From a virus, in the IMG/VR virus record IMGVR_UViG_3300009068_004979: a stretch of 64,000 nucleotides of DNA; one strand, given 5' to 3'. The notes under the pieces were generated by a model. The model was not told the origin of the DNA and made no database searches. It saw only the letters and a list, made by a program, of their open reading frames with translations. The position numbers and the translations under genes were made by a program. This document shows, piece after piece, positions 1-64,000 of the stretch. Within the stretch, counting starts at the first letter, position 1. Each line of letters opens with the position of its first letter.

Positions 1-335
1 AGATAGCATTTGGATGGCTCAAGAGTGCGGATAATTTGTATATTCTCTATTTTATCAAAATGTTTTATTTGTACTTCAATATTAACTTCGCAATTCTTTT
101 TATTGATATTATTAACAATAAACTCTTTTTTTAGATCGCGGAGAGTCTCGCCAAAGACAGCAAAATAAACTGCATCAGCAACAGTAGATTTACCGACACC
201 ATTGCGACGGTCTTCTTTATCTTTGTTTAGTCCAGTAATGATATGTAAGCCTGGCTTAAATTCTATAACTACAGGCTGATTGCCTACAGATAAGAAATTT
301 TTAATTGTTACTTTTTTGAAATTAATATTTTTCAT
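1..335 (-). CDS. gp46: Recombination endonuclease ATPase subunit, T4 gp46/Rad50/SbcC-like (N-terminal part; runs off the window)
   Basis: Manual translation from ATG 335: MKNINFKKVTIKNFLSVGN...NGVGKST (Walker A); ATGA overlap with the gp47 stop. Confidence 0.9.
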   Translation of the reverse strand, partial: MKNINFKKVTIKNFLSVGNQPVVIEFKPGLHIITGLNKDKEDRRNGVGKSTVADAVYFAVFGETLRDLKKEFIVNNINKKNCEVNIEVQIKHFDKIENIQIIRTLEPSKCY

Positions 336-1393
336 CTACACTTTTTATAGAGTTCAGTACAGTACTCTATAACCTCTTTTTTATTCTGTATATCTAAAAT
401 GTTTATAAATTCTTCTATTGCTTTATTGATGTCAACACCTGATAAGTCGCAGTCTTGATCATCATTTACTGTAATATTATCATTATAGAGTGAATAGTCT
501 ACAGATAAAGAAAATGGATTATGTAAGGAAAGTTTTTTAAGAAGAATGTCAATATTATCACTTGTAATTTTCTTGTCTACAATTAGCTTAACAATGTTGC
601 TATTAAAAATGTCTTGTGCATCGTTACCGCTGAGACTTTTAAGCTGTGTTAAATCTGTGAGTGTTACTTTTTTGTGTTTAGGTGAATTCTTGTTCTCATA
701 AAATTCATAAGAGGAATTATTTAGATCAAGAATATAATAGCCTTTAGTTGAGCCAGTATCACCGAAATCCATTTCAAATGGGTTACCTACATAAACAATA
801 GTTCCCTTGTCATACTTGCGTTCGTCTCTTAAGTGAAAGTGACCTGTAAGGATAAGTGGTGCTTTATTGAGCAAATCTTTTGTCTTCATGCCATGGTCAC
901 AAAGCTTGAAGGAGTTCATCTTGAAGCTTTCAATTTCTAGATGACCGAAGATAATATCAGCTTTTTGAATATCCGCAACCTCTGCACCCCATGGCAAGAA
1001 GGCACAATTTTTTCCAAATAGTTTAGTATCTGTAGCTGTGCTTATAATAGTAATATTTTTCCAGCCATTTAAAATAGAAAGTGAGTTAATATCAGATCTA
1101 TCTTTATAGAAAGCATCATGATTACCTACAATAATAACAATATTAAAGCTACTCCAGAGTTTTAATATTTCATTAACTACATGAATTGTGTTAACAGCAA
1201 TTTCATCTCTATAATGATACAAATCACCGAGAATAAAGATATCTTGAATACCTTTTTGCTCTAAATCCTGTTTTAACCAGGCAGCCCATTTGAGGGTTGT
1301 CTCATGCCAAAATATACTGTTCTGATGAATGCCTATATGCAAATCAGCAATACAGCATATTTTTGGCTGTCTTACTGCTATTTCTTTAATCAC
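332..1393 (-). CDS. gp47: Recombination endonuclease, Mre11/SbcD-like metallophosphoesterase
   Basis: DLH, GD, GNHD and GHFH motifs; adjacent to gp46 and gp55. Confidence 0.92.
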   Translation of the reverse strand: MIKEIAVRQPKICCIADLHIGIHQNSIFWHETTLKWAAWLKQDLEQKGIQDIFILGDLYHYRDEIAVNTIHVVNEILKLWSSFNIVIIVGNHDAFYKDRSDINSLSILNGWKNITIISTATDTKLFGKNCAFLPWGAEVADIQKADIIFGHLEIESFKMNSFKLCDHGMKTKDLLNKAPLILTGHFHLRDERKYDKGTIVYVGNPFEMDFGDTGSTKGYYILDLNNSSYEFYENKNSPKHKKVTLTDLTQLKSLSGNDAQDIFNSNIVKLIVDKKITSDNIDILLKKLSLHNPFSLSVDYSLYNDNITVNDDQDCDLSGVDINKAIEEFINILDIQNKKEVIEYCTELYKKCR

Positions 1394-1998
1394 TAATCCT
1401 CCTGATTATAATTTTCGTCGAGTGGTTCAATGTAAATGTAGCAATTGCCGTCTTCGTCTTTTTTGGCCATAGTTTCTGTATAAACCTTTTCCTTATACTC
1501 TGTGAGTGCCTGGTGGTGTTTTTTCTCTTTTTTAATTCTATTAATAAAAGCATGAAATGCAATTGTAGTAAAATATGAGAATGGACTGAATCCTGAATCG
1601 AGTCTAAATTTTTTATTGCGTAATGCGGAGAACATCTTAACAATTGCATCTCCGATCATGTCATCTTTATAGGAGTAATTAATAAAATTAGGGGCGTATG
1701 ATAATCCGTTAGCGATCTTAGTTAGACTTTCACCGAGCTTTTCAGAAATTTTACCTGTATTGTAGTATACGCGTATTTCTTCCTCAAACTCACGGCTATT
1801 GACATAATGAACTTTATCGCGAGGTCTGATCTTCTTCTTTGGTGCTTCTGTTGCATCCAGAGTAGGTACCGGCGGAACTGTCTCTACAGCTACTTCTTTA
1901 TCCTCTTTGCGTGTGTGTGGCTTGCTCACACTTTTTGGAGATTCAGCTTTAGCTTTCTTTAATTTCTTTAATCGCGAAGTTGATGTTTTCTTTTTCAT
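1393..1998 (-). CDS. gp55: Late-transcription sigma factor
   Basis: HYVNSREF...NFINYSYKDDMIGDA...PFSYFTTIAFHAFINRIKKEKK. Confidence 0.92.
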   Translation of the reverse strand: MKKKTSTSRLKKLKKAKAESPKSVSKPHTRKEDKEVAVETVPPVPTLDATEAPKKKIRPRDKVHYVNSREFEEEIRVYYNTGKISEKLGESLTKIANGLSYAPNFINYSYKDDMIGDAIVKMFSALRNKKFRLDSGFSPFSYFTTIAFHAFINRIKKEKKHHQALTEYKEKVYTETMAKKDEDGNCYIYIEPLDENYNQED

Positions 1999-3415
1999 AA
2001 AGTTTTATGCGTTTATCCATATGGGATTGGCCATACTTGAGATTATCTGCAATGTCTACTATTATAAGCTTATCTTTATCCTTATGCAAGCGAAGACCTC
2101 TGCCGATTGACTGTACAATTTTTATCTTAGCTTTTCCACCGCCTGCAAATATAATATAATGTAAATTTTTGATATTAATACCTGTAGAAAATATCTTTGA
2201 AATTGCTACAACAACAACATCATCACGCTCTTCCATTAATTTTTTAACTTTTTCTCTCTCATCTATTTCTACTTCACCTCTAATAAAATAAACATGCTTA
2301 TTAGGGCATGTTGTTTTTACTGCGTTGTATATATTTTCCCCATGTTCAATATAATCGATAAGAATAAGAGCATTTTTGTTTAAACCGCAGGATAATTTAG
2401 CTAAAAAATTATTTCTAAATGTATTAGATATTAGAAAGGATTGTTCAGCTCTGTAGCGATCTGTTGCGGACACATCGTGTATTGCATCTCTAAATGGGTC
2501 TCGGTTGTATGATATTCTTACAATCTGGACACTCACATTGCTAACATAATTTTCTAATCTGAGTTCATAGCTACTTTTTTCGTAAATTATCGGGCCAATT
2601 TTTCCAATAATATTCCATTGGTCAAGAGGGCCCTCAGGCATGGTGCCTGTGAATCCAAACCTTACTGGTGTTTTTATCTTTTTAAACAGTTTATTGATTT
2701 CATTTCCACGACGAATCTTATGAACCTCGTCAACAACTACAACATCAACATTTTCAATCCACGTTAAATCACTGTTCTTACTTTGTAATATTCCGAGATT
2801 AGCCACAATTACATTAGTAGAATTGATTGTACCATTATCAATTGAATGTGATCCGGTCCATCTGCAAACAGAGAACGGGACCTTATATGAAGAGAAATCG
2901 TTAAACGTTTGTTCTACTAGACCGAGATCTGGAACTATAATGATACATTTAAATTTGTTGTTTGCAGCCCAGATATTAGAAAGCACAGAAGCCATGGTAA
3001 GTGTCTTGCCACCAGCAGTCGCTAAAACAACAGTTCCGCGGCCTCTGTTCAAACATGTGCGCGTTATTTCTTCTTGGTAGTCTCTAAGCTGTAAAGATAG
3101 CGGGTATGGATCAAGCTTAAAATTTGGTAGGTCAAGCCACCTTGTTGGTGCAGGTGTACACTCGTGCTTAAATTCGTCTCCAAATTTTATCTCACCTGTA
3201 TATTGCCTGTTGATGAGGTATTTTTGTATTTCAAAAAATAAGCACGGTTCAAATTTTCCGGTAGGTGTTATTGCATATGTGCGCTGCGGTATGAAGCGAC
3301 CATACTTGCGCATAAAAGATGCAGCTTCATTCTTAACAGAGAAATGCTCGCGAATTTCATCTAAGAAATCGCAGGTTAGTTGTGCTTGGTTTTTTTCAAA
3401 TTTTATCTCTATCAT
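1949..3415 (-). CDS. uvsW: SF2 DNA helicase UvsW
   Basis: LRDYQ, TAGGKT, DEVH, GFTGT, STGINI, QSIGRGLR. Confidence 0.93.
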   Translation of the reverse strand: MIEIKFEKNQAQLTCDFLDEIREHFSVKNEAASFMRKYGRFIPQRTYAITPTGKFEPCLFFEIQKYLINRQYTGEIKFGDEFKHECTPAPTRWLDLPNFKLDPYPLSLQLRDYQEEITRTCLNRGRGTVVLATAGGKTLTMASVLSNIWAANNKFKCIIIVPDLGLVEQTFNDFSSYKVPFSVCRWTGSHSIDNGTINSTNVIVANLGILQSKNSDLTWIENVDVVVVDEVHKIRRGNEINKLFKKIKTPVRFGFTGTMPEGPLDQWNIIGKIGPIIYEKSSYELRLENYVSNVSVQIVRISYNRDPFRDAIHDVSATDRYRAEQSFLISNTFRNNFLAKLSCGLNKNALILIDYIEHGENIYNAVKTTCPNKHVYFIRGEVEIDEREKVKKLMEERDDVVVVAISKIFSTGINIKNLHYIIFAGGGKAKIKIVQSIGRGLRLHKDKDKLIIVDIADNLKYGQSHMDKRIKLYEKENINFAIKEIKES

Positions 3416-3804
3416 GTTGTTTCGAGCTTCATGATGTCAATGAGATTTTTGATATCATATGAAGTGCTGTTTAATGTTCTTTCAGATTTTTCTAATAACT
3501 CAATTACCAGTTCAATTTCTTTAATCCTTGCATCAGCTTCTGTTAATTCATTACTATTTTCTGCTGTTCTTTCGGCAACAGGTGCTGTTAACTTAACAGG
3601 GCTCATTTCGTTAATCTTATCAACAATGGCTCTTTTGAGTTTATCTCTATTCTTTTTAAGAGTAATGAGTTCTAGCTTATGACGTATGCATCTGCCTGCC
3701 CATTTGTGCTTGATACCCGGTAATCTTTGCTGATAATCCTTAAGGTTAAGTTCATCAAACTTAAGATCATTTTCTAGTTCAGTTATGTAATCTTCTAGGC
3801 GCAT
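3412..3804 (-). CDS. uvsY: Recombination mediator UvsY (start revised to ATG 3804)
   Basis: Helical protein DLKFDELNL...YDIKNLIDIMK, coupled to uvsW; promoter-like boxes lie just upstream of 3804. Confidence 0.75.
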   Translation of the reverse strand: MRLEDYITELENDLKFDELNLKDYQQRLPGIKHKWAGRCIRHKLELITLKKNRDKLKRAIVDKINEMSPVKLTAPVAERTAENSNELTEADARIKEIELVIELLEKSERTLNSTSYDIKNLIDIMKLETT

Positions 3805-3840
3805 TAACTTAAATAATAATATAAAGATACATAAAATCAA

Positions 3841-4098
3841 ATGAAACTATTTGAATCAGCCTTTAATAACGCTTTAAATGAAATGGCAAATACTGCCGGT
3901 GGGGCAGGTGGTGTGTTTACTGCATATGCGGGCACAGTAAATGCAGGAGAATTTGGCAATCAATTTCCTTCGCAAAATGATAAAGCGTATGCACCTGGTG
4001 ATGCAAGAGTTCCAAAAATCTTGGGAGCCAAATTTTCTAAGAAAAAGAAAAAATTAAAGTATCCTATTCAGCGACGTACATTTCTTCCTGGCAATTGA
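3841..4098 (+). CDS. Small late protein carrying a copy of the major capsid N-arm plus a poly-Lys tail
   Basis: FGNQFPSQNDKAYAPGDARVPKIL vs gp23 FGNQFPSQNDNAYAAGDARLPKIL; TAAATA at 3810-3815. Confidence 0.8.
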   Translation: MKLFESAFNNALNEMANTAGGAGGVFTAYAGTVNAGEFGNQFPSQNDKAYAPGDARVPKILGAKFSKKKKKLKYPIQRRTFLPGN

Positions 4099-4127
4099 CT
4101 TGTAGGTAGTATTGGTTAATTATTGAT

Positions 4128-4541
4128 ATGGATTTAGGTCATTGGCAGCTTCATGAAGGCATAGTTATAGATGAAAATACTTTTGGTTTTATCTATGAAA
4201 TAGTTAACACAATAACAAATAAGAAGTATATAGGTAAAAAACAGTGTAAGTCTAAGTTGAAGCGAAAGCCATTGAAGGGCAAAGTAAACAAAAGAATAGA
4301 GATAAAAGACTCGGATTGGAGAGAATATACAAGCTCCTCAAATGAGTTAAATGCTGATATACAGAAATACGGTAAAGACAAATTCATTTTCAATGTTATA
4401 CGTATATGTGGTAGCAAGTGGGAGCTTGCGTATTATGAAATTAAAGAGCAGATAGAGCGCAGCGTCTTGTTGAGTGACGGCTATTATAACGGCATAATAA
4501 ATGTAAGGATTGGCAGGCCTCCAAAGAAATTGCTTGAATAA
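4128..4541 (+). CDS. GIY-YIG (Seg-like) endonuclease
   Basis: GFIYEIVN...KKYIGKK, WREYTSS, E..EQ, YYN. Confidence 0.85.
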   Translation: MDLGHWQLHEGIVIDENTFGFIYEIVNTITNKKYIGKKQCKSKLKRKPLKGKVNKRIEIKDSDWREYTSSSNELNADIQKYGKDKFIFNVIRICGSKWELAYYEIKEQIERSVLLSDGYYNGIINVRIGRPPKKLLE

Positions 4542-4567
4542 TTTTTTATATCTTGTAATAATATCTC

Positions 4568-5131
4568 GTGTTAAAAGAGCTAAATTTTAAGCAATACAAT
4601 ATACATATTGTCGACTTTAATAGTATTCTGCAAAAGAATATCGATAATGCTCTTATCGACGATTTGCATAAATTTCATCTTCTAAATGGTAAGATGCGGA
4701 GTGCTACAAAACGCTTTTTTTATCATCACATTATTTTGCATGTTTGTGAGCATGTTCTTAATATAAAGTCAAGAGAACGGGTCATTCTTTACTTTCATGG
4801 AAATCAATTGCCGAATTTAAAACTATCGGAGTACTTTGCAGAAGAGCATATTCTTAAGCTTATAAATGAAATAATGCGTAAAATGATTAACATTCTCCCG
4901 CTACGTATATATCAGAGTACGCTTTCTTATGAACATTTTATGCACCTTTTGCGTAGAGATGAAGGTAGAAGTAAAGAGATAGTCAATGGATTGAGAGAGC
5001 TGGCATCTATATCATGTATTGAGAGGTATACCTTTGAAAAGGTTAAAAAGTTTACTAAGCGCAATGAATTAACGTTTTTAAATGCAGATTACTTTAATAG
5101 AATTAAATCTAAACAGCTTTTAATCGTTTAG
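4568..5131 (+). CDS. Hypothetical protein
   Basis: 187-aa ORF filling the space between neighbours, GTG start. Confidence 0.6.
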   Translation: MLKELNFKQYNIHIVDFNSILQKNIDNALIDDLHKFHLLNGKMRSATKRFFYHHIILHVCEHVLNIKSRERVILYFHGNQLPNLKLSEYFAEEHILKLINEIMRKMINILPLRIYQSTLSYEHFMHLLRRDEGRSKEIVNGLRELASISCIERYTFEKVKKFTKRNELTFLNADYFNRIKSKQLLIV

Positions 5132-5149
5132 AGGACTAAATATAAATGT

Positions 5150-5584
5150 ATGAACTTCAATGATAAAGTTAATAGTATATATAAGGTATTTTTAGAACAA
5201 GAACCTCCAAAGGATGCAACAGAACCGCAGGTTCCAGATGCATCAGCTATACCTGAGCCAGCAGCTGCTGCACAACCAAAAACCCAGGTGCCACCTGAAG
5301 GTTACGTGGATATAGTGAGACTTCTTGCCAAAGCACTTGTGATGGATATTCCTGCAGGGACGATAGATGATTTATTTACATTGCCTGTTACTGCAGAAAA
5401 TGCAGAAGAAGTCCGTGAAGGTCTAGAGAAAGCTATTAAACAAAATGAAATGTATGCAGATAATCCAGAAAAATTAGATAATGTACATTTTAAAAAGTTT
5501 GTTTCTTCTATTAATGAGAATAACTTCATGCAGCGCTACAAGAATATTCTTGCTATTATGAAGAAATATAGCAATTCAATTTAA
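5150..5584 (+). CDS. Putative internal head protein
   Basis: TAAATA at 5137-5142; N-terminus MNFNDKVNSIYKVFLE. Confidence 0.6.
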   Translation: MNFNDKVNSIYKVFLEQEPPKDATEPQVPDASAIPEPAAAAQPKTQVPPEGYVDIVRLLAKALVMDIPAGTIDDLFTLPVTAENAEEVREGLEKAIKQNEMYADNPEKLDNVHFKKFVSSINENNFMQRYKNILAIMKKYSNSI

Positions 5585-5587
5585 ACC

Positions 5588-7033
5588 ATGAACGAGGGTA
5601 AGAAATATAGAAGCCTGGATGAAGTGTACTTGCAGGAATCTTTCGCAAAAAAAGTACCCGAACTTCCGAGAACACGTGTGGTTTTTATAAAAGAAAATGC
5701 AGACGTTGTAATACAAAAAAATCCACCAAATGGTCAGGTTAGAGAGTTTGATGTGAGTGATGAAGTTGCTAATCAAATTATTAGTAGCATAGCGAGTCAG
5801 CAGAAACGCTCTACAGAGGAGGGGGAGCTATCTGTAAGCGAAATAATAGATAAAGTATTAATTAATGATGGATGGAAAGCAGGTAATAAGGAATATACAG
5901 CATTATTAGATAGAGTTATTAAAATTTTTACTTCAAGTAATTTTATAGCTGAAAAATTTAATAATTTAATTAAAATTCAAAAAGATAAAAATAATAAATT
6001 TCGTACTGCACTATTGGCAGCTCCAGGGGAAGTTTTTGCATACAAATCTCTAATATCTGATGCATTTATGCAATTGTTTGAGGGTGAAGATGGCTACAAA
6101 GTCGCCGAGAGCTTGTGGCCAATAACTTTTAAAGCTAGAGTAAATGTTGGTCCAGGAGAGCTTGCAATTACACTTTTATCAGATTCTATCAAAGGTAAAA
6201 CTGGTGATTTATTATTTAACGGATTTGGTGAAGTGGAGGTAAAAGGATCAGATGCACGCATGGGCGGAGGTGGCTATTGTCATAATAATACACCTACAGA
6301 ACTTAACAATATAATATCAAGTGAACAAGGAAAATTATCAGAAAAAACATTACTAAGAATAAAAGCTGAAACCTATAAGAGAATTGAAAATTTTATAAAA
6401 GAAAGAGAGCAGCTTAAGGGTAGAGTTGTAGTTCCAAAAGAAAAACAAATAGAATATTTATCTAGTATAAAAGATTCTCTTGATAATGCGGATAGCTTAA
6501 CTCAATTATTACAAGCTGTTGATAAATCTGGTCTTCCTAAGAATATTGTAAAGTCTTTAAGAACATCAGTTGAAGAATATACAAAATATAAAAAAGGCGA
6601 AGTCAAGGGTCAGTTTGCACCTGCATTTACAACTTTTTTCTCTATGGCTAGTGAATTAACCGATGAACAGCTCGTAAGAGGTATTGTAGCATCTAGAAGT
6701 TATGACAGTTCAAACATCTTTAACGATTTAACAGCTGCAATAAACTCTTTGTATTTAAAATACAAAGAAGAATTAATAGCAAACGGTACATTTACAAGAA
6801 ATTTAACACGGCTTGTTGGCGCTATGCATACAGCAATTTATCATCAAGTTCAAAAATTTAGGGGGATATTATTTTTAAACGATAGTACAAAAAATATGTT
6901 ATATTATGAATTTTCTAATAATTTAGAAAAAGATATAGATTCTCTTTATACTCTTTATAAAAAAACAAATGCAGTAATAAATTTAAGTATTGATAGCAAA
7001 TTTCAATCTGCCGGCATTTTACTTTCAATATGA
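5588..7033 (+). CDS. Putative virion protein with a PD-(D/E)xK nuclease-like motif
   Basis: VGPGE...GDLLFNGFGEVEVKG; N-terminus with YLQE. Confidence 0.5.
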   Translation: MNEGKKYRSLDEVYLQESFAKKVPELPRTRVVFIKENADVVIQKNPPNGQVREFDVSDEVANQIISSIASQQKRSTEEGELSVSEIIDKVLINDGWKAGNKEYTALLDRVIKIFTSSNFIAEKFNNLIKIQKDKNNKFRTALLAAPGEVFAYKSLISDAFMQLFEGEDGYKVAESLWPITFKARVNVGPGELAITLLSDSIKGKTGDLLFNGFGEVEVKGSDARMGGGGYCHNNTPTELNNIISSEQGKLSEKTLLRIKAETYKRIENFIKEREQLKGRVVVPKEKQIEYLSSIKDSLDNADSLTQLLQAVDKSGLPKNIVKSLRTSVEEYTKYKKGEVKGQFAPAFTTFFSMASELTDEQLVRGIVASRSYDSSNIFNDLTAAINSLYLKYKEELIANGTFTRNLTRLVGAMHTAIYHQVQKFRGILFLNDSTKNMLYYEFSNNLEKDIDSLYTLYKKTNAVINLSIDSKFQSAGILLSI

Positions 7034-8244
7034 ACTCCTTTAAATATTTTTATTTCTTAACTGAAGGCGGTGCTGCCGGGCATATGCTTCATCCTTTTGA
7101 TTTACCACAGGTTACAAATGGTAATGCTTTGATCAAAGTTTATAAGCAGACAGAGGCAAGCGTAAGGGAAAAACCAGCAGCAGTAAAAATTGATGGCTTG
7201 AATGCATCAATTAAGCTAATCACTAATGCTGATGGCAGTAAGGAATTTGCTCTTGATCGTGGCTCAAACAAGCAAGAAGATATACAGGGTGTGACGCTAG
7301 CCACGTTATCAAACCGGTTTCCACAAGGTCATGGAATGCTCGCAGTAGGTACTGATGTTCTGTCAATTTTTAATAAAGCTCTTCCGACAATAACAAATGA
7401 ACTAAAACGGTTAAAAATGCTTGATAATAGTAGCATACTTTTTAATATGGAATATGTTAAGGGTAATACAAACGTTATAGGTTATAAGGATAATTTCTTA
7501 GCTATTCACGGTCTAAATGAGATTTATCAGGTGACTAGTCCAATTAAGAAATCAGTAAGCAGGGCATCAAGAGAAATTTCTTATGATAAGAAGGCGTTAT
7601 CAGATTTAATAGAAAAGGTAAATAAAATAGCAAGGAGTTTTGACTTTAATGTTGTGGGTGAAATAGCGGCTACATTAACTCATAATATAAGCTTTGATTC
7701 AGAGTTAAATTCAGAATTTGCAGTAAAATATAATGCTGAACATGTTGAAGTGAAGACATTGCGTACCTGGTTACAAAAAGCAAAAAATCCGAAAGGTGTA
7801 ACAATCGCTCTTTCTAGTGGAAAGCGTGTAGATGCGCTTTCAAAGCAAATTTATTTAGCTGTGCTAGAGGGTCAAGAGCTCGACTCTTTGATAAAAGATA
7901 GAGATCAAACAGGTATAAAGAATGCCATTGATGGCGCGGTAATCTACCATGCAACACGTTTAATGGGTCAGAAGCTTCTCTCCTCCATGAAATCGCCTCT
8001 TGGTGATATAGAGACGCAAGAAGGTATTGTTATACGTGATCCTAAGATTTCTTCTGTTCCTTTTAAAATCACCGGTGAGTTTATAGTGCGCGGATTACAG
8101 AGCAAATTTAAAAAGAATGAACAAGAGGAAGGACCATTAACGAGAAGTACGCTGAATAACGTTAATTATATTAATACACCGCCTTATGAATATGAGGGCA
8201 GCAATTTGCGCTCAACACCGGGATTCAATATAAACCCAACATGA
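7030..8244 (+). CDS. Ligase-fold nucleotidyltransferase-like protein (DUF6267-like)
   Basis: EGGAAGHMLHPFD, KIDG (KxDG), EGIVIRD, FKITGEF. Confidence 0.6.
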   Translation: MNSFKYFYFLTEGGAAGHMLHPFDLPQVTNGNALIKVYKQTEASVREKPAAVKIDGLNASIKLITNADGSKEFALDRGSNKQEDIQGVTLATLSNRFPQGHGMLAVGTDVLSIFNKALPTITNELKRLKMLDNSSILFNMEYVKGNTNVIGYKDNFLAIHGLNEIYQVTSPIKKSVSRASREISYDKKALSDLIEKVNKIARSFDFNVVGEIAATLTHNISFDSELNSEFAVKYNAEHVEVKTLRTWLQKAKNPKGVTIALSSGKRVDALSKQIYLAVLEGQELDSLIKDRDQTGIKNAIDGAVIYHATRLMGQKLLSSMKSPLGDIETQEGIVIRDPKISSVPFKITGEFIVRGLQSKFKKNEQEEGPLTRSTLNNVNYINTPPYEYEGSNLRSTPGFNINPT

Positions 8245-8789
8245 AGTTTAAGTTTGACATTCTAGTAGAACAGCTTCTTGGTGAGAAGAAAGAACGCATA
8301 GCTCTCTTACCGGGTGGGTTTAAGCCACCACATAAGGGCCATTTTAAAGCATTAAGTTATATCTTGCAAGATGCAGATCGTGGCATTGTTTATATTGGAA
8401 ATAAGGAAAGGGATGGTGTAACGGCTGAACAGGCAAAGCAAATTTGGGAAATATATAAAAAGTATTTACCAAAGCCTATTGATATAGAAATTACAAAAAT
8501 TACACCAGTAAAATCGGTCTATGATTTTGTCGATAGTAATCTAGATAAACCTGTTATTGTTGGAGCTTCAGGTGATGAGGATTTAAAGCGTTTTGAATAT
8601 TTTAAGAAACATGCAGAAAAATATCCGTTAGTTACTGTTGTCAATATACCACCTCAGTATAATAGAATTTCAGGTACTGAAGCAAGAAAGAAAATTATAG
8701 GAAAAGAATCAGACGCCGTAGAGTATTTTGTACCTGAAATATCTGATCAAGATTTACTTAAGATAAAGAATATACTTCTTATTTCTTAG
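8241..8789 (+). CDS. HxGH cytidylyltransferase-like nucleotidyltransferase
   Basis: PGGFKPPHKGH and ISGTEAR motifs. Confidence 0.8.
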   Translation: MKFKFDILVEQLLGEKKERIALLPGGFKPPHKGHFKALSYILQDADRGIVYIGNKERDGVTAEQAKQIWEIYKKYLPKPIDIEITKITPVKSVYDFVDSNLDKPVIVGASGDEDLKRFEYFKKHAEKYPLVTVVNIPPQYNRISGTEARKKIIGKESDAVEYFVPEISDQDLLKIKNILLIS

Positions 8790-9549
8790 TTTCTAGTACC
8801 TTAATTGCTTCTAGAAGAACCTTTTCCACAATTTCACGAGATTCACTCTTGAGTGATTTTTTTAATGCATCTAATAGGGAGCCACCGCCTGAATTAATAG
8901 CTGAAAATAAATCGTTCTCCGTTTCTTCTTCTACATTTTCAAGGCTATGATTAAGCACTTCTCTGTGTTTTTCATAGTCCTTATAGCCAAAGATAGAATT
9001 CAAATCGCCTTGCGCTCTTGCAATTTTATCAAGAACCCATGGTTCAACATTTTCTTCATCACCGAGCAAATCGTGCAACATTGCTGCAATTTTAACAATA
9101 CGAAATAAGTTTTGCTTTGTCATGTAGCCGCCGTGTTCTTCACTGGAATGCTCGGATCCGTGCATCATATCGCATCCTTCACAATCTTCATTACTCTTTA
9201 GCGGAAGCTTGCCAGAGCCACCCATGGATTTATCAATGGCTCCGCCTCTTGCTTTTTCATACCCGGAAAGTTTACCATCTTTGTTTAAATCAGATTTCTT
9301 TACGTCTATTTCATCTTGATTTGCATGCTGATTAGCTTTGCATTCTGCACATCCATTGCATTTGCAACCTTCTGCAGCATACTTACATGTACATTCTTCA
9401 TTTTCACAATTGCACTTCTTTGTGACTGCAACAAATTTATCAGGTGTATACCCTGCAGCAGGGCTATTTTCACCCTGAGGACCTAGATTCATTTCATTGA
9501 TTCTAGCGTTATAAAGCTCATTCAATAGATAGAAATCCTTATTAAACAT
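8779..9549 (-). CDS. Putative internal head protein with a Cys cluster and an EF-hand-like loop
   Basis: CNCENEECTC...CKCNGCAEC; DLNKDGKLSGYE; EPWVLDKI; TAAATA upstream. Confidence 0.6.
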   Translation of the reverse strand: MFNKDFYLLNELYNARINEMNLGPQGENSPAAGYTPDKFVAVTKKCNCENEECTCKYAAEGCKCNGCAECKANQHANQDEIDVKKSDLNKDGKLSGYEKARGGAIDKSMGGSGKLPLKSNEDCEGCDMMHGSEHSSEEHGGYMTKQNLFRIVKIAAMLHDLLGDEENVEPWVLDKIARAQGDLNSIFGYKDYEKHREVLNHSLENVEEETENDLFSAINSGGGSLLDALKKSLKSESREIVEKVLLEAIKVLETKK

Positions 9550-9592
9550 ATGTTATATTAATATTTAGTCTTATGGCACATAAATATTTTAT

Positions 9593-9880
9593 ATGTTGTT
9601 TGAAAATGCATTTTATTTGGCACTTGATAATGAACTAGTTGAAGAGAGAAGCACAGGAAAATGCACAAAAGTTACCGGACAAATGTCATCATCTCGATCT
9701 GATAAAAAATACATGCGTTGTGCGCGTGTTGGTGGTAAGCTCAAGCGTGTACATTATGGGGATCCAAATCTAAGAATAAAGAAATCCAACCCAAAGCGTA
9801 GAAAAAGCTTCAGAGCTCGACACAAGTGTTCTTCTGCAAAACCCGGTACTGCAAAATATTTTAGTTGTAAAAACTGGTAA
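9593..9880 (+). CDS. Small basic T4-like phage protein (DUF6321-like)
   Basis: VHYGDPNLRIKKSNPKRRKSFRARHKC; TAAATA 6 nt before ATG. Confidence 0.75.
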   Translation: MLFENAFYLALDNELVEERSTGKCTKVTGQMSSSRSDKKYMRCARVGGKLKRVHYGDPNLRIKKSNPKRRKSFRARHKCSSAKPGTAKYFSCKNW

Positions 9881-9883
9881 CCT

Positions 9884-9889
9884 TAAATA
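9884..9889 (+). promoter_or_regulatory. gp55-type late promoter (representative of a TAA(A/G)TA family)
   Basis: TAAATA 5 nt before ATG 9895; the same geometry recurs at more than 15 late genes. Confidence 0.75.
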
Positions 9890-9894
9890 ATAAT

Positions 9895-10308
9895 ATGACA
9901 TCTTTTAAGCAATTCTATAAAAGACCTGTACTCGGTGTTGGTGAAGTAATAGATATTGCTGGTATAGGGTCTGTAAAAGCCAAGGTTGATAGCGGTAATG
10001 AGGCTTTTAATGTTTTGCATGGTACCAATATAAAGGATGAAAATAACGAAGTAAGCTTTACAACAATTAATAATAAGAACATTAAAAAGCCTAAGCACGA
10101 TACTATTACAATTCATATAGGCAGCGGTGTGAAGGAAGACAGGCCTGTGGTTTTATTTGATATAAAGATAGATGGTAAAGAGTATAAAAATATACCTTTT
10201 AGTATAGCTGATAGAACGGAGAACGATGAGCCTGTTCTAGTAGGTGAGCCGTTTGTGAGACAGCTAAATGCTCTTATTGATGTGAAGAGAGATAATACAG
10301 AAGATTAA
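9895..10308 (+). CDS. Retropepsin-like protease (RimK-associated 'ATP-dependent zinc protease' family)
   Basis: AKVDSGN catalytic-type motif, E.RPVV, DR...PVLVG. Confidence 0.75.
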   Translation: MTSFKQFYKRPVLGVGEVIDIAGIGSVKAKVDSGNEAFNVLHGTNIKDENNEVSFTTINNKNIKKPKHDTITIHIGSGVKEDRPVVLFDIKIDGKEYKNIPFSIADRTENDEPVLVGEPFVRQLNALIDVKRDNTED

Positions 10309-10958
10309 TTATTCTTCATGTTGGCAACAAAAGTATAAAATTCTGCTCGAACAGCAGCATCATTCATAAAGTCACCACTTAGCTTGCTTGTCTTCATCTC
10401 ACAACCATCATGCTTAATACCGCGGAGACATGCACATGTATGAGTTGCACTCACCATAACAGCTACACCGCGATTCTTCTCGCATACTTCATTAATTGCA
10501 TCATGAATTTGAATAGTAAGACCTTCTTGTATCTGAGGTCTGCGCGCATAAAACTCCACAATACGATTCAGCTTACTCAAGCCAATTACTCTGCCTTCAA
10601 GAGAAGGAATATAGGCTACATGTGCTTTACCGGTAAAAGCGAGATGATGATGACTGCACAAGCTCTTGACTGGAATACCACCTTGAAACACCATGCCATC
10701 ATAACCATTGCTCGGAAATGATGTTACTTTTGGTGGTTCATTATAACATCCTGCAGCAAGATCCTGCACAAAAGCTTTAGCAACACGACGAGGTGTATTG
10801 GTACTATTCGGATCATTACGCCAATCAAAGCCTAGAGCATCAAGATATGCTTCATAAGCTTTTGCAGCTTTCTCAATAATCTCAACTTTCTCTCCCTCTG
10901 TATGAGGATGGTTTCCGTTGGCAAACTTCAATCTTACAACTTTACTATATTCTGACAT
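10305..10958 (-). CDS. folE: GTP cyclohydrolase I
   Basis: TPRRVAK, SLCSHH, GLSKLNRIV, RPQIQE, HTCACLRG. Confidence 0.95.
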   Translation of the reverse strand: MSEYSKVVRLKFANGNHPHTEGEKVEIIEKAAKAYEAYLDALGFDWRNDPNSTNTPRRVAKAFVQDLAAGCYNEPPKVTSFPSNGYDGMVFQGGIPVKSLCSHHHLAFTGKAHVAYIPSLEGRVIGLSKLNRIVEFYARRPQIQEGLTIQIHDAINEVCEKNRGVAVMVSATHTCACLRGIKHDGCEMKTSKLSGDFMNDAAVRAEFYTFVANMKNN

Positions 10959-10966
10959 ATTGTGTT

Positions 10967-10994
10967 ATTATAATATATGTTTTACGTAGTTCAA
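10967..10994 (-). promoter_or_regulatory. Sigma70-like promoter of folE
   Basis: TTGAAC-N16-TATAAT-N8-ATG. Confidence 0.65.
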
Positions 10995-11007
10995 CATAAA
11001 TAATAGT

Positions 11008-12000
11008 ATGAAGTATCTTTCTCTATTACAAGAAAGCCTCAGAAGTCTCACACTAAAGCGCGTGAGAATAAAAATCGATCCTGCACAAGTTACAAAAGAA
11101 TGTGATTTTACGAAATGCACAGGTTATGAAGGTTATGTGCTTGAAGAATGTGGAGGCTCAATGAAAATATTGGTTCTATCCCCGGAGATGCCTGTGCATC
11201 AAATACCTGATGAATTTTTAGAAATTATATCAGATGTTCATGAGCATGATACTTTTGATGAATTTAAGGCTCTAGTTATAAAGCATCTGGTAGCAAGAGG
11301 TAAGACAGAGACAGATCCTGTATCACAGGATGTTTTAAGATCTGAAACTGTAGGCGAAATAGAGAGTGCACTCAGACAAGCAGGTGCTACTGAAGAAGAT
11401 TTGACAAAATTATATCGTCATTTTATTGAACATGAAGATGAAATACATGAAGCAAAAGATGAAGATTTGACTCTCAAGGATTATAAAGCTGCTGTAAAGC
11501 AGAAATACCAGGATTTAAAATCTAAAGCAAAAGACCCAGCAACATATCTCAAAGTACCCGGGAAAGCAGTGGGCTTAGCAGGCAAAGCTATTAGTGGTCT
11601 AGGATCTTTAGCGGGCGCTATTGGAGGCAAAGCTTCACAACCAGAGACTACACCACAAGCATTAGCATCAACTGTACAGACAATTGGTGGTGCTGTACAG
11701 AAGGTAGGTGCAAAGCTTCAGGAACCAGTAACAAAATTTCAACAGGCCGCAGCTAGACAAAAGTATGCTCCAGCAGAATTTGATTTGGGTGAAATTCTGA
11801 ATCCAAATGGCTTCTTTACCAAGAAAGATGCAGCAGGGAAGGTAATACCTACATATACACAAGCAGATATTAAATCAGGCAAAGTCATAAGCTATACAAA
11901 TAGATATGGCAAAAAGATCAGTTATAAGATTATCGGCACAGAAAAAGACAAAGCTGGTAATGTTGTTGTTAAGGCCGAACCACAAACAAAAGGTTACTAA
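11008..12000 (+). CDS. Hypothetical late/internal protein
   Basis: TAAATA 5 nt before ATG; MKYLSLLQE; Ala/Gly/Lys-rich C-terminal half. Confidence 0.6.
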   Translation: MKYLSLLQESLRSLTLKRVRIKIDPAQVTKECDFTKCTGYEGYVLEECGGSMKILVLSPEMPVHQIPDEFLEIISDVHEHDTFDEFKALVIKHLVARGKTETDPVSQDVLRSETVGEIESALRQAGATEEDLTKLYRHFIEHEDEIHEAKDEDLTLKDYKAAVKQKYQDLKSKAKDPATYLKVPGKAVGLAGKAISGLGSLAGAIGGKASQPETTPQALASTVQTIGGAVQKVGAKLQEPVTKFQQAAARQKYAPAEFDLGEILNPNGFFTKKDAAGKVIPTYTQADIKSGKVISYTNRYGKKISYKIIGTEKDKAGNVVVKAEPQTKGY

Positions 12001-12141
12001 ATACAACAAAACAGTTGATTTCTGTTGCATATTTGGTTATAATAATACAGTAATAGAAAGCCTAGTACCATTCTGGATTTGTCTTGATATTACTCGATAT
12101 ACTAGTTGATTAATAGATAAAGGAGTTTAAACTGATATTAT

Positions 12142-12924
12142 ATGAATTACGAAAGTACAAAGATAATTGAATTAGGTTCTTGCGCATTTAGACAATGGAG
12201 AGCTGATAGTCATTGCAAATTTATACATGGTTACAGACTAGTAGCTAAGTTCTGGTTTAAATGTAATCATTTAGATGATAGAAACTGGGTTGTTGATTTT
12301 GGTGGTCTAAAAGAACTCAAACAAGTACTCGAAAAACAATTTGACCATACATTATGCGTTTCAGCTGACGATCCTCAGATAGAGCTTTTGAAGCAATTAC
12401 ATACTGTCGGAGCATGTGATTTGCGCATTATGCCGAAGGGAGTTGGTATTGAGAGAACAGCGGAATGGTGCTTTGATGTTGCTGATGGACATATTAGAGG
12501 TCTTACAAGCAATAGATGCTGGGTTGATAGAGTTGAGGTATGGGAACATGAAAAGAATTCTGCAATTGTGAGCTATGAGCATACATGTATTGCAAATCAT
12601 AATTCTTACGCTGCAGATAGACATATTGCAGAGCAATATGAATTACCATTTAATGGAAATGAAACAATATCAACAACCATACAGCCAAATTTACACATGT
12701 CAACAACAGTAGCTGCTGGTATTAATATCGATAATGCTAATATAACACCAGTTGATGCCCCGACAGATCCAAATACTACTCGTCCAGCTCCTGTGGGTAA
12801 TCAGAAATCTGTAATTACACAGAGCAATACTAAGCCCGATCACGCTGCTCCAGCTCGAGTAGGCAAAGCTCCTGTTACACAGGGCTGGTCTAATCCATTT
12901 GCTGGAACAAGCTGGGGCGCATAA
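12142..12924 (+). CDS. queD: 6-carboxy-5,6,7,8-tetrahydropterin synthase with a C-terminal extension
   Basis: HCKFIHGY, VDFGGLK, FDHT, EVWEH. Confidence 0.9.
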   Translation: MNYESTKIIELGSCAFRQWRADSHCKFIHGYRLVAKFWFKCNHLDDRNWVVDFGGLKELKQVLEKQFDHTLCVSADDPQIELLKQLHTVGACDLRIMPKGVGIERTAEWCFDVADGHIRGLTSNRCWVDRVEVWEHEKNSAIVSYEHTCIANHNSYAADRHIAEQYELPFNGNETISTTIQPNLHMSTTVAAGINIDNANITPVDAPTDPNTTRPAPVGNQKSVITQSNTKPDHAAPARVGKAPVTQGWSNPFAGTSWGA

Positions 12925-13113
12925 TTGAATCCAGAAGAGTTAGCTCAAAAATACGGTGGTGATATCTCAGATTATTACACCGCAAAACAAAAACAAGAGC
13001 TGCCAGGTCATGATAATAAAAATTTGCAGGATATATATCAACAACAAATAAAGCCTAAAAACAATAAAACAATTTTTCTGAGCAAAGATATTATAAGATT
13101 TAAACCAGAATAA
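12925..13113 (+). CDS. Small hypothetical protein
   Basis: 62-aa ORF abutting both neighbours, TTG start. Confidence 0.35.
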   Translation: MNPEELAQKYGGDISDYYTAKQKQELPGHDNKNLQDIYQQQIKPKNNKTIFLSKDIIRFKPE

Positions 13114-13878
13114 TTATTTTTTATTTGTTGATATAGTTCTTATACCTGATATTACCCTTACAATAAACTTTAATAATTTGCTTCTTGTTATATCATCTTC
13201 TGTGAAGTGAAACGGGTGTATGCCATTTTCTCGGCTTTGATCTGTATCAAAAGCATCCATCATCCTAGCAAAGCCTGATTTATCAAATATGTCTGCTTGC
13301 TGTGTATCACCAATAACAAAGAGCTTACAGTTTCTTCCAAATCTTGTTAAAATAGTAACCAGTTCACTATGCTCTAAATTTTGAGCTTCATCAACTATTA
13401 CTACACTATTAGCGAATGTGCTTCCTCTTAAGAAATTAACAGGTATGCATTTCATATAATCACTCTCAAATAACATATTCGTAATCTGCTTGCCAACCAA
13501 TTCATCACACTTCTCAACTAAAGGTATGCTCCATGGTTTGAATTTTTCGTCAACTTCTCCTGGAAGGCTGCCTAGTTTTCTTGTTGCTGATTCAACAATA
13601 CTACGAATATAGATGATTTCATCTATCTTCTTCTCTTTTAGCATGGAAAGTGCTACATATACGGCACAATATGTTTTTGATGATCCTGCAGGGCCGTCTA
13701 CAAATAATATGTGTGAAGAATCTTCTAGCGCTTTATCTACAAACGTCTTATGACGCTCATTGAAGTGAAATTTCTGGTCAATTTTAAAATTAAGAAAAAT
13801 ATCATTCCTCAGAATGCCGCTTTCATCCCGTGCCTGCTGTTTGACCGATTTTTTAAGCTGCCTGTCTTTTTTAGACAT
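13114..13878 (-). CDS. phoH: PhoH family ATPase
   Basis: GPAGSSKT, LGSLPG, FLRGSTF, DEAQN, GDTQQ. Confidence 0.93.
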   Translation of the reverse strand: MSKKDRQLKKSVKQQARDESGILRNDIFLNFKIDQKFHFNERHKTFVDKALEDSSHILFVDGPAGSSKTYCAVYVALSMLKEKKIDEIIYIRSIVESATRKLGSLPGEVDEKFKPWSIPLVEKCDELVGKQITNMLFESDYMKCIPVNFLRGSTFANSVVIVDEAQNLEHSELVTILTRFGRNCKLFVIGDTQQADIFDKSGFARMMDAFDTDQSRENGIHPFHFTEDDITRSKLLKFIVRVISGIRTISTNKK

Positions 13879-13896
13879 CTACTATTACTTATTCTC

Positions 13897-13924
13897 TTGA
13901 CTAGCTACAAATATACTTTATAAT
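13897..13924 (+). promoter_or_regulatory. Sigma70-like promoter of queE
   Basis: TTGACT-N16-TATAAT-N6-ATG. Confidence 0.7.
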
Positions 13925-13930
13925 ACACTT

Positions 13931-14671
13931 ATGATCAATAATTCTACCATCTTCCTCAGTGACGATAAGATATTCTATACAATTGAAGGTGAAGGAGAAC
14001 ACATAGGTAAGCCCTCTGTATTCATGAGATTATCCATGTGCAATCTCACATGTCAGGGCTTTAAATCAGCTGATGCTCCCTATGGTTGTGATAGTTTTAT
14101 AAGCTGGTCAGTTAAAAATAAGCTCACAATACAAGACATTTTAAATATGCTTGAATCTAATGGATATACGCGATATTTGCAGAATGGTGCTATTTGGAAG
14201 ATAACTGGTGGTGAACCGCTTATTCAGCAGAATAAGCTTCTAGAACTTGTTGATCAATATATATTTAGATTTGGTTATATACCGAAGATTGATTTTGAAA
14301 CTAACGCTACCATTATGCCTGATCAGCAATGGCTTGATTGGAAGGCTACATTTACAACATCACCAAAGCTGAGTAATAATGGTGATCCCGTTGAGAAGAG
14401 ATATAAACCTGAAGTATTGAAATGGCATGCTAAAAATGGATCAGGGTTTAAGTTTGTTGTGAATGGGCCCACCGATCTAAATGAGGTAATGTCACGATAT
14501 ATCAATGATCTTGGTGTTCCAAAGCATCGTGTATGGCTCATGCCATGCTGCGGCAGCAGAGATGAACATACAGTAAAAGCTGCAGCAATCGCAGAGATTT
14601 GTAAAGAAAATAATTTTAATTTCAGTCCACGGCTACAGCTAGTCATCTGGGATAAAGCGCTCAAGGTATAA
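13931..14671 (+). CDS. queE: 7-carboxy-7-deazaguanine synthase (radical SAM)
   Basis: FYTIEGEG, CNLTC...CDS, ITGGEP, ETN, SPKL. Confidence 0.93.
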   Translation: MINNSTIFLSDDKIFYTIEGEGEHIGKPSVFMRLSMCNLTCQGFKSADAPYGCDSFISWSVKNKLTIQDILNMLESNGYTRYLQNGAIWKITGGEPLIQQNKLLELVDQYIFRFGYIPKIDFETNATIMPDQQWLDWKATFTTSPKLSNNGDPVEKRYKPEVLKWHAKNGSGFKFVVNGPTDLNEVMSRYINDLGVPKHRVWLMPCCGSRDEHTVKAAAIAEICKENNFNFSPRLQLVIWDKALKV

Positions 14672-14675
14672 TGAG

Positions 14676-14909
14676 ATGAAATTTGTACCACGCAGAAGAA
14701 CAGAATATGACAACAATGGAGTCATGACTACATATGATTATGTTACATCTGCAGACATATTGGCACGACATGGTCAAGCATTTGCAACACAATTCCTGAG
14801 CTTTGCAACAGGATTACCGCAACTGTCTGCTGATGGTAAAATTGGTTATTATTACGAAGATTACAAGAAAATAGCATATCGTACAGACATGTTTATCAGC
14901 AATGGCTAA
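14676..14909 (+). CDS. Hypothetical protein
   Basis: 77-aa ORF directly after queE. Confidence 0.55.
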   Translation: MKFVPRRRTEYDNNGVMTTYDYVTSADILARHGQAFATQFLSFATGLPQLSADGKIGYYYEDYKKIAYRTDMFISNG

Positions 14910-14946
14910 TTGTTGCAAATATTCCATAAACCATTAAAATAGTATA

Positions 14947-15684
14947 ATGAGAATTGCCATATGTGGAAGTGCTTGCCAAGGTAAAACTACTCTTGTTAAC
15001 GATTTTATAAAAGCCTGGCCTAATTATAAAAAATCTGCAGAATCATACCGGGAGGCAATAAAGAAAGAAAATCTCAAGATTAACAAAGAGATCAACAAAG
15101 ACAGTCAATGGAAAATTTTAAATTGTCTTATTGATGATGTTCAGAAGACAAACAAGAACGACTATGTAATTTTTGATCGGTGTCCAATTGATAATCTTGT
15201 ATATTCTCTCTGGAGTTTTGAGAAACAAACATCAGATATTGATAGAGAATTTATTGACAAATGCATTCCACTAGTTCGTGAAAGCATGAAGTTTATTGAT
15301 ATTATCTTCTTTGTACCCATTACAAAAGTTGCCCCGGTGCAGATTGAACCAAAAGATAATCGAGAGATTGATAAAGAATTTATAGAAGAAACAGATAATA
15401 TTTTTAAGGCTATTGAATATAGCCTGATGAACAAAGGAACCTGCCCCTTCTTCAATGATGATGATAGACCACCAATCATTGAAGTGTTTGGTTCACCAGA
15501 GCAAAGAATAGAAATTATTAAGCTATATGTTAATAAGGACGGGGATGTTGTTGATGACGGGAGTAGTGTTTTGAGCACAGAAAATATTGATATGATGGAA
15601 AAGCTTCTCAGAGAACAAAGAGAAGCCGGTTATCAAGAGAAAATCGAACAAAAATTAAAAAATAAAATCATCCTTGGTGAATAA
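14947..15684 (+). CDS. P-loop nucleotide/nucleoside kinase-like protein (AAA_28/NadR type)
   Basis: GSACQGKTT, FDRCPID, DIIFFVP. Confidence 0.75.
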   Translation: MRIAICGSACQGKTTLVNDFIKAWPNYKKSAESYREAIKKENLKINKEINKDSQWKILNCLIDDVQKTNKNDYVIFDRCPIDNLVYSLWSFEKQTSDIDREFIDKCIPLVRESMKFIDIIFFVPITKVAPVQIEPKDNREIDKEFIEETDNIFKAIEYSLMNKGTCPFFNDDDRPPIIEVFGSPEQRIEIIKLYVNKDGDVVDDGSSVLSTENIDMMEKLLREQREAGYQEKIEQKLKNKIILGE

Positions 15685-15692
15685 ATATTTTG

Positions 15693-15908
15693 GTGAGCGA
15701 TTTCACTAAAAACTACGAGAGTATCCTTGAGAATTATGGTTGCATAAAAACAACACGTAGAGAATTTTATCCAAAAAATTTCAACCTTTCAGAAGACTTT
15801 GTCAATTCCTTTAAGAAAGAATACAAAAGACTAGTAGGCGAGGGTGTACACCCACGCAGAGCTTTGCAGCGCATTAACAAAGCGCTATTGTTTCACGCAA
15901 GAGATTAA
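15693..15908 (+). CDS. Small late protein (start revised to GTG 15693)
   Basis: TAAATA at 15682-15687, 5 nt before GTG; N-terminus ...YESILE. Confidence 0.55.
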   Translation: MSDFTKNYESILENYGCIKTTRREFYPKNFNLSEDFVNSFKKEYKRLVGEGVHPRRALQRINKALLFHARD

Positions 15909-16603
15909 TAGGTATATAGCATTCTCCAATAAACATTGGATGTTGTTACAACACCAGCTACATTTATTGTAAAGTTTAGCGCCTGGCCCACCTGTGTAAT
16001 AGAGCTCACATAAGGTGCACCAGAAAGACTCACATCAGCTGCTACTGTAAAATGTGAAGGCTTGATAACTGTTGCATTTCCTATGTCTGGGTAGTTTGTA
16101 AAAAAGCTTCCGATGCTGATAGTCTGCGGTGTATTATTGGAGAATTGTGTTGCACTATATAGATCAATTATTCTCTTATAGACTGTGCTTTGATATGCTG
16201 TAACAGCAGGAACAAATATTTGTGTTATAGATGTATAATCAGGCGAACCTGATAACACATATGAGGCACTTGTCACAAGCCCGTTTACTACAGAAAAAAA
16301 GTTATTATATGTTGGAGTAGGAGCTAGTGATGTTGTAGTGCCCTGTACACCATTAGAGAAGAATGCTGCTCCAGATATAGATTGTGAGTTTAATGATGTT
16401 ATTGTAAAACCATTGCCTGTCAAATCGCCTGTAACAGTAGCATTACCAGCTATATCTGCACGCACAACATTAAAATTCTGAAAAGGAATAGTCTGTGTTC
16501 CATTCTGTGTCTGCAGAATAACGAGATCTCCATCTACTGCTTCTTGAGCTTGCGGAAGATTGCCGATATTTACGTAGATGCTATTTGATTTATTAATGGC
16601 CAT
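15905..16603 (-). CDS. Putative virion structural or fibre-like protein
   Basis: Thr/Ser/Asn/Gly-rich, IGNLPQA..DGDLVI N-terminus; late promoter upstream. Confidence 0.55.
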   Translation of the reverse strand: MAINKSNSIYVNIGNLPQAQEAVDGDLVILQTQNGTQTIPFQNFNVVRADIAGNATVTGDLTGNGFTITSLNSQSISGAAFFSNGVQGTTTSLAPTPTYNNFFSVVNGLVTSASYVLSGSPDYTSITQIFVPAVTAYQSTVYKRIIDLYSATQFSNNTPQTISIGSFFTNYPDIGNATVIKPSHFTVAADVSLSGAPYVSSITQVGQALNFTINVAGVVTTSNVYWRMLYTY

Positions 16604-16636
16604 CGTTAATATTTATATTATAATATAGTATTATAT

Positions 16637-17452
16637 ATGGGAAAAATAGGTATTGGTATAGTTACATGCAACAGACCTGAATTCTTTCTAAAGTGTTTAA
16701 GATCAATTCCTGATGATAATCTAATAGCTGTAGTAAATGATGGAAGCGATTTTGAAGATATAAGTAGACTTCAGAAAGAGAAAGCGTTTACATATTTTCA
16801 TAACGAGAAAAACATTGGCGTAGGCAGGTCAAAAAATAAACTTTTCCGCTATCTTCTAGATAGCGATTGTGACCATATTTTTATAATAGAAGATGATATC
16901 ATAGTAAAAGATTCAAAAGTATTTGATGCTTATATTCAAGCACGCAATATTACTGGCATTCAGCACTTCAATTTTGGATATCATGGCCCTGCCAATAAGA
17001 ATGGTGTATCTGGCGGCCCGCCAAAGCCACGATTCATTGTTGACTACGGTGACATGAAGATTGCTATAAATCAACACAGCGTTGGTGCATTCTGTTATTA
17101 CACAAAAGAGTCACTCGAAAAAGCAGGTCTAATTGATGAAGAGTTCACAAATGCATTTGAGCATGTGGAGCATGACTACAGGCTACATAAAGCGGGGTTT
17201 GCACCACCATATTGGAATTTTGCAGATTTAGCCAACAGTATGGATTATCTTGATGAGATTGAATGTTCTGAAAAGAGTAGCGCTATTCGTCCAAGAAGTG
17301 ATTGGATGGATAATATAAAAAGAGGTGTAGAAACCTTTAAAAAGAAACATGGCTATTTACCTGCATGGCAAGGCTGTGTGCCTGATTCTTCAGAATCTCA
17401 AGTAAAGGATATATTGAAAAAAATCTATAAAAAACATTCTATAAAGAATTGA
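16637..17452 (+). CDS. Glycosyltransferase family 2
   Basis: GIVTCNR, VVNDGS, IEDD, EHVEH. Confidence 0.85.
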   Translation: MGKIGIGIVTCNRPEFFLKCLRSIPDDNLIAVVNDGSDFEDISRLQKEKAFTYFHNEKNIGVGRSKNKLFRYLLDSDCDHIFIIEDDIIVKDSKVFDAYIQARNITGIQHFNFGYHGPANKNGVSGGPPKPRFIVDYGDMKIAINQHSVGAFCYYTKESLEKAGLIDEEFTNAFEHVEHDYRLHKAGFAPPYWNFADLANSMDYLDEIECSEKSSAIRPRSDWMDNIKRGVETFKKKHGYLPAWQGCVPDSSESQVKDILKKIYKKHSIKN

Positions 17453-17482
17453 TTTTATAACATTTTATATTACAATATTATT

Positions 17483-17917
17483 ATGGAACGCAAATACCTG
17501 CCAACTTTTTCCGAATTAGTAGATCGCTTAACCATTGTTCTGCTTAAGAGCATCTTTATCCCGCAAAATAAAAAACAATACGACCAGGAGATAGTCGATA
17601 TTAAGCATGATATTGACGTAATAATTAAAGAGAAAAATCTTGTACTCAATAGTGACATCATCAAGTCTGTTTGTATTATTATGCTTGCCAATAGATACAT
17701 CTGGGAGAACGAAAGCAAGTGCCGCACAGGAGAATCCCAAGACCTATCATTACTCAAACTCACGCACTCAATTAATGGCATTCGCAATACAGCAAAAAAT
17801 ATCTTAGCAAAAGAATTTAAAGAACGCCAGGATCTTAAAATTGATTGTCTTGCTGCTGAGCTTCTTTCAGATTTTCAAAACTGGGATATTTTCAAAGATT
17901 ATGAAAACAAAAAATAA
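17483..17917 (+). CDS. Hypothetical helical protein of the glycan island
   Basis: SELVDRLTI..LK, IWENE motifs; own promoter. Confidence 0.55.
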   Translation: MERKYLPTFSELVDRLTIVLLKSIFIPQNKKQYDQEIVDIKHDIDVIIKEKNLVLNSDIIKSVCIIMLANRYIWENESKCRTGESQDLSLLKLTHSINGIRNTAKNILAKEFKERQDLKIDCLAAELLSDFQNWDIFKDYENKK

Positions 17918-18242
17918 GAATAAAAAAGATATGCCTTTTGGCGAATATTATAAACACTATCTCAAGAAGCATACAAACTTAATCAACAGGCGCTTGCATG
18001 TTATCGGCCAGCTCACAACAATCGGATATGTGACTACCGCTATCTATCTTGCAGCTACGCATAATCTCGGATGGTTGCTTCTCCTCATAGGAGCACCCTT
18101 TGTTGTATATCCTTTTGCATGGTCAGGTCATTTTTTCTTTGAGAAGAATAAACCTGCTGCGTTTAAGAACCCATGGAAAGCTAAAGCTGCTGACTGGGTT
18201 ATGCTCAAAGATATTCTCCTAGGTAGAATTAAGCTTTTTTAA
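17901..18242 (+). CDS. DUF962/Mpo1-like membrane protein
   Basis: YLKKH...NRRLHVIG, AWSGHFFFEKNKPA. Confidence 0.8.
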   Translation: MKTKNKNKKDMPFGEYYKHYLKKHTNLINRRLHVIGQLTTIGYVTTAIYLAATHNLGWLLLLIGAPFVVYPFAWSGHFFFEKNKPAAFKNPWKAKAADWVMLKDILLGRIKLF

Positions 18243-18772
18243 TGAGAATAAAAGAAGCAAGTAACACCATACAAGATCTTCTTGTATTTGAGCCTACTGT
18301 TTACAGAGATCACAGAGGTGAAAACGTTGAAACATTTAACCCTGAATTTTTCGAAAAAGCACTTTGCATTGTTGATGAGATACGGACTAACAATCTCAAA
18401 TTTACAATAGATTCATTTTCGTTTTCCAGAAAAAATGTATTACGTGGGTTTCATGGTGACACAAAAGCATGGAAATTAATTCAATGCGTGCAAGGTAGCA
18501 TATATTTTGCTGTGGTCGATCTTCGTAAAGACTCACCCACATATAAAAAAGTACAGACTTTTACTATAGATGATAAAAACCGCTATCAAGTACTTGTGCC
18601 TCGCGGGTGTGTTAACGCGCATCTCTGCTTAACAGATACTTGTATTTTTAACTATAAGCTCACTTATGGATATGTTCAGCAACATGATCAGATTACATTA
18701 AAATGGAATGATCCAGAATATAAAATATTCTGGCCTATTAAAGAACCTATTCTATCATTAAGAGATTCATGA
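18242..18772 (+). CDS. rmlC: dTDP-4-dehydrorhamnose 3,5-epimerase family
   Basis: DHRG, LRGFH, VDLRKDSPT, WNDP, ILSLRD. Confidence 0.9.
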   Translation: MRIKEASNTIQDLLVFEPTVYRDHRGENVETFNPEFFEKALCIVDEIRTNNLKFTIDSFSFSRKNVLRGFHGDTKAWKLIQCVQGSIYFAVVDLRKDSPTYKKVQTFTIDDKNRYQVLVPRGCVNAHLCLTDTCIFNYKLTYGYVQQHDQITLKWNDPEYKIFWPIKEPILSLRDS

Positions 18773-19716
18773 AAAACACAGTACTTATCACCGGCGGAGC
18801 CGGCTACATTGGAACAAAGTTAGTTCAAAAACTAGCAACACTAGATAGCGTAAAAAAGGTTATTGTTTATGATAATCTTATGTATAAACAAGATGGGCTG
18901 TTTCCGTTTCTTTGCGATCCAAAAATTGAGTTTGTTTATGGCGATGTCAGAGAAGAAAAAAAGCTTGAGAAGCTTGTTCAAGAAGCTGATGTCATTATAC
19001 CATTAGCAGCCATAGTAGGATTTCCTGCTTGTGCCAAAGACCCTGATACAGCTAATAAAATTAATAACCTGCACGTTCAGCTTATCGTAAATAAAGCTCG
19101 TAAAGATACAAAAATAATCTATCCCAATACAAACAGCGGATATGGCGTTGGTGAGGATGGTGTATATTGTACAGAGAAAACACCTTTGAATCCTATTTCA
19201 GTCTACGGTGTAACAAAATGTGCAGCAGAAAAAAGCGTACTCGATACTGGCGGTGTATCCTTTAGACTTGCTACCGTATTTGGTGTATCGCCTCGCTTCA
19301 GAAAAGATTTATTGGTTAATAATTTTGTGCTCAAAGCTCTCACTGATCGGTATGTTGTACTTTTTGAAAGTCATTTTAAGCGAAACTATATCCATGTAAA
19401 TGATGTTGTTAAAGCATTTATAACAATGATCGACCAATATGATCAGCACCGTGGTGAGCCGTTCAATGTTGGCCTCTCCACTGCAAACCTTTCCAAACTC
19501 GAGCTTTGTGAAAAAATTAAACAATATATTCCTGATTTTGTTATTACAACTAATGAATTTAGTCGAGATCTAGATAAACGAAACTACATTGTGAGTAACG
19601 ATAAGCTAGAAGCAACAGGCTGGATTCCTGACTGTGACCTAGATTATGGAATTCAAGAATTGATCAAAGCGTATCCTGTATTAATTAATACAGATACAAA
19701 ATATACAAATTTATGA
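18769..19716 (+). CDS. NAD-dependent sugar epimerase/dehydratase (extended SDR)
   Basis: TGGAGYIG, YGVTK. Confidence 0.9.
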   Translation: MKNTVLITGGAGYIGTKLVQKLATLDSVKKVIVYDNLMYKQDGLFPFLCDPKIEFVYGDVREEKKLEKLVQEADVIIPLAAIVGFPACAKDPDTANKINNLHVQLIVNKARKDTKIIYPNTNSGYGVGEDGVYCTEKTPLNPISVYGVTKCAAEKSVLDTGGVSFRLATVFGVSPRFRKDLLVNNFVLKALTDRYVVLFESHFKRNYIHVNDVVKAFITMIDQYDQHRGEPFNVGLSTANLSKLELCEKIKQYIPDFVITTNEFSRDLDKRNYIVSNDKLEATGWIPDCDLDYGIQELIKAYPVLINTDTKYTNL

Positions 19717-21233
19717 GTAAAATTGACGTTCTTTTTGTTGAAACAAATAATTCTAAAGAAGCATATCAGGCATTAGCTGATACATATGCAGCTATTGAAA
19801 CACCAACATGGAGTCTGCTTCTTGCTCAAAGCTGCAGATCTGTTGGCTATAAGGTAGCTATTCTCGATGCAAATGCAGAACGCTTAACTGATGATCAAAC
19901 TGTTGCAAGAATTGCAGAGCACGATCCACGTCTCGTTGTGCTTGTAATGTATGGGCAGAATCCTAATTCAGGTACTACTAGCATGATTGGTGCATATAGA
20001 GTTAGTGGTAAGCTCAAAGCTACATATCCGCAATATCCGGTGTGCATGGTAGGATCTCATGTGAGTGCATTACCTGAAGAAGTAGGATCCAAACCTCAAG
20101 TAGATTTTATTCTTCTAAACGAAGGTGTATATGCGCTACGCAATCTACTTAAAACGAATTTTAAAGATAATCTTGATAAAGTTAACGGTATTGGCTGGAA
20201 GCTGCAAGGAAATCTTATTTTGAATCCACCAGAATTTGTTGTACCACAAGACAGAATGGATATTGATCTCCCCGGATATGCATGGGATTTGTTACCCTAT
20301 AAAAACAAACCGTTTGATCTTTACCGTGCACACTTCTGGCATACAAACTTTACACATGAAACACGCACACCATTTGCAGCTATCTATACCAGCCTAGGCT
20401 GTAGATTTGGTTGTGACTTCTGCATGATAAATATTCTTAATCGTAATAGTAACGAACCCGGTAGAGTTTCTTCTGATAGTAAGGTTATGCGCTTCTGGTC
20501 ACCGGGGTTCATTCTTAAAGAATTTGAAAAGCTCGCCTCTTATGGTGTTGAAACCGTGCGCATTTCCGATGAAATGTTCTTTCTCGATAAGCGCTATTTT
20601 GAACCATTACTCAATGGTATTATTAGCAAAGGCCTTAAATTTAATATGTGGTCATACTCTAGAATTGATACCGTTAGACCACAGTATCTAGAGTTATTTA
20701 AAAAAGCCGGTATTAATTGGCTTGCTCTCGGTGTTGAAGCTGCAAACCAAGATATTCGTTTCGAAATAAGTAAAGGATCGTTTAAGAATATTAATATCAG
20801 ACAAATTGTAAATGATATTTCTCAGTATGATATTAATATTATTAGCAATTACATCTTCGGCTTCCCAAGTGATACAATTGAAACAATGCAGCAAACACTA
20901 GATCTTGCTCTTGAGTTGAATACAGAAACAGCAAACATGTATCCTTGCCAAGCTCTACCAGGAAGCCCGTTGCATCGTACAGCTAAAGAAAAAGGCTGGA
21001 AGCTTCCTGATTCACCAGAAGGGTATGCTTTCTTGAGTTATGAGAGTGAACCACTGCCAACTAATCACTGTACAAGCGCTGAAGTAGTCGCATTTCGAGA
21101 TGCTGCTTGGCAGAAATATTTTACCAGTCCTGCATATCTTGAACTAGTAGAGCGTAAATTCGGTCAGCAGCAGAGATTAAATGTTGAAGATATGGCTCGA
21201 GTGCCTCTCAAGAGAAAAGTATTAGGGCATTAA
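19713..21233 (+). CDS. B12-binding radical SAM enzyme (class B methyltransferase-like)
   Basis: N-terminal cobalamin-binding-like domain; GCRFGCDFC; GVEA; IFGFP. Confidence 0.88.
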   Translation: MSKIDVLFVETNNSKEAYQALADTYAAIETPTWSLLLAQSCRSVGYKVAILDANAERLTDDQTVARIAEHDPRLVVLVMYGQNPNSGTTSMIGAYRVSGKLKATYPQYPVCMVGSHVSALPEEVGSKPQVDFILLNEGVYALRNLLKTNFKDNLDKVNGIGWKLQGNLILNPPEFVVPQDRMDIDLPGYAWDLLPYKNKPFDLYRAHFWHTNFTHETRTPFAAIYTSLGCRFGCDFCMINILNRNSNEPGRVSSDSKVMRFWSPGFILKEFEKLASYGVETVRISDEMFFLDKRYFEPLLNGIISKGLKFNMWSYSRIDTVRPQYLELFKKAGINWLALGVEAANQDIRFEISKGSFKNINIRQIVNDISQYDINIISNYIFGFPSDTIETMQQTLDLALELNTETANMYPCQALPGSPLHRTAKEKGWKLPDSPEGYAFLSYESEPLPTNHCTSAEVVAFRDAAWQKYFTSPAYLELVERKFGQQQRLNVEDMARVPLKRKVLGH

Positions 21234-21916
21234 TGCTAGGCATTATTGCTGCTATGGATACCGAGGCATCCGGTATTCTTGAGATATTAAAAGAAAAAAA
21301 GCATAATATTATTGGAAGCAAGAACGTTTATTCTGGTAAAATAAACGAAAAACCAGTAGCTGTCTTTATAAGTGGATGTGGAAAAGTAAATGCTGCATTT
21401 AGTACAACAATATTATTAACACAGAGCACAATAAAAAATGTTGTAATGATAGGGGTCGCCGGTGCACTTAAAAATAATTTAAATATAGGCGATATTATAA
21501 TTGGCAATTCTTTTGTACAGCACGATATGGATGCCCGTCCCCTTTGCAAGAGATTTGAGATTCCATATGAAAAAGAGAGTATCTTTTATGCAGATAATAC
21601 CCTACATCAAGCAATATACAGTGCTGCAGAAAAAACTGGCAGAAAAACTATAAGCGGGCAGATTGCCTCTGGTGATTTATTCCTTTCAAATATTACCCAG
21701 AAAAAAGAATTAACAACCGAGCTTGGAGATGCTTTATGTGTTGACATGGAGACTGCAGCAGTTGCGCAAGCCTGCAAATTTGCCAATATACCCTTTGGAG
21801 CTGCAAGAATAATATCAGATGCAGCAGACAACAGCGCACATATTGATTTTAATGTATTTGTAAAAGAAACAGCATCAGTTGCTTGTGCAGAAATTATAAA
21901 AAATCTGTTAACATAG
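21233..21916 (+). CDS. mtnN: 5'-methylthioadenosine/S-adenosylhomocysteine nucleosidase
   Basis: GIIAAM..E, GKVNAA, SGDLF, DMETAAVA, RIISD. Confidence 0.92.
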   Translation: MLGIIAAMDTEASGILEILKEKKHNIIGSKNVYSGKINEKPVAVFISGCGKVNAAFSTTILLTQSTIKNVVMIGVAGALKNNLNIGDIIIGNSFVQHDMDARPLCKRFEIPYEKESIFYADNTLHQAIYSAAEKTGRKTISGQIASGDLFLSNITQKKELTTELGDALCVDMETAAVAQACKFANIPFGAARIISDAADNSAHIDFNVFVKETASVACAEIIKNLLT

Positions 21917-21961
21917 TTTATTTTAACAAGTTGAATTGCAAGAAAAATAGACTATAATATT

Positions 21962-22576
21962 ATGAGTATTATGAGTCTGACTAAACAAGATCTTATTTCG
22001 TTTGAGGAAGATATTGCTAACGAATTTAATAATAAAAAGATACAAGCACCTGTTCACTTGTACTACGGTAACGAAGATCAAATTATTGATGTTTTCAAAA
22101 AGATTAGACCGCAAGACTGGGTCCTTTGTACTTGGCGCTCTCACTATCAGTGCCTACTCAAAGGTGTCCCGCCAGAAGAAGTAAAAAGCGAGATCATGTC
22201 TGGCAGATCTATTACACTTTGCTTTCCAGAATATAAGATATTTTCCTCTGCTATAGTAACAGGCGTAATACCCATTGGTGTTGGCCTGGCCATGGCCGCT
22301 AAACGTTTAAATAAAGATCAAAAAGTTTATGTGTTTGTCGGTGAAATGACTTCTGAAACAGGCAGCATGCATGAATGTGTAAAATATAGCATCAATCATG
22401 AATTACCCATTCATTTTGTTGTTGAAGACAATGGTAAATCTGTTTGTACTGATACACGAGAGACTTGGAAGATGAACACCTTAACATATGAGAATGCTTC
22501 TTCAGATTATATAACATACTATAAATACGAAACCAAATACCCGCATGCAGGAGCAGGACAAAGAGTACAATTTTAA
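21962..22576 (+). CDS. TPP-dependent enzyme, short E1-alpha-like subunit
   Basis: PVHL..GNE, TWRSHY, GEMTSETG...VVEDN. Confidence 0.82.
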   Translation: MSIMSLTKQDLISFEEDIANEFNNKKIQAPVHLYYGNEDQIIDVFKKIRPQDWVLCTWRSHYQCLLKGVPPEEVKSEIMSGRSITLCFPEYKIFSSAIVTGVIPIGVGLAMAAKRLNKDQKVYVFVGEMTSETGSMHECVKYSINHELPIHFVVEDNGKSVCTDTRETWKMNTLTYENASSDYITYYKYETKYPHAGAGQRVQF

Positions 22577-22577
22577 T

Positions 22578-23114
22578 ATGAAATATTTTGACGAACTAAA
22601 ACGCTCTATGGAGTATCTTGCTTCTTATGAATCTGTAGTATTCCTGGGTCAAGCAGTGAAGGTTGCAGGTACAGGCATGAGCAATACTCTTAAAGATGTT
22701 TCTCAAGATAAACGAATAGAGTTGCCTGTTTGTGAGGATATGCAAATGGGAATAACGAACGGATTAGCAATGAATGGGTTTATTCCAGTTACATTATTTC
22801 CTAGATGGAACTTTCTCATGCTAGCAACAAATCAAATCGTAAATCATCTTGATAAAATTCCTATTATGACACAACATAGGGTTGAACCTAAAGTTATAAT
22901 TAGAACATCTGTAGGATCAGAGAGACCCTTACATCCGCAGCATCAGCACGTTGGTGACTTTACTGAAGGCTACAGAAAATTGCTTACCAATATTGAAGTT
23001 CTAAGATTAGAAGAACCAGATGAAATATTTCCAGCTTATCAAAGAGCCTTGCACCGCGAAGATGGTAAGTGTACAATATTGGTAGAATATGGAGACTATT
23101 ACAATGAAAAATAA
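22578..23114 (+). CDS. TPP-dependent enzyme, short E1-beta/transketolase pyrimidine-binding subunit
   Basis: FLGQAV, ELPVCE..QMG, NQIVNH, PQH. Confidence 0.8.
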   Translation: MKYFDELKRSMEYLASYESVVFLGQAVKVAGTGMSNTLKDVSQDKRIELPVCEDMQMGITNGLAMNGFIPVTLFPRWNFLMLATNQIVNHLDKIPIMTQHRVEPKVIIRTSVGSERPLHPQHQHVGDFTEGYRKLLTNIEVLRLEEPDEIFPAYQRALHREDGKCTILVEYGDYYNEK

Positions 23115-24285
23115 TATTATTGATCTGCCACTAATGGTAGAAAATGTAGATAAGTCAGATATTAAAGAAGTTATTAAATTTCTTGACCAGGATAATATAC
23201 CGATTCTTACCAACGGACCAAAAGTAAAAGAGTTTGAAGCTGCTTGGTCAAAATGGCTTGGTGTAAAACATAGTGTATTTATTAATTCCGGAAGTGCGGC
23301 AAACGAGCTAACAATGTTAGCACTAAAATATCTCTATGGTGAAGGGGAAATTATTGTACCACCTCTTACCTGGGTTTCAGATATTAATTCTGTTTTGTTT
23401 AGCGGTCATAAGTTGGTATTCTGTGATATTAATCTACACAATTTGTCCTTTGATCTCGATAAACTCAAAAAGCTTGTAAACGACAAGACACGCGCTATAT
23501 TTTTAACACATGTACTGGGTATAAACGGTCTTACAGATGAGTTACTCGCTCTTTGCAAAGAGAAAAATATTCACCTCATTGAAGATGTATGTGAATCACA
23601 CGGTACAACGTTCAAGGGACAAAAAGTAGGCAGCATTGGATATGCTAGTAATTTTAGTTTTTATTTTGCACATCACATGAGTACAATTGAAGGTGGTGTT
23701 GTATGCACAAATGATGATAAACTATATCAAGTGGTCCGCGCGCTTCGATCACATGGAATGGTTCGTGAATGTACAGATGTAGATTTTAAAGAGCATATTA
23801 TTAAAGAAAATCCTGCTTTAAATAAAGATTTTATATTCATTGGACCAGCTCATAATTTCAGGAGCACAGAAATTAATGCTGTTATTGGATTAAATCAAAT
23901 TAAACGTCTAGATAATAATAATTTAAAACGTGTAGATAATTTTAATTATTTTATAAAACAATTAGACTCAAGCAAATATATAACTGATTTTAATATTGAA
24001 GGGCAATGCAATTATGCGTTTATAGTTGTTCTCAAAGAACCAAGCTTTGAGTTGCGCGACAAGATTGAAGCAACCCTGCGTGAAGCAAAAGTTGAATTTA
24101 GAAGAGGTTTATCTGGCGGCGGCAATCAAACACTGCAGCCTTATATTAGTAAAAATTTTAAAATTGATCAAAATAATTTTCCTAACGTCAATCACGTGCA
24201 TCACTTTGGCTGGTATATTGGTAATTACCCAACGCTCGAAAGAAACAAGATTGATCAGCTCTTGCAGCTTTTAAATAACACGTGA
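23104..24285 (+). CDS. DegT/DnrJ/EryC1/StrS PLP enzyme (ColD/RfbH-like)
   Basis: FEAAW, NSGSAAN, EDVCESHG, SFYFAHHMSTIEGG; His at the usual Lys position suggests a dehydratase type. Confidence 0.85.
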   Translation: MKNNIIDLPLMVENVDKSDIKEVIKFLDQDNIPILTNGPKVKEFEAAWSKWLGVKHSVFINSGSAANELTMLALKYLYGEGEIIVPPLTWVSDINSVLFSGHKLVFCDINLHNLSFDLDKLKKLVNDKTRAIFLTHVLGINGLTDELLALCKEKNIHLIEDVCESHGTTFKGQKVGSIGYASNFSFYFAHHMSTIEGGVVCTNDDKLYQVVRALRSHGMVRECTDVDFKEHIIKENPALNKDFIFIGPAHNFRSTEINAVIGLNQIKRLDNNNLKRVDNFNYFIKQLDSSKYITDFNIEGQCNYAFIVVLKEPSFELRDKIEATLREAKVEFRRGLSGGGNQTLQPYISKNFKIDQNNFPNVNHVHHFGWYIGNYPTLERNKIDQLLQLLNNT

Positions 24286-25220
24286 TGAACAAATATTTAG
24301 TTGTCTTTAATATTTGTGAAATTGGAAGAGAAAACAGTGAATGGTATATTCAATGCCTCAACAATTTACTAAAACAAACCTACAATAAGTTTCATATTGT
24401 TGTAAGCGGTTGTCGTGTTACGGAAAATACAAAGAAGAAATTACGAGAAAAATTTGGTAATAAGCTCTCTTACTATTATACCGATCATTTCTTAGCAGTA
24501 AATATTACTTTTAATAAAGCTGTTCTTGAATGCGTCAAACATTATGGGGAATTCAGCGGCTACATATATATCGATTCAGGTATCGATACTGAATCTAATT
24601 TCAATATCATCGAAGAAATTGACAAGCGATTTTCTACAAATAAATTTGGAATGATATCATTACAAACTGATACAGATCATGGCCATCACTGGTTTCTACC
24701 AGCAAATATACAGGATCCCTACATCAGAAAACAAGACTTTATTATTCCTGTAGGCCGATGTGTACACCTACACTTTCAATGCTTCCATAATGATATACTC
24801 AAAACATATGGTCGTATTCTTCCTGATATCTTTATTGCATATTGTACTGAATCAGTGCTCTCATTTCTAAATGCAGGTATTAATAAGCAGTGGTGCATAG
24901 TAAAAGATATTATCTTAACACACAAGAAATCTGCTGATGGTGCTACTTTGAGCTATGATCATACCGGACCGAGAGGTCAACACTGGAATAACCTCTACGG
25001 TGGAATGGATATGATGAACATATTAAATGATCCAAAAGCTATGGAATATGGATTTGGGTATGAAGAAATAACAGGTGTACTGAATCACAATCCGGATCTG
25101 TATACGTCAGAAGGGTATGCCAAAAGACCAGAATTAAAAACATTTCTAAAAGACAATCTCTTTTTACAGCCAGACAGACTAGACTACAATTCTATTTTAG
25201 ACGAATTTATAACAGTTTAA
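24285..25220 (+). CDS. Putative glycosyltransferase (GT-A-like)
   Basis: CLNNLLKQTY, YIDSG; glycan-island context. Confidence 0.5.
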   Translation: MNKYLVVFNICEIGRENSEWYIQCLNNLLKQTYNKFHIVVSGCRVTENTKKKLREKFGNKLSYYYTDHFLAVNITFNKAVLECVKHYGEFSGYIYIDSGIDTESNFNIIEEIDKRFSTNKFGMISLQTDTDHGHHWFLPANIQDPYIRKQDFIIPVGRCVHLHFQCFHNDILKTYGRILPDIFIAYCTESVLSFLNAGINKQWCIVKDIILTHKKSADGATLSYDHTGPRGQHWNNLYGGMDMMNILNDPKAMEYGFGYEEITGVLNHNPDLYTSEGYAKRPELKTFLKDNLFLQPDRLDYNSILDEFITV

Positions 25221-25250
25221 AAATTAAGATTACGGATTAATTATTCTTGT

Positions 25251-26006
25251 ATGCAGGAAAAAAAGCCAATTCTTATTATTGGCGATTCATGTAAAGATAT
25301 CTTTGTCTATTGCCATTGTGAAAGATTATGCCCTGAAGCACCTGTCCCTGTGCTCGATATAGTCTCCACGAAAGAAAATGGCGGCATGGCAATGAATGTA
25401 TTTGCAAATTTAAAAAAAATAAAACCAAATACTGTCATAATGACAAACGATAATTGGAATAGAGTTACAAAAACTAGATACGTAGATGTTGTTACAAATC
25501 AAATGTTTGTTAGAATTGATAATACAGTAAAAACTGAAAATAATTTTAATAGCATAAGAAACAAAATTGACTTTAATGATTTTAGTGCTGTAATAATAAG
25601 CGATTATAATAAGGGGTTTATATCAGAAAAAGATATTGAATTTATTACAAAAAAACATAAACTCACCTTTCTTGATACCAAGAAAGTTATAGGAACTTGG
25701 GCTAATAAGGTAACATTTATTAAAATTAATAGAAAAGAATACGGACTCTCAAAAGATTTTTTTAATAAAAATAAAAAAATAAAAGACAAAGTTATTAAAA
25801 CAATAGGTGATCAAGGCACCGAGTATAGAGGTGCAATTTACGGTGTTAGCAAGGTTGAAGTAAAAGATCTTTCTGGAGCCGGAGATACATTTCTCGCCGG
25901 ATTAGTTGCAAAATATATTGACACAAAAGATATTGTAAAAGCTATTGAATTTGCAAATGAATGCTCTACTATAGTGGTACAGAAGAAAGGTGTATCGACA
26001 TTATGA
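25251..26006 (+). CDS. PfkB-family sugar kinase, RfaE/HldE domain I-like
   Basis: RLCPEAPVPV, GGMAMNV, SDYNKG, DLSGAGDTF. Confidence 0.88.
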   Translation: MQEKKPILIIGDSCKDIFVYCHCERLCPEAPVPVLDIVSTKENGGMAMNVFANLKKIKPNTVIMTNDNWNRVTKTRYVDVVTNQMFVRIDNTVKTENNFNSIRNKIDFNDFSAVIISDYNKGFISEKDIEFITKKHKLTFLDTKKVIGTWANKVTFIKINRKEYGLSKDFFNKNKKIKDKVIKTIGDQGTEYRGAIYGVSKVEVKDLSGAGDTFLAGLVAKYIDTKDIVKAIEFANECSTIVVQKKGVSTL

Positions 26007-26695
26007 AAATCTCTATTATTGTACCTACTCGCAACCGACCACAAAATGTACAGAATATTTGCAAATCGGTAGCCGATACAGCATCAGGATTCTATGATAT
26101 TGAACTGGTTTTTTACGTAGACCGCGATGACACGGATACTATCAACCTATTCAAAGACCCTGATGCAGCTAAAAAATTAAATGTTAATGCTAGTGTTGTA
26201 TTAGGTGATAGAGTTAAACTCGGTCAGACGTACAATAAAGCATACGCTAAAACAACCGGTGATATTATCATGTATGCAGCAGATGACGTTTATTTTGGTA
26301 CGAAAAATTGGGATTTTCTTGTTGTTGATGAATTTAAACATTTCAAAGATCAAATTTGCTTAGTCTTTGGATACGATGGAATTCAACCCAAGGGATCACT
26401 CGCTACACATGGCTTTATTAGTAGAAAATCAATTGATGCGCTCGGGTATGTTCATCCAGGTGATTTTGGATATAATTACGCTGACAACTGGATGACAGAA
26501 ATATATCGTCAGATTAACAGACTCCGCTATCTTCCTATTTATACGGAACATCGTCACTGGGGCGTAGGCAAAGCGACGTATGATGATACCTATCGGCTCG
26601 GCTCTGATGCGCCACATAAAGAAAGTATTACCTTGTGGGAAGACAAACCAAGATTGTATACCGACATTGAAAAACTTCGTAAGCTTATTATATAA
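26003..26695 (+). CDS. Glycosyltransferase family 2
   Basis: SIIVPTRNRP, ADD, YADNW; ATGA overlap with the kinase. Confidence 0.8.
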   Translation: MKISIIVPTRNRPQNVQNICKSVADTASGFYDIELVFYVDRDDTDTINLFKDPDAAKKLNVNASVVLGDRVKLGQTYNKAYAKTTGDIIMYAADDVYFGTKNWDFLVVDEFKHFKDQICLVFGYDGIQPKGSLATHGFISRKSIDALGYVHPGDFGYNYADNWMTEIYRQINRLRYLPIYTEHRHWGVGKATYDDTYRLGSDAPHKESITLWEDKPRLYTDIEKLRKLII

Positions 26696-26704
26696 TTTTA
26701 GAGA

Positions 26705-27637
26705 ATGAAACTCTTTATATATCCCCAAGCCTCGCCTCATGTGCATGATAATATACCCAAGCTTATAGGCTGTGTGCCTCTAAGTAAAGATGGTATTGCA
26801 CGTCATTTTGAAGTGATCACTGACCCAAAGCAAGCAGATTATTACTATATGGGACAAATAAGAGAAGACAGCAAAGTACCTCTATTTAAATCTACAGGTG
26901 AAGAATTTGAATTTTATAAAGGGAATGAAAGCCGACATATTGCAGATATGGAAGGAGAAGGGGGATGGGAAATACCCAGCTGGCTTCATAACTGTATTCT
27001 CACAACCATGGGCCCGCTCAAGCGGTTTAATATAAAAAGGCTCTTTACAAGACCTACATTTTCGACATTAATGATTGACCTTGTTAAGGACAATCGTAAG
27101 TTTGACTTCCCTGAAAAAAGAGCTTTTGGCTTTCGTGGATTAATTAATCATAATATACGTTCAAATCTATATCAAGCTATTCAAGAGCCTATCCTCGATG
27201 AAATGAAAGTGAGCCGTGAAGTGTATACTAATAATTGTTGGTCAGGGTCAGTTCCTTCAGGTCACGAGATACAACGCATTTATGAGGAATTAATGCTTAA
27301 GCATCCCCTCTCTCTTTGCCCTCGTGGAGCTGGAATCGATACAACACGAATTATTGAAACATGTTTTTACACACGAGTACCAGTAATTATAACAGATGAA
27401 GATTTTCATCTTGTAGGTGAAGATAGCCATGATATGAGCTTCTGCTTCAGAATCGTTGGCAATATGACACCAAAGGCTCTTGCAGAAGAACTTATTAAAG
27501 TTTATAACACAGATATGCACGAACTTAAAGATAGAGCGAATGCTGCGAGAAATTATTTCGATGTAGTAATAAAAAAATATTTCGAAGACCCAACACTTTA
27601 TTTCTTAAACTGGTTAAACAAAAATGAATCCAAGTAA
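26705..27637 (+). CDS. Exostosin/GT47-like glycosyltransferase
   Basis: FRG...IR, LCPRGAG..TTRIIE...VPVII. Confidence 0.75.
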   Translation: MKLFIYPQASPHVHDNIPKLIGCVPLSKDGIARHFEVITDPKQADYYYMGQIREDSKVPLFKSTGEEFEFYKGNESRHIADMEGEGGWEIPSWLHNCILTTMGPLKRFNIKRLFTRPTFSTLMIDLVKDNRKFDFPEKRAFGFRGLINHNIRSNLYQAIQEPILDEMKVSREVYTNNCWSGSVPSGHEIQRIYEELMLKHPLSLCPRGAGIDTTRIIETCFYTRVPVIITDEDFHLVGEDSHDMSFCFRIVGNMTPKALAEELIKVYNTDMHELKDRANAARNYFDVVIKKYFEDPTLYFLNWLNKNESK

Positions 27638-28829
27638 TATCTTTAATCCCCAAGCAAAAATTTATGCTAATGCCGACAGAGCATTAGATTTTTTTGAAAA
27701 TAAAAACCCTGCACCCGTATTAGTTGAGATTGACCCGAGTAATACTTGCAATCACGGATGTTATTTTTGTATATCATCATATATACATTTGCCTGAGTCA
27801 AAGCACTTAGAAACATACGATAAAACCGTTATGCCACGAGAAATCCTTCTCCAAACATGTAAGGATTTTATAGATATGGGAGTCCGCGCAATAAACTGGA
27901 CTGGTGGCGGCGAACCCACCATAAATCGCCATCTTAAAGAAGCCATTGAATATATTGGAAAAAATTCAGATATTAAGATGGGAATCTTTACTAACGGTAC
28001 TCTCCTTGACAAGTGGGATCTCTTTGATACTATGACGGAGTATATGACTTGGGTTAGATTTTCTATTGACGCCGGTACACCAGAAAAATATAATAGTGTA
28101 CGTAGAACAAAACCAAATCAGGGATGGGATAAAATGATGCAGAATCTTTCGAAACTTATACAATCGAATAATAGTAAAAATAGAAAAATTCAAATTGGCA
28201 CAGGGTTTGTAATTACACCTGATTCGTATAAAGAAATTGTAGACTTTGCAAATAACTTTGCAGCTTTAGATATTGATTATTGTCAATATAAGCCTGAAAT
28301 AGTTAATAGAGAAAGAGAGGACGGGGTACAGAGAGATCTTGAATTTTGGCAAAACGAAGTCGAGCCACGATTAAATGAAGCTAAGCAAATACTTGGTGAT
28401 AAGTTTCAGATTAACGGGTATAAATTAACAGATCTAATTAAAGATCGTTCATCGTTTGGACGAACTTATAAAAAATGCTTAGGGTCCCAGCTACAACCAT
28501 GTGTAGGTGCCGATGGTGAGGTATATGTTTGCACTAATCACCGCGGATATAAACAATATAGCTATGGCTCCCTTCATACAAAAACATTTAAAGAGATTTG
28601 GGATGATATACTCAAGCGCCAGCAAGTAATGAATCAAATTGAAACAGTAGAGTGCTTTAAGAATTGCACGAAACTCTGCAAACCCCATGAGAGTAATAAA
28701 GCCATGTGGGATATACATGAAAACTTAGCAACTGCTACTAACGATGAAAGTAAAAACAAGTATAAAGCAACACTGCTTGCTAATATAGAAGGTATTAAAT
28801 CAAATATAACGCATAGTGAATTTATTTAA
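27624..28829 (+). CDS. Radical SAM protein with SPASM/twitch domain
   Basis: CNHGCYFC, TGGGEP, C-terminal C...GEVYVC...C..C...C. Confidence 0.88.
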   Translation: MNPSNIFNPQAKIYANADRALDFFENKNPAPVLVEIDPSNTCNHGCYFCISSYIHLPESKHLETYDKTVMPREILLQTCKDFIDMGVRAINWTGGGEPTINRHLKEAIEYIGKNSDIKMGIFTNGTLLDKWDLFDTMTEYMTWVRFSIDAGTPEKYNSVRRTKPNQGWDKMMQNLSKLIQSNNSKNRKIQIGTGFVITPDSYKEIVDFANNFAALDIDYCQYKPEIVNREREDGVQRDLEFWQNEVEPRLNEAKQILGDKFQINGYKLTDLIKDRSSFGRTYKKCLGSQLQPCVGADGEVYVCTNHRGYKQYSYGSLHTKTFKEIWDDILKRQQVMNQIETVECFKNCTKLCKPHESNKAMWDIHENLATATNDESKNKYKATLLANIEGIKSNITHSEFI

Positions 28830-28870
28830 ATTTTGCTTGAATAATTAAAAATCGAGTATATCATTCACTT

Positions 28871-29455
28871 ATGATCATACAACAAAAGCTATACGATGGT
28901 AATCTGATACACAGTCGATTTGCATATAAATTTTTTAGAGATAAAACTCTACCAATTGGTAATATTGTTGCATTTCGTGCTCCAATGAAAGTAGAAGCTG
29001 AAGGAATGATTGACAGTGAAGACATTTTAAATGCAGATTATATTTACAGCGATGATGCTATTAATTTTTGCTGGGAGATACCAGGCTTAGATCCATTTGG
29101 TGCTGTTGCCTGGCAGAGACTCTTTAATACACAGATTGCTAATGTCCTGAGTACAAAGTACATTAATGCCCCAATTGAAGTTGATGGTGATGACCTAATT
29201 GTGCACAAAGAGCATAATCAGGGTGGCATCACTCAAACCAAAGGTAAATGTAGCGTCAGTATTACTGTATCAAATAATAATGTAGCACTAGGCCATACAG
29301 GAATTAATATCACTGCTGGTAAAAAAGCACCTGCATTTGCTTATTCCACAAGTCTCACTGATGAACAGGCGCAGGCCTTTATGAAAGATATTATTGATAT
29401 TTTTTATCAAATGAATGATGATATCTTTCTTGCTACTACAAAAGTCATTGCTTAA
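28871..29455 (+). CDS. DUF366-like protein (biotin/lipoate-ligase-like fold)
   Basis: YDG..IH..FAY, IVAFRAPM, DGDDL, KCSVSI, HTGIN. Confidence 0.65.
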   Translation: MIIQQKLYDGNLIHSRFAYKFFRDKTLPIGNIVAFRAPMKVEAEGMIDSEDILNADYIYSDDAINFCWEIPGLDPFGAVAWQRLFNTQIANVLSTKYINAPIEVDGDDLIVHKEHNQGGITQTKGKCSVSITVSNNNVALGHTGINITAGKKAPAFAYSTSLTDEQAQAFMKDIIDIFYQMNDDIFLATTKVIA

Positions 29456-29832
29456 TGACCATTTTTGACTTTATTAATGATGTTCTTTTTACCAAGAAGA
29501 ACACGATGCAAAGTCTTGATGATGAGAGTAATTTCTCACCTTATATGCTAAATAGATGGATCAGCATGTATTCACCAACTATGGCTTTAGATTGCAATAC
29601 AATAAACAAATATCTTGGAGCTTTCGAAAACAAGAAAGATCTCTTCAACCTTTTTGTTGCGACCTTTAAGAAGGTACCATTTAAAAGAATTAATTATATC
29701 AAGAAACACAAAGAAGAAAAAAAAGAAGAATGCGAACAGCTCGATTTACTAGCCAAAAGCTATGAATTATCTAAAAGAGAAATAAAGCAATATCTCGAAT
29801 TAAAAGATGGTTTTTTGAAAGGAGTTAAATAA
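29455..29832 (+). CDS. gp62: Clamp loader small subunit
   Basis: FDFIN.V...K, FSPYMLNRWISM, YELSKRE...Y. Confidence 0.7.
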   Translation: MTIFDFINDVLFTKKNTMQSLDDESNFSPYMLNRWISMYSPTMALDCNTINKYLGAFENKKDLFNLFVATFKKVPFKRINYIKKHKEEKKEECEQLDLLAKSYELSKREIKQYLELKDGFLKGVK

Positions 29833-29840
29833 GTCCTTGT

Positions 29841-30302
29841 ATGCCAGCAAATATTGATCTACTACCGACACAAAAAAGTTTAATTGATCTTTCAGAGTTA
29901 CCCAAAAATACCTTTGGATCTGTTTTCTTAGGCTATAATCTAAAATCACTCATGGATGATATTCTTCTTGTTAAGTTTATTGACGAGACGGAAGACGGTA
30001 CTTCCATCATGAGAAACGGTCTTCATGTGCCTATTAATGCCGAGCTTCGCGCATGGAGAGTAGGTGAGGTGATTCTTGCTGGGCCAAATACAAAAAATGC
30101 TCTCCCAGGAAACATTGTTTGCTTTCCTAATAACTTAGGTATTCCAATTGCAAATATTGGTGTCGATGGTTACGGTACTCTCAAGAAAGGTATCTTCTTA
30201 AATGAGCAGCGTATCTTCGGCATTTGTTCGGTGACTAACGATAATGAAACTGTCGCTGCCAACGTTAAAAAATCTTCTGCTAAACAACGTAGCAGAAATT
30301 AA
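29841..30302 (+). CDS. GroES-like co-chaperonin (gp31-like)
   Basis: DDILLV...GLHVP...GEVILAGP...GNIV...LNEQRIFG. Confidence 0.7.
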   Translation: MPANIDLLPTQKSLIDLSELPKNTFGSVFLGYNLKSLMDDILLVKFIDETEDGTSIMRNGLHVPINAELRAWRVGEVILAGPNTKNALPGNIVCFPNNLGIPIANIGVDGYGTLKKGIFLNEQRIFGICSVTNDNETVAANVKKSSAKQRSRN

Positions 30303-30621
30303 GTTTGTTAGGCGGCGTCCAAAAGCTGGAGCCCCTCTAACAAGACGCATGCTCTGTACTAGTTCGTATAAGCTCCTGAATAGCCCAGAAGGCCGTGTCG
30401 CTCTTAATTATAAGAGAGCATACAATACACCCAAGTTTAATCCTGCACAGAAAAATCTTGTTATTACTTGGGATATTATCATGCAAGATTACAGATGTAT
30501 TAACATGGTCGCATGCAATCTTATTCAAGTCATCCCAGCCAATCAGCAATTTTGGAAATTTTTTAACGAAAAACTAAGCTTATTATCAACCCAGCAAAAA
30601 ATAAGGTTCATGAACCAATGA
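30244..30621 (+). CDS. WYL_2/SH3-barrel (DUF2693-like) protein
   Basis: IKF...RRMLCT...TWDI...YRCI. Confidence 0.65.
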   Translation: MKLSLPTLKNLLLNNVAEIKFVRRRPKAGAPLTRRMLCTSSYKLLNSPEGRVALNYKRAYNTPKFNPAQKNLVITWDIIMQDYRCINMVACNLIQVIPANQQFWKFFNEKLSLLSTQQKIRFMNQ

Positions 30622-30965
30622 CATCTATTTTTGAAATCGAAGAATCTTTAAAAGATTACCTACAAAAAAATATTACTATTTGTATTGATAATAAAATATT
30701 GAAACAAGGCAGGCTTATTCTATTTTGTATAAAGGACTTTTTTTGTGTATTCACTCTTGTAACTGATGCAAAGACTAATAAAAAAATTATCTATGAACTT
30801 CCCTACCCGTTTATTTTTCAAAAAAATAGTAGCAACTTAATTTTTGACTACACATTGAATACATTTTGCAATGTGAATCGTGACACATGTCAGAAAGTTG
30901 AAGATCTGCAGCTCAAGAAGACATCAAAACTGTTCAACAAAAAAGTATCAGTTTACTCTCTATAA
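30618..30965 (+). CDS. Hypothetical protein
   Basis: 115-aa ORF with ATGA overlap. Confidence 0.55.
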   Translation: MTSIFEIEESLKDYLQKNITICIDNKILKQGRLILFCIKDFFCVFTLVTDAKTNKKIIYELPYPFIFQKNSSNLIFDYTLNTFCNVNRDTCQKVEDLQLKKTSKLFNKKVSVYSL

Positions 30966-30985
30966 AAAGATATTATAATATATTA

Positions 30986-32617
30986 GTGTTCAGTAGATAT
31001 ATTCAGCATTTTCCGGAAGAGTATAATCCAAGTACTCAGCAAGTTAAACTAATTAAAGGCGTAGAGCGTGCTTTTAATAACGGCAAAAAATTTGTTATTT
31101 GTTGCGCGCCTACAGGAGCCGGTAAAAGCTTCCTCGCCAAGACACTTGCAGGCATAAGCTCGCAGCCTACAGCAGAATTTAAAAATCTTATAAATGGATA
31201 TGCAGCATATAAGCAAGACTTTGCTGGCAACTATATAAATGAAGTAAAATGTCTAGAGCAACCACCGCATGGGGCATTTGCACTTACTATTACCAAGTCA
31301 CTACAAGATCAGTATTTGAAGCTATTTACCGATACAGATAGTTTGAAAGGCAAATCAAATTATGTGTGTGCAGTGGATCAGAATTTTGATGTTGAAACTG
31401 CTCCCTGTGTGTTTGTATCAAAGCTAAAGGAAGAATGCTGGGAGAAAAATCGATGCCCATATTATAATGCACGGAATACAGCTCTCACATCACAATTTGC
31501 AGTCTTAAATTACAAAATGTTTCTAGCGCTACCTAGTCATATAAAGAGAAAGAACTTCATTATATGTGATGAAGCTTCAGAGCTTGAAGATGAACTTATT
31601 AAAAGATTTTCTGCAGATATTGTGTACGACCGCCTCAAATCATACGGAATAGAATATAAAACTCTCATTACTGATAATAATGAAAAAGTACGCACATGGA
31701 TTTACGAGCTCATTTTCAATACAAGCGAACAAATCAACACACTTGTTAATAAAGTGAGCAAGCGACAGACAGCCCTATCACAACCTGAGCGCATAAGGCT
31801 TCAATATCTTAAAAATCTGCATAGCTCGCTCACAACAATTGATCAATTGTGGCAGGATTGTGAATTTATAATTGATAAAGATGCAAAAAAAGTATCCATT
31901 ACTCCGCTCAAAGCAGATAAGCTTTCCAAGTTTATTTTTGATAGCGCCGATAATGTGTTACTCATGTCTGCTACAATTATTGATCATAAAAATTTTGCAA
32001 AGCATCTTGGTATAAAAGATTATGAGTATGTTGAGGTGGATAGTGATTTTGATGCAGCTAAATCACCAATTTACGTTACATCAAAAAATAAGCTTAACTA
32101 TAAAAATATTAAGTTAGTTTTGCCAGCAATTTGTGATCAGATAAAAACAATAGTCGACTTTCATAAAAACGATAAAGGTATTATACATACCCACTCACTT
32201 GATATAACAGAAACCTTAAAACAAAGACTTGCAGGTAACAAGAGATACTTGTTTAGAGATAGCTTCTCTAACAACGAAGCAATTCTAAAAGAACATTATG
32301 AGGCAGACTTTCCAACAATCCTAGTTTCACCGTCTCTTGCTTTTGGTGTTGATCTAAAGGATGATTTAGCACGTTTTCAGATTATCGTAAAACTACCTTA
32401 TCCACCACTATCATCTAAACGTATTAAGAAAATTTTTGATATAGATAAAGAATGGTATGAGAATAAAATGCTCAATGCTGTTGTTCAAGCTTCTGGTAGA
32501 GCCACGAGAAGCAGGAAAGATTTCAGTACAACATATATTCTAGATGGTAATATAGTTAATGTTATTAAAAGAGTTAAGAATAAGCTACCTAAATATTTTG
32601 TTGATCGTATTGTTTAA
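30986..32617 (+). CDS. DinG/XPD-family helicase
   Basis: APTGAGKS, LQDQY, KGKSNYVC, CPYY, DEA, MSAT, GVD, QASGR. Confidence 0.9.
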   Translation: MFSRYIQHFPEEYNPSTQQVKLIKGVERAFNNGKKFVICCAPTGAGKSFLAKTLAGISSQPTAEFKNLINGYAAYKQDFAGNYINEVKCLEQPPHGAFALTITKSLQDQYLKLFTDTDSLKGKSNYVCAVDQNFDVETAPCVFVSKLKEECWEKNRCPYYNARNTALTSQFAVLNYKMFLALPSHIKRKNFIICDEASELEDELIKRFSADIVYDRLKSYGIEYKTLITDNNEKVRTWIYELIFNTSEQINTLVNKVSKRQTALSQPERIRLQYLKNLHSSLTTIDQLWQDCEFIIDKDAKKVSITPLKADKLSKFIFDSADNVLLMSATIIDHKNFAKHLGIKDYEYVEVDSDFDAAKSPIYVTSKNKLNYKNIKLVLPAICDQIKTIVDFHKNDKGIIHTHSLDITETLKQRLAGNKRYLFRDSFSNNEAILKEHYEADFPTILVSPSLAFGVDLKDDLARFQIIVKLPYPPLSSKRIKKIFDIDKEWYENKMLNAVVQASGRATRSRKDFSTTYILDGNIVNVIKRVKNKLPKYFVDRIV

Positions 32618-32628
32618 TAAATAATTAA

Positions 32629-33435
32629 GTGAAGAACCAAACATATCATTTTGAGATTAAGGATGTGCTCACACAATTTGTGGCTGCATTTGATGATATT
32701 ATCATAAAGCGGTATGATAAAAACAGAATTCCTCAGAGCTTATTACAGGTAAGATATGTTTACTCTCCTAAACAGCGTGTAATGTATGATTTAGTTAATA
32801 AAGCAATGAACATAACCATACCTGTTGTTGCCATTAATATAAATAGTGTTTCACGCGACGAATCGCGAGTTTTTAATAAAATTGGTGGATTCTATTACCC
32901 CCGCGGAACTTCAGATAACGATGCAAAGAGCTCCACAGCATACTATAGAAGCCCGGTTCCAGTAAACATTGATATATCAATGTCTGTTTTAACTAAATTT
33001 CAGTCTGATATGGATCAGATAATATCTAATTTTGTACCTTATAATAACCCGTACATTATTATTTCTTGGCGCGTACCAGATGGCTTAGTAAGCCCTACAC
33101 TTACAACAGCACAAGAAATTCGTAGTGAAGTTCTATGGAATGGCAGTATCAATCTAAATTATCCAATAGAGCTTAATGGATTAGATAAGTTTAAGATTGT
33201 TGGTGACACATCATTTACTATTAAAAGCTGGCTCTTCCCAGCTGTTAGCAATGACGCGTCTAATATATTCTTTATTAACAATAACTTCTATAATTCTAGA
33301 CTGCTTACAAATTATGACATACTGACAAGCTCATCTTTCACATATCCGCTAAGCACAGGCTTAGTATCTGATATAGAGACAGCATCTGTCTCTGGATCAC
33401 CATCCTTAACCAATGTGGATTACTCATACAGTTAA
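32629..33435 (+). CDS. gp15: Tail sheath stabiliser / tail terminator
   Basis: YHFEIK....F...FDDI.I.R, YSPKQR, PVPVNI, DQII..F.P. Confidence 0.78.
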   Translation: MKNQTYHFEIKDVLTQFVAAFDDIIIKRYDKNRIPQSLLQVRYVYSPKQRVMYDLVNKAMNITIPVVAININSVSRDESRVFNKIGGFYYPRGTSDNDAKSSTAYYRSPVPVNIDISMSVLTKFQSDMDQIISNFVPYNNPYIIISWRVPDGLVSPTLTTAQEIRSEVLWNGSINLNYPIELNGLDKFKIVGDTSFTIKSWLFPAVSNDASNIFFINNNFYNSRLLTNYDILTSSSFTYPLSTGLVSDIETASVSGSPSLTNVDYSYS

Positions 33436-33500
33436 AAGTAGGGGATATTTAATATTTACAGTTTAGTTTCAATTAGAATTACATAAATAATTTATAATAT

Positions 33501-35318
33501 ATGCCTGATTCAGCTAATTCTAATTATCAAGGTAAAGAAAACCAAGGAAATTTCGGTCGCGAGCTGATGAAATATGTTTCATCTAGACTGCCTTACACCT
33601 CTTTAAATGTAGCTGATAAAATCAATCAACTCAATCCTAAGTATGAGTTGTTTTATGATCAGGGCACAAAGCGTGATGAAGCACTCTCCAGACAGTCTAT
33701 AGCTTCCTCTATTGCATATACGGAAGACATGTATGCAAATGTTATTCAAAATAAAGATTATCATGAGTTCATGTATGCTAACGTACAGCCTGACAAAGGT
33801 CGTCGCCTTATGGACTACCGCGTTATGGCAGCTTATTCTGAAGTTGCAGACGCGTTAGATGAAATTTGTGACGAATTTATCAATAAAGATGATAATGGTG
33901 ATATTGTTAAGCTTAATATTGATAACCCCGACCTCTCTGATCAACAGAAAGGTGAGCTAGCTCGCGAATGCAAGAAGTTTGTAGAGTTATTTGATCTTGA
34001 ACATAAAGGCTGGGAATACCTCAGAGGGTTATTAGTAGACGCAGAGCTATATTACGAGCATATTATTCATAAAAAATATCCTAAAGAGGGTATTCTCGGT
34101 GTTATGGCTATTCCTTCAGAGGTTATTGATCCAATTTACAGCAATGTACAAAACATGGTTATTAAAGGCTATCTGTTAAGAAAAAATATTTATGATGCTC
34201 GCAATCCAATGAAGGTGGTTAAACAGGAGCTCATACCAATGGATACAAATCAAGTTACCTATATCAATTCTGGTATTTGGAATGAAAATAAAACAGTACG
34301 TCTTCCGTTCATAGAAAATGCTCGTAGAGCCTACCGTCAGTTGAGCCTTATTGAAGATGCAATTGTAATTTATCGCTTGGTCCGTGCACCAGAGCGTTTG
34401 GTCTTCAATGTGGATGTGGGCAATATGCCGCCACCCAAAGCAGAAGCATATCTAAGAAAATTAATGACCAATTATTGGTCTAAGAGAACATATGATGCAG
34501 ATCAAGGTGCCACAGTTCAAAAATTCAGCCCACAATCCATGCTTGACAGCTTTTGGTTTGCCAAGCGGGCTGGCAGTGAAGGCACTTCTGTAACTCAATT
34601 GCCCGGTGGTGCTAATCTCGGTGAACTGGCAGACTTAATGTACTTTGTTAAAAAACTTTACAAAGCCCTCAAAGTACCAGTAACCAGATTAGATGCTGAT
34701 GATGCATTCCGTGATGGTACTGATATTCTTCGTGAAGAATTAAAATTTGCTCGCTTCATTATTCGATTGCAGCAGAGATTCGCTACCGGGCTCAAGAATG
34801 GATTTATTACACATCTCAAGCTCAAAGGTATCTGGGAAAAGCTCAAGTTAAAAGATTCAGAATTAGACCTCGTATTCAATGTACCAACAAATTTTTACGA
34901 ACTACGTGAAAATCAAAAATTCCAGCTAAAGGCTGAAAATTTCAATAGCATCACACAAAGTGACTTGGTTTCCAAGACGTACGCACAGAAAAAATATCTT
35001 GGCTGGTCAGATTCAGATGTTATGGCCAATAGAGAATTTCTACGTAAAGATAGGGAATTACTCTGGGAACTTGATCAAATTACAAATGCTGGTCCCAATT
35101 GGCAAGACGAAGGTGCTACAGTTTCAGGTGCAGCTCCTGAAGCAGGCGGTGCAGCTGCTGGTGGAGCTTCTGCTCTAGGTGGTGCACCAGCTGCAGCTGG
35201 TGGTGCTGAAACACCGCCAGAATTTGGTCCTGGACCTGGTGAAGCAGGTGCAACAGCTCCTGAAGCAGGTGCAGGTGGTGAAGCTGGAGGCGGCGAAGCA
35301 GCAGCAGGAGGAGCATAA
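33501..35318 (+). CDS. gp20: Portal protein
   Basis: YRVMA..EV..ALDEI, IEDAIVIYRLVRAPERLVFNVDVGNMP, LPGG.NLG, REELKF. Confidence 0.96.
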   Translation: MPDSANSNYQGKENQGNFGRELMKYVSSRLPYTSLNVADKINQLNPKYELFYDQGTKRDEALSRQSIASSIAYTEDMYANVIQNKDYHEFMYANVQPDKGRRLMDYRVMAAYSEVADALDEICDEFINKDDNGDIVKLNIDNPDLSDQQKGELARECKKFVELFDLEHKGWEYLRGLLVDAELYYEHIIHKKYPKEGILGVMAIPSEVIDPIYSNVQNMVIKGYLLRKNIYDARNPMKVVKQELIPMDTNQVTYINSGIWNENKTVRLPFIENARRAYRQLSLIEDAIVIYRLVRAPERLVFNVDVGNMPPPKAEAYLRKLMTNYWSKRTYDADQGATVQKFSPQSMLDSFWFAKRAGSEGTSVTQLPGGANLGELADLMYFVKKLYKALKVPVTRLDADDAFRDGTDILREELKFARFIIRLQQRFATGLKNGFITHLKLKGIWEKLKLKDSELDLVFNVPTNFYELRENQKFQLKAENFNSITQSDLVSKTYAQKKYLGWSDSDVMANREFLRKDRELLWELDQITNAGPNWQDEGATVSGAAPEAGGAAAGGASALGGAPAAAGGAETPPEFGPGPGEAGATAPEAGAGGEAGGGEAAAGGA

Positions 35319-35319
35319 A

Positions 35320-36396
35320 ATGGATTGCAATGCCGTTACGCCCATCTCAGCTTTTCAAAGTACCAACTTAACAAGCAAAATAGATTCATTTGGTCGCCTG
35401 GGTGATCGTATCACGCGCGCGCTAGGCGCACCCATGGTTAATATTGAAATTCACCATGATCAGCTTTTTGAAAATATCTCTATTGCATGTGAAATGTTTG
35501 CAAAGTATGCAGGGTATACAGAAGAGTATCTAGTTTTTGATTCTAATCTCTATGAAGATGGTAAAGGTCTTAGAGTTGATAGTCTTTTTAGTATTACGCC
35601 ATATTTTAATAAAACTATTCAATCCTATACAACAGTGTATGCAGCAACATCCACAATAAAAGGATCTTTATTTGCTTCTTCTTCTGCTTTATCGGCCACC
35701 TATGTGGATGGTATTTTTGAAAATCAAATTTTAACCAGAACAAACTACCTAAGCGTTACAAACTTTAACACATCACTTACTGCATATTTTAATCCTTCTA
35801 TGAATAGCCAGGCAAAGCTTGTTAATAGCTTTGATTATGATACTATGGAATATCGTAAGGTAATTGATATTTTTAATTTTGAAGAAGGAAGCTCAACAGG
35901 TGTCAATACATTATTCACCATTGAGCAAACATTAGCACAGCAAACATATTTTAGCTATGCCATGGGTAACTATGGTTTTGATTTAGTGAGCTGGTATGTA
36001 CTTAAAAATTGGCTAGATGTGCGCGAAAAGGTTTTAGCTATTCGTCGGTCTTTTACTTTTGATCCTAGAACACAATATCTGGTAATGTATCCACCGCCTC
36101 GCACACCAGGTTCTGGTAGTCGATTCTGGGGTGCAGTTTCATGCTATGTGGAAAGACCATTAAGAGATATTATCAAAGAAAACTGGGTGTATCAATATGC
36201 GCTTGCTTTATCTAAAATCGCAGTAGGCAATGTAAGAGGCAAATATCAAAACACAACTTTGTTCGGTGGTGGCTCAATCAATTACAATGACTTGCTATCC
36301 CAAGGTTTAGCAGAAAAAGCTGCATTAGAGCAAAAGCTATATGAAGGTGCTCCAGGTCTTGGAGATGCTGCTCCACCTACTTTCTTTGTTGGATAA
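35320..36396 (+). CDS. gp13: Neck protein (start revised to ATG 35320)
   Basis: RALGAPMVNIEI, WVYQYALAL.K, KY...LFGG. Confidence 0.85.
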   Translation: MDCNAVTPISAFQSTNLTSKIDSFGRLGDRITRALGAPMVNIEIHHDQLFENISIACEMFAKYAGYTEEYLVFDSNLYEDGKGLRVDSLFSITPYFNKTIQSYTTVYAATSTIKGSLFASSSALSATYVDGIFENQILTRTNYLSVTNFNTSLTAYFNPSMNSQAKLVNSFDYDTMEYRKVIDIFNFEEGSSTGVNTLFTIEQTLAQQTYFSYAMGNYGFDLVSWYVLKNWLDVREKVLAIRRSFTFDPRTQYLVMYPPPRTPGSGSRFWGAVSCYVERPLRDIIKENWVYQYALALSKIAVGNVRGKYQNTTLFGGGSINYNDLLSQGLAEKAALEQKLYEGAPGLGDAAPPTFFVG

Positions 36397-36398
36397 TC

Positions 36399-36857
36399 AT
36401 GATTCCCTTGCAAGGAAATGGTAAATACAGGCAAGGTGTATTTCGTCCCCAAAATGCAGCAAAATACATTGGAAGAGAGCAGCCAGTGTACAGATCAGGC
36501 TGGGAATTAAAATTCTTTAGATGGTGTGACAATAATCCTAATGTAGTAGAATGGGCAAGTGAAGCCGTTGTTATACCGTACTTGAATCCTTTAGATGGTA
36601 AGTACCACCGTTATTATACTGATGGTATTGTAGCTATCAAAGAGGGAGACAAGGTGAACAAGTATATCATAGAGATCAAACCAAGTGAACAGCTGGCTAT
36701 ACCAGTTAAAGGCCGCAAAAGAATGAGTACCATGGTATATGAGAATAAAAGATATGTACAAAATCAATCCAAGTGGCAAGCTGCTAAGAAATGGTGCGAT
36801 CAACGCAACTTCAAATTTCTTATATTGACTGAAAAAGAATTAGGTATAAATAAATGA
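36399..36857 (+). CDS. gp4: Head completion nuclease
   Basis: KYIG, YRSGWE..F..WCD, WASE...IPY, IEIKP, NQSKW.AA, ILTE. Confidence 0.92.
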   Translation: MIPLQGNGKYRQGVFRPQNAAKYIGREQPVYRSGWELKFFRWCDNNPNVVEWASEAVVIPYLNPLDGKYHRYYTDGIVAIKEGDKVNKYIIEIKPSEQLAIPVKGRKRMSTMVYENKRYVQNQSKWQAAKKWCDQRNFKFLILTEKELGINK

Positions 36858-36869
36858 GCATTAAACCAA

Positions 36870-36875
36870 TAAATA
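36870..36875 (+). promoter_or_regulatory. Late promoter of gp21
   Basis: TAAATA-N5-ATG. Confidence 0.7.
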
Positions 36876-36880
36876 ATAAT

Positions 36881-37552
36881 ATGGCACTACATCTGCTTGT
36901 AGAAACTCCCGCTCCAGAAGAGCAATTTGAATATATTTTAGAGGAGAAAAACCCTAAAGAACCTGCAAAACTTTTTATTCAAGGGCCATACATGATGTGC
37001 AATGAAGTTAACAAGAACCAGCGTGTTTATGTAAGAGAAGACATGGAGCGCGAAGTGAGACGCTATGTTAAAGAGATGATTGATACAAAGAGAGCCATGG
37101 GTGAGCTCAATCACCCTACATCAGCTGAAGTGAATCTCGAAAGAGCATGTCATTTAACTACCAATCTTCGCATGGAAGGTAATTTTGTCTATGGAAGATC
37201 ACAAGTTCTCTCAACACCCATGGGACAAATTGTAAGATCTCTTATTAATGATGGTGTTAAAGTTGGCATGTCAAGCCGTGCTCTTGGCAAGCTAAATGAA
37301 GAGTCTGGTGGTGTTAACCGTGTAACTGACATGAGATTAGTAGCTGTTGACTGTGTTGCTGATCCATCGTGCCCCAAAGCATTTGTAAATGGTATCTTGG
37401 AAAGCAAACAATTTGTTGTAGCTGCAGATGGTACACTAGAAGAATTCTTTGAAAAATTTGAAAATAGTCTTAAAAATTTACCCAGAAAGGAAGTTGAATC
37501 GTTTTTAAAGGAGCAAATTCTTGGTTTCTTTAAAATGTTAAAAACCAGTTAA
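36881..37552 (+). CDS. gp21: Prohead protease (start revised to ATG 36881)
   Basis: NKNQRVY, GELNHP, TPMG, GMSSRALG, DCVADPS; TAAATA 5 nt before 36881. Confidence 0.95.
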   Translation: MALHLLVETPAPEEQFEYILEEKNPKEPAKLFIQGPYMMCNEVNKNQRVYVREDMEREVRRYVKEMIDTKRAMGELNHPTSAEVNLERACHLTTNLRMEGNFVYGRSQVLSTPMGQIVRSLINDGVKVGMSSRALGKLNEESGGVNRVTDMRLVAVDCVADPSCPKAFVNGILESKQFVVAADGTLEEFFEKFENSLKNLPRKEVESFLKEQILGFFKMLKTS

Positions 37553-37581
37553 TTTTTAACTAGAAACAACTAAATAATTAT

Positions 37582-37893
37582 ATGCCATTGAAATCCGGAA
37601 GCTCACAGAAAGTGATCAGTCAGAATGTTAAGACTGAAATGGATAAATTCAAGAAGACCGGTAAAATCGGAACATCCAAGCCTGAATCCAAAGCTGCAGC
37701 ACAAAAACAGGCTGTTGCCATTGCTCTTAAGAAAGCTGGCAAAAGCCAAGTTAGTGAGCAGCAAAATATAATTTCCTTTTTAAAAGCGGTTTCTCAGAAA
37801 AATTATTCTGAAGCAAATAAATATTTACAGGAAGTGGTTAATTCAAAGCTCAAAGCTAGAATAGAAGCTGCTTCCAAAAACAAAATTTTTTAA
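37582..37893 (+). CDS. Small basic prohead-core protein
   Basis: MPLKSGSSQKVISQN...QAVAIAL; lies between gp21 and gp22; late promoter. Confidence 0.6.
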   Translation: MPLKSGSSQKVISQNVKTEMDKFKKTGKIGTSKPESKAAAQKQAVAIALKKAGKSQVSEQQNIISFLKAVSQKNYSEANKYLQEVVNSKLKARIEAASKNKIF

Positions 37894-37896
37894 TTT

Positions 37897-38784
37897 ATGG
37901 AAACAAAAAACATCGTTAACATTCTAAGAGAAGCAACCAAGGATATTCTCACTGAAGATATTCTTAAAGAAATTGAAACAGCTTTTAATGACACAGTCAA
38001 TGAAAGAGTAACTATTCATGTTGAAAAAGCGCTAGCTGAACAGGATACAGATTATTCCAATAAGCTAGAGAAGCTTCTAGAAGCTATTGATGCAGATCAC
38101 ACAGTAAAATTAAACAAAGTAGTACAAGCTGTTGACGCTGATCGCGCCAAGAAGCTTGAGACTGTTGTTGAGAAATATCAGACTGCTCTTAATGAAGAAG
38201 CAGCAAAGTTTAAGACCAATTTAGTAGATCAAATCAGCAACTATCTTGATTTGTATCTAGAAGAAAAACTTCCTACAAAGGAATTGCAAGAAGCAGTAAA
38301 CAACAAGAGAGCCATTGAAATTCTAAATGAACTTCGTGGCACCCTCTCAGTTGATATGGCACTTGCTAAAGAGTCAATCCGCGACGCAGTCGTCGATGGT
38401 AAGACCAAATTAGATGAAGCTGCAAAGCAGCTTGAAGACGCCAATTCCAAGGTTACTTCTCTAACAGAGAGCCTTGAGAAGACAAGAGCTACATTAGTAC
38501 TTGAACAGAAACTATCTGGTTTAAATGCCGAAAAGAAAGAGTATATGAAAAAAATGCTCGACGGTAAGTCAGAAAAGTTTATTGTAGAGAACTTTAAGTA
38601 TACACTTGGTCTTTTCGAGAAAACCGAAGAAGAACGTCTCCAGAATCTAAAGAACGAGGCTGTCACTGAAACAGTATCAAAAGAAGTTGACAGACCCGTA
38701 ATCGAGGAATCGAAACAGGAAGCAAAGTCTGCAAGTAATGAACCAGCATTTGGTCTTTACATGTCAGAGCTTGGTAAGTATTGA
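37897..38784 (+). CDS. gp22: Prohead core scaffold protein
   Basis: Acidic coiled coil, ISNYLD motif, directly before gp23. Confidence 0.85.
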   Translation: METKNIVNILREATKDILTEDILKEIETAFNDTVNERVTIHVEKALAEQDTDYSNKLEKLLEAIDADHTVKLNKVVQAVDADRAKKLETVVEKYQTALNEEAAKFKTNLVDQISNYLDLYLEEKLPTKELQEAVNNKRAIEILNELRGTLSVDMALAKESIRDAVVDGKTKLDEAAKQLEDANSKVTSLTESLEKTRATLVLEQKLSGLNAEKKEYMKKMLDGKSEKFIVENFKYTLGLFEKTEEERLQNLKNEAVTETVSKEVDRPVIEESKQEAKSASNEPAFGLYMSELGKY

Positions 38785-38857
38785 TTTCGCTTTCTGTTGA
38801 GGCAGATCCTGAACAGTAAATAAAGGTCGACATTAGTAATAGGAAATTTATACTATT

Positions 38858-40396
38858 ATGGCAAAACAAATCCGTCCTACACAGGCATACATTGATGAGT
38901 CTCGCGCTCGTGTGTTGCTTGAGAAGTGGGGTCCAGTATTGGACTACTCTTCCAACAACGTAAGAGCAATCGAAGACGATCACACACGTCTCAATACCGC
39001 CATTCTCTTGGAAAACCAGGAAAAGTGGTGCTTTGAGGCTAACAACGCTTCCGGTGGTACTGCAGGCGGCCTACCTTATGGTCAGGCTGGCTCAGGCGTA
39101 TTCGGTGGTGAAACAGGTGGCGCCGGTTCATTCGGCAACCAGTTCCCATCACAGAATGATAACGCATACGCCGCAGGCGATGCTCGTCTTCCGAAGATTC
39201 TCATCCCAATGATCAGACGTACGTTCCCTGAGTTGATCACTAACGAAATCGTTGGTGTTCAGCCCATGAGCGGCCCTGTCGGACTTGCTTTCGCACTTCG
39301 TTACAAGTATGAGCCTACCAACTTAGGTTATCAGTCTGGTTCGTTGGACGCAAGTTCATCATCCCAGTACTACAACAACCTAAGAGGTCTCTCTGCTAAC
39401 CCTGAATTGGGTTACCAGTACCTCGACACAAGATTCACTGGTGCTTCGTCATCAGCCTTGTCCGGGGCCACAGGTTTCTTCCAGATGCTCGATCAAGATC
39501 GTGGCGTTGCTCAGTTGCTCAGCCAGTTTGAGTTAACAAGCAATATCCCACAGATTGTGGTTAGCTTTGAGAAGACTGCAGTTGAAGCTGGTACACGTAG
39601 ACTCGCAGCTCGTTGGTCAGTTGAACTCGAGCAGGACTTGAAGAACATGAACGGTATTGATATCGACACTGAGCTCACAAACGCTATGTCTTATGAGCTA
39701 CAGGCCGAAATCGATCGTGAAATGATCATCAGAATGATTCAGACAGCACTCAACGCCGGTTACGGCCAAGGGTTCTCAGTCTGGTCACCTGCTTCAGCAG
39801 ACGGCCGTTGGCTCGTCGAGCGCAATCGTGACTTCTACCAGAGACTCATCGTTGAGGCTAACCGTATCGCTGTACGTAACCGCCGTGGTTCAGCTAATTT
39901 CGTTGTTGCAACACCTCGTGTGTGCGCAATCCTCGAAATGCTACCTGAATTCCAGTGGGCACCAGTACAGGGTAATGTTAATACTCAGCCAGTCGGAGTT
40001 GCAAAAGTGGGTTCCCTCGCAGGTCGCTTCAACGTGTATCGTGATACACGCACAGAGGCACAGTTCGAAGCAAATGCTGGCGGTAATTTCGGTGGCTCGG
40101 GTCCATTCCCAGCCAACGGTGTTACAGTCGCAAATACTCGTACAACACGTCTTGAATATGCTCTCCTTGGCTACAAGGGTCCGGAATTCTACGACACTGG
40201 TATCATCTATTGTCCGTACATTCCAGTCATGGTGCAGAGAACAATTGGTCCAAATGACTTCGCTCCACGCGTTGGTCTATTGACCCGCTATGGTGTTGTT
40301 GACAACATCTTTGGCGCTAATCTCTACTACCACGTCATCATCCTTCAGGGTCTTGGCACAGCATTCCTACCTGGTCAGCAAGCCGTTTACTTCTAA
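38858..40396 (+). CDS. gp23: Major capsid protein
   Basis: LLEKW.PVL, LLENQE, VGVQPMSGPVGLAFALR, ELEQDLK, YCPYIP, RYG. Confidence 0.97.
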   Translation: MAKQIRPTQAYIDESRARVLLEKWGPVLDYSSNNVRAIEDDHTRLNTAILLENQEKWCFEANNASGGTAGGLPYGQAGSGVFGGETGGAGSFGNQFPSQNDNAYAAGDARLPKILIPMIRRTFPELITNEIVGVQPMSGPVGLAFALRYKYEPTNLGYQSGSLDASSSSQYYNNLRGLSANPELGYQYLDTRFTGASSSALSGATGFFQMLDQDRGVAQLLSQFELTSNIPQIVVSFEKTAVEAGTRRLAARWSVELEQDLKNMNGIDIDTELTNAMSYELQAEIDREMIIRMIQTALNAGYGQGFSVWSPASADGRWLVERNRDFYQRLIVEANRIAVRNRRGSANFVVATPRVCAILEMLPEFQWAPVQGNVNTQPVGVAKVGSLAGRFNVYRDTRTEAQFEANAGGNFGGSGPFPANGVTVANTRTTRLEYALLGYKGPEFYDTGIIYCPYIPVMVQRTIGPNDFAPRVGLLTRYGVVDNIFGANLYYHVIILQGLGTAFLPGQQAVYF

Positions 40397-40472
40397 ACAA
40401 AGTACTCACTTCTGTCCTGATAGGCAGGGGATCAAAAGAAAATATTTTCACCTGGTCAGTCCCAGGAAATTT

Positions 40473-40505
40473 AAAAAAGGGCCTCTTGCGGGGCCCTTTT
40501 TTTTT
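40473..40505 (+). terminator. Intrinsic (possibly bidirectional) terminator after gp23
   Basis: AAAAAA-GGGCCTC-ttgc-GGGGCCC-TTTTTTTTT. Confidence 0.9.
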
Positions 40506-40559
40506 GGAAAAATAGTTGTATACTTGAAAAAAGTGCAAAATCTAGAATAAATACTTTAT

Positions 40560-41093
40560 ATGGCAACAACAGTTACAGCTCCATTTTCTACTAATGCAAC
40601 CAATACTGCTACATTCAATAGTGCAGTCTCTTCATTTACAGCTTATATTCCAGCCTCCGGCTTGATTGACAGCAACTTCCCAACAGGTGTTCTATCCGGT
40701 AGCAACACAGTGTATAGTGGATCTCTTTCATTTGTACTCACAGCCATAGCTGGCAATACCATTGCTGGTGGCGATTCATCCATTCTTTTGACAGTATCTG
40801 CTGCTCCTGGTAATAACCTTTTCTACGGCTTTGTAAAAAGTAGCTCTTATGTGCCTGCAACAAGAATAGCCACATTTGCTATTGGATTTTATGGATCAGA
40901 CTATATTTCAACAACCATCAATCTTTCAGCCAACGGCGTTTCCAATGTGGTTGTTGCAGATCCAACATTGTCTTCACCATTTGATATAGCATTCCAGTAC
41001 GTACCAGGTTTGGATAACGATGTACTCGGTGGCAATGTTTCCTACATTCACACAGTATCAGACTTCCTCAGAAGACTGAATCTTAACGGCTAA
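40560..41093 (+). CDS. Putative capsid decoration/structural protein
   Basis: Ser/Thr/Asn-rich, beta-type composition; own late promoter; directly after gp23. Confidence 0.55.
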   Translation: MATTVTAPFSTNATNTATFNSAVSSFTAYIPASGLIDSNFPTGVLSGSNTVYSGSLSFVLTAIAGNTIAGGDSSILLTVSAAPGNNLFYGFVKSSSYVPATRIATFAIGFYGSDYISTTINLSANGVSNVVVADPTLSSPFDIAFQYVPGLDNDVLGGNVSYIHTVSDFLRRLNLNG

Positions 41094-42008
41094 TTACTGC
41101 CGCGGTGTTTTAACAAAATACTTGTACTGATCCACTAGCACTTTATCAAGTAATTCTGCTTTGTTTGCTCTGGTAGGATTAATATCAATGCCACCTCTGC
41201 GCACATACAAGCAAGACACTACAAGTTCTTCTGGTTCAAATCTATCATAGATTCTTTTGTAGATGGTCTCGCAAATCTCTTCATGAAAATGACACTCGTC
41301 CCTGAATGATACAACATACTTTAACACCGATGTTACATTGAACAGATGCTTGCCTTTGTAGTGAATGTACACATCACCCCAATCTGGCTGTGATGTTACT
41401 CTGCAATTGCTCTTCAATAAAGCAGAATGAAATCTCTGAGTCTTAGATTCAGTTAATAATTCTGCGCTCAACAAATTAGGATTCTCCTTGTAATCTGCAG
41501 TCTCAATAGTTGTAACATCAATAAGATTCTCCAGAGTAGGATAAGAGCCATTACTAAAGATAGGCGGATAGTAAACACTATCATCAACTGCAGCGGTCAA
41601 ACGAACATAGACCCGAACTTCTGTTTCTAATAGGTCGGATAGATCATTACGAATTTTTGCTTCAAGCTGTTGCAGCACGTTAATTATTGTGCCATCAAAC
41701 ACTTCCATGTTAAAGGAATTCATGTACAGTTTGATGGACTTGGATTCCACAATGTATTTGTTATTAGCAGGATACACAATCTTTGCCACAGCTGCAATGG
41801 GCATGCCATATTCTGTTAAGCATGAAACTTCATATGCATTCCAAATATCATAACCGGCAAAGGGAGGTGCATCATCACTGATATTCAAGTGTTTTCTGTT
41901 GTTAGCCCGGGGCTCTCTAACGAGCAGAGATGGATCATAGGTACACTTGTATCCTGTTATTTTGCCCAGATGCTTTGATATGTTACTGTTATCTAATTCC
42001 GTGTTCAT
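41094..42008 (-). CDS. queF: NADPH-dependent 7-cyano-7-deazaguanine reductase (bimodular)
   Basis: YDPSLL, DIWNAYEVS, VESKSIKLY, KSNCRVTSQPDWG, FHEEIC, RRGGIDINP. Confidence 0.95.
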   Translation of the reverse strand: MNTELDNSNISKHLGKITGYKCTYDPSLLVREPRANNRKHLNISDDAPPFAGYDIWNAYEVSCLTEYGMPIAAVAKIVYPANNKYIVESKSIKLYMNSFNMEVFDGTIINVLQQLEAKIRNDLSDLLETEVRVYVRLTAAVDDSVYYPPIFSNGSYPTLENLIDVTTIETADYKENPNLLSAELLTESKTQRFHSALLKSNCRVTSQPDWGDVYIHYKGKHLFNVTSVLKYVVSFRDECHFHEEICETIYKRIYDRFEPEELVVSCLYVRRGGIDINPTRANKAELLDKVLVDQYKYFVKTPRQ

Positions 42009-42567
42009 TAAGTTTTATTTTAATTGCTTCCATTCGATCTTCCACTGTTCCCTTTAAGATAGTTACTTTTCCCTTTAGTCTTTCATCTGACAACCAGAAA
42101 TTTTCATATAGATCAATAATTGCATCTCTAAATTCTTTATTAACACTTCTCTCACCATCATCTACTAACGGAACATCATGAGGACTTGGATAGAAGATAT
42201 GATCATACCTATGAATATGATTCACATAGTACATCAATCCCAAACTATTAGACACAGGAAAATCATTCAACTTCCCTCTAGCAAAATAAGTTGTAAACAC
42301 CATGCCATCCATCAAGCAACGATCATGCAGTATGCCTTGAAATCCAAACCCTTTGTAATTATAGAATAAATTCTCAAACTCCTTATTAAGAATCAAAGTT
42401 TGAGTTACATCATTTGCACCAGTTTCATTTATATCAACCCCATACTCGCGTTTAATCAGTCTAGTAACTTCATCAATGTAGCAAAGCTTAGAACCATAGT
42501 ACTCCTTACACTTCTTTAAAAGAGTAGTCTTACCCGAACACTGCGGACCTGTAAAAGTAAAAATCAT
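41989..42567 (-). CDS. P-loop nucleotide kinase-like protein (AAA_28)
   Basis: FTGPQCSGKTT, HDRCLMD, DDGER; ATGA overlap at 42564-42567. Confidence 0.75.
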   Translation of the reverse strand: MIFTFTGPQCSGKTTLLKKCKEYYGSKLCYIDEVTRLIKREYGVDINETGANDVTQTLILNKEFENLFYNYKGFGFQGILHDRCLMDGMVFTTYFARGKLNDFPVSNSLGLMYYVNHIHRYDHIFYPSPHDVPLVDDGERSVNKEFRDAIIDLYENFWLSDERLKGKVTILKGTVEDRMEAIKIKLNEHGIR

Positions 42568-42911
42568 TTGCCCCACTTACCATTATATACTATTTCTGCT
42601 ATAATGCCATACACTGCTGAGTCTCTAAATGCATCCATGACAGGCTCATTAGCCGAATTCATGGCTTTCTTTTTTAAGACCAAATTAATTAGGCGTTGAA
42701 TTTTATCATTGAGGCGCACCACAATGGCAGAAACTGCTGCAAATTTATCCTCTTGTTTTACCAGATCAGAACCCAAAGAAATATTTCCTGGACCATAGTC
42801 AAACTGTTTCTTGCAAAATGTTTCGTATAATTCAGCTTGTATTTTTTGAAACTCTTTGCATGTTTCTGGAAAATTTTTCTCAACGTATTTGACAATATCT
42901 TCTTTGTTCAT
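42564..42911 (-). CDS. DUF1599 / nucleotide-modification-associated domain protein
   Basis: F.KKQ.DYG, R..DK..RL, E...D...D...YGII. Confidence 0.75.
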   Translation of the reverse strand: MNKEDIVKYVEKNFPETCKEFQKIQAELYETFCKKQFDYGPGNISLGSDLVKQEDKFAAVSAIVVRLNDKIQRLINLVLKKKAMNSANEPVMDAFRDSAVYGIIAEIVYNGKWGK

Positions 42912-43867
42912 AATCTTACCCCGTACGGTACTTTACTTAAATTTAACGCGCCCAGATTGCAACCACCAGCATAACTTATTGCACTCTGCAAGTCCTGCTT
43001 TATCTCTTCCATTTTTTCGAGATATGTGAATGTATCTGTTTCCATGAGCTTCATTGTACCTTCAATATTTTTCTTTTCAATCTTATTATGCTGACTTGCA
43101 GAACCAAAGTATTGTTTATACCGCCTGCCACTTGCATCCTTAACAAGTGGTGCCGGGCTATCCGAACAAGCAGCAAATATGGACCCACACATGACCATGC
43201 TTGCACCTGCTACAAGAGCTTTAGCGATATCACCGTTGCAGCGCACTCCGCCGTCTGCAATAATGGGAATATTTCTATCCTTGGCGCATTCTATTATGCA
43301 GCTAAACATAGGATAGGTGAACCCTGTCTTGTCTTTTGTAGTGCATGCATACCCACCACCAATGCCGGCTTTTACAACATCAGCCCCAACATTATGTAAA
43401 TATTCTACACCTTGAAAAGTTGCAACATTGCCTGCAATAATCTTTGCATTGGGAATCACTTGCTTGATATGTTTAATTTGATCTGCTACTTTTGAATGAT
43501 GGCCATGAGCAACATCTATGGTTATAAAATCGACTCTCATCATGCTCTGCGCAATGGATGTTAATATGTTCTTATCTTTCTGCTGTATCCCTACACTTAT
43601 AGAGATAGTATGAAACTCTTGAAGATTAGCATAGCGGACAAAGTTGTTTATATCTTCATCAAACCTATGCATGATATAAAAATAGCCATGCTTATCTAAA
43701 AGCATGCATGTGTCTGTATCTACACAACACTTCATATTTGCAGGCACAACTGGTAGCTTAAATGTACGAGATCCAAACATTATATCTGTATCAATCTCTG
43801 CTCTGGATTGTACTGAATTAAAATTAGGCTTGAGAAAAACGTTTTCGTAGTGTAGAGATAAATCCAT
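42908..43867 (-). CDS. guaC: GMP reductase
   Basis: PVVPANM, IMHRF, DVAHGH, AGNVAT, GIGGGYACTT, IIADGG, FGSAS, SAISYAGG; no CBS insert. Confidence 0.9.
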   Translation of the reverse strand: MDLSLHYENVFLKPNFNSVQSRAEIDTDIMFGSRTFKLPVVPANMKCCVDTDTCMLLDKHGYFYIMHRFDEDINNFVRYANLQEFHTISISVGIQQKDKNILTSIAQSMMRVDFITIDVAHGHHSKVADQIKHIKQVIPNAKIIAGNVATFQGVEYLHNVGADVVKAGIGGGYACTTKDKTGFTYPMFSCIIECAKDRNIPIIADGGVRCNGDIAKALVAGASMVMCGSIFAACSDSPAPLVKDASGRRYKQYFGSASQHNKIEKKNIEGTMKLMETDTFTYLEKMEEIKQDLQSAISYAGGCNLGALNLSKVPYGVRL

Positions 43868-43868
43868 A

Positions 43869-44438
43869 TTAGCGTTCTAAGATTTTATATGCTGTGAAAA
43901 AGCTTTTCCAGAGATCAAGTGCTGTGTCTCGCAATGCACCGTAAACACCACCTAACGACATTCCCTCAATGCCTGTGCCCTGGCTCATTAATATTTCTCC
44001 TTCATCTACCCCAGGTGTTACTCTGTGTATAACACAGCCTGCTAATTTATACCCCTCAGCAAAAGCTCTTTCTTGTGGATTGAATCCCTTTAAAGAAGGA
44101 TATTTATCTATCAATCCAGGATGCAAATTATATATTTCATATTTTTCACAAATCTCTTTGGGAATAATTCTTAAAAACCCATGCAATGTAATAACAGGGT
44201 TCTCAAAACAATTCAATACGCCTTCATAGTCACTCACAGTTGGTTTCTGCGGCAACTGAATCCAAATATTTTCATTTAGTTTCTGTGATCTAAATTCTGT
44301 TACTACTTTTAATCTAATATTAGTATTCTTATGATTCTGTTTGTTTGTTGCAATACAATCTGGGTATATGCCAAGTGCATTACTAAGATCATATATCTCA
44401 GTACCAGTTTGCGAAAAAAATGTTACCCAAGGTCTCAT
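43869..44438 (-). CDS. PurN-like formyltransferase (DpdN-like, putative preQ1 formyltransferase)
   Basis: FFSQTG, LHGFLRII, YNLHPG, GCVIHRVTPGVDEG. Confidence 0.82.
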   Translation of the reverse strand: MRPWVTFFSQTGTEIYDLSNALGIYPDCIATNKQNHKNTNIRLKVVTEFRSQKLNENIWIQLPQKPTVSDYEGVLNCFENPVITLHGFLRIIPKEICEKYEIYNLHPGLIDKYPSLKGFNPQERAFAEGYKLAGCVIHRVTPGVDEGEILMSQGTGIEGMSLGGVYGALRDTALDLWKSFFTAYKILER

Positions 44439-45247
44439 CTGCGAACAATCTTCTTAAACATTGCAGTGTTATACTTTACAAGTTCAAGTTGATCATCTGT
44501 AAAATTGTGTGTAATGAGGTCAGCTAATTTAGTTGATGGTTTATTATCTAAACCATAATCAGCATCATACTTCAATCCATGTATAGCAGCAACAACGGGA
44601 TTGCTGGTATCACAACTAACAATATTGTTAATATCTCTATCCACATAATATCTAAACTCCTTAGCTAAAGAGCAACCAAGCAGATGATGCGGCTTGCTCC
44701 AATTCCATACACCTGTATTTATGAGATCAGCAATGAAGCGCTGACGGCCAGTGCACCACTTCTCAAGATGTGTCATACCTTCACCAGTAGTTAGGTAATA
44801 ACTAAAATCAAAACTTATGGCAATCATGTCAGCATTATCTGCCATAAATTTGTAGCATTCTTTTAACTCATGCCAAGTTTTACCCTGCACAGCGCCTATG
44901 GCTTTTGTAAGAAAACTATCCTTAATATTGAGTGTGTAATTCGCAAAAGCTTTGAAGCTTTGCATTGTGCCTTGAGCATCTTCCAGCACATCTGGCACAA
45001 TAAACATGTTTGGCTTGATCTCTTTAGCCTTTACCCAGAACTCGCGACTATCAAAAGCTTTACCCAATTCAAAAATAGAATTATCAAGCAGCACTTCTCT
45101 ATTGTAAATATGTCTAGCTGATTTAAAAAAGTCATTATATGCAGGATATTGATCCAAGAGATGCACAAGACAGTAGTCAAAATCATTATAATCCCTTGAG
45201 AGATCAAGTATAGATACAGGAGATTCGTGAGATACTTTCATTAGCAT
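44435..45247 (-). CDS. TGT/DpdA-like guanine transglycosylase (DpdA3-like)
   Basis: LLDNSIFELG, VPDV, GAVQG, HHLLG, SCDTS (TGT-type D, QG, HLLG, D motifs); leads the queF operon. Confidence 0.7.
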   Translation of the reverse strand: MLMKVSHESPVSILDLSRDYNDFDYCLVHLLDQYPAYNDFFKSARHIYNREVLLDNSIFELGKAFDSREFWVKAKEIKPNMFIVPDVLEDAQGTMQSFKAFANYTLNIKDSFLTKAIGAVQGKTWHELKECYKFMADNADMIAISFDFSYYLTTGEGMTHLEKWCTGRQRFIADLINTGVWNWSKPHHLLGCSLAKEFRYYVDRDINNIVSCDTSNPVVAAIHGLKYDADYGLDNKPSTKLADLITHNFTDDQLELVKYNTAMFKKIVRR

Positions 45248-45253
45248 AATAAC

Positions 45254-45281
45254 ATTATACAAGTAAATAATAATATATCAA
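45254..45281 (-). promoter_or_regulatory. Sigma70-like promoter of the deazaguanine operon
   Basis: TTGATA-N16-TATAAT-N6-ATG(45247). Confidence 0.7.
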
Positions 45282-45283
45282 CA

Positions 45284-48001
45284 ATGAATTATCCACAATA
45301 TTACGGTAATTACCTGGGCATAGTTGTACAGAATAACGATCCGCTTAAGCGCGGCCGTGTTAAAGTTTTTGTACCACATATTTCACCGACTGTATACAAA
45401 AATTGGACAGAAATTAAAAGGGACAAGAAATTTAAATTCGTTGGTGTTAACACATACAGTGATTTAACAGATGTTGTAGAAGATTTAAAAAGGATTTTAC
45501 CTTGGGCTGAATGTGCTGCTCCTCTAGCAGGTCAATCAAGTAGTGGTCGGTATAATGTGTATCAAAATACCGGTTCCATAAGCAGCAGCAACAAGTTACC
45601 CACAACAGTATCTAATCTTTCATCATGCGAAATAACGCCAGAAATTTTAACCAAATATACTCAAAATCGTGATGCAATCGGTGAGAAGCCAGGCAACATG
45701 TATGATGCAAATTACTTCCGACTTAATGATGCATTCAGTGATCCCACGCAAACCAATGTTAATAATGTTAATAAATTGAGTTATGCATATACACCTGAAT
45801 GCTATAGTAACAGTGCTAATGGTGCTTTTGCTATCCCCAATGTAGGGTCTCATTTGTGGGTATTTTTTAACGCCGGTGATCCATTAAGACCAGTTTATTT
45901 TGCTTCTTCATTTGGTGTTGAGGATTGGAGAAGTATTTTTGATGCTGGTAGTGCTCGCTCAACAGATTTTTCTATTGTAACAGGAGCTAGTCAGGGCATG
46001 GATTACCCGGGTGAATATGAAAACAAAAGACTTGCTGCAAACGAAGAATATAATATCAATACAGAAAATTATCGCAACAAATATGTTATCAACCAGAAAG
46101 GCGGCACATTACAATTTGTAAATTCTGATAATCGAGAGATGTTAAAGCTAACTCACTTCTCCGGTTCATTCAAGGAATTTAATAATTATGCAAATATTGA
46201 GCTTGCTACTGCTAATGATCAAAAATTAGTAATGGGAGATCAATTCCTAACGGTGCGCGGTGATAGAAATGAATATACTGAAAAAGATCATGACTTCCTA
46301 GTCAAAGGAGATTATTTTAGAAAAATTGGCAATTTGAACGCTGACCTAGCCAAACAATGGAAGGGGATTGTCAGTGAAATTGCAGACTTGAAACAGCTGT
46401 TTGATATTCAACGCACTAATGGAACAAGTACAGGTGTTCCAAAACTTTCTTCAAAATTACAGAAAAAATTAGGCAGAGCTGCACCTTGTCCAGTATGCTC
46501 TGATCCTTTCAATACATATTTTTATTATAATAATTCTTACCTGCCTGTAGGGTTTACTAATCAAGTAAACGGAACATTAGCTGACAGTGGTGGTGATTAC
46601 TTGTACTCCATGTCCATTGTAAATGGTGTTTCACTACCTAGTGTTAGATACCCCGGTCTTCTGGGCACAGTAAACTATACCAGCCCCAATACAGTGCTAG
46701 GTGGTGCCGTTGATTTTTCTGTGTGGCCATCAGGCAACGGTCGTATCTTTGGCGCCAAATGCCCATGCTGCAATGGTACAACTCTGAGCCCTTCATCCTA
46801 TGCAGGAGATTGGGTAGCCGATAGTAGAAAGTCTCAAATAACAGCTAAGATTAATAATCAAATTGCCACATTAGCTGAAATAGAGAAGAAAATGGGTCTG
46901 GGTGGTAATGAAATTGTAGAAATTACCAAACACAAAATTGAAACAATTGGAACAGTTATGAATGATTTCGGATCAATTAGAGTTGATCCACAAGGAAAAA
47001 TCTTCATAACAGATGTGCAGATAGCACCATATGGAGTATTCTATAACCGCCAGCCATCGCCACTCATTGAATATGTGCACGTGGATGACTTACCTGGTGG
47101 TAATTACACACTTAATGTATGTAATCGTTACAATGTGCAAGTGGGTTCTGGTGGTATCAATTTAAAAACATATGGACCCCTTAACATAGCAGGTGCCATT
47201 ACTAATGTAGCTGGTGAACAGGTCAATATTGCCAGTGAAAATGAAGTAAACATAGATGGTGGCAGAAGATTGTCACTCATTGCTGATATCATTAGCATCA
47301 GACAGAGAAACAGAAAGCAGGTTGTAATTGAAGGCAATCTTGGCATTACTGCTAATGCTACTGTAGCAGGCTCCATGCATGTGGAAGGTGAAATCTTTAC
47401 TAACCATGTAACCGCACCAGTGGAAATACAAGCTACAGAGCAGTCCACTGTGTATGGTGCTGCCGCAACAGACTTCAATAATAACAATGGCAAGATCATT
47501 GGCTTTGGTGTGCCCATGTCAAAATTGGCTCTTAAGGGTAGACTGGGCAAGTTCTACACACCCAATCAAGTGGGTACTGCATACATTGGTAAGACTGACA
47601 GCACTGTGTTTATTGGTAAAACAGATACTGCACAAATTGTTGGATACCTAAAACCTGCAGATGTTAGCGCCATGATAAAAGACGGCGATGGAGATCCATG
47701 CAGCGCTACCGGTAATGTACCAATTTATGGTAGCAATATTAACTGTGTCAAAGGTACTGATATTAATGGTGTGTATGGTTCCAATGAAGGTGGCACAGGT
47801 GCAACAGCTGAATCAATGCCCATCATTGTGTATGGCACTGGGCGCGATGATGACAGTGTCAAGATGGATCCACACAGTCACTTATTTAAAAACTTACCAC
47901 TCACACTATATGAGACAAATAGTGAAGTAAGAAAAGCTGCAAGTACCATTAACGACGGTGCTCAGGTCTGTTGCAATCCGGTTACAAATAATCAGAAATA
48001 A
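45284..48001 (+). CDS. gp5: gp5/VgrG-like baseplate hub and spike protein
   Basis: YLGIVVQNNDPLKRGRVKV, LPWA, IPNVG..WVFF..GD...PVYF OB fold; HSH near the C-terminus. Confidence 0.75.
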   Translation: MNYPQYYGNYLGIVVQNNDPLKRGRVKVFVPHISPTVYKNWTEIKRDKKFKFVGVNTYSDLTDVVEDLKRILPWAECAAPLAGQSSSGRYNVYQNTGSISSSNKLPTTVSNLSSCEITPEILTKYTQNRDAIGEKPGNMYDANYFRLNDAFSDPTQTNVNNVNKLSYAYTPECYSNSANGAFAIPNVGSHLWVFFNAGDPLRPVYFASSFGVEDWRSIFDAGSARSTDFSIVTGASQGMDYPGEYENKRLAANEEYNINTENYRNKYVINQKGGTLQFVNSDNREMLKLTHFSGSFKEFNNYANIELATANDQKLVMGDQFLTVRGDRNEYTEKDHDFLVKGDYFRKIGNLNADLAKQWKGIVSEIADLKQLFDIQRTNGTSTGVPKLSSKLQKKLGRAAPCPVCSDPFNTYFYYNNSYLPVGFTNQVNGTLADSGGDYLYSMSIVNGVSLPSVRYPGLLGTVNYTSPNTVLGGAVDFSVWPSGNGRIFGAKCPCCNGTTLSPSSYAGDWVADSRKSQITAKINNQIATLAEIEKKMGLGGNEIVEITKHKIETIGTVMNDFGSIRVDPQGKIFITDVQIAPYGVFYNRQPSPLIEYVHVDDLPGGNYTLNVCNRYNVQVGSGGINLKTYGPLNIAGAITNVAGEQVNIASENEVNIDGGRRLSLIADIISIRQRNRKQVVIEGNLGITANATVAGSMHVEGEIFTNHVTAPVEIQATEQSTVYGAAATDFNNNNGKIIGFGVPMSKLALKGRLGKFYTPNQVGTAYIGKTDSTVFIGKTDTAQIVGYLKPADVSAMIKDGDGDPCSATGNVPIYGSNINCVKGTDINGVYGSNEGGTGATAESMPIIVYGTGRDDDSVKMDPHSHLFKNLPLTLYETNSEVRKAASTINDGAQVCCNPVTNNQK

Positions 48002-48003
48002 GC

Positions 48004-48198
48004 TTATCTAGTTTTACGCCAGTCAATGCGATGATGTATGCACCAATCTAGTAAGGCCACTTCAAAACCAACATCTTTGCCTTGCTTCTCTGAAAGACAC
48101 CATTTGTGTTTGAGTATTTCATCTCTTTCAGCTGTGAATTCCCTGTAAAGCGCTGTACTTTTTAACTGCATCTCTATCCCTGATAGTGTGCTGTGCAC
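48004..48198 (-). CDS. DUF4032-like small protein
   Basis: LYREF.AERDEILKHKW..SEK.GKDVGFE.AL.DW. Confidence 0.75.
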   Translation of the reverse strand: MHSTLSGIEMQLKSTALYREFTAERDEILKHKWCLSEKQGKDVGFEVALLDWCIHHRIDWRKTR

Positions 48199-48348
48199 AT
48201 GATTATTTATAGTATATGCTCAACAGTTCGTAAGCAACAACAAAATATTATATAAAAACAAACCATCTCTAATATACTAGTAACTATCAAAATAGTTCCC
48301 GCCAACCCACCCCTAGTATATCAAGTATAACTGCTCCTTCGAGAATAT

Positions 48349-48579
48349 TTATTTTTGGTCAGCTAGTTTTTTTAATATACTATCAGCAACATGTTGTTTA
48401 TCATCCTGCAGGTGGGATTTACACTGTGGTAAAATAGCTTCTAACCATCGAGACTTGAAGCATTTGATCAAATCTATATTAACATTGCAGTTGAGTTGCT
48501 GCAATACATTTTGACATAGGAAATAAATTAATGATAATTCTTCTTCGTCTAAAGTATCAAGAAAGTTTTTGGTGATCAT
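48349..48579 (-). CDS. Hypothetical protein
   Basis: 76-aa ORF overlapping the upstream gene end. Confidence 0.5.
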   Translation of the reverse strand: MITKNFLDTLDEEELSLIYFLCQNVLQQLNCNVNIDLIKCFKSRWLEAILPQCKSHLQDDKQHVADSILKKLADQK

Positions 48580-49138
48580 TTAATTCTTTAATAAAGTTGT
48601 CAAGCTTGAAGCTTGTGTTTGTTTTGCTGCTCAATACAAATATAGTATAATACCCAAGTCGCTGAAAGCTAGGACAGACATCATCAAAAGAATTCGCATA
48701 AAGGTCTTCTAAATTACATGTCTCTTTAACCATATCAGCAACATATCTACCATCAATTGGGTAAATGCCTTTTTGCAGAAAGCTAAAACAATCATCACAT
48801 GTTAAATTATATTCACTCAAAAGATTTTTATAAAATTTTAAATTTACTTCTGCAGGCAGTGTTAGGTTGAGTTGCTCTAGCTGATTAATCAGCGGAATAT
48901 ATTTCGATTTAGCCGTTAATTTTAATCCACGTAAAAACATGGGCTGAATATTTTTTGTTGTAAGAAAATGAATATAGTTTACTGGATTGTAAGACTTTTT
49001 AATTTGCAGGCGCTCTTGATCATACTTGTTTTTAATAATAAACCCAATCATGACTGTTGGGTAGTCATTCTCATATAAAAATTGAAAACCATCAGTGTTC
49101 ACAGGTTCACCTGCGAAACCAATATCAATAAAGTTCAT
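48557..49138 (-). CDS. Hypothetical protein
   Basis: 193-aa ORF with TTGATC-N16-TATCAT promoter. Confidence 0.6.
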   Translation of the reverse strand: MNFIDIGFAGEPVNTDGFQFLYENDYPTVMIGFIIKNKYDQERLQIKKSYNPVNYIHFLTTKNIQPMFLRGLKLTAKSKYIPLINQLEQLNLTLPAEVNLKFYKNLLSEYNLTCDDCFSFLQKGIYPIDGRYVADMVKETCNLEDLYANSFDDVCPSFQRLGYYTIFVLSSKTNTSFKLDNFIKELNDHQKLS

Positions 49139-49179
49139 GTAGTTATGATAACTACATTATTTTCAAGATCAATGGGATA

Positions 49180-49569
49180 TTATCCTCTTTTTAAGAATTC
49201 AGATAATAGCAAGACGAGTAGCGAAGTTGCTGAAGCGATAATGGATGTTGTAATTGCTGTTCTGAAACTCCATTGGCTATGTGAGTTAGCAGATTTTTTA
49301 GTAAATTCTGTAGCTATTTGTGAAGAGATATTTGCAAATTTTTCTGTTACAACCTCTGTGATATTCTTAAATTTGAGTCCCATTTCCGATTCTAATGTTT
49401 CAAGCTTATGCTCGAGCATAGTTTCTAAAGAATTAATCTTGCTTTCTAATTTAGTAACTTGTGATACAAGTGATGGAGAGCCATTGCCTTGATACACAGT
49501 CTTATAAAGACTTTCGAGCTCTTTCTTTACTTGAATCAATTCTTTAGTCTGTGCTGTACTTTTTGCCAT
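49180..49569 (-). CDS. Coiled-coil protein with C-terminal TM helix (holin-like candidate)
   Basis: YQGNGSPSL..V..LE coiled coil; hydrophobic C-terminus. Confidence 0.5.
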   Translation of the reverse strand: MAKSTAQTKELIQVKKELESLYKTVYQGNGSPSLVSQVTKLESKINSLETMLEHKLETLESEMGLKFKNITEVVTEKFANISSQIATEFTKKSANSHSQWSFRTAITTSIIASATSLLVLLLSEFLKRG

Positions 49570-49572
49570 AAA

Positions 49573-49827
49573 TTATGTTACAGTAAAGGAATAAGAGAGT
49601 ATGCCTCTTGGCAAAGTATATACTCTTCCTTCTACACGCCCTTTTGCGTATTTGATTACAATAGTAACTCTATCATTTGTAACTATTGGACCGTTAATAA
49701 CTTCAACATTGCCTAAATTTATAGAGTAGCTCTTAATACCTGTTGTAACATCGAACACTTGCAACACGTTACGACCCTGAAGAACTGCAGTATATAACAC
49801 ATTCGGCAAAGAAGCTTTCTTTAGCAT
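49573..49827 (-). CDS. Hypothetical late protein
   Basis: TAAATA 6 nt upstream. Confidence 0.55.
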   Translation of the reverse strand: MLKKASLPNVLYTAVLQGRNVLQVFDVTTGIKSYSINLGNVEVINGPIVTNDRVTIVIKYAKGRVEGRVYTLPRGILSYSFTVT

Positions 49828-49878
49828 ATGAAATATTTATGTTGTTTATGAAGTGTTTTTAATAAATAATTCTGTACT

Positions 49879-51096
49879 ATGGCCAATCAGTTAACCAAGA
49901 TTCTTATTAGACGTGGTAGTGATGTACAGAGAAAGACCGCCAATACAGTAGGCATAGCTTTTGATTTAGGCGAACCGGCATTCACATTTGATACCAAGAG
50001 ATTGTATGTTGGCGACGGCATTACGTCTGGTGGAATTCCTGTGGGTGTCAGAAACTTGGGTTCTGTCGGCTCACTCTTCGGCAACGATACTAATGGATTC
50101 TCAACAGAAGCAGTTAATGTGTTTACATTAAGCGGATGTGAAGTAGGTGATTTAATTTACGACAGAACAACTCGAGTTCTTTACAGCTTGTCAGCAAGAA
50201 GCAACAATCCGCCCAACCCACCTCTTTCTGCAAATTTAACCAAGTATGATACAGCTGCACTTGTGGATGGATCATATATTGCATATAATACTAACAATCA
50301 ACTCACAATAGTTGATAATTCTATAGATCCTACAAAAGTAAGTTCATCCATAGCTGCACCAGGTGGAGGTCTGCAGAAAGTCTCAAATGTTGCTGGAATT
50401 AATATAGCTCCAAATGGTGTCATAAACACCATGCTTGATAACATGCCTGGTAACTCAACAAAAATTAACAACACCGGATCATCTAATACACCAAATGATG
50501 TTGTTGTGGGAATCAATCAAGTTGTAGGTCGCACAGCTACTTCTGCTCTTACAGCTATTAACTTTAGTGAAGTTGTAGCGGCAGCTGATTTCTACGGTAC
50601 AAATGGTATTGTTATTAATCGATCCAGCGGCACACCAGTAATATCTCTAAGCTCAGCAACATTTACACTTGCAAGTAATACCATTACAATATCACAACCA
50701 CTCACATTAACTCAAACACTCAGAGCTAATGGTGCAGCAGTATTTGGATCTTCACTGAGTGCAATTGGCATCATTTCCTCGTCTAATGATATTATTGCTT
50801 TCTCCACATCAGATGTATCTCTTAAAGAAAATATTAAGACAATAAGCTCTCCATTAGATAAGCTTAATAAAATATCTGGATATAATTTTGATTGGAAGAC
50901 TAGCGAATATGATCATCTCAAAGGATCTGATGTGGGTGTATTAGCTCATGAAGTGGAGCAAATTATACCTGAAGCAGTAACTACACGCCCCAATGGTATT
51001 AAAGCTGTTAATTATACAAAAGTAATACCTCTCTTAATTGAAAGTATTAAGCAATTAAAACAAGAGGTAACTGAGTTAAAAAATGAAAAGCTTTAA
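49879..51096 (+). CDS. Tail fibre with Mtd_N-like N-terminus and C-terminal intramolecular chaperone (peptidase S74)
   Basis: IRRG...GEPAFTFDTKRLYVGDG; SDVSLKENIK...GVLAHEVE...VNY. Confidence 0.85.
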   Translation: MANQLTKILIRRGSDVQRKTANTVGIAFDLGEPAFTFDTKRLYVGDGITSGGIPVGVRNLGSVGSLFGNDTNGFSTEAVNVFTLSGCEVGDLIYDRTTRVLYSLSARSNNPPNPPLSANLTKYDTAALVDGSYIAYNTNNQLTIVDNSIDPTKVSSSIAAPGGGLQKVSNVAGINIAPNGVINTMLDNMPGNSTKINNTGSSNTPNDVVVGINQVVGRTATSALTAINFSEVVAAADFYGTNGIVINRSSGTPVISLSSATFTLASNTITISQPLTLTQTLRANGAAVFGSSLSAIGIISSSNDIIAFSTSDVSLKENIKTISSPLDKLNKISGYNFDWKTSEYDHLKGSDVGVLAHEVEQIIPEAVTTRPNGIKAVNYTKVIPLLIESIKQLKQEVTELKNEKL

Positions 51097-51277
51097 AAGC
51101 TTTTTTGAAGCTAAGATATCACCTTTTGTAGCACGCACACAACAGACAGCTGCAAGCCCAGGTACAAACATAGGCATGACATCTGGTGACTTGTTGAACA
51201 CATTTCCGAGCTCAATCAAGCAAGTTTCTATTACATTACCAAAAAAGAAAAAAATTAAACTGCAGAAAAAAGTTTAA
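51083..51277 (+). CDS. Small internal-protein-like peptide
   Basis: MKSFKSFFE N-terminus; KKKK tail. Confidence 0.55.
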   Translation: MKSFKSFFEAKISPFVARTQQTAASPGTNIGMTSGDLLNTFPSSIKQVSITLPKKKKIKLQKKV

Positions 51278-51833
51278 TGATACCCTGGGCTCTTCTGCCC
51301 ACTTGTGTGGCCCATTTACTCTTTTGTAATTCACCAGCAGCAGAATTATAATCACCACTAGCTATATGCTCTTTTGTTTTTATAAATTTGCTTAACCTAG
51401 TATAGCCTAAGTTAAAAGATAGATCTAAAATGCCTAATTTTATATTCTTAGGCAAACTGTCAAATTGTGGCAACCATTTTTTTGCATCTTGATAAGCAAT
51501 TCCTAGCGTAATACGAAATATGTCTTTAACTTGATCATCAGTTAGTGTCTGCCTTCCACTCAATATAGCATCATAATCTGCACCAGCTTGTGACGCTATC
51601 TTCTTTGCGTCTGGTCTAAGCAAATTTAAACCAATTCCTATGGTAGGGATACCGCGCGAGTCGTTGTAAACATGAGGACGGTACCCTTCATGATCTTTTA
51701 TAAATGCATAAACATCATCAAATGTTAGCTTGGTATCAACCGCTCTCTGTATCATTGCAGGGGGCGGTTCTGCAGGTGGAGGAACATCACCAACTGCTTC
51801 CAGTATTCGTTTTACGGCTTTATAGAAACGCAC
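51255..51833 (-). CDS. Phage lysozyme (GH24)
   Basis: HEG...Y.D..G.PTIGIG, FNLG, SKWATQVGRRA. Confidence 0.92.
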   Translation of the reverse strand: MRFYKAVKRILEAVGDVPPPAEPPPAMIQRAVDTKLTFDDVYAFIKDHEGYRPHVYNDSRGIPTIGIGLNLLRPDAKKIASQAGADYDAILSGRQTLTDDQVKDIFRITLGIAYQDAKKWLPQFDSLPKNIKLGILDLSFNLGYTRLSKFIKTKEHIASGDYNSAAGELQKSKWATQVGRRAQGIIKLFSAV

Positions 51834-51841
51834 GTAAATAT

Positions 51842-52444
51842 TTAATTAAGAATAGCTACTTTTACGATCTTAGGATTACTGTTAGCGAAATCTATGGCAT
51901 CGCTTTTGTTAACAAAGAACACATCAATTACCGGTAATTTTCCACCTGAAGCTGTCTTACTAACAACAGCACTGCCTGTGTCGACAGCCTTAACTAACCC
52001 CACATTAGGAATTAATACTTCTTTAGTATATGGTATGATCTTTGGGTCTACTGCAATTGAATCTCCTTGTTTGAGTGTATAGCCTGTAGAGCTTCTCATT
52101 CTTCTGCTATCTGCATCAGTACCACTACCTCTGGCCCAATAAACTGTGAGTCTCACAGTTAGAATTTTAAGCTTGGAACTGGCTGTCTGGGGGATAAACT
52201 CTCCATTGTATTTGATGCCATTGCTCTCAACTTTTAATTTCTTCGCTAATTGAGCTTCTTTCTGCGGCGATACATTTTTTAATTCATCTTTAACACCCAC
52301 AACACTCAAAGGAGATTTAATTTTAGCATACGAAAATGTGCTAAAAGATGCCGTGGATGCAATCAAGGCGACGATTAGTGTGATTAGCTTGTTTGTTTTT
52401 GTGTTTGTTTTCATAAGAATAAGAAGTGCCAAATATGGCAACAA
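51842..52444 (-). CDS. 3D-domain (MltA-like) cell-wall protein with a signal/anchor
   Basis: IAVDPKIIPY, AVDTG, IDVF; hydrophobic N-terminal segment; start may be at MKTNTK. Confidence 0.8.
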   Translation of the reverse strand: MLPYLALLILMKTNTKTNKLITLIVALIASTASFSTFSYAKIKSPLSVVGVKDELKNVSPQKEAQLAKKLKVESNGIKYNGEFIPQTASSKLKILTVRLTVYWARGSGTDADSRRMRSSTGYTLKQGDSIAVDPKIIPYTKEVLIPNVGLVKAVDTGSAVVSKTASGGKLPVIDVFFVNKSDAIDFANSNPKIVKVAILN

Positions 52445-52484
52445 TGCCCTAGGGGCATAAAATCTGTTTTACTAGTAACATTAT

Positions 52485-52937
52485 TTATTCTATGTTACAG
52501 GGTTCCCAAGGGAAGGCAAGCCATGTTTTCTGGCTAAATTCTTTAACAAAGAAGTCTGGTCTAAATAATGTCTGTTTCTTCACATACAGGCAAGCCGCTT
52601 TAATCTCTTTAGACTCAAGAATACCCACGGTATCAATGAAGCTACTGCCAGTGTCCGAAAGATCATCCATGATAATAACCTTATTAAGTTTTTCGAAACT
52701 TGGCACTTGATAAATCTCTTTAACTATTTGCTCCTGATTTAAGTATGATTTATAACCCAGGCTGAATACTTTCTCTATGCCAAGTAAATGGCTTAGCATG
52801 ACTGCAGGTACTAGCCCACCGCGACTCAGACCTAAAATATTATATTCTTTATAATCAGGTAGCTGTTCTTTTATTTGATTAGCTAGCTTGTCACAATCAT
52901 TGCCAATTGTTTTCCAGCTTAGTTTTCTAATGCTCAT
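52485..52937 (-). CDS. Type I purine phosphoribosyltransferase (Gpt-like)
   Basis: GLSRGGLVPA, IIMDDLSDTGSS, WLAFPWE. Confidence 0.9.
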   Translation of the reverse strand: MSIRKLSWKTIGNDCDKLANQIKEQLPDYKEYNILGLSRGGLVPAVMLSHLLGIEKVFSLGYKSYLNQEQIVKEIYQVPSFEKLNKVIIMDDLSDTGSSFIDTVGILESKEIKAACLYVKKQTLFRPDFFVKEFSQKTWLAFPWEPCNIE

Positions 52938-52983
52938 TCAACCATAATAACGGAACTGTGCAAAAGTTCAATTAAAAAAGGTG

Positions 52984-53316
52984 TCAGGTGTTTTTGCGGT
53001 ATGTGTCTACTTGTTCCAAATTAGCCTTAGCGCGCTCTACTATGGTATGTAAATATTTTTTATAATCATTAGCAGGCATGTCATTAATGATATTGGTAAG
53101 TGTACCAATGGTTGTTATTAATGAAGCTCTTAACAGACCAATAGCTTTGTCATCACTGTCAATGGCTTCTTGATTCTCGTCTCTGTAAGTTGCTAGTGGC
53201 TGCTGATTGGTAGCTAAAATACTGAACCGGTTATCATGATTCATGCTGGCAGGTGGATTTACTTGAACTGCTTTGGCCTGGTAGGCTTCTACAATAGCTT
53301 TTATGTCCTTAGTCAC
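52984..53316 (-). CDS. Putative internal protein
   Basis: TAAATA 5 nt before GTG; DIKAIVEAY N-terminus. Confidence 0.55.
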   Translation of the reverse strand: MTKDIKAIVEAYQAKAVQVNPPASMNHDNRFSILATNQQPLATYRDENQEAIDSDDKAIGLLRASLITTIGTLTNIINDMPANDYKKYLHTIVERAKANLEQVDTYRKNT

Positions 53317-53328
53317 CTAAGTATTTAT

Positions 53329-53562
53329 GTGGATGACAAGTATGAATTTGACACACGCAAAGAAGCTGCCGAATATATAATTGATCATTGGGAATATTAT
53401 AAAGTCTGTGATGGGTGTGATTCTATTGTAACACTCAAAACTCGCATTTGCCCAGTGTGTGCTACTTACAGATTTGACGCAAGCAAGAAGACTGTGGTAT
53501 CTATGGCTAAAGAATTAAGCAAACACGATCAGCGAAGCTTGCTGCATGATGATTTATTCTAG
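53329..53562 (+). CDS. Small zinc-ribbon protein (start uncertain)
   Basis: KVCDGCDSIV...CPVC..YRF. Confidence 0.6.
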   Translation: MDDKYEFDTRKEAAEYIIDHWEYYKVCDGCDSIVTLKTRICPVCATYRFDASKKTVVSMAKELSKHDQRSLLHDDLF

Positions 53563-53751
53563 ATAAAGATACTCGTTTAAATGTGCTGATAGGTATATAA
53601 CACGCTTCATTATCTCATCTTTTGTTTCAGTATTCCTTATCTTTTTTGCTTTAAGATACATGTTAATAACCATGTCAGCAGTAACTTTCTGTGTTCCTTG
53701 AGGCTGTTTATTATCGCCTTTCACATATGTATTTATCTTTATTTTAAACAT
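53554..53751 (-). CDS. Hypothetical protein
   Basis: Short ORF; start uncertain. Confidence 0.4.
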   Translation of the reverse strand: MFKIKINTYVKGDNKQPQGTQKVTADMVINMYLKAKKIRNTETKDEIMKRVIYLSAHLNEYLYLE

Positions 53752-53791
53752 GCAACTAGTTGATTTTTAAAAGCTTACTATAATTACTAGT

Positions 53792-53977
53792 ATGAGTAAT
53801 ACAGCCGATACATTTAAAACCTTGGTAGAAACATTTGCCGGAGACTATGAAAAGTTTCAAAGCGGCAACAATGCAGCAGGCACCCGCTCTCGCAAGAGTT
53901 TGCAGGAGATTATCAAGCTAGCTCGAGACACTCGCAAGGCTATTCAAGAAGAGAAGAATAGCCGCAAGAACAAATAA
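53792..53977 (+). CDS. Histone H1-like (Hc1 family) protein
   Basis: EKF..GNNAAGTRSRK.L.EI....R..I. Confidence 0.8.
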   Translation: MSNTADTFKTLVETFAGDYEKFQSGNNAAGTRSRKSLQEIIKLARDTRKAIQEEKNSRKNK

Positions 53978-54012
53978 GCTGTTTCTAGGTATTCATAAGA
54001 ATAAATATTCTT

Positions 54013-55098
54013 ATGAATCAAGATGCTAAGCTTATCTTTGAAGCCTATAATAAACGTCTTAACGAAGGTCTGTTTGATAGGGCCAAAGCCACTGCTGCTG
54101 GAATAGGTGGTGCTATCAAAGGTGCTGGTTCTCGCTTAGCGGCAGGTGCTCAAGGCGCAGTAGCAGGACTAACTGGCAATGTAGCAGCTGCACAAGCTGC
54201 TGGTCAGAAAGGTGCAGCCGGCAAACAAATGGCGCAAGATGCTAAGGTTCAAAGCATTGTTAATTCACATTCACAAAAGATCAAAAAAGCTATAAATGAT
54301 TATACTGGCGACTTAGTTAAACTGAAAGTAATGGAGCCAAAGGCAGCTACAGATCTTACTAATAAGTTTACACAATCAGCTCTTTCTTATGCAAATGCCA
54401 CGCGCGTAACAGGTACGCCTACTGCTGCAACTGCTACTGCTGCTACTGCTCCTACAGTGCCACCAGTATTGAAGCCTGCTGCAACTTCTGTGCCTACAGC
54501 TGCAGCTAAGAAAATTGTTCCTAAAACACCGACAAAGCCAGCTGCCCCAACACCGGTCACTACTGCAGCTACACCATCTGTTCCAGCACCAGTTGCTGCT
54601 GTTCCAGGCACTAGCGTTACATCACCAACAACAGCACCTGCAGGTGCTGCACCTGCGGCTAGTGCTCCAGCTAAGCCAGCTTCTGTAAAAACCAAGGGAC
54701 CATCTACTGCCTCTGCAAGCAAAACTACAGCTAGTGTGCATAGCTTACCTCAAAAAGATAAAATTAAAGCACTCTTATTAAAACCTGCAAGAAGCCCTGC
54801 AACAAAACTTCCCTCTGGAGAGATGAAGCAGCTTATGAGTGCTGCAAAATTTGTTGCTGGTAAATATCATGCAGACAAAGGACAGCCAGGCAAAGGCTCT
54901 GTACAAGATGGCATTGACTTGCTCAAATCTGAAAAAGACCTGTCATCCTACGATAAACCACTAGAAGATTTAAAACAACAAATATTAAATTCTACTGGTT
55001 TGAATGCTGATGAATTAACTGAAATTTTAAGTGACCCTGCAGTACAGAAAAAATTAGGCGAATCAACTAACTCGTTTAAAAACTATTTTGTTTTTTAG
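54013..55098 (+). CDS. Ala/Pro/Thr-rich putative internal protein
   Basis: MNQDAKLIFEAY...LNEGLFDR; low-complexity linker; late promoter. Confidence 0.65.
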   Translation: MNQDAKLIFEAYNKRLNEGLFDRAKATAAGIGGAIKGAGSRLAAGAQGAVAGLTGNVAAAQAAGQKGAAGKQMAQDAKVQSIVNSHSQKIKKAINDYTGDLVKLKVMEPKAATDLTNKFTQSALSYANATRVTGTPTAATATAATAPTVPPVLKPAATSVPTAAAKKIVPKTPTKPAAPTPVTTAATPSVPAPVAAVPGTSVTSPTTAPAGAAPAASAPAKPASVKTKGPSTASASKTTASVHSLPQKDKIKALLLKPARSPATKLPSGEMKQLMSAAKFVAGKYHADKGQPGKGSVQDGIDLLKSEKDLSSYDKPLEDLKQQILNSTGLNADELTEILSDPAVQKKLGESTNSFKNYFVF

Positions 55099-55406
55099 CG
55101 CTCTTTGCGGTGAATGCGACGCATGGTGTTGATGATATGATCTGCTAACTCATCATTCTTGCAGCACTGATAAATAGAATCCACAAGAATATAAGCTGCA
55201 TGATTGGCTTTGCGAGGGGTATCAATATGATTCATATTGATTGTGCGGCCAGCTTTTGTTTCATTCTGTTGTGAGAAGCTGGGCTTGTTAGCCACCGGTT
55301 GAGCGCTTAATGCAGGTGGTGGAGGAACAACAGCAGGAATCTTTAGATTGGTCTGCGGCACAATGGCTTCAGTATATAGGTTGTTTAATTCGTCAATGTA
55401 ACTCAC
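55095..55406 (-). CDS. Putative internal protein
   Basis: TAAGTA 5 nt before GTG; ELNNLYTE. Confidence 0.55.
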   Translation of the reverse strand: MSYIDELNNLYTEAIVPQTNLKIPAVVPPPPALSAQPVANKPSFSQQNETKAGRTINMNHIDTPRKANHAAYILVDSIYQCCKNDELADHIINTMRRIHRKER

Positions 55407-55429
55407 ACATATACTTATGCTCTCGCGTA

Positions 55430-55630
55430 TTACTTGCGCAGAGCAGCAGACAATTTCTGCTTGAGCTGCAACACGTACTTGCCTACAAAACCATCAATAG
55501 CTTTATTGGCTCCATCAATGCCTGAGGCATCAATGATACGCTGCAATTCAGCAGTATCAAACAAAGCTGTAAATGTTTCGAGCTCTTTGTTTTTGTCAGT
55601 CTTTATAGATGTTTCAATGGCTATCTTCAT
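55430..55630 (-). CDS. Hypothetical late protein
   Basis: TAAATA 6 nt upstream. Confidence 0.5.
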   Translation of the reverse strand: MKIAIETSIKTDKNKELETFTALFDTAELQRIIDASGIDGANKAIDGFVGKYVLQLKQKLSAALRK

Positions 55631-55664
55631 ATGGACTATTTAACTGTAACTGAATCAATAGCAA

Positions 55665-55865
55665 CTAATCGTGTTTTTGCGTTTTAGTAGTTTTCTTATC
55701 TGATTGCTGTTGCTTGAGACGCACCATGTGTTCCAGCACATGCTCATAGTATTTGCTGCTGCTATTGCCCAGACGGAACAGAATTTCTTCACATTCCTTG
55801 AGAGAGAGTCGATTCACTTTCTTCTTATGCGGCATAAGAATATTTAATAAACCCCAAGTATTCAT
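55665..55865 (-). CDS. Hypothetical basic protein (start uncertain)
   Basis: Short ORF divergent from the carbonic anhydrase gene. Confidence 0.4.
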   Translation of the reverse strand: MNTWGLLNILMPHKKKVNRLSLKECEEILFRLGNSSSKYYEHVLEHMVRLKQQQSDKKTTKTQKHD

Positions 55866-55890
55866 ATGTGCAAAAGCATAAGTATTTTTT

Positions 55891-56898
55891 ATGGCTCTGC
55901 CTCCTAATGCATTAGACGTAGCACGACTCAAGAGAATGTCACCACATTTGTCTTATCAAACATTGGCACAATCATTTGGCAATGCTCAAGCCACAATTAC
56001 TGCCCCACGCACACCTCCAGGGCCCATACAGCCTGCATACACAAACACAATTCGCTTGTGTGCATATCCTAATGCAGTACTTGCAGAAGATTTCGGTAGT
56101 AAGTGTGCCACCTTCATACAGTCGTTGTGCGGCTATGTAGCCAGTGATGTGGTTACTGCAGCATGCATATGTTCTGATGATAAAAATGCTCCTATCTTTC
56201 CTGGTAATGATTTTGGTCAGTATCCTGTGTCATTGCAGCAATTTTCTGGTCCGTTCTTCGCAGGTGGCATTGGTGGTTATCCATTCCCAGGCATTGTGGG
56301 ATTGTTTGCATGGTCTTCACACATCACTGACACAGGTGCATTGTTCTTATATGTGCAACCACACATTGGTGTTACAGTGGATGGTCGCTCCGGGTTCATG
56401 AATCGCAGAGGTCAAGGATCAGTTTCTGGCACATGTGGTGCAGTGGCTGCCGCGCAAGGTCGCATCATTGGCACACTGAGTGCAGTGCAACCCACATACC
56501 CAAGTAGTGAATTTACAGCCAATGATTTCCAGCAATTCACACTGACAAATATTTTGTGGAGCAATGCCACAGTGCGCAGTGCACTCACATCCAACCGTCA
56601 AACATACAATGATGTGGCAAGTCCTACACAGCAAGGCTATGGTGCCAGAATGGTTATAGCTACCAATGCTATTCGCGATGCATCAGCCAGTGTGGCAAGA
56701 AATTGCTTATCAGCTGCTTATACTGCTTTCTTTGGAGCCAATTCTGCACGTGATGTGTTCTTCAGTGTGGGTACTTTCATTAACGTGGACGATGGTTACA
56801 AGGCATATGTGGATGTGAACACATTTGAACGTTACAATGCTTACACTGGCAGGTTTGTTACACTAACCAATGCATTTACAGCGGGCCTATTACCTTAA
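55891..56898 (+). CDS. LCIB/C-type (limiting-CO2-inducible) beta-carbonic-anhydrase-like protein
   Basis: C.DD, GPFFAGGIGGYPF.G..G..A...H, PHIG, G...R.GQ, CGA (Cys/His/Cys Zn ligands). Confidence 0.78.
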   Translation: MALPPNALDVARLKRMSPHLSYQTLAQSFGNAQATITAPRTPPGPIQPAYTNTIRLCAYPNAVLAEDFGSKCATFIQSLCGYVASDVVTAACICSDDKNAPIFPGNDFGQYPVSLQQFSGPFFAGGIGGYPFPGIVGLFAWSSHITDTGALFLYVQPHIGVTVDGRSGFMNRRGQGSVSGTCGAVAAAQGRIIGTLSAVQPTYPSSEFTANDFQQFTLTNILWSNATVRSALTSNRQTYNDVASPTQQGYGARMVIATNAIRDASASVARNCLSAAYTAFFGANSARDVFFSVGTFINVDDGYKAYVDVNTFERYNAYTGRFVTLTNAFTAGLLP

Positions 56899-57026
56899 CG
56901 GCGCTTTTTGCCTTTATCTGACCGAATCTTACGCGCATTAACGCCACATGCTTCTCTCAGATATTTGGCATGAGAAGCAGTAGCTGTCTTGGCTCGTGGT
57001 GTTCCTGATACAAATTTACGATGCAT
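56895..57026 (-). CDS. 43-aa basic peptide, not in the ORF track
   Basis: MHRKFVSGTPRAKTATASHAKYLREACGVNARKIRSDKGKKRR; TTGATT-N16-TATTAT-N6-ATG. Confidence 0.55.
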   Translation of the reverse strand: MHRKFVSGTPRAKTATASHAKYLREACGVNARKIRSDKGKKRR

Positions 57027-57076
57027 AACATGATAATAATGCATTTTTAACGAGAATCAATTAAATAAATATTAAC

Positions 57077-57307
57077 ATGGCAGTATACTATCCAGACTTC
57101 AATAGTTTTCGCAGAGCACAGCGAAGTGCACTCGACAAAACGAGTAACTATGAAGCAGTAATGAGGAGATTAGGACAAGCACAAGCTGCACAAACTACAA
57201 ATACTGTAGCTGCTAATCCTGTAGATCCAGTTCAGATAACAACGCTCAATGGTGCACAAAACCTAACTACCTTCAGTGGGTCACCATTAGTGGAGCTAGG
57301 AGCATAA
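57077..57307 (+). CDS. Small late protein with VYYPDFNxFRRAQR N-terminal module
   Basis: Shares its N-terminus with 60992..61834; TAAATA 5 nt upstream. Confidence 0.65.
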   Translation: MAVYYPDFNSFRRAQRSALDKTSNYEAVMRRLGQAQAAQTTNTVAANPVDPVQITTLNGAQNLTTFSGSPLVELGA

Positions 57308-57308
57308 C

Positions 57309-60300
57309 ATGGCAACATTTGCAGATTTTAGTTTGAATAATGCACCTGCTAGCGGCAGTTTCATTGTGGGGTACAATGAAGCAGGTACTGCAGAGCAACG
57401 CACCACGATTAAGGACTTGCTCAGCACAGGGCTTGCAGCATATGACATATTTGTATCTCCTGATAATGGCACGGCACTATCAGGTGGTGCTACTTCTGTT
57501 GAAGGGCTGGTAGTGAAGAATGGTAACAATATAGTTGCAGTGTATTCTGATAATTTATATAATAATTTTGCAAACTTATGTGCCAGTACATTGTTTGGTT
57601 ATGGTAATAGTGCGGCATATTTTAATAAAGGCTATGGTTCAGGTGCTAATGTAGGCGCTAGTATAAATGGAGGAAACAACTATGCTAATAGCGCACATAC
57701 TGATATTAATGGAATTAATAATTTTGTACACGGTGATGTGGGTAGAGTATCTGGTGTCTCAAATGTGCTAGGGCATGAAATTGGGTCTGTTGAAGGGGCT
57801 TATAATACTGTTGGCACTCCTTTTGCAATATCAAAAATTCTTTCAGCATCAAATACCATATATGTACATACTACATTTTCAAACTCTTCTCCATATTATA
57901 ATCAATTTTCTTTCAGACCAGGTCAGCTGATACAGATAGATGGCATATTTAACAGTATTGGTAACTCTACTAGTAACAGAGATGGTACACGCTTCACTGT
58001 TGTGTCTTCTGATACAGCATCTAGATCAATTACTGTTGTTGAACCTGTGACAGCAATGCCAACCTATCTAGATGATCAGCCATTTGTTGATCAGAGATAT
58101 GTTGTGGGGGTGCAGGGACGCAACTCTAACAATAATACAAATGTAGCTTGCGCTCATGCTGAAGGAATAGGCAATACAGTTTTTCTTAGAGCTGGTCATG
58201 TTGAAGGAGAAGCCAATGTAGCTACTGGAATCGCTTCTCATGCAGAAAATTTTGGCAATTTTGCTTCATCTTATAGCCACGCTGAAGGTTATGAAAATCG
58301 AGCTGGTTATGGTGTTATGTATTTTGATTCATATAATGCTAGCACCAAAACCTTTCAATTATTCACAAACAAGCTGAGCACATTCAATTCATATGATGTA
58401 TCGAGCTTATCTTTTGGCAATATCGTTTATTTTGTTAATCCTGGTGCTTCAGCTTCTACTAGACGGAAATTCACTAGATTTTTAGTACTTTCAGCAGATC
58501 CTGCACTCAACACAGTGACAGCTTTATCTGCTGTGTATCCTACAGACATATCTAGCTCCGGATCTCTTAATATATCACGAAGTCAACAATTGCTAGTAAG
58601 TGTAGCAAGCTATACTCATGCAGAAGGATATTTTACTAATGCAAGGAGCAGCGGCAGTCATGCAGAAGGCGCAGGTACCATAGCACAAGGAACTTACTCT
58701 CATGCTGCTGGTACACAAGCTACTGCCAAACAAGATTATACATATGCATGGAGTAGTAATGATGGTGCAGGATTTCAAAGCAGCATTAAAAATGTTGAAA
58801 CTACACGCACTGGTCAATACATGGTATCAGCTCATGGTGGCGTTTTCTTGCCAGGTAAAGTGGGCATTGGTACTGATAGCATAGAAAATGCATTAACTGT
58901 AGCTGGTACCATATCTGCTACCAACATAACAGCAGATAACATTTCATACAATGGTGCAGGTTTCAATACATTGCCCACATACAGAACATATCAAATCAAT
59001 CTTGCAGCAAAGAATTCTGCATGGCCTACCATTTCAGCTGCACAATTAGCTGAAACTGGCTATTATGACAGTAATGCCACATATGCCATGCCTGGTGCAC
59101 TTATCATCAAGGGACATGCTCCTGCATATGATAACAGCATAAGAAACTTGCCTGGGTATGGCACATATGGCATGTGGCTGCAAGGTGTAGATCCAATGGA
59201 TCCAGGTAGTACATTTATCAGTGATGGCCGCGCAGCAGTGACTCATGCCATGGCCTTTCGCGCAGGTATTAATAATTTTACAGCTGGATCTGATCACAAT
59301 CACGTGCAATGGCAAGGTGCACCTTCTAACAACACACAACCATGGCAAATGACCAATGGTGGCTCTCTGGGTGTTTACGGTTATGGTAACAACACATATT
59401 CACAAAGATTCCTAGTACACACATTGCCTCAATATCAAATTTCTACCACCATCACAGCTATCAGTGGCAATTTTGATACTAGAAATGCTAACTTGGTAAC
59501 CAATACAGACAAAGTCTCTGGTGTTGTTATCTTGTTGGATGCATATTCTGCGCCAGTGAATTATAATCTGATCACACCTGGTTCTGTAGTAGGTGTTGTT
59601 TTGAACCCAGGTCTAGTAGGGTTGGTTGCAGTTACTTACAATTCACAGTGCACTCAAGTGTCAGCAAATTCTGCAGGGCTAACTGCTTATCAATTTGATT
59701 TCTTTATTGGTCTTGGAACCAACTGGGTGCCAGCTCAAAAAGGCATTCAAACTGTCAATTTAAAATCTCGAGGAGCCAATGGAGGTAACCCTGGTGTGAA
59801 TCTAATCACCAGTCAAATTGGTACTAACGGCAACTCACAGTATGTGGGGCTCACTGGCAATTACAGAGGCATGAACAAACATGCACTGGCTCGATTCACC
59901 ACTGCAAACATTCTAACTGGATTTAAACCTGGTTCACCATTGACATTATGGATACCTACTGCCATGCCATCCACATCACCCATTGGCACAGGCTTCATCA
60001 CATCTGATAAAATTTCTACATTTGCACAAGGCACATTTCCAACAGGCGTGCGCACTGGTTATTTTGATGCCTTTGTTGTCAATGTGAGTGGCACAGACAT
60101 GGAATTTGCATTGTGCAACTTAATGGATTCATACAGCTTTGAAAACAGATTCTGGCCCATATCAGCTACAGGTAACGCTGGCTGGTTGTTGTATGGTGGC
60201 ACACAAGACACTGTGCATCGTCCCACATTTGGTACTGCAGGTTTTTATTTTGAAAGAGAGCCATGGTATTTTGATGAAACAAATTATTTGAGTGGTGGCA

Positions 60301-60896
60301 TGGTCAAGTGTGTGGGGTTGGGTAATTCAGAAGTGTATGGTAATTTCTCATATGGGTTGGGCTTCCGTGGTGCAGTTCTAGGCCAGAAGTCTGGCACATT
60401 TGCTGGTGATTACAATGCAGTGCTTGGTGACAATTCAGTAGCCATTGGTGGCAGCAATCTGGTTTCCATCAGCGGCAATCAAGTGGTTGTAGGCACATTC
60501 AATGATCCCAACACCAATGCATTGTTTGTGGTGGGCAGTGGCAGTTCAGATACCAACAGAAAGAATGCATTTGAAGTCACTGGAGCAGGTGATACCAAGC
60601 AATCAGGCTTTTCAATCAAAAGCTTTGCTCTTGTTTCAGCAGCAGGTAACAATCAAGCCACTGCCACAGAGATAAGAACTGAAATAGTTACAGTTACTGG
60701 TGGTACTGGCGGGGTGAGATTGCCAGCTACTGCAGGTGGCCATGTTATATTTGTGAAAAACCCGAATAATGTATTTACTGTGTATGCACCAGTGGGCGGA
60801 AGCATTCGCAACTATGCTTCAGGTTTTAATTTCAATGGTGGTGAAGGTGCAGCTTATTTTATAGCTCTAAGCGCCAACTGTTACGATATATACTAA
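57309..60896 (+). CDS. Long tail fibre/adhesin with autotransporter-like SHAEG repeats
   Basis: Repeated (S/A)HAEG units; VGIGT; ALFVVGSG...RKNAFEV. Confidence 0.8.
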   Translation: MATFADFSLNNAPASGSFIVGYNEAGTAEQRTTIKDLLSTGLAAYDIFVSPDNGTALSGGATSVEGLVVKNGNNIVAVYSDNLYNNFANLCASTLFGYGNSAAYFNKGYGSGANVGASINGGNNYANSAHTDINGINNFVHGDVGRVSGVSNVLGHEIGSVEGAYNTVGTPFAISKILSASNTIYVHTTFSNSSPYYNQFSFRPGQLIQIDGIFNSIGNSTSNRDGTRFTVVSSDTASRSITVVEPVTAMPTYLDDQPFVDQRYVVGVQGRNSNNNTNVACAHAEGIGNTVFLRAGHVEGEANVATGIASHAENFGNFASSYSHAEGYENRAGYGVMYFDSYNASTKTFQLFTNKLSTFNSYDVSSLSFGNIVYFVNPGASASTRRKFTRFLVLSADPALNTVTALSAVYPTDISSSGSLNISRSQQLLVSVASYTHAEGYFTNARSSGSHAEGAGTIAQGTYSHAAGTQATAKQDYTYAWSSNDGAGFQSSIKNVETTRTGQYMVSAHGGVFLPGKVGIGTDSIENALTVAGTISATNITADNISYNGAGFNTLPTYRTYQINLAAKNSAWPTISAAQLAETGYYDSNATYAMPGALIIKGHAPAYDNSIRNLPGYGTYGMWLQGVDPMDPGSTFISDGRAAVTHAMAFRAGINNFTAGSDHNHVQWQGAPSNNTQPWQMTNGGSLGVYGYGNNTYSQRFLVHTLPQYQISTTITAISGNFDTRNANLVTNTDKVSGVVILLDAYSAPVNYNLITPGSVVGVVLNPGLVGLVAVTYNSQCTQVSANSAGLTAYQFDFFIGLGTNWVPAQKGIQTVNLKSRGANGGNPGVNLITSQIGTNGNSQYVGLTGNYRGMNKHALARFTTANILTGFKPGSPLTLWIPTAMPSTSPIGTGFITSDKISTFAQGTFPTGVRTGYFDAFVVNVSGTDMEFALCNLMDSYSFENRFWPISATGNAGWLLYGGTQDTVHRPTFGTAGFYFEREPWYFDETNYLSGGMVKCVGLGNSEVYGNFSYGLGFRGAVLGQKSGTFAGDYNAVLGDNSVAIGGSNLVSISGNQVVVGTFNDPNTNALFVVGSGSSDTNRKNAFEVTGAGDTKQSGFSIKSFALVSAAGNNQATATEIRTEIVTVTGGTGGVRLPATAGGHVIFVKNPNNVFTVYAPVGGSIRNYASGFNFNGGEGAAYFIALSANCYDIY

Positions 60897-60991
60897 TTTT
60901 TTTTGGCCAAGCGGCCGGCCCCCTATCCTTTAGCTGCGCAGCAGCTGCGCCGGCCCAGTTTGTTTGGAAGTGTGGTGCATTAAGTATATGC

Positions 60992-61834
60992 ATGCCAGTG
61001 TATTATCCTGATTTTAATGGTTTCCGACGTGCACAGAGAAATGCTGTGGACCGTGTGGCTGGATACAAAACTGTGATGCTCAGAAGAGGTGGATCTCTGG
61101 CTGCGCGCAAAGCTTTGCAAGCGCCGTCTGTTCCAGTGAACCCTGCATTAACATACTTCACATACACTGATGGTTCCACATCTACTAGCAATGATGTGAT
61201 CATAACAGAGAGCAGTTATGATACTGCAGAGAGATCTGTGCAATCTGTGGTGGTGGGCACTGCAGTTACTGCCATAGGTGGTACTGCATTCTATCAGAGA
61301 CTGAATCTTGCAACTGTAACCATTCTGCCTGGATGTGCATCCATTGGTCAATTTGCATTTAATACCAGTTCTTTAACTGGCATTACCATGCCTGGCACAG
61401 TGACTAGTATTGGAGAAAGTGCATTTAAATATTGTCCATATTTGCAGAGCATAGACATTGATGCTAGTAATGCTAACTATAGCAGTGACAGTGGTGTGCT
61501 TTTCAACAAGACCAAGACTGAGTTGATACAATATCCTTCTGGCAGGCCAGGCACAACATATGCAATACCTGCTGGTGTGCACACCATACAAACTGCTGCA
61601 TTCTTTCAAGCGATGTTGTTGCAGTCCACCACCATACCTGCCAGTGTAACTACTATTAAAGATAATGCATTTCTCAACGGTGGTGGTAGCAGTCTGATCT
61701 TCTTGGGTAATGCTCCGACTCTTATCGGTTATGCACTTGGACTATTCGGCACAGTCACAGTGTACCGGTGCACCGATGCCACCGGATTTACCAACCCATT
61801 TGGTTTACGCCCAGTGGTAGTGCAATCATGCTAG
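60992..61834 (+). CDS. BspA-type leucine-rich-repeat (LRR_5) late protein
   Basis: VTSIGESAF..C..L..I repeats; GVLFNK.KTELIQYP; F.GNAP. Confidence 0.82.
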   Translation: MPVYYPDFNGFRRAQRNAVDRVAGYKTVMLRRGGSLAARKALQAPSVPVNPALTYFTYTDGSTSTSNDVIITESSYDTAERSVQSVVVGTAVTAIGGTAFYQRLNLATVTILPGCASIGQFAFNTSSLTGITMPGTVTSIGESAFKYCPYLQSIDIDASNANYSSDSGVLFNKTKTELIQYPSGRPGTTYAIPAGVHTIQTAAFFQAMLLQSTTIPASVTTIKDNAFLNGGGSSLIFLGNAPTLIGYALGLFGTVTVYRCTDATGFTNPFGLRPVVVQSC

Positions 61835-61955
61835 TAAAGTAAAAACTCCGTATAACAAGTTCCTAGAATTTTGCAAAAAAATTTTGCCATGCACCTATAG
61901 AGAAAAACCCGCTTGTGCATATATGTATAAATTCCCGTACTTGTGTCTATATGCC

Positions 61956-61990
61956 CGTCAGTGTTTCTGAAACACGTCAGTGATTCTGAA
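61956..61990. repeat. Tandem 16-bp direct repeat with internal dyad
   Basis: CGTCAGTGTTTCTGAA (61956-61971) and CGTCAGTGATTCTGAA (61975-61990). Confidence 0.8.
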
Positions 61991-61998
61991 CCGCGGTG

Positions 61999-62202
61999 TT
62001 ATTTCTGATGAGCAAGATAGTATAGCAACATGCAGCATGCTACAATTACTATCACAGGATGACTATGAGCTTTGTCTATGCACCAATCACACACCTTGCA
62101 TATGCCATTGAATGCAGCCAACAATAGCCATGCAATGACCAATGCTATGCAGACGTTAGTTACGGTCAATGATGTTAACATACCAAGGCAATGGCTTGTC
62201 AC
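61999..62202 (-). CDS. Small two-TM membrane protein (start uncertain)
   Basis: Two hydrophobic stretches. Confidence 0.4.
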   Translation of the reverse strand: MTSHCLGMLTSLTVTNVCIALVIAWLLLAAFNGICKVCDWCIDKAHSHPVIVIVACCMLLYYLAHQK

Positions 62203-62300
62203 AGTAGGTCACAACTGACTGTTGTTCCACATCTCCAAACCATTTGTGCTCACCCTCCACATACTTGTCAATACATTTTCGACGCTGTTCAAAGTACTGT

Positions 62301-62603
62301 TCAGCTGACAAGAGCATCATACCTCCGCATGGCGTCATCAATGCTGGTACACGTCCAAGCTGTGATGCCCCACAAGCTACTTCCTGGATAGGTCTCTGCT
62401 GGCTCAATTGCCATGCCACCCATCACATAGCCATTATGTCTGCCTATCTTAACCACTTCATAGTTGTTCAAGCTCGAGCCTGCTCGAGTCTGTTGAAAGA
62501 TGGCCTTCTTGCCTTCACGCTTCAATTGGGTATATGTGAAGCCTTTCTTTTTGAATTGTGTAGGTATCACTTTGTATTCTGTTCCATCAATTGTTTGTGT
62601 CAT
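62301..62603 (-). CDS. Hypothetical early protein
   Basis: AGGAG RBS and TTGACT-N17-TACAAT upstream; YEV, EAYP-like ETYPG..WG. Confidence 0.65.
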   Translation of the reverse strand: MTQTIDGTEYKVIPTQFKKKGFTYTQLKREGKKAIFQQTRAGSSLNNYEVVKIGRHNGYVMGGMAIEPAETYPGSSLWGITAWTCTSIDDAMRRYDALVS

Positions 62604-62690
62604 ATTATGCTCCTATTGTACGGGTTTAGTAATGCACAGTCAATAACAAACAGAGTATGGCTATCATGATGCTCAATGCAATGTATTCCA

Positions 62691-63377
62691 TTATGCCATC
62701 TCCTCAAGCTCTTTGGCACGTGCATCATGATGCATCACTGCACCCTCTGACACATAGCTCTGCAGCAGATGCTCCACCAGCTCTCGTAGCGTGCCTGACT
62801 CATACTGACCTTCAGCTTCTGAAGCCAAGGTGCCATCAATGGCAATGAACCTCTTGTGATTCTTCTTCACAATGCTCACCCGCTCTTCAGTCACACGGTA
62901 CACATGAAAAGGATTCTTATCACCTTTGCAATACTTGTTCTTGTACTTCTTCACCATGCTAGCAGCCTTCTCATCTAGAGCAGTACGAGCATACCCTTTG
63001 TTCTTCACCTTGTCCACCTTCAGACCAAATGACTCAGCCTTGCTCTTGAAGTGCTTGTTATGATATTGGTTCACATTGCAATCAACGACGTTGGCCACAT
63101 TGTTGGCATAATGCACCATCTCATGAATGATGGTCTCGCAGATGTCTTCTACACTTCTCTTCAAGGTATCAGCAGTAATATTAATCTCAGGCAGGGTCTT
63201 CTTGCCATCTTTCCAGCGTCCTTGCCAATACCATCCATAGTAGCTCTGACGTCCACGGTTAGGAATAAGCGTGAACACTGGATTGTCCAATTGGGTATCG
63301 AGCTCTGCATTGAAGAACTCAAATGCTTCTACTAGTTTGTCTGTTACTGCGCCTGTGATGTTGGTTGTGTTACTCAT
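62691..63377 (-). CDS. SprT-like zinc metalloprotease
   Basis: TIIHEMVH...YHNKHFK..AE..GL. Confidence 0.85.
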   Translation of the reverse strand: MSNTTNITGAVTDKLVEAFEFFNAELDTQLDNPVFTLIPNRGRQSYYGWYWQGRWKDGKKTLPEINITADTLKRSVEDICETIIHEMVHYANNVANVVDCNVNQYHNKHFKSKAESFGLKVDKVKNKGYARTALDEKAASMVKKYKNKYCKGDKNPFHVYRVTEERVSIVKKNHKRFIAIDGTLASEAEGQYESGTLRELVEHLLQSYVSEGAVMHHDARAKELEEMA

Positions 63378-63573
63378 TGATTAGTGTCTCCTTGTTGGTT
63401 GTATTATGGCTGATTTCATCGCGTTGCGCAAGCATAGCGTCAGCGTATCGGTATGCTTGTGCTGCTATCCACTTGGGCACAGGTGTGCCTTGGTTCATTA
63501 AGCTCTGCATGGCCAGTGCTGCGAAGATGTCTCGCAACTCACCACGTGCATCAAATTCGTGTTTGTGCTTCAT
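63370..63573 (-). CDS. Small conserved phage protein
   Basis: LRDIFAALAMQ...AY..ADAML..R. Confidence 0.7.
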   Translation of the reverse strand: MKHKHEFDARGELRDIFAALAMQSLMNQGTPVPKWIAAQAYRYADAMLAQRDEISHNTTNKETLINE

Positions 63574-63574
63574 G

Positions 63575-63784
63575 TTAGATTTTGTAAGGGTATGTGATGG
63601 TGTTGAGCTTGTTGATCACAGTCTCCACTTCATTCATCAATTCATCTTTGCTGTACAGAGGACGATTGAGATCATCAAACGTTAACTCCACCATGCGTTT
63701 CAGACCAAGCAGCTTGCCAATGGCACTGCCAACGGTATATGCTGTGGTCTCCTCACCTGCTGCTGCTACATCATGTAATGTCAT
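63575..63784 (-). CDS. Hypothetical protein (start uncertain)
   Basis: Co-oriented ORF in the early block. Confidence 0.45.
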   Translation of the reverse strand: MTLHDVAAAGEETTAYTVGSAIGKLLGLKRMVELTFDDLNRPLYSKDELMNEVETVINKLNTITYPYKI

Positions 63785-63819
63785 ATTCGTTAGTATAATG
63801 GAAGTTGGGGTTAAAGCAA

Positions 63820-63933
63820 CTACCAAATGCTCTTCCAGATGAGATAAGTCACACCAGCATACAATGCTAGTGCTACAAGGTTAGCTAACACGTTCAATAA
63901 GAATTGAATAAACTTATCAGGCCCCTCGTTCAT
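63820..63933 (-). CDS. 37-aa single-TM peptide, not in the ORF track
   Basis: MNEGPDKFIQFLLNVLANLVALALYAGVTYLIWKSIW; AAGGAG 7 nt upstream. Confidence 0.45.
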   Translation of the reverse strand: MNEGPDKFIQFLLNVLANLVALALYAGVTYLIWKSIW

Positions 63934-64000
63934 CTTCTATCTCCTTCCAGAATTCAGCTAATAGCTTCTCTTGCAACAGCTTCTGTTCCTTTTGTTGCAA

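Follow-up and report, generated by a model that had tools for sequence, protein, structure and literature searches.

The open reading frame at positions 3841 to 4098 of the window (the whole 64,000-nucleotide stretch of viral DNA analysed here) is a real and conserved gene under purifying selection, and its 85-residue product carries a separate copy of the gp23 N-terminal segment, gp23 being this phage's own major capsid protein. The best explanation for this mini-protein gene is that it belongs, in divergent form, to the kind of gene exemplified by T4 61.1, which is annotated but unstudied. As for its role, we see a roughly even chance that it supplies a head-loaded, protease-processed basic peptide that binds the partners of gp23's N-terminal segment. 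T4 head assembly is among the best-studied assembly systems, and a small gene that copies the N-fist of gp23 spans T-even phages, cyanophages and the uncultured clade of the window (332 cluster representatives), making it a conserved feature of T4-type heads for which we found no description and which is directly testable in T4. The version in the window is the clearest: it resembles its own gp23 most strongly and also has a Lys-rich insertion and an RR anchor. The features compared are:

3841-4098, + strand: mini-protein gene (85 aa, pI 10.1), supported by the open reading frame, BLASTP and selection
38858-40396, + strand: gp23-type major capsid protein (512 aa; Pfam Gp23, 5e-87)
39035-39226, + strand: gp23 segment copied by the mini-protein (gp23 residues 60-123), from the presumed maturation site to the RRTF motif

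BLASTP aligned residues 14-81 of the mini-protein with residues 60-123 of gp23 (E 8e-15; 38/76 identical). The sole gap on the gp23 side was a 12-residue Lys-rich insertion in the mini-protein, and the mini-protein side had two smaller gaps, both within the Gly/Ala spacer. A first-pass annotation made from the letters of the sequence had reported that the 24-residue cores at 3952-4023 and 39131-39202 are identical at 21/24 positions and that 17 of the 21 identical residues use different codons; both counts were reproduced, with the same codon at 4/21 residues and 49/72 nucleotides identical. Also confirmed were a Gly/Ala spacer with GVF and an RRTF motif after the core in both proteins, as well as LNE (residues 12-14) and a KKKKK run (residues 67-71) in the mini-protein. 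We noticed that codons of the shared core end in C or G in gp23 (TTC, AAC, CAG, TAC) and in T or A in the mini gene, a contrast in keeping with codon selection acting more strongly on the capsid gene, which is expressed at very high levels.

The mini gene lies 33 kb from the head cluster and not between the portal and protease genes. Its product had no Pfam match even at E 10, belongs to no family in Pfam, PHROGs or NCBIfam, and aligns with gp23 residues 60-123 only; the HK97-fold body (P, A and I domains) of the Gp23 family PF07068 is absent from the 85-residue protein. Searching the isolated-phage collection with the mini-protein by tblastn gave no match. The closest gp23 in that collection is ~31% identical and comes from cyanophages, and the clade of the window has no cultured member there.

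Relatives of the mini-protein were found at every scale of search. A word-indexed protein search returned 26 small relatives, and IMG/VR yielded 80 loci, about a third of which were the gp23 N-terminus itself. A profile search over 1.84 billion cluster representatives (50% clustering; E <= 0.001) gave 332 matches, most of them 60-100 aa long. The gene order was fixed beside uvsY: uvsW(-) and uvsY(-) followed by the mini gene (+) in 36/36 mini loci examined, with a SegE-like GIY-YIG gene (+) after the mini gene in 30/36 and usually two more ORFs after that. Synonymous sites were saturated (pS ~0.7), pN was 0.15-0.23, and dN/dS was ~0.11-0.15 where dS was finite, values that are not neutral. The gp23-like core was the most constrained part (pN/pS 0.11), as compared with 0.33-0.40 for the leader, spacer, basic stretch and tail. 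With synonymous sites saturated and the protein retained, the earlier claim that the protein sequence is being conserved, rather than the DNA recently copied, stands. The immediate surroundings of the gene are:

3412-3807, - strand: uvsY, the conserved divergent neighbour, which anchors the synteny uvsW-uvsY / mini-GIY-YIG
3808-3840, no strand assigned: 33-nt divergent control region, with a TAAATA-type motif on the + strand (3808-3816) and a sigma70-like promoter on the - strand (3840-3813)

The downstream gene at 4128-4541 (+) encodes 137 aa with only a SegE-like GIY-YIG domain; it is 55-81% identical across loci, better conserved than uvsY or the mini gene, and its best PHROG (447) is labelled 'NAD synthetase'. 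Given this conservation and synteny, it is a resident gene and not a sporadic homing endonuclease. In T4, segE also adjoins uvsW.

A late promoter had also been proposed for the mini gene. The TAAATA-type motif is present at 3808-3816, and many structural genes have a motif of the same type 7-20 nt upstream, as does gp23 at 41 nt; however, the motif overlaps the uvsY promoter region, as the sigma70-like TTGATT-N16-TATTAT of uvsY (3813-3840, - strand) lies within the 33-nt gap upstream of the mini gene. Since both are in the same stretch, its conservation does not prove that the mini gene has a late promoter, and the gap, with promoter-like motifs on both strands, reads as a compact divergent control region. 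We infer late expression of the mini gene. In T4 the uvsY promoter is also the site of the replication origin oriF.

The mini-protein divides into four parts:

3883-4026, + strand: residues 15-62, copy of the mature gp23 N-terminal segment (Gly/Ala spacer and the 24-residue core at 3952-4023)
3841-3882, + strand: residues 1-14, a leader resembling the T4 capsid-targeting sequence (CTS), with aromatics at positions 4 and 8, ending in LNE, the presumed prohead-protease site
4027-4062, + strand: residues 63-74, Lys-rich insertion, missing from gp23
4063-4095, + strand: residues 75-85, C-terminal piece with an invariant RR, matching the gp23 segment that joins the N-arm to the ordered body

Alignment to the solved T4 gp23 placed residues 112-152 of the window's gp23 on T4 residues 92-132. 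The copied segment falls just upstream of this and thus corresponds to T4 residues 66-105, so that residues 15-62 of the mini-protein, judged by alignment, match the N-fist of T4 gp23* by position. In the unexpanded T4 head, segment 66-105 is disordered and internal and probably touches the scaffold core, and the head-length mutations A66D, A94V and G97S fall in it (PMC9546572). Once the head has expanded, it forms the external N-arm and the N-fist of 25 residues; the N-fist touches four subunits and contributes to the Soc site (PMC9958956, PMC9546572). Portal-facing N-fists are disordered (PMC7136217). Among relatives, the Lys-rich insertion varies from 6 to >40 residues.

The leader of the mini-protein is amphipathic, and leaders of its relatives always end in (L/I/M)-x-E and are followed by residues that resemble the first residues past the presumed gp23 maturation site. 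The T4 CTS is a 10-residue leader; its targeting depends on positions 4 and 7, and its cutting by gp21 at L/I-x-E depends on positions 8 and 10. Leaders of the family fit this pattern, one of them (L047) at all four reported key positions (4, 7, 8 and 10). The earlier suggestion of a gp21-type cleavage site thus agrees with the sequence, in that the leader ends in L-x-E of the type cut by T4 gp21. Cutting after residue 14 would leave a putative processed protein of 71 aa with a pI of 10.3. The window also encodes a candidate enzyme for this step, next to the head genes:

36854-37552, + strand: gp21-type prohead maturation protease (PHROG 207, 2e-59), the presumed processing enzyme
37897-38784, + strand: presumed gp22-type scaffold, placed by its position between the protease and gp23; no family match

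Quantification of CTS-like leaders across the window revealed them on 11/71 ORFs as compared with 2.4 expected, 7/11 of them at 3.8-12 kb; this enrichment is only suggestive because the leader pattern was written after looking at the data. Genes with CTS-like L-x-E leaders behind TAAATA motifs start at 5150, 7030, 8241, 8779 (-), 9593 and 11008 (window 5150-12000), and those at 5588 and 9895 perhaps belong with them. The 95-aa ORF at 9593 has a leader that closely resembles that of the mini-protein. We regard these genes at 5150-12000 as candidates for head-loaded proteins. Separately, the protease and presumed scaffold genes flank a basic 103-aa ORF at 37582-37893 (+), which matches PHROG 2423 (unknown function; E 6e-10) over its first 21 residues and may encode a small core protein.

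The first-pass annotation knew of no such arrangement in T4, but T4 does have it. When we searched each phage's own gp23 N-terminus against the genome of the same phage, the second match in T4 was gene 61.1, which encodes 54 aa and lies upstream of the primase gene. Its product matches T4 gp23 residues 57-93 at 17/37 positions (E 1e-9), a copy of the N-fist, and consists of a CTS-like leader, the copy and then a KKKK run. Homologues of 61.1 were present in 1432 phage records, a count that includes weak matches to gp23 itself. In Miller, ZZ1 and V07 the module forms the C-terminal third of a ~160-aa protein, and a gene of this type adjoins the primase gene in T4, Miller, ZZ1, V07 and S-SCSM1. 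Direct comparison of the window's mini-protein with T4 61.1 by BLASTP was not significant (E 0.57), and the mini-protein matched neither PHROG 1823 nor PHROG 2086, the families of T4 61.1. Profile comparison of the two families by hhalign gave 80% probability (E 1.4e-5), which is compatible with common descent without proving it. In our literature search the sole mention of 61.1 was its listing among conserved ORFs of unknown function (PMC1524935), and we found no paper on its likeness to gp23 or on the function of such genes. Since 61.1 sits in an early/middle operon and no late promoter was seen within ~150 nt upstream, it fits a head protein less well.

Counterparts were also found in cyanophages, in a form present in 288 phage records. 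In S-SCSM1 the second match was ORF97 (E 4e-9 to its own gp23), which RefSeq calls 'major head protein'. Its depositors, who carried out mass spectrometry on virions, entered it as 'virion protein', and the supplementary table of their paper lists ORF97 as hypothetical only. The ORF97 frame (NC_070962 93082-93306; L118 3083-3307) stays open for a further 39 nt upstream, as far as an ATG; a start there adds 13 residues as a leader with I-R-E at its end, so the annotated start is probably 39 nt too far downstream. We also noticed an overlap of ORF97 with the ORF that follows ('holin-like'). Proteins of 174-232 aa begin with the module in Syn9, P-RSM4 and P-SSM7, and for this reason the two S-SCSM1 ORFs might equal one gene elsewhere. 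The same self-search of P-SSM2 with its own gp23 N-terminus gave no second copy.

We then asked how closely the copies follow gp23, by scoring each of 19 minis against each of 19 gp23 N-termini. Own-lineage scores were 56-109 for T-even phages, 45-111 for cyanophages and 114-173 for the seven minis of the window clade that keep the core, as compared with a cross-lineage range of 17-45. The minis of Syn9 and P-RSM4 scored highest against their own gp23, and the Syn9 mini and its own gp23 have an 8-residue lineage-specific string in common. By these scores the minis follow gp23 even though no resemblance can be recognised among the N-fist sequences of the three lineages. Within the window clade, a mini did not score higher against its own gp23 than against the gp23 of other genomes, and the core hardly varies. 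The co-variation proposed in the first-pass annotation therefore holds by lineage but not site by site within the clade. In a deeper sub-clade, an A-to-F change before YAPGDAR occurs in both minis and gp23; co-variation at this site is only suggestive because no contig there carries both genes. Two genomes, G003 and G005, keep the mini gene with a decayed gp23-like core, and their gp23 keeps the motif. Their decayed minis score 26-53, which overlaps the cross-lineage range, and indicate that mimicry is not always required.

The module also occurs in larger proteins. In some relatives the whole of it, leader included, is fused behind GNAT, cREC_REC + DUF5661 or unknown domains, and in others a C-terminal domain follows it, so that fusions occur at either end. 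Such an extra C-terminal domain continues the module in L029 (10001-10594), L050 (9403-9942) and L066 (4818-5246), giving fusion proteins with total lengths of 198, 180 and 143 aa, and no Pfam family passed the threshold. In these three the GIY-YIG gene is not at its usual place right behind the mini: L029 and L050 lack it there, and in L066 it lies ~1.2 kb further downstream. Being fused to varied domains, the module looks portable, and it probably also works as a transferable tag by which proteins are loaded into the head or anchored there.

Our preferred reading, which we hold at about even strength, is that of a head-loaded peptide that binds gp23's partners. It draws on the gp23 homology, the conservation and selection, the tracking of gp23 by lineage, the modular fusions and the protease gene in the window, all of which we observed. 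The mini gene would be expressed late and its product taken into the assembling prohead, where a gp21-type protease would remove residues 1-14. The remaining 71-residue basic peptide would bind whatever gp23's own N-terminal segment binds, candidate partners being the scaffold core while the head is still a prohead and/or, in the expanded head, neighbouring gp23 subunits, and its Lys-rich stretch may contact DNA. A DNA-binding role cannot be general, as processed T4 61.1 would be acidic (pI 5.0). A more specific proposal, which we put forward as doubtful, is that phages across the T4 superfamily use the portable copy of the gp23 arm as a capsid-docking tag: by imitating the arm, it would enter the prohead or shell lattice at arm-binding sites and would keep a DNA-binding tail or a cargo enzyme in place on the inner wall. 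If true, the tag would add a second head-loading signal whose mechanism differs from that of the 10-residue CTS, and T4 gene 61.1 would gain its first function; the tag would also explain the holding of some proteins in T4-type heads and offer a handle for cargo loading.

Three other roles also predict that the copy follows gp23. It is unlikely, in our judgment, that a cytoplasmic gp23 fragment serves as a decoy, occupying or blunting a host abortive-infection sensor or protease that recognises new capsid protein. Such a fragment would have to track the phage's own gp23 sequence, so the lineage-level tracking would be expected of it; host sensing of capsid protein is established for Gol/Lit (PMC3014915), and the place of T4 61.1 among early/middle replication genes, with no late promoter in the ~150 nt upstream, suits a decoy as well. 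The copied segment, however, is the most variable part of gp23, and a decoy predicts neither the protease-site leader, the TAAATA-type motif and the Lys-rich stretch nor the fusions to varied domains and the cyanophage 'virion protein' label. Nor is the copy a Gol mimic, since it reaches only a few residues into the conserved Gol region. A decoy, if true, would point to a host sensor of the capsid N-terminus. We likewise think it improbable that the peptide acts in the prohead as a competitor of the gp23 N-terminal segment for scaffold core or protease and is then expelled, tuning nucleation, head length or the timing of cleavage and expansion as an analogue of gp67, gp68 or Inh. That the T4 head-length mutations A66D, A94V and G97S map to a segment that probably contacts the scaffold speaks for such a regulator, as do the span of the copy, which in T4 covers the maturation site region, and the head module of the window, which has no recognisable gp67 or gp68; yet the mini-protein gave no BLASTP alignment to gp67 or gp68, and fusions to enzyme-like domains fit a loading tag better.

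There is only a slim chance that the processed peptide acts as a cement, filling N-fist/N-arm sites left without an arm (for example near the portal or at pentons) and stabilising the shell or tying DNA to it, which was the main idea of the first-pass annotation. The module ends exactly where the ordered gp23 body starts, and in T4 each N-fist contacts four subunits, the N-fists of the five portal-facing subunits are disordered and the vertex protein gp24 is without an N-fist. A gp23 search of relatives judged up to 91% complete, G001-G005 (L017, L018, L020, L021 and L037), returned only gp23 and the mini, with no gp24-like vertex paralogue, and the same search does recover gp24 in T-even phages (RB69, Miller and ZZ1). 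Against this, the T4 N-fist is on the outer surface after expansion, which is hard to square with an internal peptide reaching DNA, the RR anchor is missing from T-even 61.1 proteins, and the decayed cores of G003 and G005 argue against a strict structural need. Lastly, the SegE-like GIY-YIG gene directly downstream might suggest a dead remnant of a partial gp23 duplication, perhaps carried by that neighbour, to which we give next to no credence given the saturated synonymous sites with a conserved protein (dN/dS ~0.1-0.15), the 332 family representatives and the fixed synteny. A remnant left by a homing endonuclease is ruled out, the GIY-YIG neighbour being itself conserved and syntenic.

Among known systems, the nearest to the mini-protein is T4 61.1 ('hypothetical protein'; PHROG 1823/2086). 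Both are small, with an L/I-x-E leader, a copy of their own gp23 past the maturation site and a Lys-rich run after it; L/I-x-E stands directly before the copy, and the corresponding motifs in the window are LNE at 12-14 and KKKKK at 67-71. The window variant differs from 61.1 in locus, late-type motif, RR anchor, internal Lys-rich insertion and basic product. T4 61.1 belongs to the early/middle 41-61 operon and precedes the primase gene 61, whereas the window gene stands beside uvsY behind a TAAATA motif and not upstream of a primase gene. T-even 61.1 proteins are without the RR that the window's mini-protein has; the Lys run of T4 61.1 is terminal and followed by acidic residues, whereas the Lys-rich insertion in the window is internal, and processed T4 61.1 would be acidic overall in contrast to the basic peptide of the window. 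S-SCSM1 ORF97 and the N-terminus of Syn9 gp190 resemble the mini-protein in having a copy of their own gp23 N-fist followed by a basic stretch, and the RR motif is found in S-SCSM1 and S-CAM9 as in the window. Cyanophage copies track the gp23 subtype, and some are auto-annotated as 'major head protein'. Unlike the mini-protein, several cyanophage forms have a very short or absent leader, and the module often heads a protein of 174-232 aa near the primase gene.

Compared with the N-fist/N-arm of T4 gp23* (residues 66-105), the copy is the positional equivalent. Inside the prohead the T4 segment is flexible, and once the shell has expanded it makes contacts both within capsomers and between them; the mini-protein, in contrast, is a separate polypeptide with a Lys-rich insertion and no HK97-fold body as a tether. 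Its sequence pattern also recalls T4 IPI-III and Alt, with an aromatic N-terminal leader (aromatics near positions 4 and 7), a putative L/I-x-E cut site, a basic mature part and neighbouring late genes in the window that bear similar leaders. Unlike IPI-III and Alt, its predicted mature part copies a capsid-protein segment and is not a folded effector, and its family is conserved and not hypervariable. The Gol peptide of T4 gp23, which acts in Lit/EF-Tu exclusion, is likewise a short N-terminal piece of gp23, with an activity of its own. Gol, however, is the most conserved stretch of gp23 (29 residues), and the mini-protein is without it, its copy ending at RRTF, where that block starts. T4 gp67 and gp68 are small, protease-processed head-assembly proteins, as the mini-protein may be, but they have no sequence similarity to it, gp67 is acidic, and both are encoded inside the T4 head gene cluster.

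What the first reader, a model, noticed from the sequence alone, without database searches (positions are those of the whole stretch)
41094..45281. Six-gene operon predicting 7-(formylamino)methyl-7-deazaguanine DNA
Seen: one promoter, then DpdA-like, PurN-like formyltransferase, GMP reductase, DUF1599-like, kinase and QueF, all overlapping or abutting; folE, queD and queE lie at 10-15 kb. Known: FolE/QueD/QueE/QueC make preQ0 and QueF gives preQ1; DpdA3 plus the PurN paralogue DpdN are linked to fdPreQ1 and extensive G replacement in a Flavobacterium phage. Inference: the same or a related hypermodified base in a different phage lineage. QueC is not in this window.
Basis: partly seen in the sequence, partly recalled or inferred. 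Interest (0 to 1): 0.8.

Follow-up and report, generated by a model that had tools for sequence, protein, structure and literature searches.

The report
Phage formyl-preQ1 DNA operon, DpdA3 type
An uncultured T4-like phage carries a diverged, enlarged copy of the known gene set that replaces guanine in phage DNA with a formylated 7-deazaguanine, and the nucleotide enzymes that always travel with its base-swapping enzyme bear on the open question of whether the swap is made on finished DNA or on free nucleotides.

Summary
Six tightly coupled minus-strand genes (41094-45247) encode a DpdA3-type TGT-fold protein, a PurN-like formyltransferase (DpdN), a GMP reductase, an Nmad1/DUF1599 protein, a P-loop kinase and a bimodular QueF. 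FolE, QueD and QueE lie at 10.3-14.7 kb. QueC is absent from the window but present in related complete phage genomes.

The core DpdA3-DpdN-kinase-QueF is syntenic with Flavobacterium phage immuto at 30-46% identity. Immuto DNA has every G replaced by fdPreQ1 (Cui et al. 2023). This operon is therefore a new variant of a known system, in a T4-like lineage with at least 46 IMG/VR relatives. GMP reductase and Nmad1 are the additions.

- The kinase family occurs, among 50,697 phage records, only in DpdA3 phages.
- Nmad1 co-varies with DpdN and is fused to it in some relatives.
- Each cultured DpdA3 lineage keeps an NTP phosphohydrolase and a P-loop kinase beside DpdA3.
- A small phosphoribosyltransferase co-occurs in several lineages.

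These points favour, without proving, a nucleotide-level (pre-replicative) swap over the published post-replicative model. The product has not been measured. This scan has already flagged the same operon type in at least 18 other genomes.

The parts
45254..45281 (-). Promoter-like site TTGATA-N16-TATAAT. Its -10 box ends 6 nt before the dpdA3 ATG, which implies a leaderless or near-leaderless mRNA.
   Evidence: It scores 11/12 and is the best match in 40300-46000. It has the same layout as the site before queE (13897-13924). The class is enriched: 18 found against 4.7 in shuffles.
44435..45247 (-). DpdA3-type guanine/7-deazaguanine transglycosylase: a minimal TGT barrel of 270 aa. The ORF is open up to a TTG at 45262.
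   Evidence: phrog_19058 6.8e-56. 45% identity to immuto gp206 and CP220 gp056. AF2 pLDDT 92.5. TGT fold. hhalign to phiST DpdA3 gives 97.3%. D55, D86, D213 and H187/H188 are invariant.
43869..44438 (-). DpdN, a PurN-paralogue formyltransferase (189 aa).
   Evidence: PF00551 7.9e-15. 46% identity to immuto gp204. N104-x-H106 and D145 are invariant in 19 orthologues. The N-terminal 70 residues do not match PurN.
42908..43867 (-). GMP reductase, GuaC type 2 (319 aa).
   Evidence: NF003966 5e-102, 341.5 bits against a cut-off of 344. PDB 1YPF 1.5e-75 with the Cys loop GIGxGxxCTTK conserved. Present inside the cassette in 21 of 46 related loci.
42564..42911 (-). Nmad1/DUF1599 protein (115 aa, all-helical), an accessory tied to DpdN.
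   Evidence: Weak DUF1599 hits. 1796 relatives. Fused to DpdN in P0005, P0012, P0024 and P0045. Present in 32 of 33 DpdN-positive loci and 0 of 10 DpdN-negative loci.
41989..42576 (-). P-loop nucleoside/nucleotide kinase of the AAA_28 type ('kin1'). The probable start is ATG 42567.
   Evidence: PF13521 1e-11, phrog_2107. Nearest PDB matches are thymidylate kinase at 1e-5, NadR ribosylnicotinamide kinase at 4e-5 and dNK at 5e-4. 30% identity to immuto gp203 and CP220 gp057. Homologues occur only in DpdA3 phages.
41094..42008 (-). Bimodular QueF (preQ0 to preQ1 nitrile reductase, 304 aa).
   Evidence: TIGR03138 1e-78. V. cholerae QueF 3BP1 4e-48, with the ESKSxKLY motif and the catalytic Cys in LLKSNC conserved.
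10305..10958 (-). FolE (GTP cyclohydrolase I).
   Evidence: PF01227 4.2e-49. 60% identity to the immuto FolE region.
12142..12924 (+). QueD (CPH4 synthase) with a low-complexity C-terminal tail of about 110 aa.
   Evidence: PF01242 2.2e-16, phrog_2389 4e-37. The motif HCKFIHGY is shared with immuto and phiST QueD and differs from the DpdL motif.
13931..14671 (+). QueE (CDG synthase, radical SAM).
   Evidence: phrog_2076 7.1e-43. 71-72% identical in four related genomes.
14947..15684 (+). Second AAA_28 kinase paralogue ('kin2'), downstream of queE.
   Evidence: PF13521 8e-12, phrog_2107 1.6e-18. It directly follows queE in G001, G002 and G004 and lies 1.1 kb away in G003.
52485..52937 (-). Small type I phosphoribosyltransferase (150 aa), a likely purine or deazapurine salvage enzyme.
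   Evidence: PF00156 8.3e-13. It has phage homologues in only 16 records, 9 of them DpdA3 phages: 4 immuto records (gene gp211, between queE and folE) and 5 phiST-group records.

Best explanation
The operon is the late half of a DpdA3/DpdN-type 7-deazaguanine DNA hypermodification pathway.

Proposed pathway:
1. FolE, QueD and QueE (in the window) plus QueC (elsewhere in the genome) make preQ0 from GTP.
2. QueF reduces preQ0 to preQ1.
3. The TGT-fold enzyme DpdA3 exchanges guanine for the deazapurine on a deoxyribose.
4. DpdN, a PurN paralogue, formylates the aminomethyl group with a formyl-folate donor, probably assisted by Nmad1.
5. The virion DNA is predicted to carry 7-(formylamino)methyl-7-deazaguanine (fdPreQ1) in place of most or all G, which blocks restriction enzymes.

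I put this product-level claim at about 0.8.

I also commit, narrowly, to a substrate for the exchange. I think it is made at least partly on free deoxyguanine nucleotides before replication. In that model dGTP is converted to dGMP. DpdA3 swaps the base and DpdN formylates the mononucleotide. The DpdA3-linked kinase kin1, and perhaps kin2, re-phosphorylates the product, and the phage polymerase incorporates it. The phosphoribosyltransferase would recycle the released guanine to GMP, feeding FolE through GTP. GMP reductase would keep the guanine pool low.

Shown here: the gene identities, folds, catalytic motifs, synteny and co-distribution. Inferred: every enzymatic step, the product and the level of action.
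For: Product-level evidence:
- DpdA3 membership.
- DpdN orthology with an intact catalytic triad.
- Intact QueF.
- FolE, QueD and QueE in the window and QueC in related complete genomes.
- Synteny with immuto, whose DNA is 100% fdPreQ1 (PMC10516641).

Nucleotide-level evidence:
1. kin1 lies next to DpdA3 in all 41 IMG/VR loci that reach far enough downstream, including the 10 that lack DpdN.
2. Among 50,697 phage records, kin1 homologues occur only in the DpdA3 phages: 17 Campylobacter Firehammer-type records and 4 immuto records, and in none of the DpdA1/DpdA2 phages. The orthologue abuts DpdA3 in CP220 (gp057) and lies in the same cassette in immuto (gp203).
3. Each cultured DpdA3 lineage also keeps an NTP phosphohydrolase nearby. 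Immuto gp208 is PRA-PH (MazG clan). PhiST gp039 is MazG, with a P-loop protein gp041 beside DpdA3. CP220 gp055 is an HD domain fused to an AAA_33 kinase.
4. DpdN is a paralogue of an enzyme that formylates a phosphoribosyl amine.
5. Nmad1 is fused to DpdN, and elsewhere to a NUDIX hydrolase. In other phages it sits in nucleotide-metabolism modules next to thymidylate synthase.
6. DpdA3 is a bare 260-280-aa barrel; only about 235 of bDpdA's 413 residues align with it.
7. Hutinet et al. 2019 record that a modified-dGTP route had been proposed for Campylobacter phages. Cui et al. 2023 report the ADG nucleoside in the cytoplasm of infected cells and could not get DpdA3 to work in their E. coli model.
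8. dpdA3 and queE share a leaderless promoter layout, although the cassette sits among structural genes.
Against: - No chemistry exists for this phage.
- DpdN activity has never been shown in any phage.
- Every characterised TGT/DpdA enzyme acts on a polynucleotide, or in the case of Cap10 on a protein, and none on a mononucleotide.
- Complete replacement can also be reached after replication; T4 glucosylation is the example (my own knowledge).
- The co-distribution counts are not phylogenetically independent. They represent about four lineages.
- The phiST P-loop protein is not orthologous to kin1.
- Nmad1 showed no detectable similarity to MazG, so no dGTPase has been identified in this window.
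- A stand-alone glutamine amidotransferase next to QueC in relatives could divert preQ0 towards another base.
Confidence: 0.45

Rival explanations
1. The product (fdPreQ1 DNA) is the same, but the swap is strictly post-replicative, as published. DpdA3 acts on duplex DNA and DpdN formylates either the free base or dPreQ1 already in DNA. The accessory genes serve the guanine economy. The phosphoribosyltransferase and kinases recycle the tens of thousands of guanines excised per genome back to GTP for FolE. GMP reductase and this salvage remove free guanine so that the reversible exchange runs to completion. Alternatively, the P-loop protein is an ATPase partner of DpdA3 on DNA, functionally like DpdB.
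For: - All tested DpdA enzymes work on DNA.
- The best structural matches include the DNA preQ0 insertase DpdA (Z 17.7).
- bDpdA needs the ATPase DpdB for insertion (PMC10164549), so an ATP-using neighbour need not be a nucleotide kinase.
- The PRT and GMP reductase fit a salvage loop equally well.
- GMP reductase and Nmad1 homologues also occur together in general nucleotide modules of phages without DpdA.
- Cui et al. 2023 argue for post-replicative insertion.
Against: - A host guanylate kinase would suffice for salvage. Yet a kinase family confined to DpdA3 phages, in two copies, is kept next to DpdA3 and queE.
- MazG, PRA-PH and HD NTP phosphohydrolases beside DpdA3 in the three cultured lineages have no role in this model.
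- kin1's closest structural relatives are small-molecule kinases (TMPK, NadR-RNK, dNK), not DNA-dependent ATPases.
- The authors' attempts to test DpdA3 in the E. coli model used for other DpdA enzymes were unsuccessful.
Confidence: 0.4
2. The pathway ends in a different base. Candidates are plain dPreQ1 with DpdN serving folate or purine metabolism, another N-acylated preQ1, or a G+/ADG-type base made through the stand-alone amidotransferase near QueC.
For: - DpdN's function is only predicted.
- Its acceptor-binding N-terminus is unlike PurN's.
- Ten related loci lack DpdN altogether and would stop at dPreQ1.
- A GATase_6 gene lies next to QueC in relatives, and Gat-QueC fusions give dG+ in phage 9g.
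Against: - DpdN here is the full-length orthologue (46%) of the immuto protein, in the same position between DpdA3 and kinase/QueF.
- Immuto DNA contains fdPreQ1 and no dPreQ1.
- The catalytic triad is invariant across 19 orthologues.
- A complete, intact QueF argues for flux to preQ1.
Confidence: 0.1
3. The genes do not modify phage DNA. They would manipulate host tRNA queuosine or the purine pool only, as an auxiliary metabolic module.
For: TGT-fold enzymes and QueF are primarily tRNA-pathway enzymes. GMP reductase, PRT and kinase are generic purine genes.
Against: - The TGT-fold protein groups only with DpdA3 proteins of phages whose DNA is fully substituted.
- It lacks any Pfam TGT match and about a third of the TGT chain.
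- The cassette is conserved in at least 46 phage contigs between capsid and baseplate genes.
Confidence: 0.03

Closest known systems
[quoted passage not shown] 2023, PMC10516641)
   Same: - Orthologous DpdA3 (45%), DpdN (46%), kinase (30%) and QueF (45%) in the same order.
- FolE (60%) and QueD (39-42%, with the same HCxFxHGY motif).
- A small PRT (30%) is also shared.
- The predicted product is the same.
   Different: - The backbone is a T4-like phage rather than Immutovirus, and there is no DNA similarity.
- GMP reductase and Nmad1 are inserted between DpdN and the kinase.
- The cassette is antisense, between the major capsid and baseplate spike genes, and about 30 kb from folE/queD/queE.
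- Immuto has a PRA-PH pyrophosphohydrolase upstream of DpdA3 that this window lacks.
- The product has not been measured here.
dADG system of Campylobacter phage CP220 and other Firehammervirus (Crippen et al. 2019; DpdA3 assigned by Cui et al. 2023)
   Same: - DpdA3 at 45-46% identity.
- An orthologous AAA_28 kinase sits directly beside it, and there are two kinase paralogues per genome.
- The phage is a T4-related myovirus.
- G is completely replaced.
   Different: - No QueF or DpdN was seen in the 16.7-kb region around CP220 DpdA3, and its DNA base is ADG.
- An HD-kinase fusion lies upstream of DpdA3.
- No PRT homologue was found at E <= 1e-3.
dDG system of Cellulophaga phage phiST (DpdA3 prototype CGPG_00065 with DpdL)
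   Same: - A distant DpdA3 (hhalign 97.3%).
- QueD/QueE/FolE and a PRT homologue (30%).
- A P-loop protein and an NTP pyrophosphohydrolase beside DpdA3.
   Different: - The base is 7-deazaguanine, made through DpdL.
- No QueF or DpdN is annotated in the 12.6-kb region read; Cui et al. report that the full preQ0 pathway is absent from phiST.
- Its P-loop protein (AAA_18) is not orthologous to kin1.
Bacterial DpdA/DpdB/DpdC (Salmonella Montevideo; PMC10164549) and phage DpdA1/DpdA2
   Same: - A TGT-type barrel (Z 17.7 to 7ui4).
- Conserved aspartates are available for a double-displacement mechanism.
- An ATP-using partner lies nearby.
   Different: - About 11% identity, and no Pfam TGT hit.
- DpdA3 is roughly 140 residues shorter.
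- bDpdA, DpdA1 and DpdA2 modify 0.1-30% of G, in at least some cases at specific sequences.
- DpdB is a ParB-like ATPase, not a TMPK-like kinase.
Pre-replicative base-replacement pathways (T4 gp56/gp42/gp1 for hmC; S-2L MazZ/DatZ/PurZ for 2-aminoadenine). This comparison concerns how it may work, not membership, and rests on my own knowledge.
   Same: A dedicated kinase, and in sister lineages an NTP phosphohydrolase, clustered with a base-modifying enzyme in phages that replace a base completely.
   Different: The base-modifying enzyme would be a transglycosylase rather than a synthase or hydroxymethylase. No dGTPase has been identified in this window. Nothing has been shown biochemically.

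Membership tests
DpdA3 subfamily of TGT/DpdA transglycosylases | TGT-type (beta/alpha)8 barrel | tested here: met
   AF2 pLDDT 92.5, pTM 0.90. Foldseek gives TGT at E 3.7e-10, prob 1.00, TMq 0.69. VIA-align gives arcTGT Z 17.9, DpdA Z 17.7, bacterial TGT Z 16.8 and QTRT2 Z 15.9, against Z 13-15 for generic TIM barrels.
DpdA3 subfamily of TGT/DpdA transglycosylases | Groups with the DpdA3 prototypes (phiST CGPG_00065, CP220, immuto) rather than with DpdA1, DpdA2, DpdA4 or bDpdA | tested here: met
   At E <= 1e-5, tblastn against 50,697 phage records finds only immuto and Campylobacter Firehammer-type phages. The phiST group appears at 5e-3. hhalign to phiST gp042 gives 97.3% over 239 columns. 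No Pfam TGT hit. No tree with the other subfamilies was built.
DpdA3 subfamily of TGT/DpdA transglycosylases | Catalytic aspartates (general acid/base and nucleophile; Asp95 and Asp256 in bDpdA) | tested here: inconclusive
   D55 (LLDNS), D86 and D213 (CDTSNP) are invariant in 16 orthologues. D55 and D213 are kept in phiST DpdA3. Their mapping onto Asp95 and Asp256 rests on motif order, not on a residue-level superposition.
DpdA3 subfamily of TGT/DpdA transglycosylases | Complete replacement of G in virion DNA | not testable with these tools
   This needs LC-MS/MS of virion DNA, and no isolate is known.
DpdN (preQ1/dPreQ1 formyltransferase, PurN paralogue) | Formyl_trans_N fold with the Asn-x-His...Asp catalytic triad | tested here: met
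   PF00551 7.9e-15. The alignment to PurN structures keeps YNLHPG and VDEG. N104, H106 and D145 are invariant in 19 orthologues.
DpdN (preQ1/dPreQ1 formyltransferase, PurN paralogue) | Belongs to the group co-encoded with DpdA and the FolE-to-QueF pathway (Cui et al. group 1) | tested here: met
   46% identity over the full length to immuto gp204. It is adjacent to DpdA3 and in one operon with QueF. FolE, QueD and QueE are in the window. QueC was seen only in related genomes.
DpdN (preQ1/dPreQ1 formyltransferase, PurN paralogue) | Formylation of the 7-aminomethyl group | not testable with these tools
   This has not been demonstrated in any phage.
Bimodular QueF | QueF_N plus QueF domains, the QueF motif and the catalytic Cys | tested here: met
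   PF14819 4.7e-33, PF14489 1.6e-21, TIGR03138 1e-78 (264.7 bits, under the equivalog cut-off of 293). ESKSIKLYMNS and LLKSNC align with V. cholerae QueF.
GMP reductase (GuaC, type 2) | Reaches the equivalog score, and has an IMPDH/GMPR barrel with the catalytic Cys loop | tested here: inconclusive
   NF003966 scores 341.5 bits against a cut-off of 344, so it falls just short. B. anthracis GMP reductase 1YPF matches at 1.5e-75 over 303 residues with the Cys loop conserved. The substrate was not tested.
Nmad1 / DUF1599 (PF07659) | Match to the Pfam model at its gathering score | tested here: inconclusive
   The window protein has no hit at E <= 0.01. Eight of 13 orthologues hit weakly, with a best E of 0.0023. 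Profile-search relatives reach 25.0-26.3 bits against a cut-off of 25. The Atlas feature score is 0.96 to DUF1599 clusters. The AF2 model is poor (pLDDT 57.9).
TMPK/dNK/NadR-type P-loop kinases (AAA_28) | Walker A motif, DR motif and a lid arginine, with similarity to small-molecule kinases | tested here: met
   PF13521 1e-11. G10, G15, K16, D85, R86 and R143 are invariant. PDB matches are TMPK 1.1e-5, NadR RNK 3.9e-5 and dNK 5.5e-4. The substrate is unknown.
Pre-replicative (nucleotide-pool) base-replacement systems | A canonical-dNTP phosphohydrolase that removes the competing nucleotide | tested here: inconclusive
   None has been identified in this window. Nmad1 showed no similarity to MazG or to any solved structure. 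Sister DpdA3 lineages do carry MazG, PRA-PH or HD genes next to DpdA3.
Pre-replicative (nucleotide-pool) base-replacement systems | Modifying enzyme acts on a mononucleotide, a dedicated kinase makes the di- or triphosphate, and the polymerase uses it | not testable with these tools
   Only gene linkage and co-distribution are available.

The most novel reading that the evidence does not exclude
DpdA3 is not a DNA-modifying enzyme but a deoxyguanine-nucleotide:7-deazaguanine base-exchange enzyme. Phages that replace G completely (immuto, CP220, phiST and this T4-like lineage) would then build a modified dNTP pool. An NTP phosphohydrolase would supply the monophosphate. DpdA3 would swap the base and DpdN with Nmad1 would formylate the mononucleotide. 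A DpdA3-specific kinase family would re-phosphorylate it, and the phage polymerase would incorporate it. PRT and GMP reductase would recycle and drain the released guanine. [quoted passage not shown] It would also give the TGT superfamily its first mononucleotide substrate.
Probability: 0.4. Interest if true: 0.85.

Novelty: new variant of a known kind. Interest (0 to 1): 0.55.

Why it matters
If virion DNA of this lineage is fully fdPreQ1-substituted, a base so far known from one Baltic Flavobacterium phage is common in a large environmental group of T4-like phages. At least 46 IMG/VR contigs carry the cassette, some of them from genomes of 160-230 kb. Such DNA resists most restriction enzymes and may be poorly recovered or mis-called by sequencing chemistries.

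More generally, the accessory genes documented here turn an open question into concrete assays. They are a kinase family confined to DpdA3 phages, Nmad1 fused to DpdN, a PRT, GMP reductase and, in sister lineages, NTP phosphohydrolases. The question is whether complete G replacement is made on DNA or in the nucleotide pool.

A route to 7-substituted 7-deaza-dGTPs from natural enzymes would also interest nucleic-acid chemists.

Tried and rejected
- I first labelled the divergent 905-aa gene at 45284-48001 a DNA polymerase. Pfam shows a Phage_base_V spike domain instead. PF00476 finds no PolA in four related genomes. The claim 'next to the polymerase' is dropped.
- Sequence searches of PDB with profiles of DpdA3, and with two profiles of Nmad1, found nothing meaningful.
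- hhalign of Nmad1 against phiST MazG gave probability 0.2. 'Nmad1 is a MazG-like dGTPase' is therefore not supported and is kept only as a guess from its E-x3-D-x3-D helix.
- The AF2 model of Nmad1 was too poor (pLDDT 57.9) for a fold search.
- The complex prediction for DpdN with Nmad1 gave no verdict (score 0.00). It counts neither way.
- hhalign of the kin1 profile against the phiST P-loop protein gp041 matched only the Walker A loop, so the two are not orthologous.
- blastn of the operon against phage genomes found no match.
- No whole genome is held for the window, so QueC could only be sought in relatives.
- Crippen et al. 2019 is not held. Its content is cited only through Hutinet 2019 and Cui 2023.
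- I looked for a link between the GMP reductase and the deoxyinosine phages of Campylobacter. Campylobacter is not among the ten commonest organism names of the GMP reductase matches, though seven further names went unlisted.
- Net charge of DpdA3 (pI 5.1-6.1 in all 19 proteins) is too weak to weigh without the same figure for DNA-acting DpdA enzymes.

Full report
**What is there.** Window 41094-45262 holds six minus-strand ORFs with junctions of -4, +1, -4, -13 and -20 nt, negative values being overlaps. They are flanked on the other strand by a gp23-type major head gene (38858-40396, phrog_138 at 4.9e-81), a 177-aa ORF that ends one base before QueF's stop codon, and a baseplate spike gene (45284-48001, Phage_base_V). 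The cassette therefore runs antisense inside the structural module. GC skew reverses across it.

A sigma70-like site lies in the 36-nt gap before the ATG at 45247 (TTGATA-16-TATAAT, 11/12, 45281-45254). The generic promoter scan is not enriched (22 found, 22.0 expected). A narrower class, TTGAnn-N16-TAnnnT, occurs 18 times against 4.7 +/- 2.1 in shuffles. In several cases its -10 box ends exactly 6 nt before a start codon, and queE (13897-13924, ATG at 13931) and dpdA3 are both among them. This suggests leaderless transcripts and common regulation of the two halves of the pathway.

**Gene identities.**
- *DpdA3, 44435-45247.* It has no Pfam or NCBIfam hit but matches phrog_19058. In 50,697 phage records its only clear relatives are immuto gp206, annotated as DNA guanine transglycosylase, at 45%, and the Campylobacter CP220 group at 45-46%. 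The phiST group follows at E 5e-3, and hhalign gives 97.3% against phiST gp042. An AF2 model from 16 orthologues has pLDDT 92.5. It matches TGT by Foldseek (E 3.7e-10, prob 1.00). By VIA-align it matches archaeosine TGT (Z 17.9), the DNA preQ0 insertase DpdA (Z 17.7), bacterial TGT (Z 16.8) and QTRT2 (Z 15.9). It is a bare barrel: only about 235 of bDpdA's 413 residues align. D55, D86, D213 and H187/H188 are invariant.
- *DpdN, 43869-44438.* It has a Formyl_trans_N domain and is 46% identical to immuto gp204 over its full length. The PurN triad N104-x-H106...D145 is invariant in 19 orthologues. Its first 70 residues do not match PurN.
- *GMP reductase, 42908-43867.* NF003966 scores 341.5 bits against a cut-off of 344. 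B. anthracis GMP reductase matches at 1.5e-75 with the catalytic Cys loop conserved.
- *Nmad1, 42564-42911.* A 115-aa helical protein. DUF1599/Nmad1 is seen only weakly.
- *Kinase kin1, 41989-42576.* An AAA_28 P-loop kinase. Its nearest solved relatives are thymidylate kinase, NadR ribosylnicotinamide kinase and deoxynucleoside kinase.
- *QueF, 41094-42008.* Bimodular, with its motif and catalytic Cys intact.

Elsewhere in the window lie FolE, QueD and QueE. The QueD motif HCKFIHGY matches that of immuto and phiST QueD. A second AAA_28 kinase (kin2) follows queE, and a 150-aa phosphoribosyltransferase lies at 52485-52937. No QueC is in the window. Four related genomes encode one next to a UvsX-like gene, 46-52 kb from dpdA.

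**Comparison with known systems.** Immuto has the order DpdA3, small ORF, DpdN, kinase, QueF, with QueD, QueE, a PRT and FolE just upstream. Its DNA contains fdPreQ1 at 345,000 per million nucleotides and no detectable dG. DpdN there is a proposal, not a demonstration (PMC10516641). The window cassette is the same core with GMP reductase and Nmad1 inserted, on a T4-like backbone that has no DNA similarity to any deposited phage.

IMG/VR holds 46 related loci. Their gene content is as follows:
- The kinase follows DpdA3 in all 41 loci that reach far enough downstream.
- 33 loci carry DpdN. Ten have DpdA3-kinase-QueF without DpdN and would be predicted to stop at dPreQ1. Three are cut short.
- GMP reductase is inside the cassette in 21 loci.
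- Nmad1 is present in 32 of 33 DpdN-positive loci and in none of the 10 DpdN-negative ones.
- In 32 loci the cassette is followed by the convergent gp23-type gene.

**New links found here.**
1. A profile search with Nmad1 found 1796 relatives. At least four 50%-identity clusters are DpdN::Nmad1 fusions; Formyl_trans_N was scanned on all four and the two compared are 39-42% identical to the window DpdN. These fusions sit in DpdA3-fusion-kinase-QueF cassettes between spike and gp23 (L057 and L058). Another cluster is a NUDIX::Nmad1 fusion. Nmad1 is thus tied to the formylation step and to nucleotide enzymes. It is not a shown dGTPase.
2. Among 50,697 phage records, kin1 homologues occur only in Campylobacter Firehammer-type phages (17 records, most with two copies) and immuto (4 records). 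These are exactly the DpdA3 phages, and none of the many DpdA1/DpdA2 phages has one. The orthologue abuts DpdA3 in CP220 and lies two genes from it, after DpdN, in immuto.
3. Every cultured DpdA3 lineage has an NTP phosphohydrolase close to DpdA3. Immuto gp208 is PRA-PH of the MazG clan. PhiST gp039 is MazG, and a P-loop protein gp041 abuts DpdA3. CP220 gp055 is an HD domain fused to an AAA_33 kinase.
4. The PRT has homologues in only 16 phage records, nine of them immuto or phiST-group phages.
5. kin2 directly follows queE in three related genomes and lies 1.1 kb from it in a fourth.
6. GMP-reductase-like and Nmad1 genes also occur together in the nucleotide modules of a crAss-like phage and a Microcystis phage that have no DpdA. 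That pair is therefore not specific to deazaguanines.

**How it most likely works.** With about 0.8 confidence the cassette, together with FolE, QueD, QueE and QueC, yields fdPreQ1-substituted DNA as in immuto.

The level at which DpdA3 acts is open. Hutinet et al. 2019 note that a modified-dGTP route had been proposed for Campylobacter phages. Cui et al. 2023 replaced that view with post-replicative insertion once DpdA3 was recognised. The same paper reports the ADG nucleoside in infected cytoplasm and failed attempts to get DpdA3 working in E. coli.

The linkage pattern here consists of a private kinase family, neighbouring NTP phosphohydrolases, a PurN paralogue, Nmad1 fusions and a minimal barrel. 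It is what one expects of a nucleotide-pool pathway of the T4 hmC or S-2L type (that comparison is my own knowledge). I put this reading at 0.40-0.45.

The post-replicative reading gets about 0.40. It is supported by the fact that every tested family member works on a polymer. bDpdA also needs an ATPase partner, DpdB (PMC10164549). Finally, PRT, kinases and GMP reductase could simply recycle and drain the excised guanine. A different end product gets about 0.1 and a role unrelated to DNA about 0.03.

**Standing.** This is a new variant of a known system, not a new kind. The same operon type has already been flagged and followed up in this scan in at least 18 other genomes, with the same conclusion. 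Those notes are not independent evidence. All the points above were tested here.

Noticed in passing
window 55891-56898 (+): A 335-aa protein with an LCIB/C-type beta-carbonic-anhydrase domain (PF18599, 1.3e-23) sits among tail-fibre genes. This is an unusual auxiliary gene for a phage.
   Followed up: no
window 16637-28829 (+): A long same-strand gene block includes a B12-binding radical SAM enzyme (19713-21233), a DegT-type aminotransferase (23089-24285, phrog_3139 at 1.5e-77) and a radical SAM/SPASM enzyme (27624-28829). It looks like a sugar or glycan biosynthesis cluster.
   Followed up: no
window 14947-15684 (+): A second AAA_28 kinase paralogue with a charged C-terminal tail of about 45 aa lies after queE. 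The adjacency is conserved in relatives, and Campylobacter DpdA3 phages also carry two paralogues.
   Followed up: partly
window 12142-12924 (+): QueD carries a C-terminal extension of about 110 aa rich in Pro, Thr, Ala and Asn. Immuto QueD (153 aa) lacks it.
   Followed up: no
L050:2219-2869(+), L051:715-1404(-): In related complete genomes a stand-alone class-II glutamine amidotransferase (N-terminal MCGIFG; GATase_6 at 1e-6 to 9e-8) lies directly after QueC, which follows a UvsX-like gene. This is a split form of the Gat-QueC fusion known from dG+ phages. It may supply ammonia to QueC or point to a second deazaguanine product.
   Followed up: partly
L057:8001-8939, L058:471-1409, L056:603-1523: Natural DpdN::Nmad1 fusion proteins (306-312 aa) occur in otherwise identical DpdA3-kinase-QueF cassettes. 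L057 also has a PRT and a dCMP deaminase beyond the spike gene.
   Followed up: yes
L030-L034, L038, L040-L042, L047: Ten related phage contigs have DpdA3-kinase-QueF with no DpdN, Nmad1 or GMP reductase. They would be predicted to carry plain dPreQ1, possibly at full replacement, which has not been reported for DpdA3 phages.
   Followed up: partly
window 13114-13878 (-), 332-1393 (-), 1393-1998 (-): A PhoH-like ATPase, a calcineurin-like phosphoesterase (Mre11/gp47-like) and a protein with a weak sigma70 region 2 hit (a possible late sigma factor) lie in the early region near the deazaguanine genes.
   Followed up: no
L054 (crAss-like phage cr108_1) 4626-7921; L053 (Microcystis phage Mel-JY01) 6231-11369: DUF1599/Nmad1 and GMP-reductase-like genes co-occur in the replication and nucleotide modules of unrelated phages without DpdA. 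In cr108_1 they lie beside thymidylate synthase, a phosphoesterase and thioredoxin. This hints that Nmad1 serves folate-dependent nucleotide enzymes in general.
   Followed up: partly

What the first reader, a model, noticed from the sequence alone, without database searches (positions are those of the whole stretch)
41989..43867. GMP reductase, kinase and DUF1599 in the operon suggest pool-level guanine replacement
Seen: these nucleotide-pool enzymes are wedged between the transglycosylase and QueF. A second kinase lies just downstream of queE (14947) and a purine PRTase (52485) shares the promoter class. Known: GuaC converts GMP to IMP. Inference: the exchange may occur on a nucleotide, with kinases building the modified triphosphate while PRTase and GuaC recycle displaced guanine and drain dGTP. 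This would be a pre-replicative route rather than base exchange on DNA.
Basis: inference. Interest (0 to 1): 0.72.

Follow-up and report, generated by a model that had tools for sequence, protein, structure and literature searches.

The report
Nucleotide enzymes inside phage deazaguanine operon
An uncultured T4-like phage that probably replaces the guanine in its DNA with a formylated 7-deazaguanine carries a nucleoside-type kinase always found beside its base-swapping enzyme, which suggests without proving that the modified base is built on free nucleotides before DNA is copied; the GMP reductase and DUF1599 genes beside it are optional extras.

Summary
A tightly overlapping minus-strand operon behind a sigma70-like promoter reads dpdA3-dpdN-guaC-DUF1599-kinase-queF. 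A paralogous kinase follows queE, and a Gpt-like PRTase lies 7 kb away. The window is an uncultured T4-like phage whose cluster matches the formyl-preQ1 system of Flavobacterium phage immuto.

The three genes are unequal evidence.
- **Kinase: the real signal.** DpdA3 sits beside a small P-loop kinase in 68 of 68 distinct IMG/VR loci, and in immuto, CP220, phiST and a Bacillus phage group. Its model is closest to nucleoside kinases (NadR-RNK Z 19.4, dCK, dGK). Relatives are fused to DpdN, to GNAT and to a dUTPase-family domain. Three DpdA1/2 phages with partial replacement have no such kinase.
- **GuaC: optional.** It is a near-canonical type-2 GMP reductase, present in 31 of 68 loci and absent from immuto, CP220 and phiST.
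- **DUF1599: unexplained.** It travels with DpdN and has no recognisable fold.

I favour a pre-replicative route acting on free nucleosides or nucleotides (about 0.5), but it is unproven. The published view is post-replicative. This scan reached the same reading before on at least 21 other genomes.

The parts
45254..45281 (-). sigma70-like promoter TTGATA-16 nt-TATAAT, 6 nt upstream of the dpdA3 ATG
   Evidence: 11 of 12 consensus positions; sequence read. This is a consensus match only.
44435..45247 (-). dpdA3: DpdA3-subfamily 7-deazaguanine transglycosylase (270 aa from the ATG at 45247; the ORF opens at a TTG at 45262)
   Evidence: 45-46% identity over about 90% of its length to DpdA3 of immuto and CP220. 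Invariant LDNSIFELG and DTSNP motifs. Ten of 22 relatives weakly hit DUF6610, the DpdA4 family. The Atlas cluster is named transglycosylase.
43869..44438 (-). dpdN: PurN-like single-domain formyltransferase; 4-nt overlap with dpdA3
   Evidence: Pfam Formyl_trans_N 55.5 bits. Best NCBIfam match is PurN. 46% identical to immuto DpdN.
42908..43867 (-). guaC: type-2 GMP reductase homologue
   Evidence: Present inside the operon in 26 of 68 distinct related loci and a few kb upstream in 5 more.
42564..42911 (-). DUF1599-like small helical protein (115 aa); 4-nt overlaps on both sides
   Evidence: AF2 model has pLDDT 90 and is all-helical. No significant fold match. Present in 57 of 68 distinct loci, all 57 of which also carry DpdN; 3 DpdN loci lack it.
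41989..42567 (-). kinA: AAA_28 P-loop kinase with a nucleoside-kinase fold (192 aa)
   Evidence: AF2 model pLDDT 89.5. VIA Z 19.4 to the NadR RNK domain, 17.2 to dCK, 16.7 to dGK. Foldseek also finds thymidylate kinases.
41094..42008 (-). queF: two-domain NADPH-dependent preQ0 reductase; 20-nt overlap with kinA
   Evidence: Pfam QueF_N plus QueF; TIGR03138 264.7 bits against a cut-off of 293.
10305..10958 (-). folE: GTP cyclohydrolase I
   Evidence: Pfam 166.8 bits.
12142..12924 (+). queD: PTPS domain in residues 14-143, plus an unassigned C-terminal part
13931..14671 (+). queE: radical-SAM CDG synthase
   Evidence: phrog_2076, E 7e-43.
14947..15684 (+). kinB: second AAA_28 kinase (245 aa, 22% identical to kinA) downstream of queE
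   Evidence: Two AAA_28 genes are present in each of four related large contigs. The folE-queD-queE-kinB order recurs in L129 and L131.
52485..52937 (-). Gpt-like purine phosphoribosyltransferase
   Evidence: Pfam Pribosyltran 48.4 bits. NF006613 xanthine PRTase 73 bits against a cut-off of 138. One copy in relatives G002-G004 and in immuto; none in CP220.

Best explanation
**Shown.** The stretch is part of a six-gene operon behind an early-type (sigma70-like) promoter, dpdA3-dpdN-guaC-DUF1599-kinA-queF, in an uncultured T4-like phage. The phage also carries folE, queD, queE, a second kinase and a Gpt-like PRTase. By homology with Flavobacterium phage immuto, it should replace dG with 7-(formylamino)methyl-7-deazaguanine.

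**Inferred mechanism.**
1. [quoted passage not shown]
2. DpdA3 swaps it for guanine on a free deoxyguanosine nucleoside or nucleotide, not (or not only) on finished DNA.
3. The PurN-like DpdN formylates the aminomethyl group at that small-molecule stage.
4. kinA, a nucleoside-kinase-fold enzyme, and probably kinB re-phosphorylate the product. Host NDP kinase and the phage polymerase can then put it into DNA during replication.

**Accessory genes.** The Gpt-like PRTase returns the displaced guanine to GMP, and so to GTP, the precursor of preQ1. GuaC is an optional purine-economy enzyme of this lineage. It turns surplus GMP into IMP, which lowers the supply of G nucleotides and feeds AMP synthesis for an AT-rich genome. 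DUF1599 is an accessory of unknown activity that travels with DpdN.
For: **Gene identities:**

**DpdA3-kinase linkage.**
- It holds in 68 of 68 distinct IMG/VR loci that show both genes. Every apparent exception is cut by a contig end.
- The pair recurs in immuto and in CP220 as gp056/gp057, with an HD plus AAA_33 fusion gp055 beside them.
- It recurs in phiST, where an AAA_18 kinase CGPG_00066 lies beside DpdA3 CGPG_00065, with MazG CGPG_00068 nearby.
- It recurs in Bacillus phage BSTP12: the DpdA3-like gene scores hhalign 98%, and the neighbouring P-loop gene aligns with kinA at E 2e-4.
- Among 50,697 phage records, kinA's family is found only in DpdA3 phages.
- The kinases come from different P-loop families. 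That favours a need for kinase chemistry over a need for one specific binding partner.

**Fold.** kinA is closest to nucleoside kinases: NadR RNK Z 19.4 (rmsd 2.6 over 177 residues), dCK 17.2, dGK 16.7.

**Fusions.** DpdN::kinase (P0244), kinase::dUTPase-family (P0196) and kinase::GNAT (P0183, P0184) each lie next to a DpdA3 gene.

**Pyrophosphatase-type genes next to DpdA3.** PRA-PH in immuto and L142, MazG in phiST, a dUTPase-family gene in L140, HD in CP220.

**Controls.** 9g, CAjan and Rosebush (DpdA1/2, partial replacement) have no AAA_28, AAA_18 or AAA_33 gene.

**DpdN.** It is a PurN-like single domain without the tRNA-binding C-domain of Fmt. PurN's own substrate is a 5'-phosphoribosyl amine (established knowledge).

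**Literature (PMC10516641).** DpdA3 phages are 100% replaced. DpdA3 alone gave no modification in E. coli. ADG nucleoside was seen in CP220-infected cells.
Against: - No experiment or computation here shows DpdA3's substrate.
- All characterised TGT/DpdA enzymes act on polynucleotides, and Cui et al. 2023 (PMC10516641) argue for post-replicative insertion.
- This lineage has no recognisable dGTP-destroying enzyme. HD, MazG and PRA-PH are absent from two complete relatives. How dGTP would be kept out of DNA is therefore unexplained.
- The DpdA3::QueF fusions show only that the free base is channelled to DpdA3, which fits either route.
- Each fusion architecture rests on one or two metagenomic contigs. 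Because the genes are neighbours, a fusion could arise from simple loss of a stop codon.
- GuaC and DUF1599 are dispensable for full replacement in immuto, CP220 and phiST. They also occur together in unrelated phages.
Confidence: 0.5

Rival explanations
1. Post-replicative exchange, as published. DpdA3 swaps preQ1 (or formyl-preQ1) for guanine in newly made DNA. The PRTase, kinases and GuaC only handle the large amount of guanine released. The PRTase makes GMP, the kinases push it towards GTP for FolE, and GuaC diverts the surplus to IMP.
For: - Precedent from DpdA1, DpdA2 and bacterial DpdA acting on DNA (PMC6884629, PMC10164549), and the argument of Cui et al. (PMC10516641).
- kinB and the PRTase sit among folE, queD and queE, the genes that use GTP. 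In L131 the PRTase lies directly upstream of kinB.
- This lineage has no recognisable dGTPase.
- GuaC and the PRTase fit salvage equally well.
Against: - A nucleoside-kinase-fold enzyme is not what guanine to GMP to GDP needs; hosts already have Gmk.
- Small DpdA3 phages such as phiST and BSTP12 keep the kinase next to DpdA3; no PRTase is annotated in the stretches read, but these two genomes were not searched for one.
- Fusions of the kinase to DpdN, GNAT and a dUTPase-family domain are hard to explain by guanine salvage.
- DpdA1/2 phages also release guanine but lack such kinases.
Confidence: 0.3
2. The small P-loop protein is not a metabolic kinase. It is an ATP-hydrolysing helper that lets DpdA3 work on DNA, as the ATPase DpdB does for bacterial DpdA.
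For: - Bacterial DpdA needs ATP hydrolysis by DpdB to insert preQ0 into DNA (PMC10164549).
- Strict adjacency of the two genes.
- DpdA3 alone failed in E. coli (PMC10516641).
Against: - DpdB has a ParB-like fold, unrelated to kinA.
- kinA superposes over its full length on nucleoside kinases.
- Different P-loop families fill the position in different lineages: AAA_28, and AAA_18 in phiST.
- One relative is fused to a dUTPase-family domain, which points to mononucleotide chemistry.
Confidence: 0.07
3. GuaC, DUF1599 and one or both kinases are general auxiliary nucleotide-metabolism genes with no specific role in the deazaguanine pathway. They would serve purine-pool balancing for an AT-rich genome or NAD salvage through an NadR-like riboside kinase, and merely landed in this operon.
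For: - GuaC homologues occur in 76 phage records of many kinds, none listed as a deazaguanine phage.
- GuaC-like and DUF1599 genes lie together near RNR, dUTPase, thymidylate synthase and polymerase genes in crAss-like cr108_1 and in Microcystis phage Mel-JY01.
- GuaC moves about in this lineage: inside the operon, 4 kb upstream, about 90 kb away, or absent.
- kinA's best structural match is the NadR riboside kinase, and the window has an NMNAT-like HIGH nucleotidyltransferase at 8241-8789.
Against: For kinA this fails: its linkage to DpdA3 and QueF is without exception, and its family is confined to DpdA3 phages among isolates. For GuaC and DUF1599 it may well be largely true.
Confidence: 0.1

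Closest known systems
[quoted passage not shown] 2023, PMC10516641)
   Same: - Same gene order, DpdA3-DpdN-kinase-QueF.
- DpdA3 45%, DpdN 46%, QueF 46% and kinase 30% identical.
- A PRTase and folE/queD/queE lie nearby.
   Different: - The window inserts guaC and DUF1599 between dpdN and the kinase, has a second kinase, and lacks the PRA-PH pyrophosphatase that precedes DpdA3 in immuto.
- No DNA-level similarity.
- The kinase is not discussed in the paper ('kinase' occurs 0 times in its text).
DpdA3 clusters of Campylobacter phage CP220 (dADG) and Cellulophaga phage phiST (dDG)
   Same: DpdA3 lies immediately beside a small P-loop kinase, and both phages are reported as fully replaced (PMC10516641).
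   Different: - They stop at CDG-derived bases, with no QueF or DpdN.
- They carry HD-AAA_33 (CP220) or MazG (phiST) next to DpdA3.
- Neither has GuaC.
- phiST's kinase is AAA_18, not AAA_28.
Pre-replicative base-replacement systems: cyanophage S-2L Z-genome (PurZ, MazZ, DatZ; PMC8342488) and T4 hydroxymethyl-C (gp42, gp1 dNMP kinase, gp56 dCTPase; from general knowledge)
   Same: The proposed logic is the same: make a modified dNMP, phosphorylate it with a dedicated kinase, and remove the canonical dNTP. The outcome is also the same, 100% replacement.
   Different: - The modifying step would be a base exchange by a TGT-family enzyme, which has no precedent on free nucleotides.
- No canonical-dNTP hydrolase is recognisable in this lineage.
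- None of this has been shown biochemically.
Bacterial Dpd system, DpdA with ATPase DpdB (PMC10164549)
   Same: A transglycosylase of the same superfamily depends on an ATP-using partner encoded next to it.
   Different: DpdB has a ParB-like fold and acts with DNA. It modifies fewer than 1 in 200 nucleotides at specific sites. kinA has a nucleoside-kinase fold.
Type-2 bacterial GMP reductase (B. anthracis GuaC, PDB 1ypf/2a1y; NF003966, TIGR01306)
   Same: Full-length alignment at 257 bits, with the catalytic Cys/Thr loop and the EG motif conserved; 341.5 bits to NF003966.
   Different: It falls 2.5 bits below the NF003966 cut-off and well below that of TIGR01306 (302 against 466). It is phage-encoded and sits in a DNA-modification operon. 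Its substrate has not been tested.
NadR ribosylnicotinamide kinase domain and deoxynucleoside kinases (dCK, dGK, Dm-dNK)
   Same: Whole-domain structural match (Z 16-19), Pfam AAA_28, and a Walker A motif.
   Different: Only 13-17% sequence identity. kinA is a stand-alone protein of 192 aa. Its acceptor substrate is unknown, and Foldseek ranks thymidylate (NMP) kinases about equally.

Membership tests
GMP reductase, type 2 (NF003966 / TIGR01306) | Whole-protein score at or above the curated cut-off | tested here: not met
   NF003966 gives 341.5 bits against a cut-off of 344, a miss of 2.5 bits over the full length. TIGR01306 gives 302.2 against 465.65.
GMP reductase, type 2 (NF003966 / TIGR01306) | Catalytic Cys with following Thr in the GxGxGxxCxT loop, and the downstream conserved EG | tested here: met
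   Alignment to 1ypf: query GIGGGYACTTK against GIGPGKVCITK, and NIEG against NVEG. The assignment of these residues as catalytic comes from general knowledge of the IMPDH/GMPR family.
GMP reductase, type 2 (NF003966 / TIGR01306) | NADPH-dependent conversion of GMP to IMP | not testable with these tools
   Needs an enzyme assay.
DUF1599 (PF07659, nucleotide modification associated domain 1) | Match to the Pfam model | tested here: inconclusive
   The window's protein has no hit at E<=1. Sixteen of 24 homologues hit, with best E 8.6e-5, below the gathering score. Atlas neighbours carry PF07659 in 30-59% of members. tblastn finds annotated DUF1599 proteins at 33-35% identity.
AAA_28 / NadR-type and deoxynucleoside-type kinases | Pfam AAA_28 above cut-off, with a Walker A motif | tested here: met
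   45.7 bits against 27. GPQCSGKTT is present, with G7, G12, K13 and T15 invariant.
AAA_28 / NadR-type and deoxynucleoside-type kinases | Whole-domain structural similarity to solved nucleoside kinases | tested here: met
   Z 19.4 to NadR RNK (177 residues, rmsd 2.6), 17.2 to dCK, 16.7 to dGK; the model's pLDDT is 89.5.
AAA_28 / NadR-type and deoxynucleoside-type kinases | Phosphorylation of a nucleoside or nucleotide; identity of the acceptor | not testable with these tools
   Needs an enzyme assay. Foldseek also ranks thymidylate kinases high, so nucleoside and NMP acceptors cannot be told apart.
DpdA3 subfamily of 7-deazaguanine transglycosylases | Clear homology to the named DpdA3 proteins of immuto, CP220 and phiST | tested here: met
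   45-46% identity over 88-93% of the length to immuto and CP220. phiST and BSTP12 proteins link to the family through L140-L142 and hhalign at 98%.
DpdA3 subfamily of 7-deazaguanine transglycosylases | Relation to the TGT/DpdA fold and its catalytic Asp residues | tested here: inconclusive
   No Pfam TGT or DpdA hit, and no PDB sequence hit with the family profile. There are weak hits to DUF6610, the DpdA4 family (10 of 22 members). Asp55 in LDNS and Asp213 in DTSNP are invariant; equating them with the TGT Asp residues rests on memory.
DpdA3 subfamily of 7-deazaguanine transglycosylases | Base exchange on DNA (the published assignment) | not testable with these tools
   Not shown for any DpdA3 in the literature held; attempts in E. 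coli failed (PMC10516641).
DpdN preQ1/dPreQ1 formyltransferase | Homology to immuto DpdN, a Formyl_trans_N domain, and co-location with DpdA3 and QueF | tested here: met
   46% identity to immuto's DpdN; Pfam 55.5 bits; the gene overlaps dpdA3 by 4 nt.
Pre-replicative base-replacement pathway (T4 hmC, S-2L Z type) | Dedicated kinase encoded with the modifying enzyme | tested here: met
   kinA is adjacent to DpdA3 in 68 of 68 loci and in four other lineages. This is met as gene content only.
Pre-replicative base-replacement pathway (T4 hmC, S-2L Z type) | Enzyme that destroys the canonical dNTP | tested here: not met
   No HD, MazG or PRA-PH gene in two complete relatives. Such genes do lie next to DpdA3 in immuto, phiST, CP220, L140 and L142. 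The window itself was not searched for these families.
Pre-replicative base-replacement pathway (T4 hmC, S-2L Z type) | Modified dNTP in the pool, incorporated by the polymerase | not testable with these tools
   Needs pool analysis of infected cells and polymerase assays.

The most novel reading that the evidence does not exclude
DpdA3 is not a DNA-modifying enzyme. It would be a TGT-family transglycosylase that exchanges guanine for a 7-deazaguanine on free deoxyguanosine or dGMP. Together with its ever-present nucleoside-type kinase, and a dNTP pyrophosphatase in many lineages, it would form a pre-replicative pathway. That pathway would explain the complete guanine replacement seen only in DpdA3 phages. 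Amine-tailoring enzymes (DpdN, and GNAT in some relatives) would act at the nucleotide stage.
Probability: 0.45. Interest if true: 0.85.

Novelty: new variant of a known kind. Interest (0 to 1): 0.64.

Why it matters
All 7-deazaguanine DNA modifications are currently described as post-replicative base exchange, yet DpdA3 phages alone reach 100% replacement and DpdA3 has never been shown to work on DNA.

If the exchange is made on free nucleosides or nucleotides, three things follow:
- It would be the first TGT-family enzyme acting on a small molecule.
- It would add a new class of pre-replicative genome rewriting alongside the hmC, hmU and Z genomes.
- It would give a simple enzymatic route to 7-deaza-dGTP analogues.

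The practical lesson from this window is which genes to test. The kinase is the constant partner of DpdA3. GuaC and DUF1599 are lineage-specific extras.

Tried and rejected
- **Complex prediction.** DpdA3 with kinA, both as alignments, scored 0.00 in both runs. That is no verdict and is not used either way.
- **DUF1599 as a MazG-like all-alpha NTP pyrophosphatase.** The confident model gave no significant Foldseek match. MazG-like chains 2gta, 2oig and 2p06 appeared only at E 3-5 and TM 0.4-0.58. VIA over 48,161 chains returned only generic helical hairpins at Z<=7.3. hhalign against immuto's PRA-PH protein found nothing. The idea is unsupported but not excluded.
- **Net charge of DpdA3 as a clue to its substrate.** The family is acidic (pI 4.7-6.4), but so is the DNA-acting DpdA1 of CAjan (pI 6.3). 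The measure is uninformative.
- **DpdA3 profile against PDB sequences.** No hit at E<=10.
- **Word-based search for longer kinA fusions.** None found. The exhaustive HMMER search did find fusions.
- **Longer DpdA3 proteins.** Only DpdA3::QueF and one DpdA3 with a NUMOD3 tail, which does not align with the kinase profile.
- **PF23859 (DpdA) and PF01702 (TGT) scans of control phages.** These found nothing, even where DpdA is known, so they could not be used.
- **DNA-level search.** blastn of the operon against 50,697 phage records gave no match.
- **RNA families.** An Rfam scan of the whole window at gathering thresholds gave no family, so no known preQ1 riboswitch. The dpdA3 start lies 6 nt from the -10 hexamer, which leaves no room for a leader RNA here.
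- **Papers not held.** Iyer et al. 2013 and Crippen et al. 2019 could not be read. What is said about ADG nucleoside in infected cells is taken from Cui et al.

Full report
**What is there.**
The window is part of an uncultured T4-like phage: it has a Gp23-type major capsid protein at 38858-40396 and a baseplate hub at 45284-48001. No similar DNA exists among 50,697 phage records. Between these late genes, on the opposite strand, lie six genes: dpdA3 (44435-45247), dpdN (43869-44438), guaC (42908-43867), a DUF1599-like gene (42564-42911), a P-loop kinase kinA (41989-42567) and queF (41094-42008). Neighbouring genes overlap by 4, 4, 4 and 20 nt, or are 1 nt apart. A sigma70-like promoter (TTGATA, 16 nt, TATAAT) ends 6 nt before the dpdA3 ATG. 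Elsewhere in the window are folE, queD, queE, a second AAA_28 kinase kinB directly after queE, and a Gpt-like phosphoribosyltransferase. Similar promoter-like hexamers at the same distance precede queE, folE, kinB and the PRTase. Such matches are no more frequent overall than in shuffled sequence.

**Identity of the three genes.**
- GuaC. It aligns over its full length with B. anthracis GMP reductase (257 bits) and keeps the catalytic Cys/Thr loop. It scores 341.5 bits against the NCBIfam GMP reductase model, 2.5 bits under the cut-off. It is most simply a working type-2 GMP reductase. That enzyme acts on the ribonucleotide GMP, so it cannot itself remove dGTP.
- The 115-aa protein. It does not reach the DUF1599 model itself, but 16 of 24 homologues do. 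Language-model neighbours carry PF07659, and tblastn finds annotated DUF1599 proteins of crAss-like phages. Its confident all-helical model (pLDDT 90) matches no solved fold above background. My guess that it might be a MazG-like pyrophosphatase found no support.
- kinA. It is an AAA_28 P-loop protein. Its model (pLDDT 89.5) superposes best on nucleoside kinases: the riboside-kinase domain of NadR (Z 19.4), human deoxycytidine kinase (17.2), human deoxyguanosine kinase (16.7) and insect and mycoplasma deoxynucleoside kinases (about 16). Foldseek also ranks thymidylate kinases highly.

**Known system.**
The transglycosylase is 45-46% identical to the DpdA3 proteins of Flavobacterium phage immuto and Campylobacter phage CP220. 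Immuto has the same order, DpdA3-DpdN-kinase-QueF, with a PRTase and folE/queD/queE nearby. Cui et al. 2023 (PMC10516641) showed that immuto DNA has all dG replaced by formyl-dPreQ1, named DpdA3 and DpdN, and concluded that all 7-deazaguanine modifications are post-replicative. They also report that DpdA3 could not be made to work in E. coli. The word 'kinase' does not occur in their text. The window is thus a new, diverged member of the fdPreQ1 type, with two extra genes in the operon.

**Which genes are constant.**
I fetched 46 loci through DpdA3 and 79 through the kinase from IMG/VR and tabulated gene content. There are 68 distinct loci that show both genes.
- In all 68, kinA lies downstream of DpdA3 and QueF follows. 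Every locus lacking one partner is cut by a contig end.
- 8 loci are bare DpdA3-kinA-QueF.
- 60 have DpdN.
- 57 have the DUF1599 gene, and all 57 also carry DpdN; 3 loci with DpdN lack it.
- 26 have guaC inside the operon, and 5 more have it about 4 kb upstream.

A 91%-complete relative has no guaC at all, and another has it about 90 kb away. GuaC is absent from immuto, CP220 and phiST, the three phages measured as fully replaced. GuaC homologues are scattered over 76 phage records of many kinds. A GuaC-like gene and DUF1599 also lie together in ordinary nucleotide-metabolism modules of a crAss-like phage and a Microcystis phage.

**The kinase can carry the argument.**
Among isolated phages, kinA's family is found only in DpdA3 phages, mostly in two copies. 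Relatives of the window also have two.
- CP220. DpdA3 (gp056) is followed by an AAA_28 kinase (gp057) and preceded by an HD plus AAA_33 fusion.
- phiST. DpdA3 (CGPG_00065) is preceded by an AAA_18 kinase (00066), with a MazG pyrophosphatase (00068) two genes further upstream.
- Bacillus phage BSTP12 and its kin. A DpdA3-like gene, misannotated as NadR, overlaps a 187-aa P-loop gene that aligns with kinA along its whole length.
- Immuto. A PRA-PH (MazG-superfamily) gene lies just upstream of DpdA3.

By contrast, 9g, CAjan and Rosebush, which use DpdA1 or DpdA2 and replace at most about 30% of G, have no AAA_28, AAA_18 or AAA_33 gene. HVTV-1 (DpdA4) has an AAA_33 domain only inside a 1336-aa frame.

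An exhaustive profile search found 377 cluster representatives at E<=1e-30. The longer ones are fusions: DpdN::kinase, kinase::dUTPase-family and, twice, kinase::GNAT. In each case the neighbouring gene is a DpdA3 (41-48% identical to the window's), with a dUTPase-family or PRA-PH gene upstream in two of the three loci. DpdA3 itself occurs fused to QueF.

**Reading.**
The recurrent pattern is [dNTP pyrophosphatase or HD] - DpdA3 - [nucleoside-type kinase, sometimes fused to an amine-acylating enzyme] - QueF. Several features point to chemistry on free nucleosides or nucleotides:
- the kinases are drawn from different P-loop families;
- the kinase is fused to a dUTPase-family domain and to DpdN;
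- DpdN resembles PurN, which formylates a 5'-phosphoribosyl amine, not Fmt with its tRNA-binding domain;
- replacement is complete in DpdA3 phages only;
- ADG nucleoside was reported in infected cells (as cited in PMC10516641).

The most economical scheme is that DpdA3 exchanges guanine for the 7-deaza base on deoxyguanosine or dGMP, the kinases rebuild the nucleotide, and the polymerase incorporates it. The PRTase would return displaced guanine to GMP and thus to GTP, the precursor of preQ1. GuaC would dispose of surplus GMP. I put this at about 0.5.

**Caveats and rivals.**
Nothing here shows DpdA3's substrate, and every characterised member of the superfamily acts on a polynucleotide. This lineage has no recognisable dGTP-destroying enzyme. 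The fusions rest on single contigs of neighbouring genes.
- The published post-replicative route, with salvage of released guanine, remains viable (about 0.3). It explains the PRTase and GuaC as well as the pool route does, but it explains the kinase poorly.
- A DpdB-like ATP-driven helper role has a precedent (PMC10164549) but fits the fold and the fusions badly (about 0.07).
- That GuaC and DUF1599 are generic auxiliary genes is probably largely true, whichever route holds.

**Standing in this scan.**
A word search of earlier notes, made after my own analysis, shows that the DpdA3-kinase theme was reached by other agents on at least 21 other genomes. One note reports DpdA3 fused directly to the kinase, which I did not verify. 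Another reaches the same view of DUF1599 as an optional companion of DpdN. These notes are not independent evidence.

Noticed in passing
window 45254-45281(-), 13897-13924(+), 10967-10994(-), 14913-14940(+), 52944-52971(-): Sigma70-like hexamer pairs with a 16-nt spacer end 6-8 nt before the start codons of dpdA3, queE, folE, kinB and the PRTase. With this shared geometry the mRNAs would have almost no leader and no room for a Shine-Dalgarno sequence.
   Followed up: partly
L133 (Bacillus phage BSTP12, MW354678.1) 4336-5684: A DpdA3-like gene (BSTP12_038, annotated as NadR; other records call it polynucleotide kinase or integrase) overlaps a P-loop gene (BSTP12_039). They lie beside Gat-QueC, QueD, QueE, FolE and DNA polymerase I. 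This looks like an unrecognised DpdA3-type lineage in Bacillus siphophages (BSTP5/8/10/12, BSP7, BSP19).
   Followed up: partly
P0183, P0184; L142 4641-5639: Kinase::GNAT acetyltransferase fusions occupy the place of DpdN between DpdA3 and QueF, in a locus otherwise syntenic with immuto. They may mark an N-acetyl-preQ1 variant of the modification.
   Followed up: partly
P0121, P0122 (566-568 aa): DpdA3 is fused to a two-domain QueF. This implies that the preQ1 base is handed directly from the reductase to the transglycosylase.
   Followed up: partly
window 12142-12924(+): QueD is 260 aa, but its PTPS domain covers only residues 14-143. The C-terminal 115 residues or so are unassigned.
   Followed up: no
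window 11008-12000(+): A 330-aa ORF between folE and queD has no Pfam or NCBIfam match. It is conserved in the same position in L129 (46% identity).
   Followed up: no
window 55891-56898(+): A protein with an LCIB/LCIC-type beta-carbonic-anhydrase domain (Pfam LCIB_C_CA, 83.9 bits), which is unusual in a phage.
   Followed up: no
window 8241-8789(+): A HIGH-motif cytidylyltransferase-like (NMNAT-like) gene (21.8 bits, cut-off 21). Together with the NadR-like kinases it raises the possibility of a phage NAD-salvage function for kinB.
   Followed up: no
L050 (crAss-like cr108_1) 5787-9082; L049 (Microcystis phage Mel-JY01) 6791-11929: DUF1599 and a GuaC/IMPDH-like gene lie within 2-4 kb of each other in nucleotide-metabolism and replication modules, in phages with no deazaguanine genes in the stretch examined. 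This suggests a link between these two families that is independent of DpdA3.
   Followed up: partly
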